From assembly GCA_964106915.2 (NCBI GenBank), contig OZ066920.1: 64,000 nt of DNA; one strand, written 5' to 3'. The DNA is from Podarcis gaigeae (taxonomy: Eukaryota). The translations under genes and the position numbers were made by a program. Below are positions 1 through 64,000 of this stretch, piece by piece (position 1 is the first letter of the stretch; each line of letters begins with the position of its first letter). The notes beneath the pieces are model-generated. The model did not search any database. It saw only the letters and a list, made by a program, of their open reading frames with translations, and had not been told where the DNA came from.

Positions 1-1002
1 AACCTTTGATCTGTCACTTAGACCGCCCCCATCCATGGCTTGCACCTCAAATTCATATAAGGATGATTCCTCAAAATCAAGATTCCCAGTAAGGATGATT
101 TCGCCAGTTGTGGAATTTAACAGAAACATTTGAGAGTCCCTTTTTGTGATTTGTTGGATAGAGTATTTTATATCTCCATTGATTCCTTCATCCATATCAG
201 TCGCTCTCACTGTAGAAAGTGTGGACCACTTGGGAATATTCTCATTCACACTCACTTCATAAAGAGGTTGAGTGAAAACAGGTGCATTGTCATTTGCATC
301 AAGAACAATGATGTGGATTTGTACTGTGCCAGACCTGATGGGATCACCTCCATCAGTAGTTGTGAGGAGTAGATCATAATCTGGTTGCTCTTCCCTGTCC
401 AGAAGTTTCTCCAATAACAACTCAGCACGTCTGACACCGTTCTGTCCTGTTTTTACATGCAAAGAAAAATGGCTACTGCCTGTGAGTTGGTAGCTCTGTA
501 TAGAATTTATCCCCAGATCCGGATCCTGAGCTTCAGGAAGAGGGAAGTGGGACCCAGGTGTAGACAATTCACTGATTTTTAGTTCCCATCCATTCAACAG
601 AAAGAAGGGAGCATTATCATTTATATCCATGATTTCTACTTCAACAACATAAAGCTTTAAGTTGCTCTCAGCAATAACTTGAAACTTTAAGATGCACATT
701 TCTGCCCTTCCACAGATTTTCTCTCTGTCTATTCTCTCAGAGGTTTGTAAATGACCAGTATTGAAATTCAGTTCAAAATACTGAATCATACCTGTACTAG
801 TTACAATGCGGAGTCCATGGTCCAAAAGCTGCTTCCGATCTATCCCCAAGTCCTTTGCAATATTCCCCACAAATGAGCTTTTCTGCATCTCCTCTGGAAT
901 GGAGTAGTGGATCTGTCCAGAAACTGCCTTCCAAATATTCACCATTAGAAGGCATGGTATGATTATTTCTTTGTAACTCCAAGGCCTCTGTTTTCCTTCC
1001 AT
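1..1002 (-). CDS. PCDHGA: Protocadherin gamma A-like variable exon 1, 5' part only (signal peptide, EC1-EC3); runs off the left edge
   Basis: CAT at 1000-1002; open frame MEGKQRPWSYKE...QIHYSIPEE...DINDNAP...DANDNAP...[10 protein letters not shown] to position 1; near-identical to 18312-19313 (offset 18311). Absent from the ORF track because no stop lies in the window. Subfamily label only; no one-to-one ortholog assignable. Confidence 0.9.
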   Translation of the reverse strand, partial: MEGKQRPWSYKEIIIPCLLMVNIWKAVSGQIHYSIPEEMQKSSFVGNIAKDLGIDRKQLLDHGLRIVTSTGMIQYFELNFNTGHLQTSERIDREKICGRAEMCILKFQVIAESNLKLYVVEVEIMDINDNAPFFLLNGWELKISELSTPGSHFPLPEAQDPDLGINSIQSYQLTGSSHFSLHVKTGQNGVRRAELLLEKLLDREEQPDYDLLLTTTDGGDPIRSGTVQIHIIVLDANDNAPVFTQPLYEVSVNENIPKWSTLSTVRATDMDEGINGDIKYSIQQITKRDSQMFLLNSTTGEIILTGNLDFEESSLYEFEVQAMDGGGLSDRSKV

Positions 1003-1172
1003 TTCCTTCCACGAAAAGGAATACTACTAGTTCTTGTTCAAATAGCTTTTATCTGTCCTTTTTTATTTTTAAAGCAAAACCTGCATCATTTTGTTCCCTG
1101 AACTGTCAGTTCCATTCCAGCCTATCTGCAAGAATGGGCAGGCTGGATCGCTCCATGTGTTACTCTGCTGGA

Positions 1173-1213
1173 TTGGTCAACAGCGACACCCAGAGTCACA
1201 GTGAGAAAATGCA
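1173..1213 (-). promoter_or_regulatory. Pcdh promoter CSE / CTCF site, exon 1 (CGCT intact)
   Basis: Minus strand TGCATTTTC-N6-TGACTCTGGGTGTCGCTGTTGACCAA, ~180 bp upstream of ATG; motif recurs before every exon. Confidence 0.85.
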
Positions 1214-4200
1214 GGTGCTTCACACTAGAGTTGTAATCATTCTGCTTTTCATCATGACTTTTTTATTGCTGCTTATGCAGAGGTTATTTGATTCAACATT
1301 ACAGGACTATATCGCTGCTATTCAATTACCATTATTTTCCAGGACAAACAGCTCTGTGTGCAAGGTGTACAGTAATATAGCTATGATCCATATATATGAA
1401 TGGTGATGTTGTTTTTAAGGTTCAGGTGTCCTCAGATGTTGCCAACATTATAGCGGACTAACAAATTAGTGTCTGTTCCTATATTAAAAATGAGGGGAAA
1501 TTGTTTGCATTTTTTAATGGGGGGAGGGGATTGCTGATTATCTTACACTTAGGTGGCCTAGGGTTTTCTCTTTTTATTCTTGTTTTTGAACTTAAAACAA
1601 CAACTCCACACTGGTCACAGTAGTGTTGACGCTCTCTCTTCACAGCTTCTCAGTGGCTGCACTTCTTGGGAGTGATGGAATGCACATAGCGTTGTGCCAT
1701 TCCCAAGGCATTCCAAGAAGTGCCTCCTGCAAGAAACTGGAGAGTGCGTTGTGACAATTCCCTCCGGCCACACTTCCTGCAGTGCCATAGGTGATACATG
1801 ACATGATGCAGCATGACCTCCCCAAGGCATTCCAGGAAGTGCAGCTGATGGGAAGTGGCAAAGAGAGCCTTGCACTACTGCTACCGGTGTGCATTTAAAA
1901 AAAAAATAATGTGAAAAAGCAAGAAAAAAGGGGCCGAGAACCTTCAACCACCTCATAAAGTAAAGTAAGGTAAATGAAAACTCCCCTAAATACTTTGGTG
2001 AAATTTCCATTCCCTCTACCTAAACAAGAGCAATTTTTCTTTTTCTGGGGTGGGGGTCTTGCAGTAATTAAAAGTGGTGAGCAGTTAAAGAAAAAGCTTC
2101 ATAAAATTAAGACTTAATTTGGCATTATATATATAAGCAAGTCTTCAAAGATTTGTGCCTCTCCTAAAAGCCTTTCTCTTCTGTTACAGCTCACCTGTTC
2201 TCTGAAGATGAGGGCATCCAGAGAAGAGCCTCAGAAGCAGATGTCAGTGCTCAGGTAGGATCATATAGGATTCCTCTAGACTCCTTTCTCTCTCCAACTT
2301 GCATCTGTTTCTCGGACACCTGTGCATTTCCATTTCGTGCCCAGGTTCTTAAATCTTCACACTGAAGTGTCTTCATTCTTTTCAGAGAAGTGGAATTGTT
2401 GTGTCTTATTACTGACAGCTGATATTCATTAACCAATTTAGGTTGTCCCTCTTCAACCAAGAAAGTAAATGTAAAGAATCGAATGTTGATTTAAAGAAAG
2501 GCCACAACTGTATGTCACATTCACCCCAGCGGTGTAGGTACCTTCTTATAAACTGAAAGGAGAGTCCATCTTGCCTTGTCTCCCTCCTTTATGCAGCTCC
2601 ACTCCGACTTGGATCTTTGGTTTGGTCCTAAGGCTAATCCATTTGCTGCCCATTTGTGGACCTGAAGAGGCTGCTCTTGCCATTGGTTGTCACAGGCCAT
2701 TAAACATCTGGGATCAAGACCTCCTCCCCTCAGGGCCCACGGTTCCTCCATTTCCTTAGTGAGTGTCTCCAGTAAGCTTTCTTTCATGGAACACTTCAGT
2801 TTCTTCCCTCCCTTATCCTGTAGTTGCATATTACAACTCGTTATAATCAGTTCAGTATACCACACTACCAAATGGCACCTAATCGAAGCATCTGCCCCAC
2901 CGTTAAGGCAGTGCCATGCAGGTAACAAAATCCTTCCACTACAATCAATCTGATCAAACGATTACGTACCTTCCAACATTTCTCCAATGAAAATAGGGAC
3001 GTGCCTCCTGGCCACCCAAAAGACTTACCAGCTAATCCTAGGTGGATGGACTCTCTGACGGGACAGGGAGGAATTCGGTCCAACAGCCTACTTCAGCCAG
3101 ATCCAAGAAGGCTTCCCCACAAGACAGAGCTTGGGCCTAGTCTAAACCGTCTCATCTTCATTTACATGTGGGCAAAGATGCCCTTCCCTTCAGCAAGAGA
3201 GGGAATTCAATGGGACTTGCTCCTAGGTAAGTGTGAATAATCTTTCATTTATTTAGGGTGCTTCTCAAAGCCTCATTCCAAAAACAAACTGAAGTTGGCT
3301 GAGCATTTTCTTGAGCTTTAAGTTTGACCTCCTCAGAGTGGATGTTGGGAGGCCCAAACTCCAAACAGTGTTAACGGTGGATCTCAAGCATGAAGTTAAA
3401 AACATATAATCATCTAGTTATTATAAGTTATTATGGGGGGGGAAGGTGTTGGTACTCACCGTGAAGTTGTTACAATAAGTGCCACACTTTTAAGATTTGA
3501 CAATAAAAAGGTGCCGGCACTGCATACACTTGAGTATCCACAGAAAAAAAAGCACTGTCTTTATATATAAAAAATTATCATCAGTGGGCATGCATCTTGG
3601 CTACAATTCTAAGAGCAACTTTAAGTGTTTCCAAAGGCACATACAACGGAAAGCTTGACCTTTTTTTAGCTGAACAGTCATTCCAGTCCATGCCTACCCT
3701 GCCCCTTGCTCATGCCGTATCATAAACTGTTTATGATACTCCTATCAGGTTTTTTTTTTAAAAGAAAGCTTGTCATGCGAGTGACGGGGTGCATCAGAAA
3801 CACAAATCCAAACCTCATTTGGATTGGCAAAACTACCCATGCTCTTACCAAATAAATTAAAGTATATAGAATAGAGTGCATTAGACCCATTCACAATCCA
3901 CAGAACAAAAAATTAAATGATACATATCTAAAGGAAGACATAAAAAACTGTCAAGACTTGCGTGAATAGCACTGGTTAGATTCATTCCGTCTTACACTGC
4001 AGAATCAATTCACAAGCATACAAATGTGTCTACTTCAGAAGTGTGTTAAATTCTGTCCTCCAGTCTGATGGAACAATGAAAGGTAATTGCCCATCTTTCC
4101 TATTTTAAATTAGGTTTTGTTTTCAACGTTACAAGCATATTGCTTATGTAAAATGCAATCTTTTTATTTGATGTTGGCATCTGTCATAGCTTTTGTTTGT

Positions 4201-4716
4201 AAAGTGTCATACACATATTTTACATTTATTCTTATTTTGCAGGATTTATATACCACTTAACTGTGAAAATTTCTAAGCAGTTTACAAAAACATAGATAGC
4301 ACTATATAAAAAATAGTAAATAATTTACATTTGCTACGAATACAGTTGGCCTGACATTTCTTCATTTTAATAAAATAGTTTCACCACAGTTCCCCCCCTC
4401 ATTCCTCAAGCTCTGACTTAGAAGTTATTGAGAGACTGACAACTGCCTAACCTTAAAATTGCTCACAATACCAACAACATCATAGTACATTAAATCACAA
4501 AATGTGGCCAAACGGTAACTAAGAGGACAATCTTATGCTCCTCTAGGAGGGAAGTTGCAGATCTGTAGGGCTGGCAGAGAGATCCCCTGGTGCAGTTGGA
4601 GACCTTGCTTGCTTGAAATATAATATTCTTAAGCTCGCAATTACACCAAATAAATTCAATCAAATAAACATATTGGATAAGTCAGCTTACTATATAGTAC
4701 AGAAAAAAGAACTCAC

Positions 4717-7146
4717 CATGTCAGTATTCTCCCTTTCAGAACTTAAATTGCCTCCACTGACCATCAAAGAAATGTCAGAGTTGCCATTGCAAAGGAGGTT
4801 CTCTGCTATTTGGACAGTGGGCTGCAGGAATGTCAGCTCATTCCTCCTGGATTCAGATGACAGACAGACCTGGTAGGAATAAGGCAAAGTTCCGTCCTCA
4901 TAATTGGGTGGGAATGTGGCACCAGCCTTTGAGTGGGGGTCAGGAATAAAGCACTGAAGGAAAGTGGGGTTCCTTGACCTTCGAAGCTTCATCAGAATGG
5001 TCAGAATCACCGTCACCAGGAACAGAAAGGACACCAAGGTCAAGGCCAATACCAAATAAAACTGTAGATCAGACTGATATTCTGAGTCACTTGGTTGGGA
5101 GTTCATTTCCGGAAGAGCCTCCTGGAAGTTCTCAGCAAACACCAGGCTCAAAGTTGTGGTGGCTGAGAGAGGAGGATGCCCATTGTCCTTCACCAGGATG
5201 ACCAGCCTCTGCTTCACTGCATCTCTCTCAAGTAATGCTCGGACTGTTTGCACCTCTCCTGTGTGGGAGCCAATGCTGAAGAGTGAGGGCTCTGTGGCCT
5301 GCAGGAGATGGAAGGAGAGCCAGGCATTGTGTCCCGAATCAGAGTCCACGGCCACCACCTTCGTCACAAGATAACCCGACTCAGCTGACCGAGGCACCAT
5401 CTCAAATAAAGGTGAGCCCTCTGTTGATTGTGAGGGGTACAGGATCTGCGGAGCGTTATCATTTCGATCCAAAACACATACTGTCACTGTGGCACTACTA
5501 TTGAGTGGTGGAGAACCTCCATCTTGGGCCTTCACTTGAATCTGAAACTCCCTGAATTGCTCATAGTCAAAGGAGCGTTGGGCATAGATGATCCCGGTCT
5601 CAGAGTTAATGGAGACATAGGAGGAGAGAGGCAGGTCCTTGATGTTGCTGTTAAGGATGGAGTAAGTGATTCTGGCATTGCGATCCAGATCTGGGTCAGA
5701 GGCCTTGATGTGGAAAATTGAAGCTCCAGATGGGTTGTTCTCTGGAACGTAGGCAGTGTAGGAAGATTTTTCAAAGGCTGGTGGGTTATCATTGATATCT
5801 GAGATCTGTATTGATATGGTTTTGTGTGTGGAGAGTGGAGGTGTGCCTTTGTCTGTGGCTGTGATTGTAATATTATACTCGGGAGTCCTTTCTCTGTCAA
5901 GGGCACCATCTATGAGGAGCTTGAAGTAATTATCTGAAGATGAGACTATCAGGAAAGGTACAAGTTCCTTCAGGTGACAGGTGACTTCTCCGTTATCCCC
6001 AGAATCCCTGTCCTGAACTTTAATGAGAGCAATCACAGCTCCAGATGTGACATCTTCTGGAACTGGGCTGGACACGGATGTAAGGATCACATCTGGAGCA
6101 TTGTCATTCTCATCAAGAACCTCAATCTCCACTTTACAATGTGCCGCCAAGCCTCCTCCATCACTTGCCCGAATTATCATCACATAATATTGATTCTCTT
6201 CAAAATCAGCACGTTCTATAAGTGTAATTGTTCCATCTCTGGGATCCAGATGAAATTTCTGCTTGGCTGTTTTTGGGATGTCACTGAAAGTGTAAGTGAT
6301 CTCAGCATTGGACCCTTCATCACTGTCAGATGCTTTGACTTGAAGCACAGAGGTTCCTTTGGGTGCACTCTCCTTCAGGCTCACTTTATAGATTGTCTGG
6401 GTGAAAACAGGAGCATTGTCATTAGCATCAAGAACTGTTACCAATATTTTGGCTGTTCCGGTTTTTGGAGGTTCTCCACCATCCATGGCTGTAAGGACCA
6501 TGTTATGCATCTGTTCCTTTTCCCTGTCCAGTTGTTTCTGCAATATCAATTCTGCATATTTGCCGCCATCATTGCCAGCTTGAATTTCTAGTTTGAAATA
6601 TGGAGTGGAGCTCAATTGATAGTTCTGGAGGGAGTTTATTCCGATATCATCATCTTCAGCATTTCCAAGAGCAAATCGAGTTCCCGGCAGAGTAGACTCA
6701 CTCAATTTAAGCTCAACGTTTTCATTCTGGAAATTTGGGGCATTATCATTAATGTCCTGGATAAGAATATTTATGTGGAAAATATTCAAAGGATTGTGTG
6801 CCACAACTTCTAATTTGAGGACACAAATGGATGATTTCCCACAAATCTCTTCCCGGTCTATCCTCTCATTCACATACAGGTTGCCATTTTGTTCATTCAA
6901 ATCAAAGAATTGCTTTTCTGAAGAAATACCAAGCTTGCGCTTTGACAGCTCTCTGACATCCAACCCCAGATCTTTAGCAAGGTTCTCCACAAAGAAGCCC
7001 TGCTCTGCTTCCTCTGGAACTGAATACTGAACCTGTTCAGACACTACCTGGCAGCAGAACACAGACCAGAATATGAACAGAAACAGTACTTGCCTCTTGG
7101 TGATCTTCCTTGTTCTCTCTGCCTGCTTTACTTCCATCATATCCAT
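4717..7146 (-). CDS. PCDHGB: Protocadherin gamma B-like variable exon 2
   Basis: ORF 4690..7146: six EC repeats (PE, DRE, DxNDNxP), TM, gammaB-type GTLPYSY cytoplasmic motif; phase-0 donor ATG|GTGAGT at 4717/4716; last ORF codons are intron read-through. Confidence 0.93.
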
Positions 7147-7377
7147 TGTTGTTTCTGATTTCTTCCTTCTTTCAGTATAGTTTGCAAGACCCCCAGTACA
7201 CTTATGTGAGATAACAGAAATATTGTTCTTTTGAGCTGATCCTTGGGAAACAGAGAGCTTTTCTTTCTTGAGCAGCTTCTAAAATAAAAGCTTTTCCTTT
7301 CTGCTCAGCTGAAGTGTTAAGAGAGAGAGAGATTGCTCCAAGAGTCTCAGAAATGCTGAGCCATGGCTGCTCCCACG

Positions 7378-7418
7378 TTGTCCAACAGTGACACTCAGAG
7401 TCCACATGGGGAACTGTA
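7378..7418 (-). promoter_or_regulatory. CSE / CTCF site, exon 2 (CACT variant)
   Basis: TACAGTTCC-N6-GGACTCTGAGTGTCACTGTTGGACAA, ~240 bp upstream of ATG. Confidence 0.8.
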
Positions 7419-8091
7419 TTTGCCATTTCAAAAAGGGTACATAGTATATAATTTCTAATGTAGAGAACAGCTTTTAATTTAACCCTTTACAATTGTTTTC
7501 AAGTTGTGCCCCCTCATGCATTATTGATCAGACCTTATAGTTGTTCACTCCATTAAGAGCTCATTTCAGTATGCAGGCCAATGGGACCAGAATTCCAAAG
7601 TTCTTTCTTCCATGTTTAATGTGCGTTAAAAAATCTAAATAATATTAAAAAATTATCACAAGTGAATTTTTAATACATATTCCCATCAGAGGTTCACTTG
7701 TGATAATTTTAGGTTGACCCACATAGTGATTGTGTTTTCATCCAGTACATTTAAACAAAATGTATTTGTGAACAGGAAAATAGGGATGGGCCTTATACTA
7801 GTTCATATTTATTTTCCATTTAGCCCTGTATTGTTTACTTCAACAGGCATAAATTCTCCAGAAGAGGTCAGGCCTTTCTCTATTACTTATTAGAGAGGTG
7901 CTCAAAGGCAACTTCCTGTATAATATTTAATGTAGTTATATATTTTTAAGTCATGTGCTACTCTGTAATGCCTTGGGCTTGAAAAAGAAATCAATACTGC
8001 ATATGTTTTGCAAGATCTTTTTATATGATGCTCAATGTGATCACGCAGTAATCTGTCAAGAAGAGATGATATGTTTTTGCTACAATTTGAG

Positions 8092-8313
8092 GGCAGTAGT
8101 TGTGAGTGAGAAATATGTAGACAAATGATAACATCCAGTTGGTTCAATTCAAAAGCCATTCTTACTTTCTTTTTTTAGCTTTAGGCAGTAGTTGTGAGTG
8201 AGAAATATTTATTTTCTACATCTTCTAAATTGGAAAGGTTTCCATATGTAGACAAATGATAATATCCAGTTGGTTCAATTCAAAAGCCATTCTTACTTTC
8301 TTTTTTTAGCTTT
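8092..8313 (+). repeat. Local tandem duplication (8092-8182 and 8184-8313)
   Basis: GGCAGTAGTTGTGAGTGAGAAATAT...CTTACTTTCTTTTTTTAGCTTT occurs twice; single copy at ~38372-38503. Confidence 0.9.
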
Positions 8314-8695
8314 CCTTTAACCACATCTTGATTTGAGTCAAGCCAGAGGGAGGTGCTCCTGAGACCTGCTTCCTCTCAAGTACCCCTCAAGTACTCAAGT
8401 ACTCTCAAGTACTCACCCTATCCCTTCTTATGAGTCTGTCCATTAGAGTCCTTTCCAGGCCTATGCAGGCTGGAGGGCAGCCGGGTGTACTTCTGAACAG
8501 GAATTTAAAAGCTCCACCACAGGTCTCAGACAAACTCTGCACAAACCCTGAAGTCTAGATTTCTATGTGCATGTGCTTCTCCGTTTCTTTGCATGGCTCT
8601 CGTTGATGGGGAGATGGGGGTATGAGACAAGTTTCAGAAAGAAGAGCATTGTATAACTACCATAAATTAAGGAAGCAATTATTTTAGATGAAAGA

Positions 8696-8805
8696 TAGGA
8701 AGATTTCTGTTAAACGTTAGGGAAAATTCATTTCCTTGAATGGCATTTGAGAATGAAATAATCTTTCCCAGGAATCTGTGGCATTTCCTTCCTTGGGGGT
8801 TTACA
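8696..8805 (+). mobile_element. Old CR1-like fragment
   Basis: GGAAGATTTCTGTTAAACGTTAGGGAAAATTC...TTCCTTCCTTGGGGGTTT weakly colinear with the CR1 at 63522-63785. Confidence 0.4.
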
Positions 8806-10071
8806 TGAAGGGCAGGTGCTTTAGGAATAAAGTACATTTCTTAAAAAAGAGACAAGCTTTCCTTCATGCTGACCTAAAGATTGGGTACACACAGACATTG
8901 CAGTAAGCCAGTTTTTCTAACCCTCTGCTTATGCTGGTGGTCAAATTTATTTTTAGTCAATATAATTTTAAAGTGTTTAAAATATACTTCAGCAGGTTTA
9001 AGTGGTGTGTCATTCCTTGTTAGCGTTGATCTATGGGAGATATGTGGCTCTAAACTAGCATAAAATGTTTTACATAGGCTAAACAACACCAACATATGTG
9101 TGTGGACGTTGGCGGTACTAATCCAGCTTTCATTTGACTGACACAATACATTGGTTTATTCACGTCAAATGCAGTCTCAGCCACAATTTACTACCATTAT
9201 CTCTCCACTTAAAATCTGAGATTATATGAGGGGGAAATAATACTGAGTTACTATTAAAATGTTTGTGAAGCACTTTTCATATTTAAAATGAACTAGAAAC
9301 AGGGGAAAAACACTCTTAAAGCAGGTTCTAACTTTGGTGAATCATTTCACCTTAATATCCCCTTAGGCATTTCTTGAAGCATTCTTATCATTCTAAAATC
9401 AAACCATGTACGGTAGTTGGGACCTTCCCTTCTCATTTTCTCTGCCCTAAAGCAGAACAAAACATACAACTTTCTGGGGGTACGTTACATGGCTCTCACC
9501 CTTTCTCTCCCTCCCTCCCATCCCGCTCCCTCTGCCTCTCAAAGACATTTTTCTTTAAAGGTATGAAATGGAAGAACTTCATTGTTCCAAAACCTTATTC
9601 AGATTGCAATGGAATAACCCTCTAAAATTCAAAGCAGTTTCGACAGTAAAACTCAAGTAATGATATAGGCTAGGTATCAGCATTTTCTACATGCCATATC
9701 CACATCCAATGAATGTATGGAAGAGATGAAGCAAGATCACACTCATCTCCACAATTTCAGTTGAAGATCTGAACACTTACAAATATATACACCTAGGCAC
9801 ACATACCAATAGACCTTTCAATTTGCAAGATTTCTGATGACAAAAAAGAGCCTATTTGACAACACCTGTACATCATATTGTGTACAGACCTTCAGCTTCA
9901 TGTACACCTGTGAGGTTCAAGCAAGTAGGGTAGTTGACCCATCCTCATGTGAACTGATTGTTGAAATGTAAAGCAGAGATAAAGGAGCTTAAAGTATATT
10001 AGTTGTCTATAGATACAGTATATAGGAAATGCATAATCTGTTAACTAGGCACTGCTCAAATTAAAACTCAC

Positions 10072-12492
10072 CATATCAGCTCTATCCATCTCAGAAATTA
10101 GGATATTGCCACTATTGGCAGTCAAAGGTGCATCAAACTTAGCGTTGCATGAAATATTCTCTGCGGTTTGAAGATTGGGTGTTGGAAAGGTGAACTCTTG
10201 TACCCTAGACTCAGATGATAAACATAGCTGATAGGAATATGGCAATGTTCCTTCTTCATAGTTTGGTGGGAAAATGACTGTGTTGTTTGAATGGGAAACA
10301 GGAGCAAAACACTGCAGGAATTTGGGATTCCCTGATCGCCGAATCTTCATGAGAATGGCCAGAATCACTGTCAGGAGGAATAAGAAGGAGATCAAAGCTA
10401 AGGCCAGCACCAAGAAGAATTGTAGATCCAATTGATACTCGGAGTCACTGGGCTGGTGGCTAATTTCTGGAAGTGCCTCCTGGAAGTTCTCAGCAAACAC
10501 CAGGTTGAGACTCACGGTAGCAGATAGTGGTGGCTGCCCATTATCCTTGACTAAGATGATGAGCTTCTGCTTCACAGCATCTCTTTCCAGAAAAGCCCGT
10601 GAGGTCCTGATCTCCCCAGTATGGGAACCAATGGAGAACAGCCCAGGTTCTGTTGCCTGGAGCAGATAGTAGGAGAGCCAAGCGTTGTGTCCAGAGTCAG
10701 CATCCACAGCCACCACCTTGGTCACCAGATAACCCTCCTCTGCTGAGCGAGGCACCATCTCAAACAAGGAGGAGCCCTCTACTCCTTGAGAAGGGTAAAG
10801 AATCTGAGGGCTTTGGTCATTCTGGTCCAGAATACACACTCTCACGGTCGCATTGCTGCTGAGGCGGGGGGAGCCTCCATCTTCGGCCCTCACCTCCACT
10901 TGAAACTCCCTGACTTGCTCATAGTCAAAGGAGCGCTGAGCATAGATAGTGCCAGTCTCAGAATTAATGGAGAGGAAGGATGAGAGAGGCAGCCCCTCAG
11001 TGATGCTGCTGCGAATGGAGTAGGTGATTTGAGCATTCTGGTCCACATCTGGGTCGGAGGCTTTGACCCTGAAAATGGAGGAGCCTGAAGGGTTGTTCTC
11101 TGGGACATAGGCAGTATAATAGGGTTTCTCAAAGGCAGGGCAGTTGTCATTGATGTCTGAGATCTGCAGTGTGATGGTTTTGTATGTGGAAAGAGGGGGG
11201 TTGCCTTTGTCTGTGGCTGTGACTGTGATATTGTACTCTGGAGTTCTTTCTCTGTCCAAGGGGGCATCTGTGAGAAGCTTATAATAATTATTGGAGGCTG
11301 ATACCATTTTGAATGGCAAAGTGTGTTGTATGTCACAAGCAATCTTCCCATTATCTCCAGAGTCTCTATCATTTACATTGATAAGGGCTACCAGGGTTCC
11401 TATTGTAGAGTCTTCAGGGATGGGGATGGATAAAGAGGCAAGAATCACTTCTGGCGCATTGTCATTCTCATCTAATAGTTTTATTTCAACATTACAGTGT
11501 GCCACTAATCCGCCTCCATCTCTTGCTTCTACTGCAATTGCATATCCTTCTGTTTCTTCAAAGTCCAGAGGCTCCTTAAGTGTTATTGTCCCATCTTGTG
11601 GATCCAAGTAGAATTTCTGGCGAGCAATTTCAGGGATGTTACTAAAATTATAGTTGATCTGAGCATAAGAACCTTCATCTCTGTCAGTAGCTTTCACCTG
11701 TACCACTGAAGAACCTTTAGGTGTGTTCTCTTTCAGCTTCACCATGTAGACATCTTTAATGAATACTGGTGGGTTGTCATTTGCATCTATGACATTAATC
11801 CATATTTTGGCTGTTCCAGTCTTGGTGGGCTTACCTTCATCCACAGCTATAAGGATTAACTGGAAGCTGCTTTCATTTTCCCGATCCAACTTTTTATTCA
11901 GTACTAACTTCGAATATTTCTTTCCATCATTTCTCTCACTCACTTCCAGAATAAAGTATGGATTTGTGCTAAGGTGGTAATTCTGGAGAGAATTCACCCC
12001 AAGATCAGGATCTTCAGCTTGTCCAAGGAGAAATGTGGTGCCTTTTAAAGAGGATTCACTTATCTCCAGCTTGATATCCCCATTTACAAAATGTGGTGCA
12101 TGATCATTAATGTCTTGGATCTCTACAGTTATATGAAAAATATTCATAGGACTTCCAACCACCACTTCAAAATTGATGGAGCAGAATGCAGTTTGACCAC
12201 ATAATTCCTCTCTATCAATCCTGTCTCTTACATACAGATTTCCATTTTCTGCACTGAGAGTGAAATATTGCTTTTTACCTAGGGAAAGGATATGCAGATT
12301 GCCATTTCCTATTTCTTCATTATTCAGCCTCAGGTCTTTGACCAGGTTTCCTACAATGTAGCCCTTTTCCATTTCCTCAGGGATGGAATAATGAATGTGC
12401 TCTGAGGCAATCTGACCACACAGAGAGAATAGTAAGAGGAGAGGTACTTGCCTTCTTAGGGATCTGCTGTCTTCCTTCTGCCTATCTTCCAT
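10072..12492 (-). CDS. PCDHGB: Protocadherin gamma B-like variable exon 3 (divergent, single copy in window)
   Basis: ORF 10045..12492; six EC repeats, TM, EGTLPYSY motif; donor ATG|GTGAGT at 10072/10071. Confidence 0.93.
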
Positions 12493-12770
12493 CCCTCTTG
12501 CAGGGATATGTGCTTTATCCTTGTTTTCTGTAATCAGTTGAGCTGATGAGGCATTTCACATTCCCATTAGGATTCAGAAGTGCTCAATAAAGGATGATAA
12601 GGAAGGCTACTAGTTGCTGCTGAATGTCTGTATTTTGCAGAGGTTTTTGTTTCTCAGCAAAACACTTTGGAAGTCCCTGTTTTCTGCTGTTCCCCAGCTC
12701 TGTGTGACTGAACAATCACATTGCAAAAGGATCAGCTCACTGGATTTTCAGCTGCACTGTGAGAACTATG

Positions 12771-12812
12771 TTGGTCAACAGCGGCACTCTGAGTCTCAGA
12801 TGAGGAACTACA
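12771..12812 (-). promoter_or_regulatory. CSE / CTCF site, exon 3 (CGCT intact)
   Basis: TGTAGTTCC...GACTCAGAGTGCCGCTGTTGACCAA, ~290 bp upstream of ATG. Confidence 0.85.
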
Positions 12813-15287
12813 AGAAGTGTCTTATATCTTCGGCAAATGACAAAGAAGATATTTCTTGCCAGTTTCTTGTATATGTGGGTGACAAGCAAAACACATGTCT
12901 AACCTTTTGTGATTTTGCAAAAGCAACAGCCCAGAATGTATTTTTTTATATTTTGTCATCCACAGTAACTCAAATTCTTTAGAGTATCAATAACAGTAGA
13001 GGAGAAGTCACCACATCTCCATCTACCTGCTTATTGTGAGAAACTTGAGATAATGTTACAAAAGGCTTCCAGGACTTGAAACAACTTTTTTCATTTAAAG
13101 AAATATAATGTCTTCAATAAACCTTCCTTGGATACTGCAGAGGTATGCATTTAAAACAACTGACATATGGTTTTATTGTAGAATAAGAATATTAATATTC
13201 CAGTTTTGTATACAGATGTTCCCCCACTTCTGTGAGATCCACCTGCATGCAACCATGTATATGCGTGGCACTGGAAAACAATTAAATAATTTAATTCAAA
13301 CCTGGAAATGCCAGGAGAGAGATGAAATGCCCATGTGGCTCACAAGTAGACCTTCCCTGGAGCCCAAAGAGGGCAGCAATTAGGGCAGAGGATGCCCGGA
13401 AGAGACCAGAGGGAAAGTAGGGCTTTGTTTAGGCTGTTCAGCCTCCCTGCATAACAGCTGATGTGCGGGGTATCACAGCAGAAGCCACTTTCCCATGCAT
13501 TCTGCAGTCTCCTGCTGGCCTCATAACTTCAATTCTAGTTGTGCATGTTTTTGGATACAGTAGAGCACCAGAGAGGGCATTTAAAAAGTGTTTGGAGGGG
13601 GGACACTTTTTACGCGATTTCAGTTATGCCTGCAGGGGCCAAGAACATAACCCCTGTGTAAGTGGAGGGAGACAGCTGTACTTTTCAGAACTATTCCAGA
13701 TGTTACACAGCACAAATCTTTGATTTGCTACAGATGTATGTATGACATTCAGTTAAATTTGGTTGATTTGCATGTACAGTATCTGTTTGACACACACTTA
13801 CAGATATGTGTTTATTGACGGCTTCCGTCACTTCAAAACCTGGCAACGTTGACCTGCGTGCTCAGTATTGTATTAACATTCCTATTGTTGTTGTGTGTTT
13901 TTAATTCACATGAAAAATATATAACATAGGTGCCCATTCAACTAATGTTTTAGATGCAAATGATTGTGATTTCAGTCAAATCCATGCATGTGTATTTGTT
14001 GTTTTATATGAAAGCAATGAATCTTGCATCCAACCCTTGCATCTGAGATGGACCACAAATGCAGTAAAGATACTCAACAACTGAATAAAAGAATAAACAA
14101 GAACTGGAAGTGTAAATGTGTTTCCATAGTGAAATATGAAGATGACACAATTTGATTAGAAGCAGATGAAATGAAGATTAGAAATCACAGAATAGTGTGG
14201 TAAAGTAAGGACTGTAAGTTTTTCCTGTTTGTATGCAAGAAGTTTCCTGCTCATATGGAAGAACTACATGTCACTGTGGAGGGCGGTGCATGCACTTCTG
14301 TCAGACTCTTTATTCTACACAATGTCTCCCACCAACATTTCCTAGCTGTCTACAGTAAAGTTTTGATACACATTGGCACTGTCTATAAAACTTCCAAAAA
14401 CAAATTTGGATACGCTTTCTCATCTTTACAGTCACATTTTTCTTAGAGCATCTCTCCTCCACCTAAGACAACAACAAAAATATAGTAAGGGGAAGGGCAA
14501 ATCGCATTACCCTGGTATCTCCCTAATTACAGAACTCTGGTTTTATTCTGAAGATCTTTTGGTGTCATGGCATTGAAGGTCTAAATGTCCCTACATTGCA
14601 TGGTCAGATAATAATGCTTCATAGGGCTTATAGAGCACAAAGGTAAAGAAAAACAAAGCAACTATCTTGTGAAGAGTTGTAAGATTTGAAGATAACAGTA
14701 GAGAATCTGAACATGCCCTAGCATTGTTACTACTGCTACTGTTAATGCACAATTAGATGTCACAGGCTCCAACGAAAAGCAGCAGTCGTCGTCCCCCCCC
14801 CCAAATATATTGTTATGAGTTTGTGGGTGCCAGACTCCCCTAAATTCCTGGACCCAACACAGGTTAAAATGTAATACAGGTGAGCTTCCTTATGAAGTAA
14901 TCACCTTGAAGATGAGCCATTAAGAAAGAACAAAGGAACGGCAATGGGCCATTAAGAAAGCAAAAGCTCTGGGCCAGACGGCAATTGGGTGGGCACCTCC
15001 CCTCCCTCAACTCAGAGTTAGAAGACAAAGCCAGAGTTCTACAGTAGAGTTTAGGATTGGAGTGGAATGACACAAGGCAGGACTATTGCATGGGAGGCTG
15101 GTATGCATCTTCCCTATTCCATCTACTCTTGATAGTCTTAAAAAATTTAAAAACCACCTCCTCAGTCAGTGTTCAAAATCTGGAAGGAAACGGGGCCCTT
15201 AATTAATCACACATCACCACTCCTTCACTCCCAGAAAACTTAGTCAGATAACACCCACACCCATAGAACTAAAACAGTACTAACAGA

Positions 15288-15427
15288 ATATCTGAAGAAG
15301 TGTGTGCATGCACACGAAAGCTCATACCAATAACAAACTTAGTTAGTCTCTAAGGTGCTACTGGAAGGATTTTTTTTTTTATTTTGTTTCGACTACAGCA
15401 GACCAACACAGCTACCTACCTGTAACT
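15288..15427 (+). mobile_element. Penelope-like element terminal-repeat fragment with minimal hammerhead core
   Basis: Flanked by 12-bp direct repeat AGTACTAACAGA (15276-87, 15428-39); contains CTGAAGA-hairpin(GTGTGCATGCACAC)-GAAAGCTC and GTCTCTAAGGTGCTAC, typical of reptile Penelope repeats (recalled). Confidence 0.7.
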
Positions 15428-16005
15428 AGTACTAACAGAGCCATCACAAAAGGTAACAAACCTGACTGCAAAATCAGATGCTCAATAAAGAGACATTGTT
15501 AGGCCTGGCCAATGTATTGATACATCGACCAGGATGGGTTTGAGAGCCAGAGCACAATGGTACCTTCACTTGGTGGTATATATGGCACCTTCACCAGATA
15601 TACTGAGGCAGTTTCACCCCAGTACCTCACATGGTTAGGCCTAATGCAGCTTATTCCTTGCTCCGCTTTTCAACATTGCAATGTATCACTATATCTCAAT
15701 GTCTGGTTGGTGATACATGGCTATGTTGAAAAGATGGTAACGCCCAACCCTAGACATTGTATGACCTCCACATAAGCTTTGTACAAGCAAATCAGGCAAT
15801 AAGACTGAAGAAAGGCATGGATTAGATAGATATCTAAGAACTGTGAGACAGTTATTAGGAATTTCTGCCGCTGTGAACCTTGAGTGCAAATAACACAAGA
15901 GGAAAGTTAAGAACATGAAACAAAGCCCATTCCAATAACCAGGTAGGCTAAAGATCAGCAGGAGCTAAGTTGCTGCTCAGATCTGAAAGGGTGGCAGAGA
16001 TGGGG

Positions 16006-16605
16006 TGTGATGGCCTGGGATTCCGATTCAGAGGATGAACCAGAGGAATCCCAGCCTGCACAGGAGTCCCCGCCTCCAGGGCCGTCTGAACTGGGGCAAG
16101 GCCTAGATGCTGAAGAGCCTGCACCTGTGGCAGAGCACCAGGAGCTGGCCCCAGGTGAAACCCTTCTGGCCCCAGAGGGGCTTGAGGACTCAGTGGCTAC
16201 AGGTGAGCCTCCTCCAGGGCCCAGTAACCCTTCGGCCTCTCCTGATCTGCAGAGGCTTAGGGCAGAGAGGCGAAGGGAACTGGTTGCTCCCAGGAGGAGT
16301 GCTCGCCTTAAGGCCAGAGGAGGCGGGGCTCCTGGGGGCCGGGACCGCCCCTGGCCTTAGAAGAGGATAAAAGCCCAGTCAGCCCGGTCCCAGGTTGCGG
16401 GAGCAACGTCGTTGTTGGCTTTGGACCTTCCTGTGTTCCTGATCCCTGCTCGGCCTCCTGTTCCTGACCATCCGGTGTTCTTGTTCCCTGCTCGGCCTCC
16501 TGTTCCAGCGTTCCTGTTCCCCGCCCGGCTCTCCGCCTCGGACCTCGCCCCTCTTCGTGTGGACTCAGACTACGCTCACGGTACCTTTCCCCCGGGTCCA
16601 GCACA
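16006..16605 (+). mobile_element. Solo LTR (600 bp, probably Gypsy-type)
   Basis: Termini TGTGATGG...CCAGCACA (7/8 inverted repeat, TG..CA); 5-bp TSD TGGGG (16001-5) / TGGTG (16606-10); abrupt GC/CpG-rich block; GC boxes (16322, 16345) then GATAAAA (16366-72) give + orientation; pyrimidine-rich tandem repeats at ~16430-16535. Confidence 0.8.
16010..16360 (+). other. Uninterrupted 116-aa ORF filling the putative U3 of the solo LTR (acidic/Pro-rich N-terminus, basic RRSARL C-terminus)
   Basis: ATG 16010, TAG 16358-60, ending just before the TATA-like box; translation unproven. Confidence 0.35.
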
Positions 16606-16889
16606 TGGTGTCAGCCAGCAACATAGTCACAGTGGCTGAAACAGAGAAAGGGGGCTGCCAGTAGTCTTATCCTAAGATGATTTATTTAAAATATGTCCTA
16701 AATTTAAATACAGTATTTATTTGAAACAATAAAGTAATTGCTTCATTATGTATGGACCCCCAAATACCATATATCTTTAAATATTTGTTATAAAAAGCAT
16801 AAACAGGCTTTCTCTAGGTTTTGTCATGCAATAATAGAACACTGAATATTGAATAAAGGAAACCAAAGTCTTGGCATTTATGTACTGAC

Positions 16890-19313
16890 CTGATGAATTG
16901 CTGCCTCCTCCGAAACTGTGTTAGAATCACCTATAACTAACAAAGGGCCTGGCTTATCAGGAGCCTGTTGTGGTGTCAGAGTATTGGTACAACTTCCGAT
17001 TGGAAAAAGGATCTGACTTTTCCGAGAGCCTGAAGGCAGTGAAACTTCGTGGCAATAAGACTGAAGAAATGCTCGAACTCCATCAATCCCCACAAACTGG
17101 GAGATGGGAGCACCATCCAAATGCACACTTCCATTGTCACACAACTGAGAATTTTTCCACCTGCGAAGTTTGAGTGCCAATAACACAAGGAGGAAGACAA
17201 GGAACAAGCAGGAGACAAAAGCCACTGCAGTCACCAAGTAGTAGGTGAGATCTGATTGTGGGTCTTCAGATACTGGGACACTGCTCAGATCAGTCAGCAT
17301 GTCAGGGATGCTGTCAGCCAAGACCACAGTGACAGTGACTGAAGCTGACATTGGAGGCTGCCCATTGTCCTTGACTAAAACCACCAGGCTTTGCTTGAGG
17401 GCATCTTTCTCCAGAAAGAACCGGGCTGTCCTGATCTCTCCCGTGTGGAGCCCCAGAGTGAAGAGCCCTGGCTCGGTGGCCTTGATCAGCTGGTAGGAGA
17501 GCCAGGCATTCTGGCCAGAGTCTGCATCCACGGCCACCACCTTAGTGACCAGGTAGCCTGGCTCAGAGGAGCGAGGGGCCAGCTCTATCCCTGTGGAGCC
17601 ATCAGTGGGAGGGGAGGGGTAAAGGATTTGGGGAGCATTGTCATTCTGGTCCAGGATGAAGAGAGTCACTGAAACGTTGGAGCTGAGTGGTGGAGAACCT
17701 CCATCCTGAGCCTTGACTAGGAACTTAATTTCCTGAAACTCTTCATAATCAAAGGAGCTCAAGGCATAAACAACCCCAGTTTCAGAGTTAATGGAGAGGT
17801 ATGAGGAGAGAGGCGATGTGCTGATTTGACTTTCAGTGATGGAATATACTATTCTGGAATTCTCTTCCCAGTCTGGATCACTTGCTTTCAGAGAAAAGAC
17901 TGAGGCACCTCTTGGATTATTTTCTAGGAGATAAGAGGTATAGGCTGACTGTAGAAAGAGTGGGGGGTTGTCATTTGTGTCTAACAGCTGCAGTGAAATA
18001 ATTGCAGAGGTTGATAATGTTGGAGTCCCATTATCAGTTGCTGTAATAGTGATATCATAGGTCGCCACTTGTTCCCTGTCAAGGGCTCTGTCTGTCACTA
18101 AAGTGTAAAAGTTGTCCATTGTTTTCTTTAGTTGGAAAGGAAGGCTATTGGGAATTGAGCACATAACCTCCCCATTGACTCCTGAATCTTTGTCTTGGAC
18201 ATTTAAAATGGCAATGACAGTTCCAGTTTGTGAATTCTCAAGGACAGAGTTGAGTTCAAAAGTTATTGTTATTTCAGGTGCATTGTCATTCAAGTCTGTA
18301 ACAAAGATCACAACCTTTGATCTGTCACTTAGACCGCCCCCATCCATGGCTTGCACCTCAAATTCATATAAGGATGATTCCTCAAAATCAAGATTCCCAA
18401 TAAGGGTGATTTCACCAGTTGTGGAATTTAACAGAAACATTTGGGAGTCCCTTTTCGTGATTTTTTGGACAGAGTATTTTATGTCTCCATTGATTCCTTC
18501 ATCCATATCAGTGGCTTGCACCGTAGAAAGTGTGGACCCCTTGGGAATATTCTCATTGACACTCACTTCATAAAGAGGTTGAGTGAAAACAGGTGCATTG
18601 TCATTTGCATCAAGAACAATGATGTGGATTTGTACTGTGCCAGACCTGATGGGATCACCTCCATCAGTAGCTGTGAGGAGTAGATCATAATCTGTTTGCT
18701 CTTCCCTGTCCAGAGGCTTTTCCAATACCAGCTCTGCATGTCTTGCCCCATTTTCTCCCGTTTGCACATCCAGAGAAAAATGGCTACTGCCTGTGAGTTG
18801 GTAGCTCTGTATAGAATTTATCCCCAGATCTGGATCCTGAGCTTCAGGAAGAGGGAAGTGGGATCCAGGTGTAGACAATTCACTGATTTTTAGTTCCCAT
18901 CCATTCAACAGAAAGAAGGGAGCATTATCATTTATATCCATGATTTCTACTTCAACAACATAAAGCTTTAAGTTGCTCTCAGCAATAACTTGAAACTTTA
19001 AGATGCACATTTCTGCCCTTCCACAGATTTTCTCTCTGTCTATTCTCTCAGAGGTTTGTAAATGGCCAGTATTGAAATTCAGTTCAAAATACTGAATCAT
19101 ACCTGTACTAGTTACAATGCGGAGTCCATGGTCCAAAAGCTGCTTCCGATCTATCCCCAGGTCCTTTGCAATATTCCCCACAAATGAGCTTTTCTGCATC
19201 TCCTCTGGAATGGAGTAGTGGATCTGTCCAGAAACTGCCTTCCAAATATTCACCGTTAGAATGCATTGTATGATTATTTCTTTGTAACTCCAGGGCCTCT
19301 GTTTTCCTTCCAT
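16890..19313 (-). CDS. PCDHGA: Protocadherin gamma A-like variable exon 4
   Basis: ORF 16878..19313; six EC repeats, [20 protein letters not shown], gammaA-type [10 protein letters not shown] motif; donor CAG|GTCAGT at 16890/16889. Confidence 0.93.
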
Positions 19314-19483
19314 TTCCTTCCACGAAAAGGAATACTACTAGTTCTTGTTCAAATAGCTTTTATCTGTCCTTTTTTATTTTTAAAGCAAAACCTGCATCAT
19401 TTTGTTCCCTGAACTGTCAGTTCCATTCCAGCCTATCTGCAAGAATGGGCAGGCTGGATCGCTCCATGTGTTACTCTGCTGGA

Positions 19484-19524
19484 TTGGTCAACAGCGACAC
19501 CCAGAGTCACAGTGACAAAATGCA
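19484..19524 (-). promoter_or_regulatory. CSE / CTCF site, exon 4 (CGCT intact)
   Basis: GACTCTGGGTGTCGCTGTTGACCAA; paralog of 1173-1213. Confidence 0.85.
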
Positions 19525-20848
19525 GGTGCTTCACACCAGAGTTGTAATCATTCTGCTTTTCATCATGACTTTTTTTAGTGCTGCTTATGCAAAGGTTATT
19601 TGATTCAACATTACAGGACTATATCGCTGCTATTCAATTACCATTATTTTTCAGGACAAACAGCTCTGTGTGCAAGGTGTACAGTAATATAGCTATGATC
19701 CATATATATGAATGGTGATGTTGTTTTTAAGGTTCAGGTGTCCTCAGATGTTGCCAACATTATAGCGGACTAACAAATTAGTGTCTGTTCCTATATTAAA
19801 AATGGGGGGAAATTGTTTGCATTTTTTAATGGGGGAAGGGGATTGCTGATTATCTTACACTTAGGTGGCCTAGGGTTTTCTCTTTTTATTCTTGTTTTTG
19901 AACTTAAAACAACAACTCCACACTGGTCACAGTAGTGTTGACGCTCTCTCTTCACAGCTTCTCAGTGGCTGCACTTCTTGGGAGTGATGGAATGCACATA
20001 GCGTTGTGCCATTCCCAAGGCATTCCAAGAAGTGCCTCCTGCAAGAAACTGGAGAGTGCGTTGTGACAATTCCCTCCGGCCACACTTCCTGCAGTGCCAT
20101 AGGTGATACATGACATGATGTAGCATGACCTCCCCAAGGCATTCCAGAAAGTGCAGCTGATGGGAAGTGGCAAAGAGAGCCTTGCACTACTGCTAGCGGT
20201 GTGCATTTAAAAAAAAATGTGAAAAAGCAAGAAAAAAGTGGCCGAGAACCTTCAACCACATCATAAAGTAAAGTAAGGTAAATGAAAACTCCCCTAAACA
20301 CTTTGGTGAAATTTCCATTCCCTCTACCTAAACAAGAGCAATTATTCTTTTTCTGGGGTGGGGGTGTTGCAGTAATTAAAAGTGGTGAGCAGTTAAAGAA
20401 AAAGCTTCATAAAATTAAGACTTAATTTGGCATTATATATATAAGCAAGTCTTCAAAGATTTGTGCCTCTCCTAAAAGCCTTTCTCTTCTGTCACAGCTC
20501 ACCTGTCCTCTGAAGATGAGGGCGTCCAGAGGAGAGCCTCAGAAGCAGATGTCAGTGCTCAGGTAGGATCATATAGGATTCCTCTAGACTCCTTTCTCTC
20601 TCTAACTTGCATCTGTTTCTCGGACACCTGTGCATTTCCATTTGGTGCCCAGGTTCTTAAATCTTCACACTGAAGTGTCTTCATTCTTTTCAGAGAAGTG
20701 GAATTGTTGTGTCTTATTACTGACAGCTGATATTCATTAACCAATTTAAGTTGTCCCTCTTCAACCAAGAAAGTAAATGTAAAGAATCAAATGTCGATTT
20801 AAAGAAAGGCCACAACTGTATGTCACATTCACCCCAGCAGTGTAGGTA

Positions 20849-20954
20849 AGAAAGGTAACCCCAGTCATGACCGACTCTGGGGTTGTGGCACTCATCTCGC
20901 TTTATTGTCCAAGGGAGCTGGCGTTTGTCCGCAGACAGCTTCCGAGTCATGTGA
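20849..20954 (-). mobile_element. 5'-truncated Sauria SINE (3' end)
   Basis: CCAGTCATGACCGACTCTGGGGTTG...CTCATCTCGCTTTATTG...ACAGCTTCCGAGTCATGTG resembles the lacertid Sauria SINE; 15-bp TSD CCAGC(A/G)GTGTAGGTA at 20834-48 and 20955-69; empty site at 2526-2540. Confidence 0.85.
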
Positions 20955-23161
20955 CCAGCGGTGTAGGTACCTTCTTCTAAACTGAAAGGAGAGTCCATCT
21001 TGCCTTGTCTGCCTCCTTTAGGCAGCTCCACTCTGACTTGGATCTTTGGTTCGGTCCTAAGGCTGATCCATTTGCTGCCCATTTGTGGACCAGAAGAGGC
21101 TGCTCTTGCTATTGGTTGTCACAGGCCATTAAACATCTGGGATCAAGACCTCCTCCCCTCAGGGCCCACGGTTCCTCCATTTCCTTAGTGAGTGTCTCCA
21201 GTAAGCTTTCTTTCATGGAACACTTCAGTTTCTTCCTTCCCTTATCCTGTAGTTGCATATTACAACTCGTTATAATCAGTTCAGTATACCACACTACCAA
21301 ATGGCACCTAATCGAAGCATCTGCCCCACCGTTAAGGCAGTGCCATGCAGGTAACAAAATCCTTCCACTACAATCAATCTGATCAAACAATTACGTACCT
21401 TCCAACATTTCTCCAATGAAAATAGGGACATGCCTCCTGGCCACCTAAAAGACTTACCAGCTAATCCTAGGTAGATGGACTCTCAGACGGGACTGGGAGG
21501 AAGTCGTTCCAACAGCCTACTTCAGCCAGATCCAAAGAAGGCTTCCCCACAAGACAGAGCTTGGGCCTAGTCTAAACCATCTCATCTTCATTTACATGTG
21601 GGCAAAGATGCCCTTCCCTTCAGCAAGAGAGGGAATTCAATGGGACTTGCTCCTAGGTAAGTGTGAATAATCTTTCATTTATTTAGGGTGCTTCTCAAAG
21701 CTGCATTCCAAAAACAAACTGAAGTTGGCTGAGCATTTTCTTGAGCTTTAAGTTTGACTTCCTCAGAGTGGCTGTTGGGAGGCCCAAACTCCAAACAGTG
21801 TTAACGGCGGATCTCAAGCATGAAGTTAAAAACATATAATCATCTAGTTATTATAAGTTATTATGGGGGGGAAGGGGTTGGTACTCACCGTGAAGTTGTT
21901 ACAATAAGTGCCACACTTTTAACATTTGACAATAAAAAGTGCCGGCACTGCATACACTTGAGTATCCACAGAAAAAAAAGCACTGTCTTTATATATAAAA
22001 AATTATCATCAGTGGGCATGCATCTTGGCTACAATTCTAAGAGCAATTTTAAGTGTTTCCAAAGGCACATCCAACAGAAAGTTTGACCTTTTTTTAGCTG
22101 AACAGTCATTCGAGTCCATGCCTATCCCACCTCTTGCTCATGCCATATCATAAACTGTTTATGATACTCCTATCAGTTTTTTTTAAAAAAGAAAGCTTGT
22201 CATGTGAGTGACGGGGTGCATCAGAAGCACAAACCCAAGCCTCCTTTGGACGGGCATAACTACCCATGCTCTTACCAAATAAATTAAAGTATATGGAGTA
22301 GACATAGTGCATTAGTACCATTCACAATCCACAGAACAAAAATTTTAATTATACATATCTAAAGGAAGACAACAAAAACTGTCAAGGCTTGCGTGAATAG
22401 CACTGGTTAGATTCATTCCGTCTTACACTGCAGAATCAATTCACAAGCATACAAATGTGTCTACTTCAGAAGTGTGTTAAATTCTGTCCTCCAGTCTGAT
22501 GGAACAATGAAAGTTAATTGCCCATCTTTCCTATTTTAAATTAGGTTTTGTTTTCAACTTTACAAGCATATTGCTTATGTAAAATGCAATCTTTTTATTT
22601 GATGTTGGCATCTGTCATAGCTTTTGTTTGTAAAGTGTCATACACATATTTTACTTTTTTTTTTTGCAGGATTTATACACCACTTAACTGTGAAAATTTC
22701 TAAGCAGTTTACAAAAACATAGATAGCACTATATAAAAAATAGTAAATCATTTACATTTGCTTCAAATACAGTTCGCCTGAAATTTCTTCATTTTAATAA
22801 AATAGTTTCACCACAGTTCCCCCCTCATTCCTCAAGCTCTGACTTAGAAGTTATTGAGAGACTGACAACTGCCTAACCTTAAAACTGCTCACAATACCAA
22901 CAGCATCATAGTACATTAAATCACAGCATGTGGCCAAATGGTAACTAAGAGGACAATCTTATGCTCCTCTAGGAGGGAAGTTGCGGATCTGTAGGATTCT
23001 GTGAAACTTTCAGGGCTGGCAGAGAGATCCCCTGGTGCAGTTGGAGACCTTGCTGGCTTGAAATATAATATTCTTAAACTCGCAATAACAGCAAATAAAT
23101 TCAATCAAATAAACATATTGGATAAGTCAGCTTACTATATAGTGCAGAAAAAGGAACTCAC

Positions 23162-25591
23162 CATGTCAGTATTCTCCTTTTCAGAACTTAAATTACCTCC
23201 ACTGACCATCAAAGAAATGTCAGAGCTGCCATTGCAAAGGATGTTCTCTGCTATTTGGACAGTGGGCTGCAAGAAAGTCAATTCATTCCTCCTGGATTCA
23301 GAGGACAGACAGACCTGGTAGGAATAAGGCAAAGTTCCGTCCTCATAATTGGGTGGGAATATGGCACCAGCCTTTGAATGGGGGTCAGGAACAAAGCACT
23401 GAAGGAAAGTGGGGTTCCTTGACCTTCGAAGCTTCATCAGAATGGTCAGAATCACTGTCACCAGGAACAGAAAGGACACCAAGGTCAAGGCCAATACCAA
23501 ATAAAACTGTAGATCAGACTGATACTCTGAGTCATTTGGTTGGGAGTTCATTTCTGGAAGAGCCTCCTGGAAGTTCTCAGCAAACACCAGGCTCAACGTT
23601 GTGGTGGCTGAGAGAGGAGGATGCCCATTGTCCTTCACCAGGATGACCAGCCTCTGCTTCACTGCATCTCTCTCAAGTAATGCTCGGACTGTTTGCACCT
23701 CTCCTGTGTGGGAGCCAATGCTGAAGAGTGAGGGCTCTGTGGCCTGCAGGAGATGGAAGGAGAGCCAGGCATTGTGTCCCGAATCAGAGTCCACGGCCAC
23801 CACCTTCGTCACCAGATAACCCGACTCAGCTGACCGAGGCACCATCTCAAAGAAAGGTGAGCCCTCTGTTGATTGTGAGGGGTACAGGATCTGCGGAGCG
23901 TTATCATTTCGATCCAAAACACACACTGTCACTGTGGCACTGCTATTGAGTGGTGGAGAACCTCCATCTTGGGCCTTCACTTGAATCTGAAACTCCCTGA
24001 ATTGCTCATAGTCAAAGGAGCGTTGGGCATAGATGATCCCAGTCTCAGAGTTAATGGAGACATAGGAGGAGAGAGGCAGGTCCTTGATGTTGCTGTTAAG
24101 GATGGAGTAAGTGATTCTGGCATTGCGATCCAGATCTGGGTCAGAGGCCTTGACGTGGAAAATTGAAGCTCCAGATGCCTTGTTTTCTGGAACGTAGGCA
24201 GTGTAGGAAGATTTTTCAAAGGCTGGTGGGTTATCATTGATATCTGAGATCTGTATTGATATAGTTTTGTGTGTGGAGAGTGGAGGTGTGCCTTTGTCTG
24301 TGGCTGTGATTGTAATATTATACTCGGGAGTCCTTTCTCTGTCAAGAGCACCATCTATGAGGAGCTTGAAGTAATTATCTGAAGATGAGACTATCAGGAA
24401 AGGTACAAGTTCCTTCAGGTGACAGGTGACTTCTCCGTTATCCCCAGAATCCCTGTCCTGAACTTTAATGAGAGCAATCACAGCTCCAGATGTGACATCT
24501 TCTGGAACTGGGCTGGACACGGAAGTAAGGATCACATCTGGAGCATTGTCATTCTCATCAAGAACCTCAACCTCCACTTTGCAATGTGCCACCAAACCTC
24601 CTCCATCACTTGCCTGAATTATCATCACATAATACTGACTCTCTTCAAAATCAACACTTTCTATGAGTGCAATGGTTCCATCTCTGGGATCCAGATGAAA
24701 TTTCTGCTCAGCTGTTTTTGAGATGTCACTGAATGTATAAGTGATCTCAGCATTGGACCCTTCATCACTGTCAGATGCTTTGACTTGAAGCACAGAGGTT
24801 CCTTTGGGTGCACTCTCCTTCAGGCTCACTTTATAGATTGTCTGGGTGAAAACAGGGGCATTGTCATTAATATCAATAACTGTTACCAATATTTTGGCTG
24901 TTCCGGTTTTTGGAGGTTCTCCGCCATCCATTGCTGTAAGCACCATGTGGTGCATCTGTTCCTTTTCCCTGTCCAGTTGTTTCTGCAATATTAATTCTGC
25001 ATATTTTCCGCCATCATTGCCAGCTTGAATTTCTAGTTTGAAATATGGAGTTGAGCTCAACTGATACTTCTGGAGGGAGTTTGTTCCGATATCATCATCT
25101 TCAGCATTTCCAAGAGCAAATCGAGTTCCTGGCAGAGTAGACTCACTCAATTTAAGCTCAACATTTTCATTCCGGAAATATGGGGAATTGTCATTAATGT
25201 CTTGGATAAAAATATTTATGTGGAAAATATTCAAAGGATTGTGTGCCACAACTTCCAATTTGAGGACACAAGTGGATGATTTACCACAAATCTCTTCCCG
25301 GTCTATCCTCTCATTCACATATAGGTTGCCATTTTGTTCATTCAAATCAAAGAATTGCTTTTCTGAAGAAATACCAAGCTTGCGCTTTGACAGCTCTCTG
25401 ACATCCAACCCCAGATCTTTAACAAGGTTCCCCACAAAGGAGCCCTGCTCTGCTTCCTCTGGAACTGAATACTGAACCTTCTCAGACGCTACCTGGCAGC
25501 AGAACACAGACCAGAATATGAACAGAAACAGTACTTGCCTCTTGGTGATCTCCCTTGTTCTCTCTGCCTGCTTTATTTCCATCACATCCAT
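23162..25591 (-). CDS. PCDHGB: Protocadherin gamma B-like variable exon 5 (paralog of exon 2)
   Basis: ORF 23135..25591; GTLPYSY; donor ATG|GTGAGT at 23162/23161. Confidence 0.93.
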
Positions 25592-25820
25592 TGCATTTCC
25601 TGATTTCTTCCTTCTTTCAGTATAGTTTGCAAGACCCCCAGTACACTTATGTGAGATAACAGAAATATTGTTCTTTTGAGCTGATTCTTGGGAAACGGAG
25701 AGCTTTCCTTTCTTGAGCAGCTTTTAAAATAAAAGCTTTTCCTTTCTGCTCCGCTGATGTGTTAAGAGAGAGAGAGAGCTCCAAGAGTCTCAGAAATGCT
25801 GAGCCATGGCTGCTCCCATG

Positions 25821-25861
25821 TTGTCCAACAGTGACACTCTGAGTCCACATGGGGAACTGTA
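25821..25861 (-). promoter_or_regulatory. CSE / CTCF site, exon 5 (CACT variant)
   Basis: GGACTCAGAGTGTCACTGTTGGACAA. Confidence 0.8.
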
Positions 25862-27732
25862 TTTGCCATTTCAATAATGGTACATAGTATATAATTTCTA
25901 ATGTAGAGAACTGCTTTTAATTTACCCTTTACCATTGTTTTCAAGTTGTACCCCCCCCCCCCATGGATTGTTGATCAGACCTTATAGTTATTCACTCCAT
26001 TAAGAACTCTTTTCAGTATGCAGGTCAATGAGACCAGAGTTCCAAATTTCTTTCTTCCATGTTTAATGTGCATTAAAACAATCTAAATAATATTAGGAAA
26101 TTATCACAAGTGAATTTTTAATATGTATTCCCGTCAGAGGTTCAGCTTGTGTAATAATTTTAGGTTGACCCACACAGTGATGTGTGCATTTTATTAATGT
26201 GATCAAGAGAATTTGTCACTTGTATTTACAATAAGGAAAATCAACTTTTTAAAGCACTATTTTTGTCTGGTGTTCAAATACTGTAATCCCTAAATAATTC
26301 CCACTTTCTCTTAAACATCAAACAATTTTGTGGGAATCCAAGCATCCTCCCAGCATACTTTGCATTGTGCAATTCACACATTAGTAGAACTACAGGATAG
26401 TCCTTCAAGGACATTGCCAGAAATGGTCACCAAAACAACTCCCCCAAATTTCAGCACGTTACCATTCATTGTTTCCTTACAGGAACAAAAAAACCCCACA
26501 TGCCTCATAAACTGCATCAATTTTTGCCATTGTAGGGTGTTTACAACTCCAGCAATTATAGCATTTTTTAAAATAGAAAAATGCCAGCAAAATTTCACCA
26601 AAGAGCTCTTGAATCAAACCAGCTTACAGTTACATTACAAAGGAATAAATAAACTTGCAGTCATTTCCATTGATGTACCTATTGTAGGAGTGTGGAACTA
26701 CCTAGAAGAACACACTGTTGGCTGAAGCTGTTTTCATTCATTTTACAGAGAGAAGGCAACACATGACACCTTATCTGGGGTTCAAAATTCTAACTCTACC
26801 TTACACTAGAAATCTCAAAAGAGTAGAAAATGCAAATCCCCCCAAACCATTTGTTTGCTGCTGCTGTAGTTCAATAGCGGGTGAAGGTTGCAAGTTACAA
26901 AGGAGCATTATGCAACCAATCTTACAATACAATTGCTTGTAAATATATTTCCAGAGTCCCCTCACCATTGAATCTCCTCATTTTATCATACTAAAATATA
27001 CAAACAGCCAAAATATCTCAGCCAATAAAAGAGTTAAGTAAATTCATTATAACTTTTCTTTTAAAAAAAAAAAGTCTTGTGGCAATGAGAATCTCAGTAT
27101 CAGCTTATTGGTGGGCAGTTGGGTATGTAGTGGAAAGAAGTTATTGGTGGAAAGATGGGAATGAGAACTTGTCATAGGATACTAGGCCCTAGTTTTCATT
27201 GAGGCGGCATGACTAAAACTTATCAGTATCAAGGCAGGTGAGGGCTCACATTTATATACGTATTGATACAGGTTTTTTAAACCACCCACTATTTGGAAGT
27301 GTAATTAAAAAATGAAATAAAAGCCAAATGCAACATTCAAAGCTAAAACAATTTAGAATCAATCTCACAGGAACTCACCTACTGCACATGAAAATAGGAT
27401 GGCCCTAGCCTTCTCCTATACATCTCCTATACACGATAGTTTCACTATGTAGTGAACTATGTTTTTTTTATAGATGTGCACAAGATTCTGTGAGCCTCCA
27501 CCAGCAGTCCAAAGTAAGAGACAAAGACAGATCATCTGATGCATCAATATGAAGATTTGTTGAAAGAAGTTACTTCACAGAAGGATCACGTATAAAGTAA
27601 TAACTTTAGCTGAAAGTAATAGAAAGAAGACTGACATAGTTCTGAATATAATGAAAAAGCAGAGGCTGATGGGAAATATATTATAATATTAAGAAAACAA
27701 AATATTATGTTAAGCTAATATTGTTTGCTCAC

Positions 27733-30135
27733 CTGGACTACGATTAATCCTTCATTGTTCAAGTTTAAATCTTCACCAGGTAGGATAGGATCCTTTGCCT
27801 CACAAGCTTCTTTATTGCTCAGAGTATTGGAATAATTTGCCTTTCTGGAGTCTGTAGTGAGAGAGACCTCCTGGCAGTAGGAGTGCAGAAATGCTCGGAC
27901 TCCGTCAATCCCTACAAACTGTGAGATAGGAGCACCACTGAAATTCACACTCCCCGAATCAAGCAGCTGAGAATTTCTCCACCTGTGCAACTTGATGGCC
28001 AATAACACAAGGAGGAAGATGAGGAACAAGCAGGAGACAAAAGCCACTGCAAGGACCAGGTAGAAGGTGAGGTCAGATGGAGGCTCTACAGGAGCTGAGA
28101 TGCTGCTCAGGTCTGAGAGGATTGCAGGGATGGTGTCAGCCAGCACCACAGTTAGAGTGGCTGAAGCAGAGAGAGGTGGCTGCCCATTGTCCTTGACTAA
28201 AACCACCAGGCTTTGCTTGAGGGCATCTTTCTCCAGGAAGAAGCGGGCCGTCCTGATCTCTCCCGTGTGGAGCCCAAGAGTGAAGAGCCCTGGCTCGGTG
28301 GCCTTGATCAGCTGGTAGGAGAGCCAGGCATTCTGGCCAGAGTCCGCATCCACGGCCACCACCTTAGTGACCAGGTAGCCTGGCTCAGAGGAGCGAGGGG
28401 CCAGCTCTATCCCTGTGGAGCCATCAGTGGGAGGGGAGGGGTACAGGATTTGGGGAGCATTGTCATTCTGGTCCAGGATGAAGAGAGTCACTGAGACGTT
28501 AGAGCTGAGTGGTGGAGAACCTCCATCCTGAGCCTTTACACGGAACCGAATGTCTCGAAACTCTTCATAATCAAAGGAGGTCAGAGCATATATAACCCCC
28601 GTCTCAGAGTTAATGGACAGGTAGGAGGAGAGGCGGGAGTCACTTCTTTGGTCATCAGTGATGGAATATGTTATTCTGGCATTTTCTTCCCAGTCAAGAT
28701 CATTTGCTCTTAAGGAAGAGACCATGGCTCCTCTTTGGTTATTCTCAACAAAATAGAAAGTATAGTCTGTTTTTTCAAAGAGGGGTGGGTTGTCATTTGT
28801 GTCTAAAACATGAAGTGTGATAACTGTGACTGTAGAAAGAGGGGGGACTCCATGGTCAGTAACAGTGACAGTAATATTGAAGACTGACACCTGTTCCCTG
28901 TCAAGGGCACCATCAGTCACCAAACTGTAAAAGTTATCCATGGACTTCTTTAGCTGGAAAGGGAGGTTGCTAGGGATTGAACATGTGATTTCCCCATTGA
29001 TTCCAGAATCTCGGTCTTGGACATTTAAAATGGCAATTACCGTTTGGGATGGTGAACTTTCAAGTATAGTGTTGGTGGCAAAGGTAACTGATAATTCAGG
29101 TGCGTTGTCATTCAGATCCGTAACAGATAACACAACTTTTGATCTGTCACTCAGGCCTCCTCCATCTTTGGCTTGTATCTCAAATGCATATAAAGATGAT
29201 TCCTCATAATCAAGATTCCCAATAAGGATGATTTCCCCTGTTGTGGAATTTAACAGAAACATTTGGGTGTCTTGCTTTGTAATTTCTTGGAAAGAGTATT
29301 TAATGTCTCCATTGATTCCTTCATCCATATCAGTTGCTCTCAATGTCAAAAGTATGGACCACTTGGAGATATTCTCATTGATACTCACTTCATAGAGAGG
29401 TTGGCTGAAAACTGGTGCATTGTCATTTGCATCAATAACAACAATGTGGATTTGTAATGTGCCAGACCTGATAGGATCACCTCCATCAGTAGCTGTGAGA
29501 AGCAAATCGTAAGCTGATTGTTCCTCTCTGTCCAGTGAGTTTTCCAACACAAGTTCAACAAGTCTGGCACCATTTTCTTCTGTTTGCACATGCAAAGCAA
29601 AATGGCTACTGCCTGTGAGTTGATAGCTCTGCACTGAATTTATCCCCCAATCTGGATCTTGAGCTTTGGGTAGAGGGATCTGGAATGCAGGCATAGATGC
29701 CTCACTGATTTTCAGCTCCTGTTCCCATAGAGGGAAGTGGGGAGCATTATCATTTATATCCGTAATTTCCACTTCAATTCCATAAAGCTTCAATTTGCTT
29801 TCAACAAGAACCTGAAACTTTAACATACATTTCTCTGCCTCTCTGCAGATTTTCTCTCTATCTATTCTCTCAGATATCTGCAAATGGCCATTGTTGGCAT
29901 TCAAAGAAAAGTACTGAATCATACCTACAGGAGAAACAATGCGGAGTCCATGGTTTGGGAGCTGCTTGCCATCCACTCCCAGGTCCTTTGCAATATTCCC
30001 CACAGAAGAGCCTTTGTGCATCTCTTCTGGAATGGAGTAGTGGATCTGCCCAGAAACTGTCTTCCAAGAAAACATCATGAAAAGGCAATGGAAGATTCCC
30101 TTTCTGCACTTCCACAGCCTCTGAATTCCTTCCAT
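27733..30135 (-). CDS. PCDHGA: Protocadherin gamma A-like variable exon 6
   Basis: ORF 27715..30135; [10 protein letters not shown]; donor CAG|GTGAGC at 27733/27732. Confidence 0.93.
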
Positions 30136-30320
30136 TCTTGCAGCAGGTTAAAGACCCTTAGATTCTGGTTCAAAATATGCTGTATCCAATTTTTTCTAAG
30201 GAAAATGCACTTCCATTTCTTCTTTGCACTGACAAGCTGCTTGTTCCTTCAGATTTTTTGTGTTTGTGTTTAACGGAAAGGCAACTTCAGTTGGGTAGGA
30301 TTTCACATTTCTGCTCCATT

Positions 30321-30361
30321 CTGGTCAACAGTGACACCCAGAGGATCAAGCCCAGACTGCA
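30321..30361 (-). promoter_or_regulatory. CSE / CTCF site, exon 6 (CACT variant)
   Basis: TGCAGTCTG-N6-ATCCTCTGGGTGTCACTGTTGACCAG; good match to CTCF upstream module + core. Confidence 0.82.
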
Positions 30362-30823
30362 AAAACTTCAGATATAGCTAGGATAACTATTCTTTTCCCT
30401 TAGAATTTACCCACTAAGGATAAATAAGAGTGATGACTTTTGTTGCTGTAATCAAATTGAAAGGGAGCAGGAAAGACAAGTGTGTTTAGGGTTCCTGCCC
30501 TGCCCCATTACTGGAATTTCTGGAATAAATGTTATGGATCTTTCTCAGCAATGTTTTTGGCTGGCTTTTCTAAGGGAATATTCAATAGATTTTTTTCTTG
30601 ATGGAGAAACAACACTAGTAAACCACCAGGACATCCTTGTGACCTCTGGCACTTCACTCCTCTCAGCTCCTATTTTTTCATTCACATATCTAGGCTGTTC
30701 ATGTTCAAACTGAATTTTTATTTTTAGGTACGTGTTATATAAGCCCTACTTGGGCATACACTGTCCGTACATGAGCAAACACCTGAGGAGAAATAGTCCT
30801 TTCCAGTCCAGCATTTCATCTGT

Positions 30824-30993
30824 ACAAGGAGAAGGGGACGACAGAGGACGAGATGCTTGGACAGTGTTCTCGAAGCGACCAGCATGAGTCTGAGCAAACT
30901 GCGGGAGGCAGTGGAAGACAGGAGTGCCTGGCGTGCTCTGGTCCATGGGATCACGAAGAGTCAGACACGACTAAACGACTAAACAACAACAAC
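30824..30993 (+). mobile_element. BovB (RTE) LINE 3' end, rearranged copy
   Basis: GGAGAAGGGGACGACAGAGGACGAGATG...GGTCCATGGGATCACGAAGAGTCAGACACGACT followed by (AAC)n tail. Confidence 0.85.
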
Positions 30994-33607
30994 ACGTAAG
31001 CCCTATTTGGGCATACACTGTCCATACATGAGCAAACACCTGAGGAGAAATATGGAGTGCTTCTTAGTTCTTTCCTGTCCAGCATTTCATCTGTACACAA
31101 TCTAGATCCCTCCATGAATTTGAGGACCAAGGTCTGAGGTGGGGAGCTTACTCTACTTGTAGGGGCCCCACACATGATATGGAACTTTGCACCATCATAT
31201 TTTCTTTGCTTACACTTGAGGAGATTGTTCAAATAAGGCTGTACTGGGTAGGAGATGCACATCATGAATACTCCAGTTCAAATCAAACTTCAACCATGAG
31301 TTCATTAGTTGTCCTTGGGCAAGACTCCCTTCCTCCTATCTCTGGTTGAATTCACACAGCAGTTTCATCCGTTTCCCTGATGTTTCCCTAACTATTAATT
31401 TCTGCATTATATTTGAGTTTTCACATGGCATGAAATCCACTTCATTTCCATGTTATTTAATTGCAGGAAAAAATCCATTTGCTGCTCCGTTAAACCGGAA
31501 AATAGCAGGAGTAAAGTGATGAAATTTGGGGCTGTATACATGGGGGAATGAATACATGCACAGCTGTGGGTGGAATAGTGGCAATGTTATCCAATGATGT
31601 TCATTGTTGCGTCACACCATGCACACTGGTGTGAATGAAATTTAGTGGAACACGATACATTGCTCATATAATGATATGCTGATATATTGGTAAAAAATAT
31701 ACACATAACACAACTGGTACTGCAGCGTGAAAGGATCATTGGAAAACAGATTAGAGGCACTAGTGTTCTAGTCAGGAAAACTAATGCAATACTTGCCACA
31801 TCTAAATGCTGATCTATCTTTCTGGGTTATTGAAGAGTTACAAGGGAATGTATATCAACCATTTTCTACACTAAAGTGCTCTATAAACACCAAGTATGAC
31901 TGTACAGTGCAAAGAAGCCCATGTCCTCCTTAATGTATTGATCACATTGTGCCTAGAAGAAAATAAAGCCAAGACGAATGCTATTAAAGCCAATTATTAT
32001 TACTACACCACACCACATTCCAGAGATAAAAAGAAGCAGGGAGAAATTGGTGACACATGCAGTGGGGTGGAGCTGTGGAGCCACCCTCCAACACTAGTGT
32101 TGTTGCTGGGGCTTACCTGGTCAGGGCTGGGCTGACACAACTGTTTGGTTGGGGCTGTGCTGGTGCACCAGCAGCAGTGCTAAATGTTCCCACAGTTAAA
32201 AGCACATGACTCCAGCCTCACTCTGCCCCATCCAGGTAGGCAACAGTACGTAGGGGTTGGGGGGGTGAATTCACCAGCTGCCCACCACCATGCATGTCAC
32301 TACTGCAGGTGGGTAACTTTCAATGGCAGCGTATGAGCTCATGTATGACAATTGGTTGTCAAGCTCAGAACAAGCATGATTAAAAACTAGCATGTGGTGA
32401 CCTGTTAAACCTCCAGTCATCTTTCTTGGAGATCTTGATGCTCTTCTGCTTCTTGTTCTACAAAATCAGCAGGACTACTAAAACTGCTATACTGAATTTG
32501 CTGAATGCTTTCCCCCAAAAGACAGAAAATCAAGCATCCGATACACTATGCAATAACTATGCAATGCCATAAAAGTTTCTTTCAAAATTGGTCTTCATCT
32601 TTCACTACAGAATATGCACTGGCAACAAACTTTTTGACACATTAGGAGCAATCCAGCATTAATGTATATGAAGCAGCAGATACAGGGGTGTGCAGCTGTA
32701 TGTCCTGGCCAGATTGCCTTTCCATGGGAAAGCATTCCCAGCCAAAGAGGTGAGAGAGGGCATCTAACATTGTTATGACTCAATAGTCATTTGTCACCTA
32801 TGTTACTACATTATTAAAGCATGACTGGAGATATTATAGGTAGAAATACTAGCCACATGCACACTCAGCTACATACATACTGTTGACCACAACTGTTCCA
32901 ACTGGTCATAATTTCTAATCATAAATTGCAAATGCTCTTAGCTGTTTTGACTGTTATGCAAAGGGGAAAAGAGATTTTTGGGTTCATGATGCAGACATAT
33001 TTGAGTCAGCATATAGGTCAATACAGGGACCCCTGTTTTTCCCTATTGCTCATTGCCTGTGTTTTGTCTTTCTAGTATATGGTTTTTGGAGATGGGGAAT
33101 TAATGCATTTTATATATTTATTTATTTAAAATAATTATATAGTACCAGTCCCACACTCAAAGAGTATGTAGGTTGTGTATAATATTGATTTAAGACCATA
33201 TAAGCACCAGTTCAATGTAATAATATGCATAATAAAGTACAGTATATAATACTGTTGTCAGCAACTTAGTGGAGTTAAACACCGATGGCCAGCAAATACT
33301 TGGTCACATAGATACATCTTTAAGTTGATGAAAACACTGCACCGTACATTACTATTGAATTCAAAAGTGCAGACTGTTCCACCACAGAGAATGCCATCCT
33401 TATGATTTCCAGAACATGTACTGATGCAGGTAAGGAGACCACCAGGAATGCCTCCACTGAAGATCTTGGTGAATAGATGAATTGATATGAGAACAATCAT
33501 TATCTTGAACAATCTTGTGCTAATTTGTTTTAGAAAGGATGAGGTAAAATGTTGGAGAATTTAGGAGTGCTTCCTTAATATTTTTGTAACATATTGGGAC
33601 AGTCTCC

Positions 33608-33758
33608 TTTGGGAAGTTGTGGACTCTCCTTCCTTGGAGGTTTTTTTTTAGCAGAGGTTGTATGGCCATCTGCCATGGATGCTCTAGCTGAGATTCCTGC
33701 ATTGCAGTGGGGTGGACAAGACGACCCTTGGGTCCCTTGCAACTCTATGACTCCATGA
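33608..33758 (+). mobile_element. CR1 LINE 3' end remnant
   Basis: GTGGACTCTCCTTCCTTGGAGGTTTTT...GATTCCTGCATTGCAG...AACTCTATGACTCCATGA (degenerate ATTCTATG tail). Confidence 0.75.
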
Positions 33759-34668
33759 GAGAAAGTCTAATTGCACCACTCATTGATCAGATACAGGCTG
33801 TGCACGAGCTCTTTTCATTCTGCAACCAGCATGCAGTCACAGGACCTGAGGGGTGCTTGTACTATTGACAGCTTTCACCAATACTTCACCATATCATACA
33901 TTGGGCTTTTCCAATCAGACCTAACTTTGTATGAGCTTTAATTTGTTTTAATCTATTCTGTTGTGATTTAACCTTTCTGTGTGCTTTAAATTATGGCTGT
34001 CATTTTTAAATATTATTTTATTCATCTTTAATAATTTAACCATTTAACAATGTAAAACATTTATATACGCTCAATCTGAAAAATACAAAAACACAGATCT
34101 CCACTGTTCGTTTAAAACTTTCTTGTCTCAAACCACAAAATAGGCATTTTGTTCTGCCTTCAACCCTTTAATGTTCAATTTCCCTTCCCTTCTCCTTGAA
34201 GCCAAAAAGCAGCTCACACACTGAATGTAAATTATCACCAGCTGATGGACAAATCTCCCTCAGTTATAAATGGCTTTGGGGCAAGATGTAAATTCCTCAG
34301 CTCTCAAGTCACTTAACCCCCATCCGAGTTCCTAGGAGCTGACTGCTTCTTGGTCTCTTGAACATAGAAAACAGCTTTTTCAAAGCACCAGAGATTAATC
34401 CCTTGTTCACTCTTTTTTCCAAAATGAATATGGGAACCAAGACTTATATCTGGCTATCATCAATCACCATGTAATTATCTCTGTTGGCCAACCGCCAACA
34501 AAAGATATTCAATCCACTATTTCCTTCCCCACAAACATCCTAATATTTAGTTTAATAATAATAAGTTTGCCAATAAATAGAAAATTTTCAAACTTCTTGA
34601 AGAATATACAATGTAATATATTATGTCTGTTTTTAAAATAGCTACATATTCAATTTTAGTCATACTGC

Positions 34669-34698
34669 GAAGGAAGGAAAGAAGGAAGGAAGGAAGAA
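34669..34698 (+). repeat. Interrupted (GGAA)n microsatellite
   Basis: Direct reading. Confidence 0.85.
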
Positions 34699-35021
34699 TA
34701 AGCACCGTCTCCACTCAAACATGCTATGTCATCCTGTGGTCCGAGATTGTCACCCTAAGTCAGAATGCAAATGTGCATCTGGATAATTCTGACTGAGGCT
34801 CCCCCCAACTTGCAATTTTGCCCTTCAACAACTGCTAGAAGGCCCATTTCATTAGCTTGCTCTGCAGCAGTAGCAGCTCAGTATACTCCCTACCTACTTC
34901 CCTGATAACATGGCCTGAATTGTCTGGGTGCCAGTTTGATAACATCCATTATTTACAAATAAACACTCAAACAACTGATAACACACCTAATTGCACAAAA
35001 AGAAAATGCAATATAACTCAC

Positions 35022-37451
35022 CGTGCTGTCATTTTCCTTTTCAGAAATTAAATTGCCTCCACTGACCATCAAAGAAATGTCAGAGTTGCCATTGCAAAGG
35101 ATGTTCTCTGCTATTTGGACTGTGGGCTGCAGGAATGTCAGCTCATTCCTCCTGGATTCAGAGGACAGACAGACCTGGTAGGAATAAGGCAAAGTTCCGT
35201 CCTCATAGTTGGGTGGGAATATGGCACCAGCCTTTGAATGGGGGTCAGGAATAAAGCACTGAAGGAAAGTGGGGTTCCTTGACCTTCGAAGCTTCATCAG
35301 AATGGTCAGTATCACGGTCACCAGGAACAGAAAGGACACCAAGGTCAAGGCCAATACCAAATAAAACTGTAGATCAGACTGATACTCTGAGTCATTTGGT
35401 TGGGAGTTCATTTCTGGAAGAGCCTCCTGGAAGTTCTCAGCAAACACCAGGCTCAAAGTTGTGGTGGCTGAGAGAGGAGGATGCCCATTGTCCTTCACCA
35501 GGATGACCAGCCTCTGCTTCACTGCATCTCTCTCAAGTAATGCTCGGACTGTTTGCACCTCTCCTGTGTGGGAGCCAATGCTGAAGAGTGAGGGCTCTGT
35601 GGCCTGCAGGAGATGGAAGGAGAGCCAGGCATTGTGTCCCGAATCAGAGTCCACGGCCACCACCTTCGTCACCAGATAACCCGACTCAGCTGACCGAGGC
35701 ACCATCTCAAAGAAAGGTGAGCCCTCTGTTGATTGTGAGGGGTACAGGATCTGCGGAGCGTTATCATTTCGATCCAAAACACATACTGTCACTGTGGCAC
35801 TACTATTGAGTGGTGGAGAACCTCCATCTTGGGCCTTCACTTGAATCTGCAACTCCCTGAATTGCTCATAGTCAAAGGAGCGTTGGGCATAGATGATTCC
35901 GGTCTCAGAGTTAATGGAGACATAGGAGGAGAGAGGCAGATCCTTGATGTTGCTGTTAAGGATGGAGTAAGTGATTCTGGCATTGCGATCCAGATCTGGG
36001 TCAGAGGCCTTGACGTGGAAAATGGAAGCTCCAGATGGGTTGTTCTCTGGAACGTAGGCAGTGTAGGAAGATTTTTCAAAGGCTGGTGGGTTATCATTGA
36101 TATCTGAGATCTGTATAGATATGGTTTTGTGTGTGGAGAGTGGAGGTGTGCCTTTGTCTGTGGCTGTGATGGTAATATTATACTCAGGAGTCCTTTCTCT
36201 GTCAAGGGCACCATCTAAGAGGAGCTTGAAGTAATTATCCAAAGATGAGACTATAAGGAAAGGTACAAGTTCCTTCAGGTGACAAGTGACTTCTCCGTTA
36301 TCCCCAGAATCCCTGTCCTGAACTTTAATGAGAGCAATTACAGCTCCAGATGTGACACCTTCCGGAACTGGGCTGGACACGGAGGTAAGGATCACATCTG
36401 GAGCATTGTCATTCTCATCAAGAACCTCAATTTCCACTTTGCAATGTGCCGCCAATCCTCCTCCATCATTTGCCTGAATTATCATCACATAATACTGACT
36501 TTCTTCAAAATCAACACTTTCTATGAGTGTAACTGTTCCATCTCTGGGATCCAGATGAAATTTCTGCTCGGCTGTTTTTGGGATGTCACTGAAAGTGTAA
36601 GTGATCTCAGCATATGACCCTTCGTCACTGTCAGATGCTTTGACTTGAAGCACAGAGGTTCCTTTGGGTGCACTCTCCTTCAGGCTCACTTCATAGATTG
36701 CCTGGGTGAACACAGGGGCATTGTCATTAGCATCAAGAACTGTTACCAATATTTTGGCTGTTCCGGTTTTTGGAGGTTCTCCGCCATCCATGGCTGTAAG
36801 GACCATGTGGTGTGTGTGTTCCTTTTCCCTGTCCAGTTGTTTCAGCAATATTAACTCTGCATATTTGCCACCATCATTGCTGTTTTGAATTTCTAGTTTG
36901 AAATATGGAGTTGAGCTTAATTGATAATTCTGGAGGGAGTTTATTCCAATATCATAATCTTCAGCATTTCCAAGAGCAAATCGAGTTCCTGGCAGAGTAG
37001 ATTCACTAAATTTAAGCTCGATATTTTCATTCCGGAAATGTGGGGCATTATCATTGATGTCCTGGATAAAAATATTTACTTGGAAAATATTCAAAGGATT
37101 GTGTGCCACAACTTCTAATTTAAGGACACAAGTAGATGATTTACCACAAATCTCTTCCCGGTCTATCCTCTCATTCACATACAGGTTGCCATTTTGTTCA
37201 TTCAAATCAAAGAACTGCTTTTCTGAAGAAATACCAAGCTTGCGCTTTGACAGCTCTCTGACATCCAACCCCAGATCTTTAACAAGGTTCCCCACAAAGG
37301 AGCCCTGCTCTGCTTCCTCTGGAACTGAATACTGAACCTTCTCAGACACCACCTGGCAGCAGAACACAGACCAGAATATGAACAGAAACAGTACTTGCCT
37401 CTTTGTGATCTTCCTTGTTCTCTCTGCCTGCTTTACTTCCATCACATCCAT
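35022..37451 (-). CDS. PCDHGB: Protocadherin gamma B-like variable exon 7
   Basis: ORF 34953..37451; GTLPYSY; donor ACG|GTGAGT at 35022/35021. Confidence 0.93.
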
Positions 37452-37682
37452 TGCATTTCCCGATTTCTTCCTTCTTTCAGTAGAGTTTGCAAGACTCCCA
37501 GTACACTTATTTGAGATAATAGAAATGTTCTTCTTTTCAGCTGATCCTTGGGAAACTGAGAGCTTTCCTTTCTTGAGCAGCTTTTAAAATAAAAGCTTTT
37601 CCTTTCTGCTCCGCTGATGTGTTAAGAAAGAGAGAGACTGCTCCAAGAGTCTCAGAAATGCTGAGCCATGGCTGCTCCCACG

Positions 37683-37723
37683 TTGTCCAACAGTGACACA
37701 CTGAGTTCACATGGGGAACTGTA
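37683..37723 (-). promoter_or_regulatory. CSE / CTCF site, exon 7 (CACT, two extra core substitutions)
   Basis: GAACTCAGTGTGTCACTGTTGGACAA. Confidence 0.75.
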
Positions 37724-39087
37724 TTTGCCATTTCAATAATGGTACATAGTATATAATTTCTAATGTAGAGAACTGCTTTTAATTTACCCTTTACTATTGT
37801 TTTGACCCCCCTCAATGGATTACTGATCAGACCTTATAGTTATTCACTCCATAAGAGCTCTTTTCAGTATGCAGGTCAATGAGACCAGAGTTCCAGATTT
37901 CTTTCTTCCATCTTTAATGTGCATTAAAAAAATCTAAATAATATTAGGAAATCATCACAAGTGAATTTTTAAAACGTATTCCCGTCAGAGGTTCAGCTTG
38001 TGATAATTTTAGGTTGACCCACACAGTAATGTGTTTTCAGCCAGTACATTTAAACAAAATATATTTGTGAATAGGAAAATAGTGATGGGCCTTATACTAG
38101 TTCATATTTATTTTCCATTTAGCCCTGTATTGTTTCAACAGGCAGAGCCTTTCTCTGCTACTGATTAGAGAGGTGCTCAAAGGCAACTTCCAGTGTCATA
38201 TTTTAAAATATAGTTTTATTTTCTTAAATCATGTGCTACTTTGCAATGCCTTGGGCTTGAAAAAGAAATCATTACTGCATTTGTTTTGCAAGATATTTTT
38301 ATATGATGCTCAATGTGATCATCCAGTAATCTCCTGTCAAGAAGAGATGATATGTTTTTGCTACAATTTGAGGGCAGTAGTTGTGGGTGAGGAATATTTA
38401 TTTTCTACATCTTCTAAATTGGAAAGGTTTCCATAGGTAGACAAATCGTAATATCCAGTTGGTTCAATCCAAAAGCCATTCTTACTTTCTTTTTGTAGCT
38501 TTCCTTGAAACCCCCAACCTGAACAACTCAAGAGTTTTTTTGAGAACATAAAAAGTATGTATTAGGAAAGTGCAGACCAGTCAGTTTCAGTTCCCTCTGT
38601 TTCTCAGTTTTCTAATCTTAAATTCAGTTCTTGACATCTCTTCAGCAATTTGTGGTTTAAAAAGAGGTAACCTGGTGAAAATTAGGCAGAATACTATTTC
38701 TCAGGGAAAGCTCATGAGCTGTATTTTACTTGAGCTGTAAGCATACAACTATTCTCTATAGTTGGTGGATGGACTATTGTGGGATATTTGCTCAAGGTGG
38801 GATGGAAAGTCTCCTCACAGCCAGACTCCTGCCAGGCAGAGCCTGGCCACATCAATTATACCATTGTGTATTCACTTCTGTCCTCATGGAACACCTGTCA
38901 TCCCATGATGACTGCTGTTCTACCAAACATAGTTCTCTTCAAACAATCAGCAACACAGAGTGGGAGACGGTGCTGATTTCCCCCCTACATCATACACAAG
39001 AAGGGACATGTGAGACAAGTATTTTATGTATGATGCCTTCTTTAAGGAAATGTCCCCCTTTTTCAGAAGACAAGAATTATGCAAATA

Positions 39088-39422
39088 CAGTGGTGCCTCG
39101 CAAGACAAAAAGAATCCGTTCCGCGAGTCTCTTCGTCTAGCAGTTTTTTCGTCTTGCGAAGCAAGCCCATTGACGGCTTAGTGGATTGGTGCTATTAGGC
39201 TTTTAGCGGCTTATTGGTTTAGCAGATAAGCAGATAAGCGGCTTAGCGGCTTAGAAAAGGGGGGGGGGGGAGGAAAAAACCCCGCAGGAACTCGCAAGAC
39301 ATTTTCGTCTTGCGAAACAAGCCCATAGGAAATTTGTTTTGCGAAGCACCTCCAAAACGGAAAACCCTTTTGTCTAGCAGGTTTTCCGTCTTGCGAGGCA
39401 TTCGTCTTGCGGGGCACCACTG
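39088..39422. mobile_element. Tc1/mariner(Tigger)-type MITE
   Basis: TIRs CAGTGGTGCCTCGCAAGACAAA / CAGTGGTGCCCCGCAAGACGAA (reverse complement of right end), TA on both sides, CpG-rich. Confidence 0.88.
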
Positions 39423-41499
39423 TAAGCCCATGGCATGCATAGTCCTCACAATGGAGGATCTGCAACACACTTTTTCTTACATTCATGTTGGAGAGGATGG
39501 GACAAAATCTTTTCATTGCAACTTTCATCAACAGCATAGACGATGTGCCCTTAAGATACTTAAGATGAATGTTGGCTAAATTCATTGCCCTCTGAAACTT
39601 GCTGCTGCTCTCTGCTGGCAACACTATATATATATATATAAAATAGGAAAGGTAAAGATCTACCATTGAATATGTTTCCTGTTCTGTATGGAGAGAGCCA
39701 ACAAGGTTTCCCTTAGGACCTGGACTAAAACAAGTTGCACTATTTATAAAACAAATTATGTTTAATAACTATTAAAAGTACAATATATTACATTATCTGC
39801 AATGTGCCCTGTATCCATAGCACAAAAATCTCTACGTGTGTGCATTATTCTTTTAAATATTTTCTTTTTGTAACAGAAAAGACACTAAAAGCCCAAAACA
39901 AACAGATGTGCATTTTATTAATGTGATCAAGAGGATTTACCACTTGCATTTACAATAATGAAAAGTAACTACTGTTAGCACTATTTTTGTCTGGTGTTCC
40001 AATAATCCCTAAATAATTCCCACTTGCTCTTAAACATCAAACAATTTTGTGGGAGTCCAAGCATCCTCCCAGCATACTTTTCATTGTCCAATTCACACAT
40101 TAGTAGAACTACAGGATAGTCCTTCTATGACATTGTCAGAAATGGTCACGCAAACAACTTCCCCAAATTTCAGCAAGTTACCATTCATTGTTTTCCTTAC
40201 AGGAACAAAAAACAAAAACCCCACATGCCTCATAAAATGTCCCCCAAATACATCAATTCTTGCCACTGTAGTGTGTTTACAACACCAACCATGACAGCAT
40301 ATTTTAAATAGAAAAATATAAGCGACATGTCACCAAAGAGCACTGGAATCAAAACAGCTTACAGTCATGTGACAGAGGAGTAAAGAAACTTGCAATCACA
40401 TTTCCATTGATGCACCCATTGTAGGAGTGTGGAACTCCCTAGAAGAACACACTGTCGGCTGAAGCTGTTTTCATTCAAATTATGGGGAGAAGGCAACACA
40501 CAACACCTTCTCTGAGGTTCAAAATTCTACCCGTACCTTACACTGGAAATCTCATTTAAGTAGAAAATACCCCCCCAAAAAAAGCCATTTGTGTGTTGCT
40601 GCTGTAGTTAAATAGCGGGTGAAGGTTGCAAATTACAACGAGCATTATGCAACCAATCTTACAATACAATTGCTTGTAAATTTCTTCCCAGTCCCCTCAC
40701 CATTGAATCTCCTCATTTTATCATGCTAAAATATACCAACAGCCAAAATAACTCAGCCAATAAAAGAGTTAAGTAAATTCATTATTACTTTTTTAAAAAG
40801 GTATTGTAGCAATGAGAATCTCAGTATCAGCTTCTTAGTGGGCAGTTGGGTATGTAGTGGAAAGAGGTTATTGGTGGAAAGATGGGAATGAACACTTACT
40901 TGTCATAGGATACTTGGCCCTAGTTTTCATGGAGGCAGCATAACTAAACTTACCAGTAGCAAGGCAGGTGAGGGCTCACATTTATATACTTATTTATTGA
41001 TACAGGTTTTTTAAAGAGTCTTAAAAATATGAAATAAAAGCCAAATACAACATACTAAGTTAAAACAATTAAGAATGCATTAAATCAATCTCACAGGAAC
41101 TCACATGCTGAAGCCTTGTTCAAAGCGGGAGGAGATGAATACACGTCCACATGAAAATAGGATGAGCCTAGCCTTCTCCTATACATCTCCCATACATGAT
41201 AGTTTTCAATTTGTAGGGAACTATGTTTTTTATAGATGTGCAAAAGGTTTTGTGAGCCTCCACCAGCAGTTCAAAATAAGAGACAAAGACTGATCATCTG
41301 ATGCATCAAGATAAAGAATTGTTGAAAGAAGATACTTCACAGAAGGATCACATACCCAGTGATGACTAAAAGGCGGGCAAAAAGGAATAGAAAGAAGACT
41401 GACATAGTTCTGAATATAATGAGAAAGTAGAGGCAGATGGGAAATATATTCTGATATTAACAAAATAAAAACATTGTTTATCTAAAATTGTTTGCTCAC

Positions 41500-43902
41500 C
41501 TGGACTACGATTAAGCCTTCATTGTTCAAGTTTAAATCTTCACCAGGTAGGATCGGATCCTTTGCCTCACAAGCTTCTTTATTGTTCAGAGTATTGGAAT
41601 AATTTGCCTTTCTAGAGTCTGTAGTGAGAGAAACCTCCTGGCAGTAGGAGTGCAGAAATGCTCGGACTCCGTCAATCCCCACAAACTGTGAGATAGGAGC
41701 GCCACTGAAATTCACACTCCCCGACTCAAGCAGCTGAGAATTTCTCCACCTGTGCAACTTGATGACCAGTAACACAAGGAGGAAAGTGAAGAACAAGCAG
41801 GAGACAAAAGCCACTGCAAGGACCAGGTAGAAAGTGAGGTCAGACGGAGGCTCTACAGGAGCTGAGATGCTGCTCAGGTCTGAGAGGATTGCAGGGATGG
41901 TGTCAGCCAGCACCACAGTCAGAGTGGCTGAAGCAGAGAGAGGTGGCTGCCCATTGTCCTTGACTAAAACCACCAGGCTTTGCTTGAGGGCATCTTTCTC
42001 CAGAAAGAAGCGGGTCGTCCTGATCTCTCCCGTGTGGAGCCCCAGAGTGAAGAGCCCTGGCTCGGTGGCCTTGATCAGCTGGTAGGAGAGCCAGGCATTC
42101 TGGCCAGAGTCTGCATCCACGGCCACCACCTTAGTGACCAGGTAGCCTGGCTCAGAGGAGCGAGGGGCCAGCTCTATCCCCGTGGAGCCGTCAGTGGGAG
42201 GGGAGGGGTACAGTATTTGTGGAGCATTGTCATTCTGATCGAGGATGAAGAGAGTCACTGAGACGTTGGAGCTGAGTGGTGGAGAACCTCCATCCTGAGC
42301 CTTTACACGGAACCGAATGTCTCGAAACTCTTCATAATCAAAGGAGGTCAGAGCATATATAACCCCCGTCTCAGAGTTAATGGACAGATAGGAGGAGAGG
42401 CGGGAGTCACTTCTTTGGTCATCAGTGATGGAATATGTTATTCTGGCATTTTCTTCCCAGTCAAGATCATTTGCTCTTAAGGAAGAGACCATGGCTCCTC
42501 TTTGGTTATTCTCAACAAAATAGAAAGTATAGTCTGTTTTTTCAAAGAGGGGTGGGTTGTCATTTGTGTCTAAAACATGAAGTGTGATAACTGTGACTGT
42601 AGAAAGAGGGGGGACTCCATGGTCAGTAACAGTGACAGTAGTATTGAAGACTGACACCTGTTCCCTGTCAAGGGCACCATCAGTCACCAAACTGTAAAAG
42701 TTATCCATGGACTTCTTTAGCTGGAAAGGGAGGTTGCTAGGGATTGAACATGTGATTTCCCCATTGATTCCTGAATCTCGGTCTTGGACATTTAAAATGG
42801 CAATTACCGTTTGGGATGGTGAACTTTCAAGTATGGTGTTGGTGGCAAAGGTAACTGATAATTGAGGTGCATTGTCATTCAAATCCATAACAGATATCAC
42901 AATTTTTGATCTGTCACTCAGCCTTCCTCCATCTTTGGCTTGTATCTCAAATGCATATAAAGATGATTCCTCATAATCAAGATTCCCAATAAGGATGATT
43001 TCACCTGTTGTGGAATTTAATAGAAATATTTGGGAGTCGCGCTTTGTAATTTCTTGGAAAGAGTATTTAATGTCTCCATTGATCCCTTCATCCATATCAG
43101 TTGCTTTCACTGTCAAAAGTATGGACCACTTGGGAATATTCTCATTGATACTCACTTCATAGAGAGGTTGGCTGAAAACTGGTGCATTGTCATTTGCATC
43201 AATAACAACAATGTGGATTTGTAATGTGCCAGACCTGATAGGATCACCTCCATCAGTAGCTGTGAGAAGCAAATCGTAAGATGATTGTTCCTCTCTGTCC
43301 AGTGACTTTTCCAACACAAGTTCAACAAGTCTGGCACCATTTTCTTTTGTTTGCACATGCAAAGCAAAATGGCTACTGCCTGTGAGTTGATAGCTCTGCA
43401 CTGAATTTATCCCCCAATCTGGATCTTGAGCTTTGGGTAGAGGGATCTGGAATGCAGGTATAGATGCCTCACTGATTTCCAGCTCCTGTTCCCATAGAGG
43501 GAAGTGGGGAGCATTATCATTTATATCAGTAATTTCCACTTCAATTCCATAAAGCTTTAATTTGCTTTCAACAAGAACCTGAAACTTTAACATACATTTC
43601 TCTGCCTCTCTGCAGATTTCCTCTCTATCTATTCTCTCAAATATCTGCAAATGGCCATTGTTGGCATTCAAAGAAAAGTACTGAATTATACCTACAGGAG
43701 AGACAATGCGGAGTCCATGGTTTGGGAGCTGCTTGCCATCCATTCCCAGGTCCTTTGCAATATTCCCCACAGAAGAGCCTTTGTGCATCTCTTCTGGAAT
43801 GGAGTAGTGGATCTGACCAGAAACTGCCTTCCAAGAAAACATCATGAAAAGGCACTGGAAAATTCCCTTTCTGCAATTCCACAGCCTCTGAATTCCTTCC
43901 AT
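41500..43902 (-). CDS. PCDHGA: Protocadherin gamma A-like variable exon 8 (paralog of exon 6)
   Basis: ORF 41482..43902; [10 protein letters not shown]; donor CAG|GTGAGC at 41500/41499. Confidence 0.93.
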
Positions 43903-44088
43903 CCTTGCAGCAGGTTAAAGGCTCTTAAATTCTGGTTCAAAAGATCCTGTATCCAACTCTATTCTAAGGAAAATGTACTTCCATTTCTTCTTTACACTGA
44001 CAAGCAGCTTGTTCCTTCAGATATTTTGTGTTTGTGTTTAACGGAAAGGCAACTTCAGTTGGGCAGGATTTCACATTTCTGCTTGGTT

Positions 44089-44129
44089 CTGGTCAACAGT
44101 GACACCCAGAGGATCAAGCCCAGACTGCA
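44089..44129 (-). promoter_or_regulatory. CSE / CTCF site, exon 8 (CACT variant)
   Basis: Same as the exon 6 CSE. Confidence 0.82.
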
Positions 44130-44506
44130 AAAACTTCAGATATAGCTAGGATAACTATTCTTTTCCCTTAGAATTTACCCACTAAGGATAAATAAGAGTG
44201 ATGACTTTTGTTGCTGTAATCAAATTGAAAGGGAGCAGGAAAGACAAGTGTGTTTAGGGTTCCTGCCCTGCCCCATTACTGGAATTTCTGGAATAAATGT
44301 TATGGATCTTTCTCAGCAATGTTTTCTGCTCACTTTTCTAAGGGAATATTCAATAGATTTTTTCTTGATGTAGAAACAACACTAGTAAACCACCAGTACA
44401 TCTGGCACTTCACTCCTCTCAGCTCCTATTTGTTCATTCACATCTCTAGGCTGTTCATCTTCAAACTGAATTTTTATTTTTTGGTACGTGTTACATAAGC
44501 CCTACT

Positions 44507-44828
44507 GCAATAAGATCAAACGTATCCATTCTTCAGGAAATCAGCCCTGAGTACTCACTGGAAGGACAGATCCTGAAGCTGAGACTCCAATACTTTGGCC
44601 ACCTCATGAGAAGAGAAGACTCCCTGGAAAAGACCCTGATGTTGGGAAAGATGGAGGGCACAAGGAGAAGGGGACGACAGAGGACAGATGCTTGGACAGT
44701 GTTCTCGAAGCGACCAGCATGAGTCTGAGCAAACTGCGGGAGGCAGTGGAAGACAGGAGTGCCTGGCGTGCTCTGGTCCATGGGATCACGAAGAGTCAGA
44801 CACGACTAAACGACTAAACAACAACAAC
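44507..44828 (+). mobile_element. BovB (RTE) LINE 3' end
   Basis: CAATACTTTGGCCACCTCATGAGAAGAGAAGACTCCCTGGAAAAGACCCTGATGTTGGGAAAG (QYFGHLMRREDSLEKTLMLGK, RTE ORF C-terminus), (AAC)n tail, degenerate ~14-bp TSD at 44493-506 / 44829-42. Confidence 0.9.
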
Positions 44829-47014
44829 ACGTAGACCCTATTTGGGCATACACTGTCCATATATGAGCAAACACCTGAGGAGAAATATGGAGTGCTTCTT
44901 AGTCCTTTCCTGTCCAGCATTTCATCTGTACACAATCTAGATCCCTCCATGAATTTGAGGACCAAGGTCTAAGGTGGGGAGCTTACTCTACTTGTAGGGG
45001 CCCCACACATGATATAGAATTTTGCACCATCATGTTTTCTTTGCTTACACTTGAGGAGATTGTTCAAATAAGGCTGTACTGGGTAGGAGATGCACATCAT
45101 GAATGCCCCAATTCAAATCAAACTTCAACCATGAGGTCATTAGTTGTCCTTGGGCAAGACTCCCTTCCTCCTCTCTCTGGTTGAGTTCACACAGCAGTTT
45201 CCTCCGTTTACCTGATGTTTCCCTAACTATTAATTTCTGCATTATATTCAAGTTTTCACATGGCATGAAATCCACATAATTTCCATGTTATTTAATTGCA
45301 GAAAAAATCCATTTGCTGCTCCCTTAAACTCGAAAATAGCAGGAGTAAAGTGATGAAATTTGGGGCCGTATACCTGGGGGAATGAATACATGCACAGCTA
45401 TGGGTGGAATAGTTGCAATGTTATCCAATGATGTTCATTGTTGCCTCACACCATGCACACTGGTGTGAATGAAATTTAGTGGAACACGATATATTGCTCA
45501 TATATTGATATGCTGATATATTGGTCAAAAATAACACAACTGGTACTGCAGTGTGAAAGGATCATTGGAAAACAGATTAGAGGCACTAGCGTTCTGGTCA
45601 GGAAAACTAATGCAATACTTGCCACATCTAAATGCATCCTCTCACCATCTCATCCACAATATGAGAAAAATAATGCTGATCTATCTTTCTGGGTTATTAA
45701 AGGGTTACAAGGGAATGTATATCAACCATTTTCTACACTAAAGTGCTCTATAAACACCAAGTATGACTGTACAGTGCAAAGAAGGCCATGTCCTCCTTAA
45801 TTTATTGCTCACATTGTGCCTAGAAGAAAATAAAGCCAAGACGAATGCTATTAAAGCCAATTATTATTACTAAACCACACCACATTCCAGAGATAAAAAG
45901 AAGCAGGAAGAAATTGGCGACACATGCAATGGGGTGGAGCTGTGGAGCCACCCTTCAACACTAGTGTTGTTGCTGGGGCTTACCTGGTCAGGGCTGGGCT
46001 GACACAACTGTGTGGTTGGGGCTGTGCAGGTGCACCAGCAGCAGTGCTAAATGTTCCCACAGTGAAAAGCACATGACTCCAGCCTCACTCTGCCCCATCC
46101 AGGTAGGCAACAGTGTATGGGGGTGGGGGTGAATTCACCAGCTGCCCACCACCATGCATGTCACTACTGCAGGTGGGTAACTTTCAATGGCAGCTTATGA
46201 GCTCATGTGTGACAATCAGTTGTCAAGCTCAGAACAAGCATTATTAAAAACTAGCATGTGATGACCTGTTAAACCTCCAGTCATCTTTCTTGGAGATCTT
46301 GATGCTCTTCTGCTTCTTGTTCTACAAAATCAGCAGGACTAATAAAACTGCTATACTGAATTTGCTGAATGCTTTCCCCCAGAAGACAGAAAATCAAGCT
46401 TCCGATCCACTAAGCAATGCCATAATAGTTTCTTTCAAAATTAGTCTTCATCTTTCACTACAGAATATGCACTGGCAACAAACTTTTTGACACATTAGGA
46501 GCAATCCAGCATCAATGTATATGAAGCAGCAGATACAGGGGTGTGCAGCTGTATTCCCTTGCCAGATTGCATTTCCATGGGAAAGCATTCCCAGCCAAAG
46601 AGGTGAGAGGGATCTAACATTGTTATGACTCAATAATCATTTGTCACCTATGTTACTATAGCATGGAAGCATGACTGGAAATGGTATAGGTGGAAATACT
46701 AGCCACATGCACACTCACCTACATACACACTGTTGACCACAACTGTTCCAACTGGTCATAATTTCTAATCATACATTGCAAATGCTCTTAGCTGTTCTGA
46801 CTGTTAAGGAAAGGAGGAATACTGTACTGATGCAGGTAAGGAGACCACCAGGAATGCCTCCACTGAAGATCTTGGTGAACAGTTGAATTGATATGAGAAC
46901 AATCATCATCTTGAACAATCTTGTGCTAAGTTGTTTTAGAAAGGATGAGGTAAAATATTGGAGAATTTAGGAGTGCTTCATTAATCTTTTTGTGACATAT
47001 TGGGACAGTCTCCT

Positions 47015-47162
47015 TTGGGAAGTTGTGGTCTCTCCTTCCTTGTAGGTTTTTTTAGCAGACGTTGCATGGCCACCTGCCATGGATGCTCTAGCTGAGATTC
47101 CTGCATTGCAGGGGGTTGGACCAGACGACCCTTGGGTCCCTTGCAACTCTATGACTCCATGA
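47015..47162 (+). mobile_element. CR1 LINE 3' end remnant (duplicated copy of 33608-33758)
   Basis: Same motifs at the paralogous position. Confidence 0.75.
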
Positions 47163-48177
47163 GAGAAAGTCTAATTGCACCACTCATTGATCAGATACAG
47201 GCTGTGCATGAGCTCTTTTCATTCTGCAACCAGCATGCAGTCACAGGACCTGAGGGGTGCTTGTACTATTGACAGCTTTCACCAATAGTTCACCATATCA
47301 TACATTGTGCTTTTCCACCAGACCCAACTTTGTATGAGCTTTAATTTGTTTTAATTTAACTTTCTGTGTGCGTTAAATTATGGTTGCCATTAAAAAAATA
47401 TTATTATATTCATTTTTAACAATATAAAAGTTTAATAATGTAGAACATTTCTATACTCTCAATCTGAAAAATTCAAAAGCACAGATCTCCATTGTTCGTT
47501 TAAAACTTCCTTGTCTCAAACCACAAAACAGGCTTTTAGTTCTGCCTTCAACCCTTTAATGTTCAATTTCCCTTCCCTTCTTCATGAAGCCAAAAAGCAG
47601 CTCACACATTGAATGTAATTTATCCCCAGCTGATGGACAAATCTCCCTCAGTTATAAATAACCATTCCAAACATTATTAAGAACGGGAGGCTTTTGCAGA
47701 TCCCATACCCATCACAGCTCTTTCATGGCTTTGGGGCAAGATGTAAAATCCTCAGCTCTCAAGTCACTTAACCCCCATCCGAGTTCCTAGGAGCTGACTG
47801 CTTCTTGGTCTCTTGACAACAGAAACAGCTTTTTCAAAGCACCAGAGATTAATCTCTTGTTCACTCTTTTTTCCAAAATGAATTTGGGAACCAAGACTTA
47901 TGTCTGGCTATCATCAATCACCATGTAATTATCTCTGTTGGCCAACCGCCAACAAAAGATGTTCAATCCGCTATTTCCTTCCCCACAACACATAAAAAGC
48001 TCCCCACAAACTTAACCCTAATATTCAGTTTAATAATAAAAAGTTTCTCAATAAATCAATTTTTTTCAAACTTCTTGAAGAATATACAATGTAATATATT
48101 TTTATGTCTGTTTTTCTGGGTGTTTTTTTTAAGACATAACATTAAAATAGCTACATATTCAATTTTAGTCATACTAC

Positions 48178-48220
48178 GAAGGAAGGAAGGAAGGAAGGAA
48201 GGAAGGAAGGAAGGAAGGAA
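48178..48220 (+). repeat. (GGAA)10 microsatellite
   Basis: Direct reading. Confidence 0.95.
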
Positions 48221-48556
48221 GGATGGATAAGCACTGTCTCTACTCAAACATGCTATGTCATACTGTGGTCCGAGATTGTCACCCTAAGTCAGCATGCAAA
48301 TGTGCATCTGGATAATTATGACTGAGGTTCCCCCCAACTTGCAATTTTGCCCTTCAACAACTGCTAGAAGGCCCATTTCATTAGCTTGATCTGCAGCAGT
48401 AGCAGCTCAGTATACTCCCTACCTACTTCCCTGGTGACATGGCCTGAATTGTCTGGGGTGCCAGTTTGATAACACCCACTGTTTACAATTAAACTCTCAA
48501 ACAAGTGATAACAAACCTAACTCCCTTATAAAAGAAAAAAATGCAATATAACTCAC

Positions 48557-50986
48557 CGTGCTGTCATTTTCATTTTCAGAATTTAAATTACATCCACTGA
48601 CCATCAAAGAAATGTCAGAGTTGCCATTGCAAAGGATGTTCTCTGCTATTTGGACAGTGGGCTGCAGGAATGTCAACTCATTCCTCCTGGATTCAGAGGA
48701 CAGACAGACCTGATAGGAATAAGGCAAAGTTCCATCCTCATAATTGGGTGGGAATATGGCACCAGCCTTTGAGTGGGGGTCAGGAATAAAGCACTGAAGG
48801 AAAGTGGGGTTCCTTGACCTTCGAAGCTTCATCAGAATGGTCAGAATCACCGTCACCAGGAACAGAAAGGAAACCAAGGTCAAGGCCAATACCAAATAAA
48901 ACTGTAGATCAGACTGATACTCTGAGTCATTTGGTTGGAAGTTCATTTCCGGAAGAGCCTCCTGGAAGTTCTCAGCAAACACCAGGCTCAAAGTTGTGGT
49001 GGCTGAGAGAGGAGGATGCCCATTGTCCTTCACCAGGATGACCAGCCTCTGCTTCACTGCATCTCTCTCAAGTAATGCTCGGACTGTTTGCACTTCTCCT
49101 GTGTGGGAGCCAATGCTGAAGAGTGAGGGCTCTGTGGCCTGCAGGAGATGGAAGGAGAGCCAGGCATTGTGTCCCGAATCAGAGTCCACGGCCACCACCT
49201 TCGTCACCAGATAACCCGACTCAGCTGACCGAGGCACCATCTCAAAGAAAGGTGAGCCCTCTGTTGATTGTGAGGGGTACAGGATCTGTGGAGCGTTATC
49301 ATTTCGATCCAAAACACATACTGTCACTGTGGCACTGCTATTGAGTGGTGGAGAACCTGCATCTTGGGCCTTCACTTGAATCTGCAACTCCCTGAACTGC
49401 TCATAGTCAAAGGAGCGTTGGGCATAGATGATCCCAGTCTCAGAGTTAATGGAGACATAGGAGGAGAGAGGCAGGTCCTTGATGTTGCTGTGAAGGATGG
49501 AGTAAGTGATTCTGGCATTGCGATCCAGATCTGGGTCAGAGGCCTTGATGTGGAAAATTGAAGCTCCAGATGGGTTGTTCTCTGGAATGTAGGCAGTGTA
49601 GGAAGATTTTTCAAAGGCTGGTGGGTTATCATTGATATCTGAGATCTGTATAGATATGGTTTTGTGTGTGGAGAGTGGAGGTGTGCCTTTGTCTGTGGCT
49701 GTGATTGTAATATTATACTCGGGAGTCCTTTCTCTGTCAAGGGCACCATCTATGAGGAGCTTGAAGTAATTACTTGAAGATGAGACTATCAGGAAAGGTA
49801 CAAGTTCCTTCAGGTGACAAGTGACTTCTCCGTTATCCCCAGAATCCCTGTCCTGAACTTTAATGAGAGCAATCACAGCTCCAGATGTGACATCTTCTGG
49901 AACTGGGCTGGACACGGATGTAAGGATCACATCTGGAGCATTGTCGTTCTCATCAAGAACCTCAATTTCTACTTTGCAATGTGCCGCCAATCCTCCTCCA
50001 TCACTTGCCTGAATTTTCATCAAATAATATTGACTTTCTTCAAAATCAACACTTTCTATAAGTGCAATTGTTCCATCTCTGGGATCCAGATGAAACTTCT
50101 GTTTGGCTGTTTTTGGGATGTCACTGAAAGTGTAAGTGATCTCAGCATATGACCCTTCATCACTGTCAGATGCTTTGACTTGAAGCACAGAGGTTCCTTT
50201 GGGTGCACTCTCCTTCAGGCTCACTTTATAGATTGTCTGGGTGAAAGCAGGGGCATTGTCATTAATATCAATAACTGTCACCAATATTTTGGCTGTTCCG
50301 GTTTTTGGAGGTTCTCCACCATCCATGGCTGTAAGCACCATGTGGTGTGTGTGTTCCTTTTCCCTGTCCAATTGTTTCTGTAATATTAATTCTGCATATT
50401 TGCCACCATCATTGCCAGCTTGAATTTCTAGTTTGAAATATGGAGTTGAGCTCAATTGATAGTTCTGGAGGGAGTTTATTCCGATATCATCATCTTCAGC
50501 ATTTCCAAGAGCAAATCGAGTTCCCGGCAGAGTAGACTCACTCACTTTTAGCTCAATATTTTCATTCTGGAAATGTGGGGCATTATCATTGATGTCCTGG
50601 ATAAAAATATTTACGTGGAAAATATTCAAAGGACTGTGTGCCACAACTTCCAATTTGAGGACACAAGTAGATGATTTACCACAAATCTCTTCCCGGTCTA
50701 TCCTCTCATTCACATATAGGTTGCCATTTTGTTCATTCAGATCAAAGAATTGCTTTTCTGAAGAAATACCAAGCTTGCGCTTTGACAGCTCTCTTACATC
50801 CAACCCCAGATCTTTAACAAGGTTCCCCACAAAGGAGCCCTGCTCTGCTTCCTCTGGAACTGAATACTGAACCTGTTCAGACACTACCTGGCAGCCGAAC
50901 ACAGACCAGAATATGAACAGAAACAGTACTTGCCTCTTGGTGATCTTCCTTGTTCTCTCTGCCTGCTTTACTTCCATCACATCCAT
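48557..50986 (-). CDS. PCDHGB: Protocadherin gamma B-like variable exon 9
   Basis: ORF 48497..50986; GTLPYSY; donor ACG|GTGAGT at 48557/48556. Confidence 0.93.
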
Positions 50987-51213
50987 TGTTGTTTCTGATT
51001 TCCTCCTCCTTTCACTTCAGTTTTCAAGACTCCCAGTACACTTAAGTGAGATAGTACTAATGTTGTTCTTTTCAGCTGATCCCTGATAAACAGAGATTTC
51101 CTTTCTCGAGCAGCTTTTAAAATAAAAGCTTTTCCTTCCTGCTCAGCTGAAGTGTTAAGAGAGAGAAACTGCTCCAAGAGTCTCAGAAATGCTGAGCCAT
51201 GGCTGCTCCCACG

Positions 51214-51254
51214 TTGTCCAACAGTGACACTCTGAGTCCACATCGGGAACTGCT
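51214..51254 (-). promoter_or_regulatory. CSE / CTCF site, exon 9 (CACT variant)
   Basis: GCAGTTCC...GGACTCAGAGTGTCACTGTTGGACAA. Confidence 0.8.
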
Positions 51255-51978
51255 TTTACTATTTCTGTAATTCTACATAGAATTTTTCTCTAAGGTAGGG
51301 AATTGCCTTGTAATACAAGTTCACCTTTAAATGCAATCAGAAACAAATTTCTTCTCCATCACTTGTGTGCATCCTCTTCACTTTCCAGTGCCTCACCATT
51401 CAGCATCATTAATAGCTTCTTTCTTTAAAAAGGAAAAAAAACAAAACAAGAAAAACCATAGGAATAGTAGAGAGTGGATGCCTGTTGGTGAGGAAGGCTC
51501 ATCACATATAGGTTTGTTTCCAGAGCCGTCTAAAGAAATTGTGGTCTTCTAGATCATTTAAGGAGTGTAATTCCTTGTCAGGGTACACAGGGTTTGTCAA
51601 TGTCTCCTTTATTGGATCAGGAGGCAGAGGGAACTACACTTTACATCATCTCTGGCAGGAAATTCCACTTCTGTGCATACTCAGGAACATCATTTCTGGT
51701 TCAAGGTTAGGACTTTCTTACCTCTGCCCATTGACAGTTACTACCAGCACCCCACACAAAGGTGATTTTTTTTTTTTACTTGAAAAGCGGAAGAAATGGC
51801 AGGGAGGTTTAGCTAATGGTACTGATGAACCCCATTTTACACCTGAAATTAATTCAAAGAAAACTGGGTCCTCACTAAAGTGATTAAAAAAGATGGTAGA
51901 GCTTATATTTAAAATCTTCTCATAGGACCTGGACTAAAGCTAGCTGCACTCTTTATAAAAGAGATATGTAATACATTA

Positions 51979-52238
51979 CAGTGGTACCTCCAGATGCGAA
52001 CGGGATCTGTTTCGGAGCCCCGTTTGCATCCTGAATAGAATGTAAGACGCGACGGCACGTCTGCGTGTGCGCGGGTCGCGTTTTGCCGCTTCTGCACATG
52101 CGCATGACATCTTTTTGAGTTTCTGCGCATGTGCGAGTGGCAAAACCTGGAAGTAACATGTTCCGTTACTTCTGTGTTGCCACGGAGCGCAACTCGAAAG
52201 CGCTCAACCTGAAGCACATTCAACCCGAGGTATGACTG
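51979..52238. mobile_element. Tc1/mariner-type MITE
   Basis: Ends CAGTGGTACCTC / CAGTCATACCTC (rc), TA duplication; empty site with a single TA at 57518-57519 in the paralogous block. Confidence 0.88.
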
Positions 52239-53729
52239 TACTATGTTATTTGCTATCTGTCTTTCACCCAGTTTAAACATAGCATTAATATCTCTATACT
52301 TTTGCATAATTCCATTTTAAAAGTTTCTGTAAAAGAATAAAATACTGAAAGACCAAACTAACCAATGTGCATTTGATTAATGTGATCAAAATATTTTACC
52401 ACTTGTATTAACAATAATGTAATGCAACTATTTCAAGCACCATTTTTTCTCCAAGTGTTCCCAATATTACCGGTAAATCATTTCCAGTTTCTCTTTAACC
52501 GTCATACAATTTTGTGTGAATCAAAGAATTCTCACCCCATCAGCTCCAGTGCAGTTTTGATTCTGCAATGAACGTACTTCCAGGACATTGTCACAAATGG
52601 TCACCCCAACAATATCTCCAAAGTTCAGCCTCTACCAGCTACAGCTGTTTCAATAACTTGGCACAAACCTTTTAATGTTGCTTGGGGACATCTCTCTAAC
52701 CAAGGACAGTTTTCTTGTGAGTTTCTTAATGGGGTCAGAAACAGATCCCACAAATAAGTGTTTTCCGGCTTGGGATTTTTGGACATTGTCAAGCACTCTT
52801 CTTCTGACACCACAGACACATATATTTTCTGGGATTCAAAATTCTACCCTCACCTTATATTGGAAATCTCATTGGGGTAGAACCCCCCCCCCCAAAAAAA
52901 AGTTAGTATGTTGCTGTTGTTTTCTGACATAGGGTGAAGGTTCCAAGTTGTAAGGAGCATAATGCAATCAATCTTACATAATATTGCTTGCATTTTTAAT
53001 TTGCTTTAATTTGTATTAATCTATTCTGTTGTGATTTTAACTTTCTGTGTGTTTTGAATTATGGTTGTCATTTTTAAAATATTATTTTTATTCATTTTTA
53101 ATAATATAAAAGTTTAACAATGTAGAACATTTATATACTCTCAATCTAAAAAATACAAAAATACAGATTTCCATTGTTAAAACTGGACAAATCTCCATCA
53201 GTTATAAATTATAACTGTCCCAAAAATAATTAAGAAAGGGAGACTTTTGCAGATCCCATACCCGTGACGGCTCTTACATGGCTTTAGGGCAAGATGTAAA
53301 GTCCTCAGCTCTCAAGTTGCTTAACCCCCATCGGAGTTCCTAGGAGCTGACTGCTTCTTGGTCTCTTGACAACAGAAAACAGCTTTTTCAAAGCACCAGG
53401 GATTAATCTCTTATTCACTTTTTCCCCCAGAATGAATATGGGAGCCAAGATTTATGTCTGGCTATCATGAATCATCATGTAATTATCTCTGCTGGCAGAC
53501 TGTCAACAAAAGATGTTCAATCTGCTATTTCCTTCCCCATAACACATAAAAAACTGTCCACAAACTTCCTAATATTTAGTTTGATAATAAGGAGAATTTT
53601 GCCTATAACTAAAAAATTTGCAAACTTCTTGAAGCATATATTATGTAGGATGTTTTTGTGTTTGTTCTTGCATATACTGTATCTTTTTAAAGAGAGAACA
53701 TTAAAACATATTCAAATTTAGTCATGCTG

Positions 53730-53731
53730 GA

Positions 53732-53775
<44 letters not shown>

Positions 53776-53777
53776 AA
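53730..53777 (+). repeat. (GAAA)12 microsatellite
   Basis: Direct reading. Confidence 0.95.
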
Positions 53778-54101
53778 ACAATTTAGCACTGTCTCCACTC
53801 AAATATGCTATGCTGTGGTCCTAGATCATCACCCTAAGTCAGCATGAAGATAGGCATCTAGATAATTCAGACTGAGGCTTCCACAATTTGCAGTTTTCTC
53901 CCTCAACAACTGCTGAAAAATCCATCCCATTAGGTTGCTCTGCAGCAGTAGCTGCTCAGTATTACTCCCTCCCTACATTCCTGGTAACATGGCATGAATT
54001 GTCTAGAATGCCAGCTTGATAACATCCACTATTTACAAATAAACTCTCAAACAACTGATAACACACCTAATTGCACAAAAAGAAAATGCAATATAACTCA
54101 C

Positions 54102-56531
54102 CGTGCTGCCATTTTCATTTTCAGAAATTAAATTGCCTCCACTGACCATCAAAGAAATGTCAGAGTTGCCATTGCAAAGGAGGTTCTCTGCTATTTGGAC
54201 AGTGGGCTGCAGGAATGTCAGCTCATTCCTCCTGGATTCAGAGGACAGACAGACCTGGTAGGAATAAGGCAAAGTTCCATCCTCATAATTGGGTGGGAAT
54301 ATGGCACCAGCCTTTGAGTGGGGGTCAGGAATAAAGCACTGAAGGAAAGTGGGGTTCCTTGACCTTCGAAGCTTCATCAGAATGGTCAGAATCACTGTCA
54401 CCAGGAACAGAAAGGACACCAAGGTCAAGGCCAATACCAAATAAAACTGTAGATCAGACTGATACTCTGAGTCATTTGGTTGGAAGTTCATTTCCGGAAG
54501 AGCCTCCTGGAAGTTCTCAGCAAACACCAGGCTCAAAGTTGTGGTGGCTGAGAGAGGAGGATGCCCATTGTCTTTCACCAGGATGACCAGCCTCTGCTTC
54601 ACTGCATCTCTCTCAAGTAATGCTCGGACTGTGCGCACCTCTCCTGTGTGGGAGCCAATGCTGAAGAGTGAGGGCTCTGTGGCCTGCAGGAGATGGAAGG
54701 AGAGCCAGGCATTGTGTCCCGAATCAGAGTCCACGGCCACCACCTTCGTCACAAGATAACCCGACTCAGCTGACCGAGGCACCATCTCAAATAAAGGTGA
54801 GCCCTCTGTTGATTGTGAGGGGTACAGGATCTGCGGAGCGTTATCATTTCGATCCAAAACACATACTGTCACTGTGGCACTGCTATTGAGTGGTGGAGAA
54901 CCTCCATCTTGGGCCTTCACTTGAATCTGAAACTCCCTGAACTGCTCATAGTCAAAGGAGCGTTGGGCATAGATGATCCCAGTCTCAGAGTTAATGGAGA
55001 CATAGGAGGAGAGAGGCAGGTCCTTGATGTTGCTGTGAAGGATGGAGTAAGTGATTCTGGCATTGCGATCCAGATCTGGGTCAGAGGCCTTGATGTGGAA
55101 AATGGAAGCTCCAGATGGGTTGTTCTCTGGAACATAGGCAGTGTAGGAAGATTTTTCAAAGGCTGGTGGGTTATCATTGATATCTGAGATCTGTATAGAT
55201 ATGGTTTTGTGTGTGGAGAGTGGAGGGGTACCTTTGTCTGAGGCTGTGATTGTAATATTATACTCGGGAGTCCTTTCTCTGTCAAGGGCACCATCTATGA
55301 GGAGCTTGAAGTAATTACTCGAAGATGAGACTATCAGGAAAGGTACAAGTTCCTTCAGGTGACAGGTGACTTGTCCGTTATCCCCAGAATCCCTGTCCTG
55401 AACTTTAATGAGAGCAATCACAGCTCCAGATGTGACATCTTCCGGAACTGGGCTGGACACGGATGTGAGGATCACATCTGGAGCATTGTCATTCTCATCA
55501 AGAACCTCAATCTCCACATTGCAATGTGCCACCAAGCCTCCTCCATCACTTGCCTGAATTATCATCACATATTTTTGTCTGTCCTCAAAATCAACACTTT
55601 CTATAAGTGTGATTGTTCCATCTCTGGGATCCAGATGAAACTTCTGCTTGGCTGTTTTTGGGATGTCACTGAAAGTGTAAGTGATCTCGGCATTGGACCC
55701 TTCATCACTGTCAGATGCTTTGACTTGAAGCACAGAGGTTCCTTTGGGTGCACTCTCCTTCAGGCTCACTTTATAGATTGTCTGGGTGAAAACAGGGGCA
55801 TTGTCATTATTATCAATAACTGTTACCAATATTTTGGCTGTTCCGGTTTTTGGAGGTTCTCCACCATCCATGGCTGTAAGTACCATGTTATGCATGTGTT
55901 CTTTTTCCCTGTCCAGTTGTTTCTGCAATATTAATTCTGCATATTTTCCGCCAACATTGCTGTTTTGAATTTCTAGTTTGAAATATGGAGTTGAGCTCAA
56001 CTGATAATTCTGGAGGGAGTTTATTCCGATATCATCATCTTCAGCATTTCCAAGAGCAAATCGAGTTCCCGGCAGAGTAGACTCACTCAATTTAAGCTCA
56101 ATATTTTCATTCTGGAAATGTGGAGCATTGTCATTAATGTCCTGGATTAAAATATTTACGTGGAAAATATTCAAAGGATTGTGTGCCACAACTTCTAATT
56201 CGAGGACACAAGTGGATGATTCCCCACAAATCTCTTCCCGGTCTATCCTCTCATTCACATACAGGTTGCCATTTTGTTCATTCAGGTCAAAGAATGGCTT
56301 TTCTGAAGAAATGCCAAGCTTGCGCTTTGACAGCTCTCTGAGATCCAACCCCAGATCTTTAGCAAGGTTCCCCACAAAGGAGCCCTGCTCTGCTTCCTCT
56401 GGAACTGAATATTGAACCTGCTCAGACCCCACCTGGCAGAAGAACACAGACCAGAATATGAACAGAAACAGTACTTGCCTCTTGCTGATCTTCCTTGTTC
56501 TCTCTACCTGCTTTATTTCCATAACATCCAT
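54102..56531 (-). CDS. PCDHGB: Protocadherin gamma B-like variable exon 10
   Basis: ORF 54033..56531; GTLPYSY; donor ACG|GTGAGT at 54102/54101. Confidence 0.93.
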
Positions 56532-56760
56532 TGTTGTTTCTGATTTCCTCCTTCTTTTACTTCAGTTTTCAAGACTCCCAGTACACTTATTTGAGATAAT
56601 AGAAATATTGTTCTTTTGAGTTGATCTTTGGGAAACTGAGAGCTTTCCTTTCTCAAGCGGCTTTTAAAATAAAAGCTTTTCCTTTCTACTGAGCTGAAGT
56701 GTTAAGAGAGAGAAACTGCTCCAAGAGTCTCAGAAATGCTGAGCCATGGCTGCTCCCACG

Positions 56761-56800
56761 TTGTCCAACAGTGACACTCTGAGTCCACACGGGAACTGTT
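56761..56800 (-). promoter_or_regulatory. CSE / CTCF site, exon 10 (CACT, spacer 1 nt shorter)
   Basis: CAGTTCCCGTGTGGACTCAGAGTGTCACTGTTGGACAA. Confidence 0.8.
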
Positions 56801-59253
56801 TTTGCTATTTCTGTAATTCTACATGGAATTTTATCTCTAAAGTAGGGAATTGCTTGTAATATAAGTTCACCTTTAAATGCAATCAGAAACAAATTTCTTC
56901 TCCATCACTTGTGTGCACCCTCTTCGCTTCCCAGTCCCTCACCATTCAGCAGCATTGCTTTATTTTCTTTCTTTAAAAAGAAATTTAAAAAACCCAAGAA
57001 AACCATAGGAATAGTAGAGAGGGGATGTCTGTTTGTGAGAAGGGCTCATCAGATATAGAAAGTTTGTTTCCAGAGGCTTCTAAAGAAATTGTGGTCTTCT
57101 AGATCATTTAAGTAGTGTAATTCCTTGTCAGGGTACACAGGATTTGTCAATGTCTCCTTTATTGGATCAGGAGGCAGAGGGAAATACACTTTACATCCTC
57201 TCTGGCAGGAAATTCCACTTCTGTGCATACTCAGGAACATCATTTCTGGTTCAAGATTAGGACTTTCCTACCTCTGCCCATTGACAGTTACTACCAGCAC
57301 CCCACACAAAGGTAATTTTTTTTTACTTGAAAAAGGGAAGAAACGGCAGGGAGGTTTAGCTAACGGTACTGATGAACCCCATTTATACTTGAAATTAATT
57401 CAAAGAAAACTGGGTCCTCACTGAACTAAAGCGATTAAAAAGGATGGGAGAGCTTATATTTAAAATCTGGACTAAAGCTAGCTGCACTCTTTATAAAAGA
57501 GATAACATGTAATACATTAGTATGTTATTTGCTATCTGTCTTTTACCCAGTTTAAACATAGCATTAATACCTCTATACTTTTGCATTATTCTGTTTAAAA
57601 GGTTTCTGTAAAGGAATAAAATACTGAAAGACCAAACTAACCAATGTGCATGTGATCAATGTGATCAAAATATTTTACCACTTTTATTTACAATAATGTA
57701 AAGCAACTATTTCTAGCACCATTTCCCCCGCAATGTTCCCAAGTAATAAATCATTTCCAGTTTCTCTCATACAATTTTGTGTGAATCAAAGCATCCCCAC
57801 CTCCGCTCCAGTGTAGTTTTCATTCTGCAATGAATGGACTTCCAGGACATTGTCACAAATGGTCACCCCTACAATATATCCAAAGTTCAGCCCCTACCAC
57901 TTACAGCTGTGTCAATAACTTGGCACAAGCCGTATAATGTTGTTTGGGGACATCTCTCTAACCAAGGACAGTTTTCTTGTGAGTTTCTTAATGGGGTCAG
58001 AAACACATCCCACAAATAAGTGTTTTCCGGCTTGGGATTTTTGGACATTGTCAAGCACTCTTCTTCTGACACCACAGACACATATATTTTCTGGGATTCA
58101 AAATTCTACCCTCACCTTATATTGGAAATCTCATTGGGGTAGAACCCCCCCCCCCAAAAAAAAAGTTAGTATGTTGCTGTTGTTTTCTGACATATTTCTT
58201 TTTTATTCCCAGAGTCCCCTCCCCAATTAAGTCTCCTTATCTTATCATTCTAAAATATACAAACATCAATAATATCTCAGTCAATAAAAGGCTAAGTAAA
58301 ACCGTAACTGCTTTTGGAAAATGACATAATAAGCCTTTTGGCAATGGGAATATCAATATCAGCTTTCTGGAGAAAGGGGTTACTTACTATCAGAGAAGTC
58401 CCTATGAAGTACCATGGACATGCAAACAAGTCCACCAAAGTTACTTGCTGACTAGATGTTTGACTATCCTATCTGTCCATGCAGACCACAGTAGGTATTT
58501 GTAGCGTACAAGCTGCTTGAAAGAAAAAGAAAAATGAATCAGTTTGCAGGTTAAGAGCTTGTCTGTCTGAATGACTGGCGTGGACACTGACCTGTCATAG
58601 GCCGCTAGTTTCTAGTGCTCACCGAGGCAGTAAACCTATGTCTTGGCAGTACCGAGATAGGTGGCAGCTCACATTTATATACTCATTTATTCATATACCA
58701 GCTGTCTATCCATCCATCCCAACGTTTGGAAATGTCATGCAGAAATGAGATAAAAACAAAATACAACAGTCAAAGTTAAAACAATTAAGAATGCACCAAA
58801 TCCATCCGGAAATTAAACAAGAACCCACATACTGAAGTCTTGATCAATACTGGTCAGGAAATACATTTCCACATAAAAACTAGGTGAGAGGAATAAAATT
58901 AGGCTAATAACTGGCTCCCAGACACGATTGTTTGCAACATGTAGGGAACTATGTTTTCTTATAGAGGAGCATTCTGTTTTATGAGCCCCCACTAGCAGTC
59001 CGAAGTAATACAAATGAGGCAAAGATTGGTCACCTGATGCATCAAGATAAAGATTTGATGAAAGAAGATCATTCACAGAAGGATCTCATATCCAGTGATG
59101 ACTAAAAGAAAGCGGGGGGGGGGGGGGAAGGCTGAAAGGAATAAAAAGAAGACTGGCATAGTTCTGAATATAATGAGAAAGCACAGGCAGACGGGAAATA
59201 TATTCTGATATTAACAAAACAAAAACATTGTTTATCAAAAATTGTTTGCTCAC

Positions 59254-61656
59254 CTGGACTACGATTAAGCCTTCATTGTTCAAGTTTAAATCTTCACCAG
59301 GTAGGATTGGATCCTTTGCCTCACAAGCTTCTTTATTGTTCAGAGTATTGGAATAATTTGCCTTTCTAGAGTCTGTAGTGAGAGAAACCTCCTGGCAGTA
59401 GGAGTGCAGAAATGCTCGGACTCCGTCAATCCCCACAAACTGTGAGACGGGAGCCCCACTGAAATTCACACTCCCCGACTCAAACAGTTGAGAATTTCTC
59501 CACCTGTGCAACTTGATGGCCAGTAACACAAGGAGGAAAGTGAAGAACAAGCAGGAGACAAAAGCCACTGCAAGGACCAGGTAGAAGGTGAGGTCAGACG
59601 GAGGCTCTACAGGAGCTGAGATGCTGCTCAGGTCTGAGAGGATTGCAGGGATGGTGTCAGCCAGCACCACAGTCAGAGTGGCTGAAGCAGAGAGAGGTGG
59701 TTGCCCATTGTCCTTCACTAAAACCACCAGGCTTTGCTTGAGGGCATCTTTCTCCAGAAAGAAGCGGGCCGTCCTGATCTCTCCTGTGTGGAGCCCCAGA
59801 GTGAAGAGCCCTGGCTCGGTGGCCTTGATCAGCTGGTAGGAGAGCCAGGCATTCTGGCCAGAGTCCGCATCCACGGCCACCACCTTAGTGACCAGGTAGC
59901 CTGGCTCAGAGGAGCGAGGGGCCAGCTCTATCCCTGTGGAGCCGTCAGTGGGAGGAGAGGGGTACAGGATTTGGGGAGCATTGTCATTCTGGTCCAGGGT
60001 GAAGAGAGTCACTGAGACGTTGGAGCTGAGTGGTGGAGAACCTCCATCCTGAGCCATTACATAGAACCGAATGTCTCGAAACTCTTCATAATCAAAGGAG
60101 GTCAGAGCATATATAACCCCTGTCTCAGAGTTAATGGAGAGGTAGGAGGAGAGGCGGGAATCACTTCCTTGGTCATCAGTGATGGAATATGTTATTCTGG
60201 AATTCTCTTCCCAGTCTGGATCACTTGCTTTCAGGGAAAAGACTGAGGCTCCTCTTGGATTATTTTCTAGGAGATAAGAGGTGTAGGCTGACTGTAAAAA
60301 GACTGGGGGATTGTCATTTGTGTCTAACAGCTGCAGTGAAATAATTGCAGAGGTTGATAATGTCGGTGTCCCATTATCAGTTGCTGTAATAGCGATGTCA
60401 TAGGTTGCCACTTGTTCCCTGTCAAGGGCTCTGTCTGTCACTAAAGTGTAAAAGTTGTCCATTGTTTTCTTTAGTTGGAAAGGAAGGCTATTGGGAATTG
60501 AGCATATAACCTCCCCATTGACTCCTGAATCTCTGTCTTGGACATTTAAAATGGCAATGACAGTTCCAGCTGGTGTGCTCTCAGACACAGCGTTGAGTAC
60601 AAAGGTTATTGCTATTTCAGGTGCGTTATCATTTAAGTCTTTTACAAAGATAACAACCTTTGATCTGTTACTTAGACCACCACCATCAATGGCTTGCACC
60701 TCAAATTCATATAAAGATGATATTTCAAAGTCAAGGCTTCCTGCAAGGGTAATGTCTCCCGTTGTTGAATTCAATAGAAACATTTTAGAAATCTTCTCTG
60801 TGTTTTTTCCAAAGGAGTATTTTACCTCTCCATTGATTCCTTCATCTATATCGGTGGCTCGCACTGTGCAAACTAGAAACCCTTTAGGAACATTTTCCTT
60901 TATGTTTGCTTCAAAGATCTGTTGTGTGAAAACCGGTGCATTGTCATTTGCATCTAGAACAATCACATGAATTTGAGCAGTACCAGATCTCACTGGATCA
61001 CCCCCATCAGTAGCTGTGAGGATTAGATCATAATCTGGTTGCTCTTCCCTGTCCAGAAGTTTCTCCAGCACCAGCTCAGCATGTCTTGCCCCATTTTCTC
61101 CTGTCTGCACATGCAGAGAAAAATGGCTACTGCCTGCGAGTTGATAATCTTGTATAGAATTTATCCCTAGATCTGGATCCTGAGCTATGGGTAAAAGAAA
61201 ACTGTCTCTGAGTGTTGATGTCTCACTGATTTTCATTTTCCATTCCTTTGGTAGAAACCAGGGTGCATTGTCATTTATATCTGTAATTTCCACTTCAATA
61301 CCATAAAGTTTTAATTTACTTTCAATAAAAACCTGCAACTTCAATATGCATTTGTCTGCCTCTCCACAGATTTCCTCTCTATCTATTCTCTCAGAAATCT
61401 GTAAATGGCCATTGTTGACATTCAAAGCAAAATACTGAACCATACCTACACTGGAAACAATGCGGAGTCCATGGTCTGAAAGCTGCTTGCCATCCATTCC
61501 CAGGTCCTTTGCAACATTCCCCACAAAAGAGCCTTTCTGCATCTCCTCAGGAATGGAATAGCGGATCTGCCCAGAAATTAGCTTCCAGATAGTCACCATG
61601 ACAAGGCATTCAAGGATTCCTTTTCTGCAACTCCCGAGTCTCTGGGTTTCTTCCAT
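59254..61656 (-). CDS. PCDHGA: Protocadherin gamma A-like variable exon 11 (chimeric)
   Basis: ORF track 59086..61695 starts at TTG; the ATG matching paralogs (MEETQR) is at 61656; [10 protein letters not shown]; donor CAG|GTGAGC at 59254/59253. Confidence 0.92.
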
Positions 61657-61870
61657 GATTTTGTACCAGGATAAAAAAATGCTGGTTCTGTTCAAGAGCT
61701 CTACCCTTTGTTCTGCTCCTAGTTGCAGTTCAAAATAGCCAAATTGTTTCTAAGCAAAACTTCCTTCAGTTTTGCTTTCTGTACTGTTATGTTCAGCCTC
61801 GCCTCAGTTATTGTGTCCTGCACTGTAATAGCTAAGGTTGTGAGGCTAGATCTTTTACTTTTTTTGCTTA

Positions 61871-61911
61871 TTGGTGAACAGTGACACCATGAGGCTCAAT
61901 ACAAAACTGCA
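61871..61911 (-). promoter_or_regulatory. CSE / CTCF site, exon 11 (CACT variant)
   Basis: TGCAGTTTT-N6-AGCCTCATGGTGTCACTGTTCACCAA, ~225 bp upstream of ATG. Confidence 0.8.
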
Positions 61912-62162
61912 GAAGCCTTATTTTGGAATCCTAAATACTATACATTTTCTTCCATAACTCCTTCTATTCTTTATAGTATTATCAGGAAATTTCAGTTGAC
62001 TGATCTTTTTGTCCAATACATTAACAGATATATAGTTCATATATAGTTCATATAAGCCAGTTTTGTCATTAAAAAAAAATCACAATAGGTATTTTTTTCT
62101 CAGGTGTTCTCATGTTTACTCCCAGTCTTATTTGTACCTGAATATTGAATATTATAAGCATA

Positions 62163-62389
62163 CAGTAGTACCTCTAGTTACGAACTTAATTCATTCCAGA
62201 GGTCCGTTTTTAACCTGAAACTGTTCTTAACTAGAGGCCTGCTTTCGCTAATAGGGCCTCTTGCTGCCACACAATTTCCATTCTCATCCTGGGGCAAAGT
62301 TCTCAACTCGAGGTAACTCTTCCAGGTTAGTGGAGTTTGTAACCTGAAGCGTTTGTAACCTGAGGCATTTGTAACTTGAGGTACCACTG
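62163..62389. mobile_element. Tc1/mariner-type MITE
   Basis: TIRs CAGTAGTACCTCTAGTTAC / CAGTGGTACCTCAAGTTAC (rc), TA on both sides. Confidence 0.88.
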
Positions 62390-63521
62390 TATAACCAAGG
62401 ATTTGGCAGGTGATTATACTATGATATGTTCAATTCAGTCCTGCTCATCTATGTATGCTGATCTATCATGTGCAGTTTTCTAATCATTCTTCCCTCCTGC
62501 TCCCATTTCCTTCTCAGAGTTAATTCTTTATTTGACCTTCACATGCAGTTACATTTGTGTGATTTACCCCCAACCCTGTCCAAGTGGTTCTGTCTTTCAC
62601 AGGCAGCTCTTAGATGCAGGGGATTGCATAATGGAAAGTCAGCTTCCACAGGACTGTGCTTGAAAAATAATCATGCATCCTCTTTCCTCTCCATCTTTCC
62701 CTCCATCAGTAATCCCATGTGTCCAGCTTCTCTTTCTTCGGTTCCCATTTGATAGTTCCTAACTTTGAGATGAGAAGTTTCCATTAAATCCAGTAAGTAG
62801 AACTGCAGAGCTTTTTCAGTGAAAGCCAATAATCAGAACAAGATTAATGGAACTAAAGTGTCCAAGAACTAAGACTTGCACCCTGCCCATCATGAGGATA
62901 GCTATTCATTCTAGTACCATAATAATCTGAAACTGGTGTTTTGAAACAAGAGCTGTATTGAGGGTATCAAGAAGGCGCTTTTGTTTTCACACCATTACAT
63001 TCTGAGGTAGCAGATTTGAATTTTTTAAGTCTCCATTGAAGTGGGGAAACAATTTCAATAATCTATCCCAGACACTTCCAGTTTGCTGTTGTATTACATT
63101 ATCCTCTTATGACTTTATCACTGACAGCTCTTCTTTTGGAGGCTTGGTTGTTCTCTGAAGTCAACTCAATTTGACCATCAACTCAGTCACTTCTTTGATT
63201 TATAGCTAACCAACAATATTCTCAAATGAACATATCTCACATCATGGCCACTGGGAGGTGTGACTACAATTATCTGAAATCCCACCCGTGATTCCATAGG
63301 CACCCATATCTAGAAATGTGGTAACTTTACTGTGTAGTTGGGAGGCTACAGGTATTCAGATGGCCTCTCATGAGGTATGCTTTTAAGTAGGCACCATGTA
63401 GAAGGTAAGATAATGAACACCAGTGTCTCTTCTACTTCCTGCTGAAGTTGAGACCTGAAACATCAGAAACAGAAGCCTAGCTGGATGCCGTTTGAGTTGT
63501 GGTGAAAGCTGGCGAAGCACA

Positions 63522-63785
63522 AGAATCATAGAATCATAGAATCATAGAGTTGGAAGAGACCACAAGGGCCATCGAGTCCAACCCCCTGCCAAGCAGGAAA
63601 CACCATCAGAGCACTCCTGACATATGGTTGTCAAGCCTCTGCTTAAAGACCTCCAAAGAAGGAGACTCCACCACACTCCTTGGCAGCAAATTCCACTGTC
63701 GAACAGCTCTTACTGTCAGGAAGTTCTTTCTAATGTTTAGGTGGAATCTTCTTTCTTGTAGTTTGGAACCATTGCTCCGTCTTCT
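63522..63785 (-). mobile_element. CR1 LINE 3' end (young, 5'-truncated)
   Basis: (ATTCTATG)n tail; encodes [49 protein letters not shown], the CR1 ORF2 C-terminus. Confidence 0.92.
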
Positions 63786-64000
63786 AAATAGCATGCCTCT
63801 TGCTTGGGAGCTGCTTTCCTCCAAACAGACTCCATGCAGCTGGGGCATAATGAGTGAGCTGATCACGCAGGTCCTACCCACATAAACTGAACACACTCCT
63901 CTTGCATAAACTCAACCTACATGGCTTCTCACTTAGATCCCATCTGCATAGGGTCTACTCATAGAAAGCAGCTCCCTCATGCCTAATAATAGCTAATAAT

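What the first reader, a model, noticed from the sequence alone, without database searches (positions are those of the whole stretch)
16006..19524. Solo LTR positioned as an antisense promoter firing through one variable exon towards its CpG-bearing CSE
Seen: a GC/CpG-rich solo LTR ends 285 bp from exon 4's splice donor; its GC boxes and GATAAAA point towards higher coordinates, antisense through exon 4 and across its promoter CSE (19484-19524), one of only three CSEs here that keep the CGCT CpG. Established: in the mammalian Pcdh-alpha cluster, antisense lncRNA transcription across a variable promoter triggers demethylation, CTCF binding and promoter choice; this is not the described mechanism for gamma. 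Inference: the insertion could have given one gamma isoform its own antisense choice trigger (or instead silence it by TE methylation), biasing the neuronal barcode.
Basis: partly seen in the sequence, partly recalled or inferred. Interest (0 to 1): 0.72.

Follow-up and report, generated by a model that had tools for sequence, protein, structure and literature searches.

The report
Young solo LTR in protocadherin intron
A recently inserted 600-base remnant of a common jumping gene sits just behind one protocadherin-gamma exon, facing backwards into it, but it is likely an ordinary passenger that is probably silenced or cut short before it could switch that exon's promoter on.

Summary
The anatomy is real. 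A 600-bp solo LTR (16006-16605) ends 285 bp from the splice donor of a Pcdh-gamma-A exon. Full-length relatives are Ty3/gypsy chromoviruses. Their primer-binding site pairs with LTR bases 16397-16406 (Tf1/sushi-type self-priming), which fixes the orientation as antisense and predicts a start near 16397. The twin exon lacks the LTR.

The regulatory reading is weak. The insertion is young (4 differences from its closest copy), absent at this site in two related organisms, and possibly not fixed in this one. Antisense is the usual orientation of surviving intronic LTRs, and in this tandem array any such copy points at a CSE. 'One of three CGCT CSEs' is a window effect: 16 of 39 gamma-A/B promoters keep it. 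Two AATAAA signals lie before the exon. No exonic CTCF site was found, the start is 3.1 kb from the CSE (about 0.7 kb in alpha), the promoters are CpG-poor, and the family decays at CpGs as if methylated. No RNA of a carrier could be tested. Verdict: an ordinary young insertion, with about a 5% chance of being an antisense choice trigger.

The parts
16006..16605 (+). Solo LTR, 600 bp, TG..CA, of a self-priming Ty3/gypsy chromovirus (Tf1/sushi-like)
16001..16005 (.). Left target-site duplication TGGGG (one mismatch to the right copy)
   Evidence: twin empty site TGGTG
16606..16610 (.). Right target-site duplication TGGTG
16010..16360 (+). 116-codon ORF filling U3; in 5 of 12 full-length elements the pol frame runs into it; it lies upstream of the predicted start and so would not be in an LTR-initiated RNA
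   Evidence: 116 codons in 29 of 29 copies and in the window
16322..16350 (.). Two GC-box-like hexamers on opposite strands
16366..16372 (+). GATAAAA TATA-like box, 31 nt before the predicted start
   Evidence: intact in 27 of 29 copies
16397..16406 (+). Predicted start of R and transcription start: 10 nt complementary to the element's primer-binding site (self-primer)
   Evidence: 10-nt match in 10 of 12 elements; 9 of 2000 shuffles; MFE fold pairs them
16728..16733 (+). Host AATAAA on the antisense strand, 123 nt past the LTR; also in the twin
16852..16857 (+). Second host AATAAA on the antisense strand, before the exon; also in the twin
16884..16889 (-). Exon 4 splice donor GTCAGT
16890..19313 (-). 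Pcdh-gamma-A variable exon ('exon 4'), 808 codons, intact
   Evidence: gamma constant exons lie downstream
19490..19508 (-). CSE (predicted CTCF site) with CGCT box; CpG at 19495-19496

Best explanation
This is a young solo LTR of a Ty3/gypsy chromovirus, predicted to self-prime, that sits antisense in the intron behind one Pcdh-gamma-A exon and is likely a neutral or nearly neutral passenger. SHOWN: one copy of an 18-kb tandem duplicate carries the LTR with its 5-bp target duplication, and the twin has the empty site; the LTR's promoter faces the exon. INFERRED: a full element inserted after the duplication and recombined down to one LTR. It was tolerated because it has no AATAAA on the Pcdh sense strand (the usual reason antisense LTRs survive in introns). 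It is probably methylated like the rest of its family. Any RNA starting near 16397 would likely end at one of the two AATAAA signals 0.33 and 0.46 kb on, before the exon and 3.1 kb short of the CSE, so promoter choice would be unaffected.
For: Family and type: 40 scored copies at 97-100% identity, 2142 first-look candidates; 69 exact matches to the 26-nt LTR end; gag-PR-RT-RH-IN-chromodomain and no env domain found. Youth: 4 differences in 600 bp from the closest copy with all 26 CpG kept, against 96.5% identity of the twin exons. Lineage restriction: empty-site joints in organisms B and E, and in a second sample of organism A, where an exon-4-type left flank joins an empty site. [quoted passage not shown] Geometry: 39 exons in 245 kb, each with a CSE, 16 with CGCT. 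Terminators: AATAAA at 16728 and 16852 with no GT[AG]AG on + before 17245. Methylation footprint: transitions at CpG positions run 5.2 times the rate of all other differences between 5' and 3' LTRs of 12 elements; 10.4 times without the two elements whose TSDs do not match (by hand). No CSE-like or CTCF-consensus site in the LTR or exon 4.
Against: The LTR is intact: TATA-like box, start and all 26 CpG are unchanged and the part around the start has CpG o/e 0.68, so it could work. Related LTRs are found in sense-strand RNA in a related organism. The LTR has no AATAAA of its own, so read-through into the flank is expected, and hexamers alone do not prove efficient termination. It lies 285 bp from a donor, inside the 1-2 kb zone where LTRs are depleted in mammals and more often have effects; only about 8% of the array's intron length is that close to a donor (39 x 300 bp of 146 kb). 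Germ-line CpG decay says nothing direct about neurons. It is the only copy of the family in 534 kb of cluster. No RNA or methylation data of a carrier were available.
Confidence: 0.8

Rival explanations
1. One reading: the LTR is active in some neurons, its RNA runs antisense through exon 4 and across the CSE, demethylates the CGCT CpG, lets CTCF bind and raises the choice of this gamma isoform, as the exonic antisense promoter does in mammalian Pcdh-alpha.
For: Orientation and start fit; LTR intact, with no poly(A) hexamer of its own; CSE4 keeps the CpG; methylation of the CGCT CpG blocks CTCF at mammalian Pcdh promoters (review PMC7811963); forced antisense transcription activates alpha promoters (10.1101/360206); related LTRs occur in RNA of a relative.
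Against: Two AATAAA before the exon; 3.1 kb from the CSE against about 700 bp for the alpha eCBS; in alpha only the promoter next to the antisense start is activated although the RNA crosses several; no eCBS-like site; all 39 promoters are CpG-poor (o/e 0.05-0.39) and 23 of 39 CSEs have no CpG in the box, so a methylation gate at this CpG cannot be the general rule here; family CpG decay; insertion young and not shared with two relatives.
Confidence: 0.05
2. The LTR mildly lowers exon-4 output: heterochromatin or methylation spreads from it, short antisense transcription interferes, or it disturbs the nearby weak donor. It would then be a slightly deleterious insertion not yet purged.
For: Within 285 bp of a donor that departs from the GTGAG of its paralogues; inside the zone where LTRs are depleted in mammals; family methylation footprint; an LTR-free, partly twin-like allele in another sample of the same organism.
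Against: Antisense orientation is the less harmful one; no AATAAA on the sense strand of the LTR; the promoter is 3 kb away; exon 4 is intact with pN/pS 0.18 against its twin; one of 39 isoforms, so any effect is small.
Confidence: 0.13
3. The LTR's placement is an assembly error in a duplicated region.
For: One mismatch in the target duplication; three of four runs show only an empty-site joint among the listed records.
Against: The target matches the twin's empty site; run X1 has a contig across the right junction (16590-16726, 0 differences, depth 27.9 like its neighbours, though only 16 bases lie in the LTR); 2 of 17 other solo copies also have a one-mismatch TSD; the LTR sequence differs from all 29 copies examined.
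Confidence: 0.02

Closest known systems
Tf1/sushi group of Ty3/gypsy chromoviruses (V-clade: sushi-ichi, Amn; names as listed in PMC6317226)
   Same: Order gag-PR-RT-RH-IN with C-terminal Tf2-type SH3 and chromodomain, no env found; 5-bp TSD; PPT before the 3' LTR; PBS that pairs with the start of R, as described for self-priming Tf1/sushi elements (PMC6317226 passages).
   Different: [quoted passage not shown] No phylogeny against named families was run.
Intronic antisense solitary LTRs of mammals
   Same: Solo LTR with TSD, antisense to the host gene, young and possibly polymorphic (PMC1794541 abstract; PMC3088655 passages).
   Different: A gypsy element rather than an ERV, in a non-mammalian genome, inside a tandem multi-promoter array.
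Pcdh-alpha eCBS antisense lncRNA promoter (bioRxiv 10.1101/360206)
   Same: A promoter downstream of a CSE pointing back across it; CSE with a CpG in the CGCT box.
   Different: The alpha promoter is exonic, about 700 bp from the CSE, beside a second CTCF site, and present in every alternate exon. Here it is intronic, TE-derived, 3.1 kb away, with no CTCF site found, behind two poly(A) hexamers, present at 1 of 39 exons, and of unknown activity.

Membership tests
Solo LTR | TG..CA ends flanked by a 4-6 bp target duplication, no internal sequence | tested here: met
   TSD 4 of 5 bases; empty site in twin
Solo LTR | Same sequence forms both direct repeats of full-length elements | tested here: met
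   12 of 13 fetched stretches hold two LTRs, elements 4.9-5.7 kb
Ty3/gypsy chromovirus | Order PR-RT-RH-IN with C-terminal chromodomain, no env | tested here: met
   one element (L033) scanned with Pfam
Tf1/sushi group | PBS complementary to the 5' end of the element's own RNA (self-priming) | tested here: met
   10-nt match in 10 of 12 elements (7 and 8 nt in the other two); 9 of 2000 shuffles. Complementarity shown; priming itself not assayed; no tRNA-end comparison run
Tf1/sushi group | RT/RH/IN phylogeny places it with sushi/Tf1 | not tested
   no reference sequences of named families were fetched
Pcdh-gamma-A variable exon | Large cadherin exon with own CSE and donor, upstream of gamma constant exons; closest to gamma-A | tested here: met
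   top PDB hit Pcdh gamma A9, E 5e-192; three constant-exon motifs 160-180 kb left of the window; motifs recalled
Pcdh-alpha-type antisense choice promoter | Antisense orientation across the cognate CSE | tested here: met
Pcdh-alpha-type antisense choice promoter | Promoter inside the exon, about 700 bp from the CSE | tested here: not met
   intronic, 3.1 kb away
Pcdh-alpha-type antisense choice promoter | Second CTCF site (eCBS) at the antisense promoter | tested here: not met
   best CSE-matrix score -7.2 in the LTR and 1.7 in exon 4 against 32.7 for CSE4; best match to a recalled CTCF consensus has 3 of 14 mismatches. Motif scan only
Pcdh-alpha-type antisense choice promoter | Long antisense RNA that reaches the CSE in neurons | not testable with these tools
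   no RNA run of the carrier organism listed
Pcdh-alpha-type antisense choice promoter | Demethylation and CTCF gain at the CSE on transcription | not testable with these tools
   needs methylation and ChIP data

The most novel reading that the evidence does not exclude
A recent retrotransposon promoter has given one protocadherin-gamma isoform an alpha-style antisense trigger, and because the insertion segregates in the species it is a natural experiment showing that antisense transcription can bias gamma promoter choice and so the neuronal barcode.
Probability: 0.05. Interest if true: 0.7.

Novelty: new member of a known kind. Interest (0 to 1): 0.2.

Why it matters
As it most likely stands it matters little: one more young solo LTR in the tolerated orientation. 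If it does drive RNA across the CSE it would bear on an open question, since the paper that described the alpha mechanism states that beta and gamma exons lack the antisense promoter and that their choice mechanism is unknown. Carriers and non-carriers would then give an allele-matched test, although targeted activation in mammalian cells would ask the same question more directly. A by-product may matter more: 23 of 39 gamma-A/B CSEs in this genome have no CpG in the CGCT box and all promoters are CpG-poor, which suggests that choice here does not rest on methylation of that CpG.

Tried and rejected
RNA test: no RNA holder listed for the carrier organism. Four runs of related organism E were laid (three raw-read RNA runs, one contig run of guessed RNA). 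E shows the empty site, tissue is unknown and only 85-177 reads were laid per raw run. In the two stranded runs all exon reads were sense and none lay on 16662-16915; this says nothing about the insertion. No clustered read starts were found, and U3 was covered as deeply as R-U5, so the start at 16397 was not confirmed by RNA.

Polymorphism: the LTR-free contig in run X3 is a mosaic (exon-4-type left, twin-type right) and the tool drops some records, so it is suggestive only; conversion of either copy or a contig chimera cannot be told apart. 4 of 14 DNA-type runs were laid.

Selection on the U3 frame: singletons 8 synonymous / 20 non-synonymous, shared variants 3 / 6, on 92 / 256 sites; no sign of selection, inconclusive.

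C12 argument: two papers (passages) report that methylation at CTCF motif position C2 matters more than at C12.

The dN/dS printed and the exon comparisons used a mis-cut exon 1 and were discarded; one search is the valid one. One regex hit (-59919) was spurious; the matrix scan replaced that count. L089 gave only one long LTR hit and was dropped from the element counts; L031 and L032 share flanks and are not independent. An ERV identity was rejected (chromodomain, no env found). Earlier findings: three look-ups, nothing. No supplements were read.

Full report
SETTING. The window holds 11 large cadherin exons on the minus strand. I read 534 kb of the contig around it. It is a clustered protocadherin locus: 39 intact, interspersed gamma-A/B-type exons in 245 kb, with gamma constant-exon motifs (recalled, short) 160-180 kb to the left of the window. 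Exon 4 (16890-19313) is closest to Pcdh gamma A9 among solved structures. The layout resembles the anole cluster (PMC2764143, passages); that the animal is a squamate reptile is my inference and comes from no call.

THE ELEMENT. A search of the genome with 15950-16660 returned 40 scored copies at 97-100% identity with the same 600-bp limits, 16006-16605, out of 2142 first-look candidates. A 26-base end pattern has 69 exact matches. Of 29 other copies examined, 17 are solo LTRs (13 with an exact 5-bp TSD, 2 scored as 4-bp, 2 with one mismatch), 7 are followed by a common primer-binding sequence and 5 are preceded by a common purine tract. The window copy has a TSD with one mismatch, and the exon-1 twin, 18.3 kb away, has the uninterrupted target. 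It is therefore a solo LTR, present in one of two duplicates.

FAMILY AND ORIENTATION. Twelve of 13 fetched stretches hold two-LTR elements of 4.9-5.7 kb. In the one scanned with Pfam the order is gag, protease, RT, RNase H, integrase, SH3, chromodomain, with no env domain found, on the same strand as the window's + strand, with the purine tract before the right-hand LTR. The primer-binding site begins 2 nt after the left LTR and pairs with LTR positions 392-401 (window 16397-16406): 10 nt in 10 of 12 elements, 7 and 8 nt in the other two; 9 of 2000 shuffles do as well; the predicted leader folds with these two ends paired. Self-priming of this kind is described for the Tf1/sushi group (PMC6317226, passages). 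Since the self-primer is the RNA's 5' end (established for Tf1; recalled), the start is predicted at about 16397, 31 nt after the first base of GATAAAA.

AGE AND SPREAD. The window LTR differs from its closest copy at 4 of 600 positions, none a CpG transition, and keeps 26 CpG. The twin exons are 96.5% identical with pS 0.093, so the insertion is likely younger than the duplication. Of four DNA-type contig runs laid, X1 (organism A, possibly the source) has a contig over the right junction. X4 (organism B) and X7 (organism E) show a joint skipping 605 bases, and X4's contig has the exon-4-type right flank with no differences, so the site is empty there. X3, another sample of organism A, has a 443-base LTR-free contig whose left part lacks nearly all of the 13 twin-diagnostic differences while its right part carries exactly the twin's. 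That suggests an LTR-free allele in the same organism, but filtered records and contig chimerism leave it unproven.

IS THE ARRANGEMENT MORE THAN CHANCE? Not clearly. Exons lie about 6.3 kb apart, each with its CSE upstream, so any antisense intronic LTR points through an exon at a CSE. Antisense is the expected orientation of survivors: PMC1794541 (abstract) and PMC3088655 (passages and Table 2: 30% sense among full-length mouse LTR elements within 2 kb of exons, 77% sense among mutagenic ones). CGCT is kept by 3 of 11 CSEs in the window but by 16 of 39 in the array. The array's 146 kb of introns would hold about 0.2 copies of the broad family (2142 candidates in 1515 Mb, a rough figure that includes fragments) or 0.007 of the strict subfamily (69, a lower bound); one is seen in 534 kb. 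Closeness to the donor is the least common feature, about 8% of intron length.

COULD IT REACH AND CHANGE THE CSE? For: the LTR is intact and has no AATAAA on either strand, and related LTRs occur in RNA of organism E mainly in the LTR's sense direction (for example first-mate depth 28 against 0.87 in bin 16408-16534 of run X23, with Pcdh exon reads showing the opposite polarity). Those reads come from other loci and showed no start site. Against: two AATAAA on the + strand at 16728 and 16852, both also in the twin, with no GT[AG]AG before them; CpG transitions between paired LTRs at 50 of 655 CpG positions against 96 differences at 6488 others, ratio 5.2, the footprint of germ-line methylation (defining CpG from either copy inflates it somewhat); no CSE-like or CTCF-consensus site in the LTR or exon; 3.1 kb to the CSE. 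In mammalian alpha the antisense promoter is exonic, tied to a second CTCF site about 700 bp from the CSE (PMC7811963, passages), only the promoter next to it is activated, and beta and gamma lack it (10.1101/360206, passages). Here all 39 promoters have CpG o/e 0.05-0.39 and 23 of 39 CSEs have no CpG in the box, so the methylation gate that the model needs is doubtful in this animal. Loss of the CGCT box is also reported for frog and zebrafish alpha promoters (PMC4978886, passages).

THE TWIN AS A CONTROL. Exons 1 and 4 share 779 of 808 residues, pN/pS 0.18, and near-identical promoters with the same CSE core. But exon 1 ends CAG|GCGAGT and exon 4 CAG|GTCAGT, while four paralogues have GTGAG. 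A difference in mRNA between them could come from splicing. LTR-bearing against LTR-free exon-4 alleles is the right comparison.

LITERATURE. I found no report of a TE-derived antisense promoter in a Pcdh cluster: the search for clustered protocadherin + transposable element + LTR + antisense promoter gave one review on HUSH and the exosome (listing only); (listings) showed none. The library lacks most subscription papers. PMC3601003, PMC10325916 and PMC6868874 were seen as passages. No supplements were read.

VERDICT. Observation largely confirmed and sharpened; regulatory interpretation possible but unlikely. Passenger insertion 0.80, mild negative effect 0.13, antisense choice trigger 0.05, assembly error 0.02. 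New member of a known kind; interest 0.2.

Noticed in passing
gamma-A/B array, window-relative -121,346 to 123,332 (L034-L046, L076-L080 and window): Of 39 CSEs, 16 have CGCT, 19 CACT, 4 CAGT and none TGCT; all promoters are CpG-poor (o/e 0.05-0.39). Every loss keeps the C on the motif strand. PMC10325916 notes that an opposite-strand T mimics a binding-stimulating methyl group, so CACT sites may be methylation-proof CTCF sites (inference; paralogues are not independent events).
   Followed up: partly
L034 about 8595 (exon 1 donor) and window 16884-16889: Both twins have non-consensus donors: exon 1 GC-type (GCGAGT), exon 4 GTCAGT; four paralogues have GTGAG.
   Followed up: partly
window 16010-16360; L031-L033, L081-L090: U3 holds a 116-codon acidic, proline-rich frame with a basic end, open in 29 of 29 copies; in 5 of 12 full-length elements the pol frame continues into it, so U3 may encode an integrase tail beyond the chromodomain. 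No sign of selection in a small test.
   Followed up: partly
L005, L013, L017, L030 flanks; window 20861-20960: 4 of 29 LTR copies are inserted within or beside a SINE-like repeat (recalled as Sauria-SINE-like) whose matching 100-bp part covers only about 0.4% of the 534-kb cluster; possible target preference, genome-wide density not measured.
   Followed up: partly
L031 and L032 (C17, about 185 kb apart, opposite strands); L087 and L088 (C32): Pairs of full-length elements with identical flanks, i.e. copies by segmental duplication; L087 and L088 have non-matching TSDs and 5-6% divergent LTRs, suggesting recombination or tandem arrays.
   Followed up: no
contig C32 of G000: 13 of 69 exact LTR-end matches lie on this 29.5-Mb contig (2% of the genome), an enrichment as expected of a repeat-rich, possibly sex-limited chromosome (inference).
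   Followed up: no
window 1-7734 against 18312-26186, and 26183-33000 against 39907-46819: Recent tandem duplications of multi-exon blocks at 92-97% identity, with a mosaic haplotype in run X3 that hints at conversion between twins.
   Followed up: partly
window-relative -39,044, 128,459 and 207,959: Three long non-cadherin ORFs, LINE-like by eye, all on the Pcdh sense strand.
   Followed up: no
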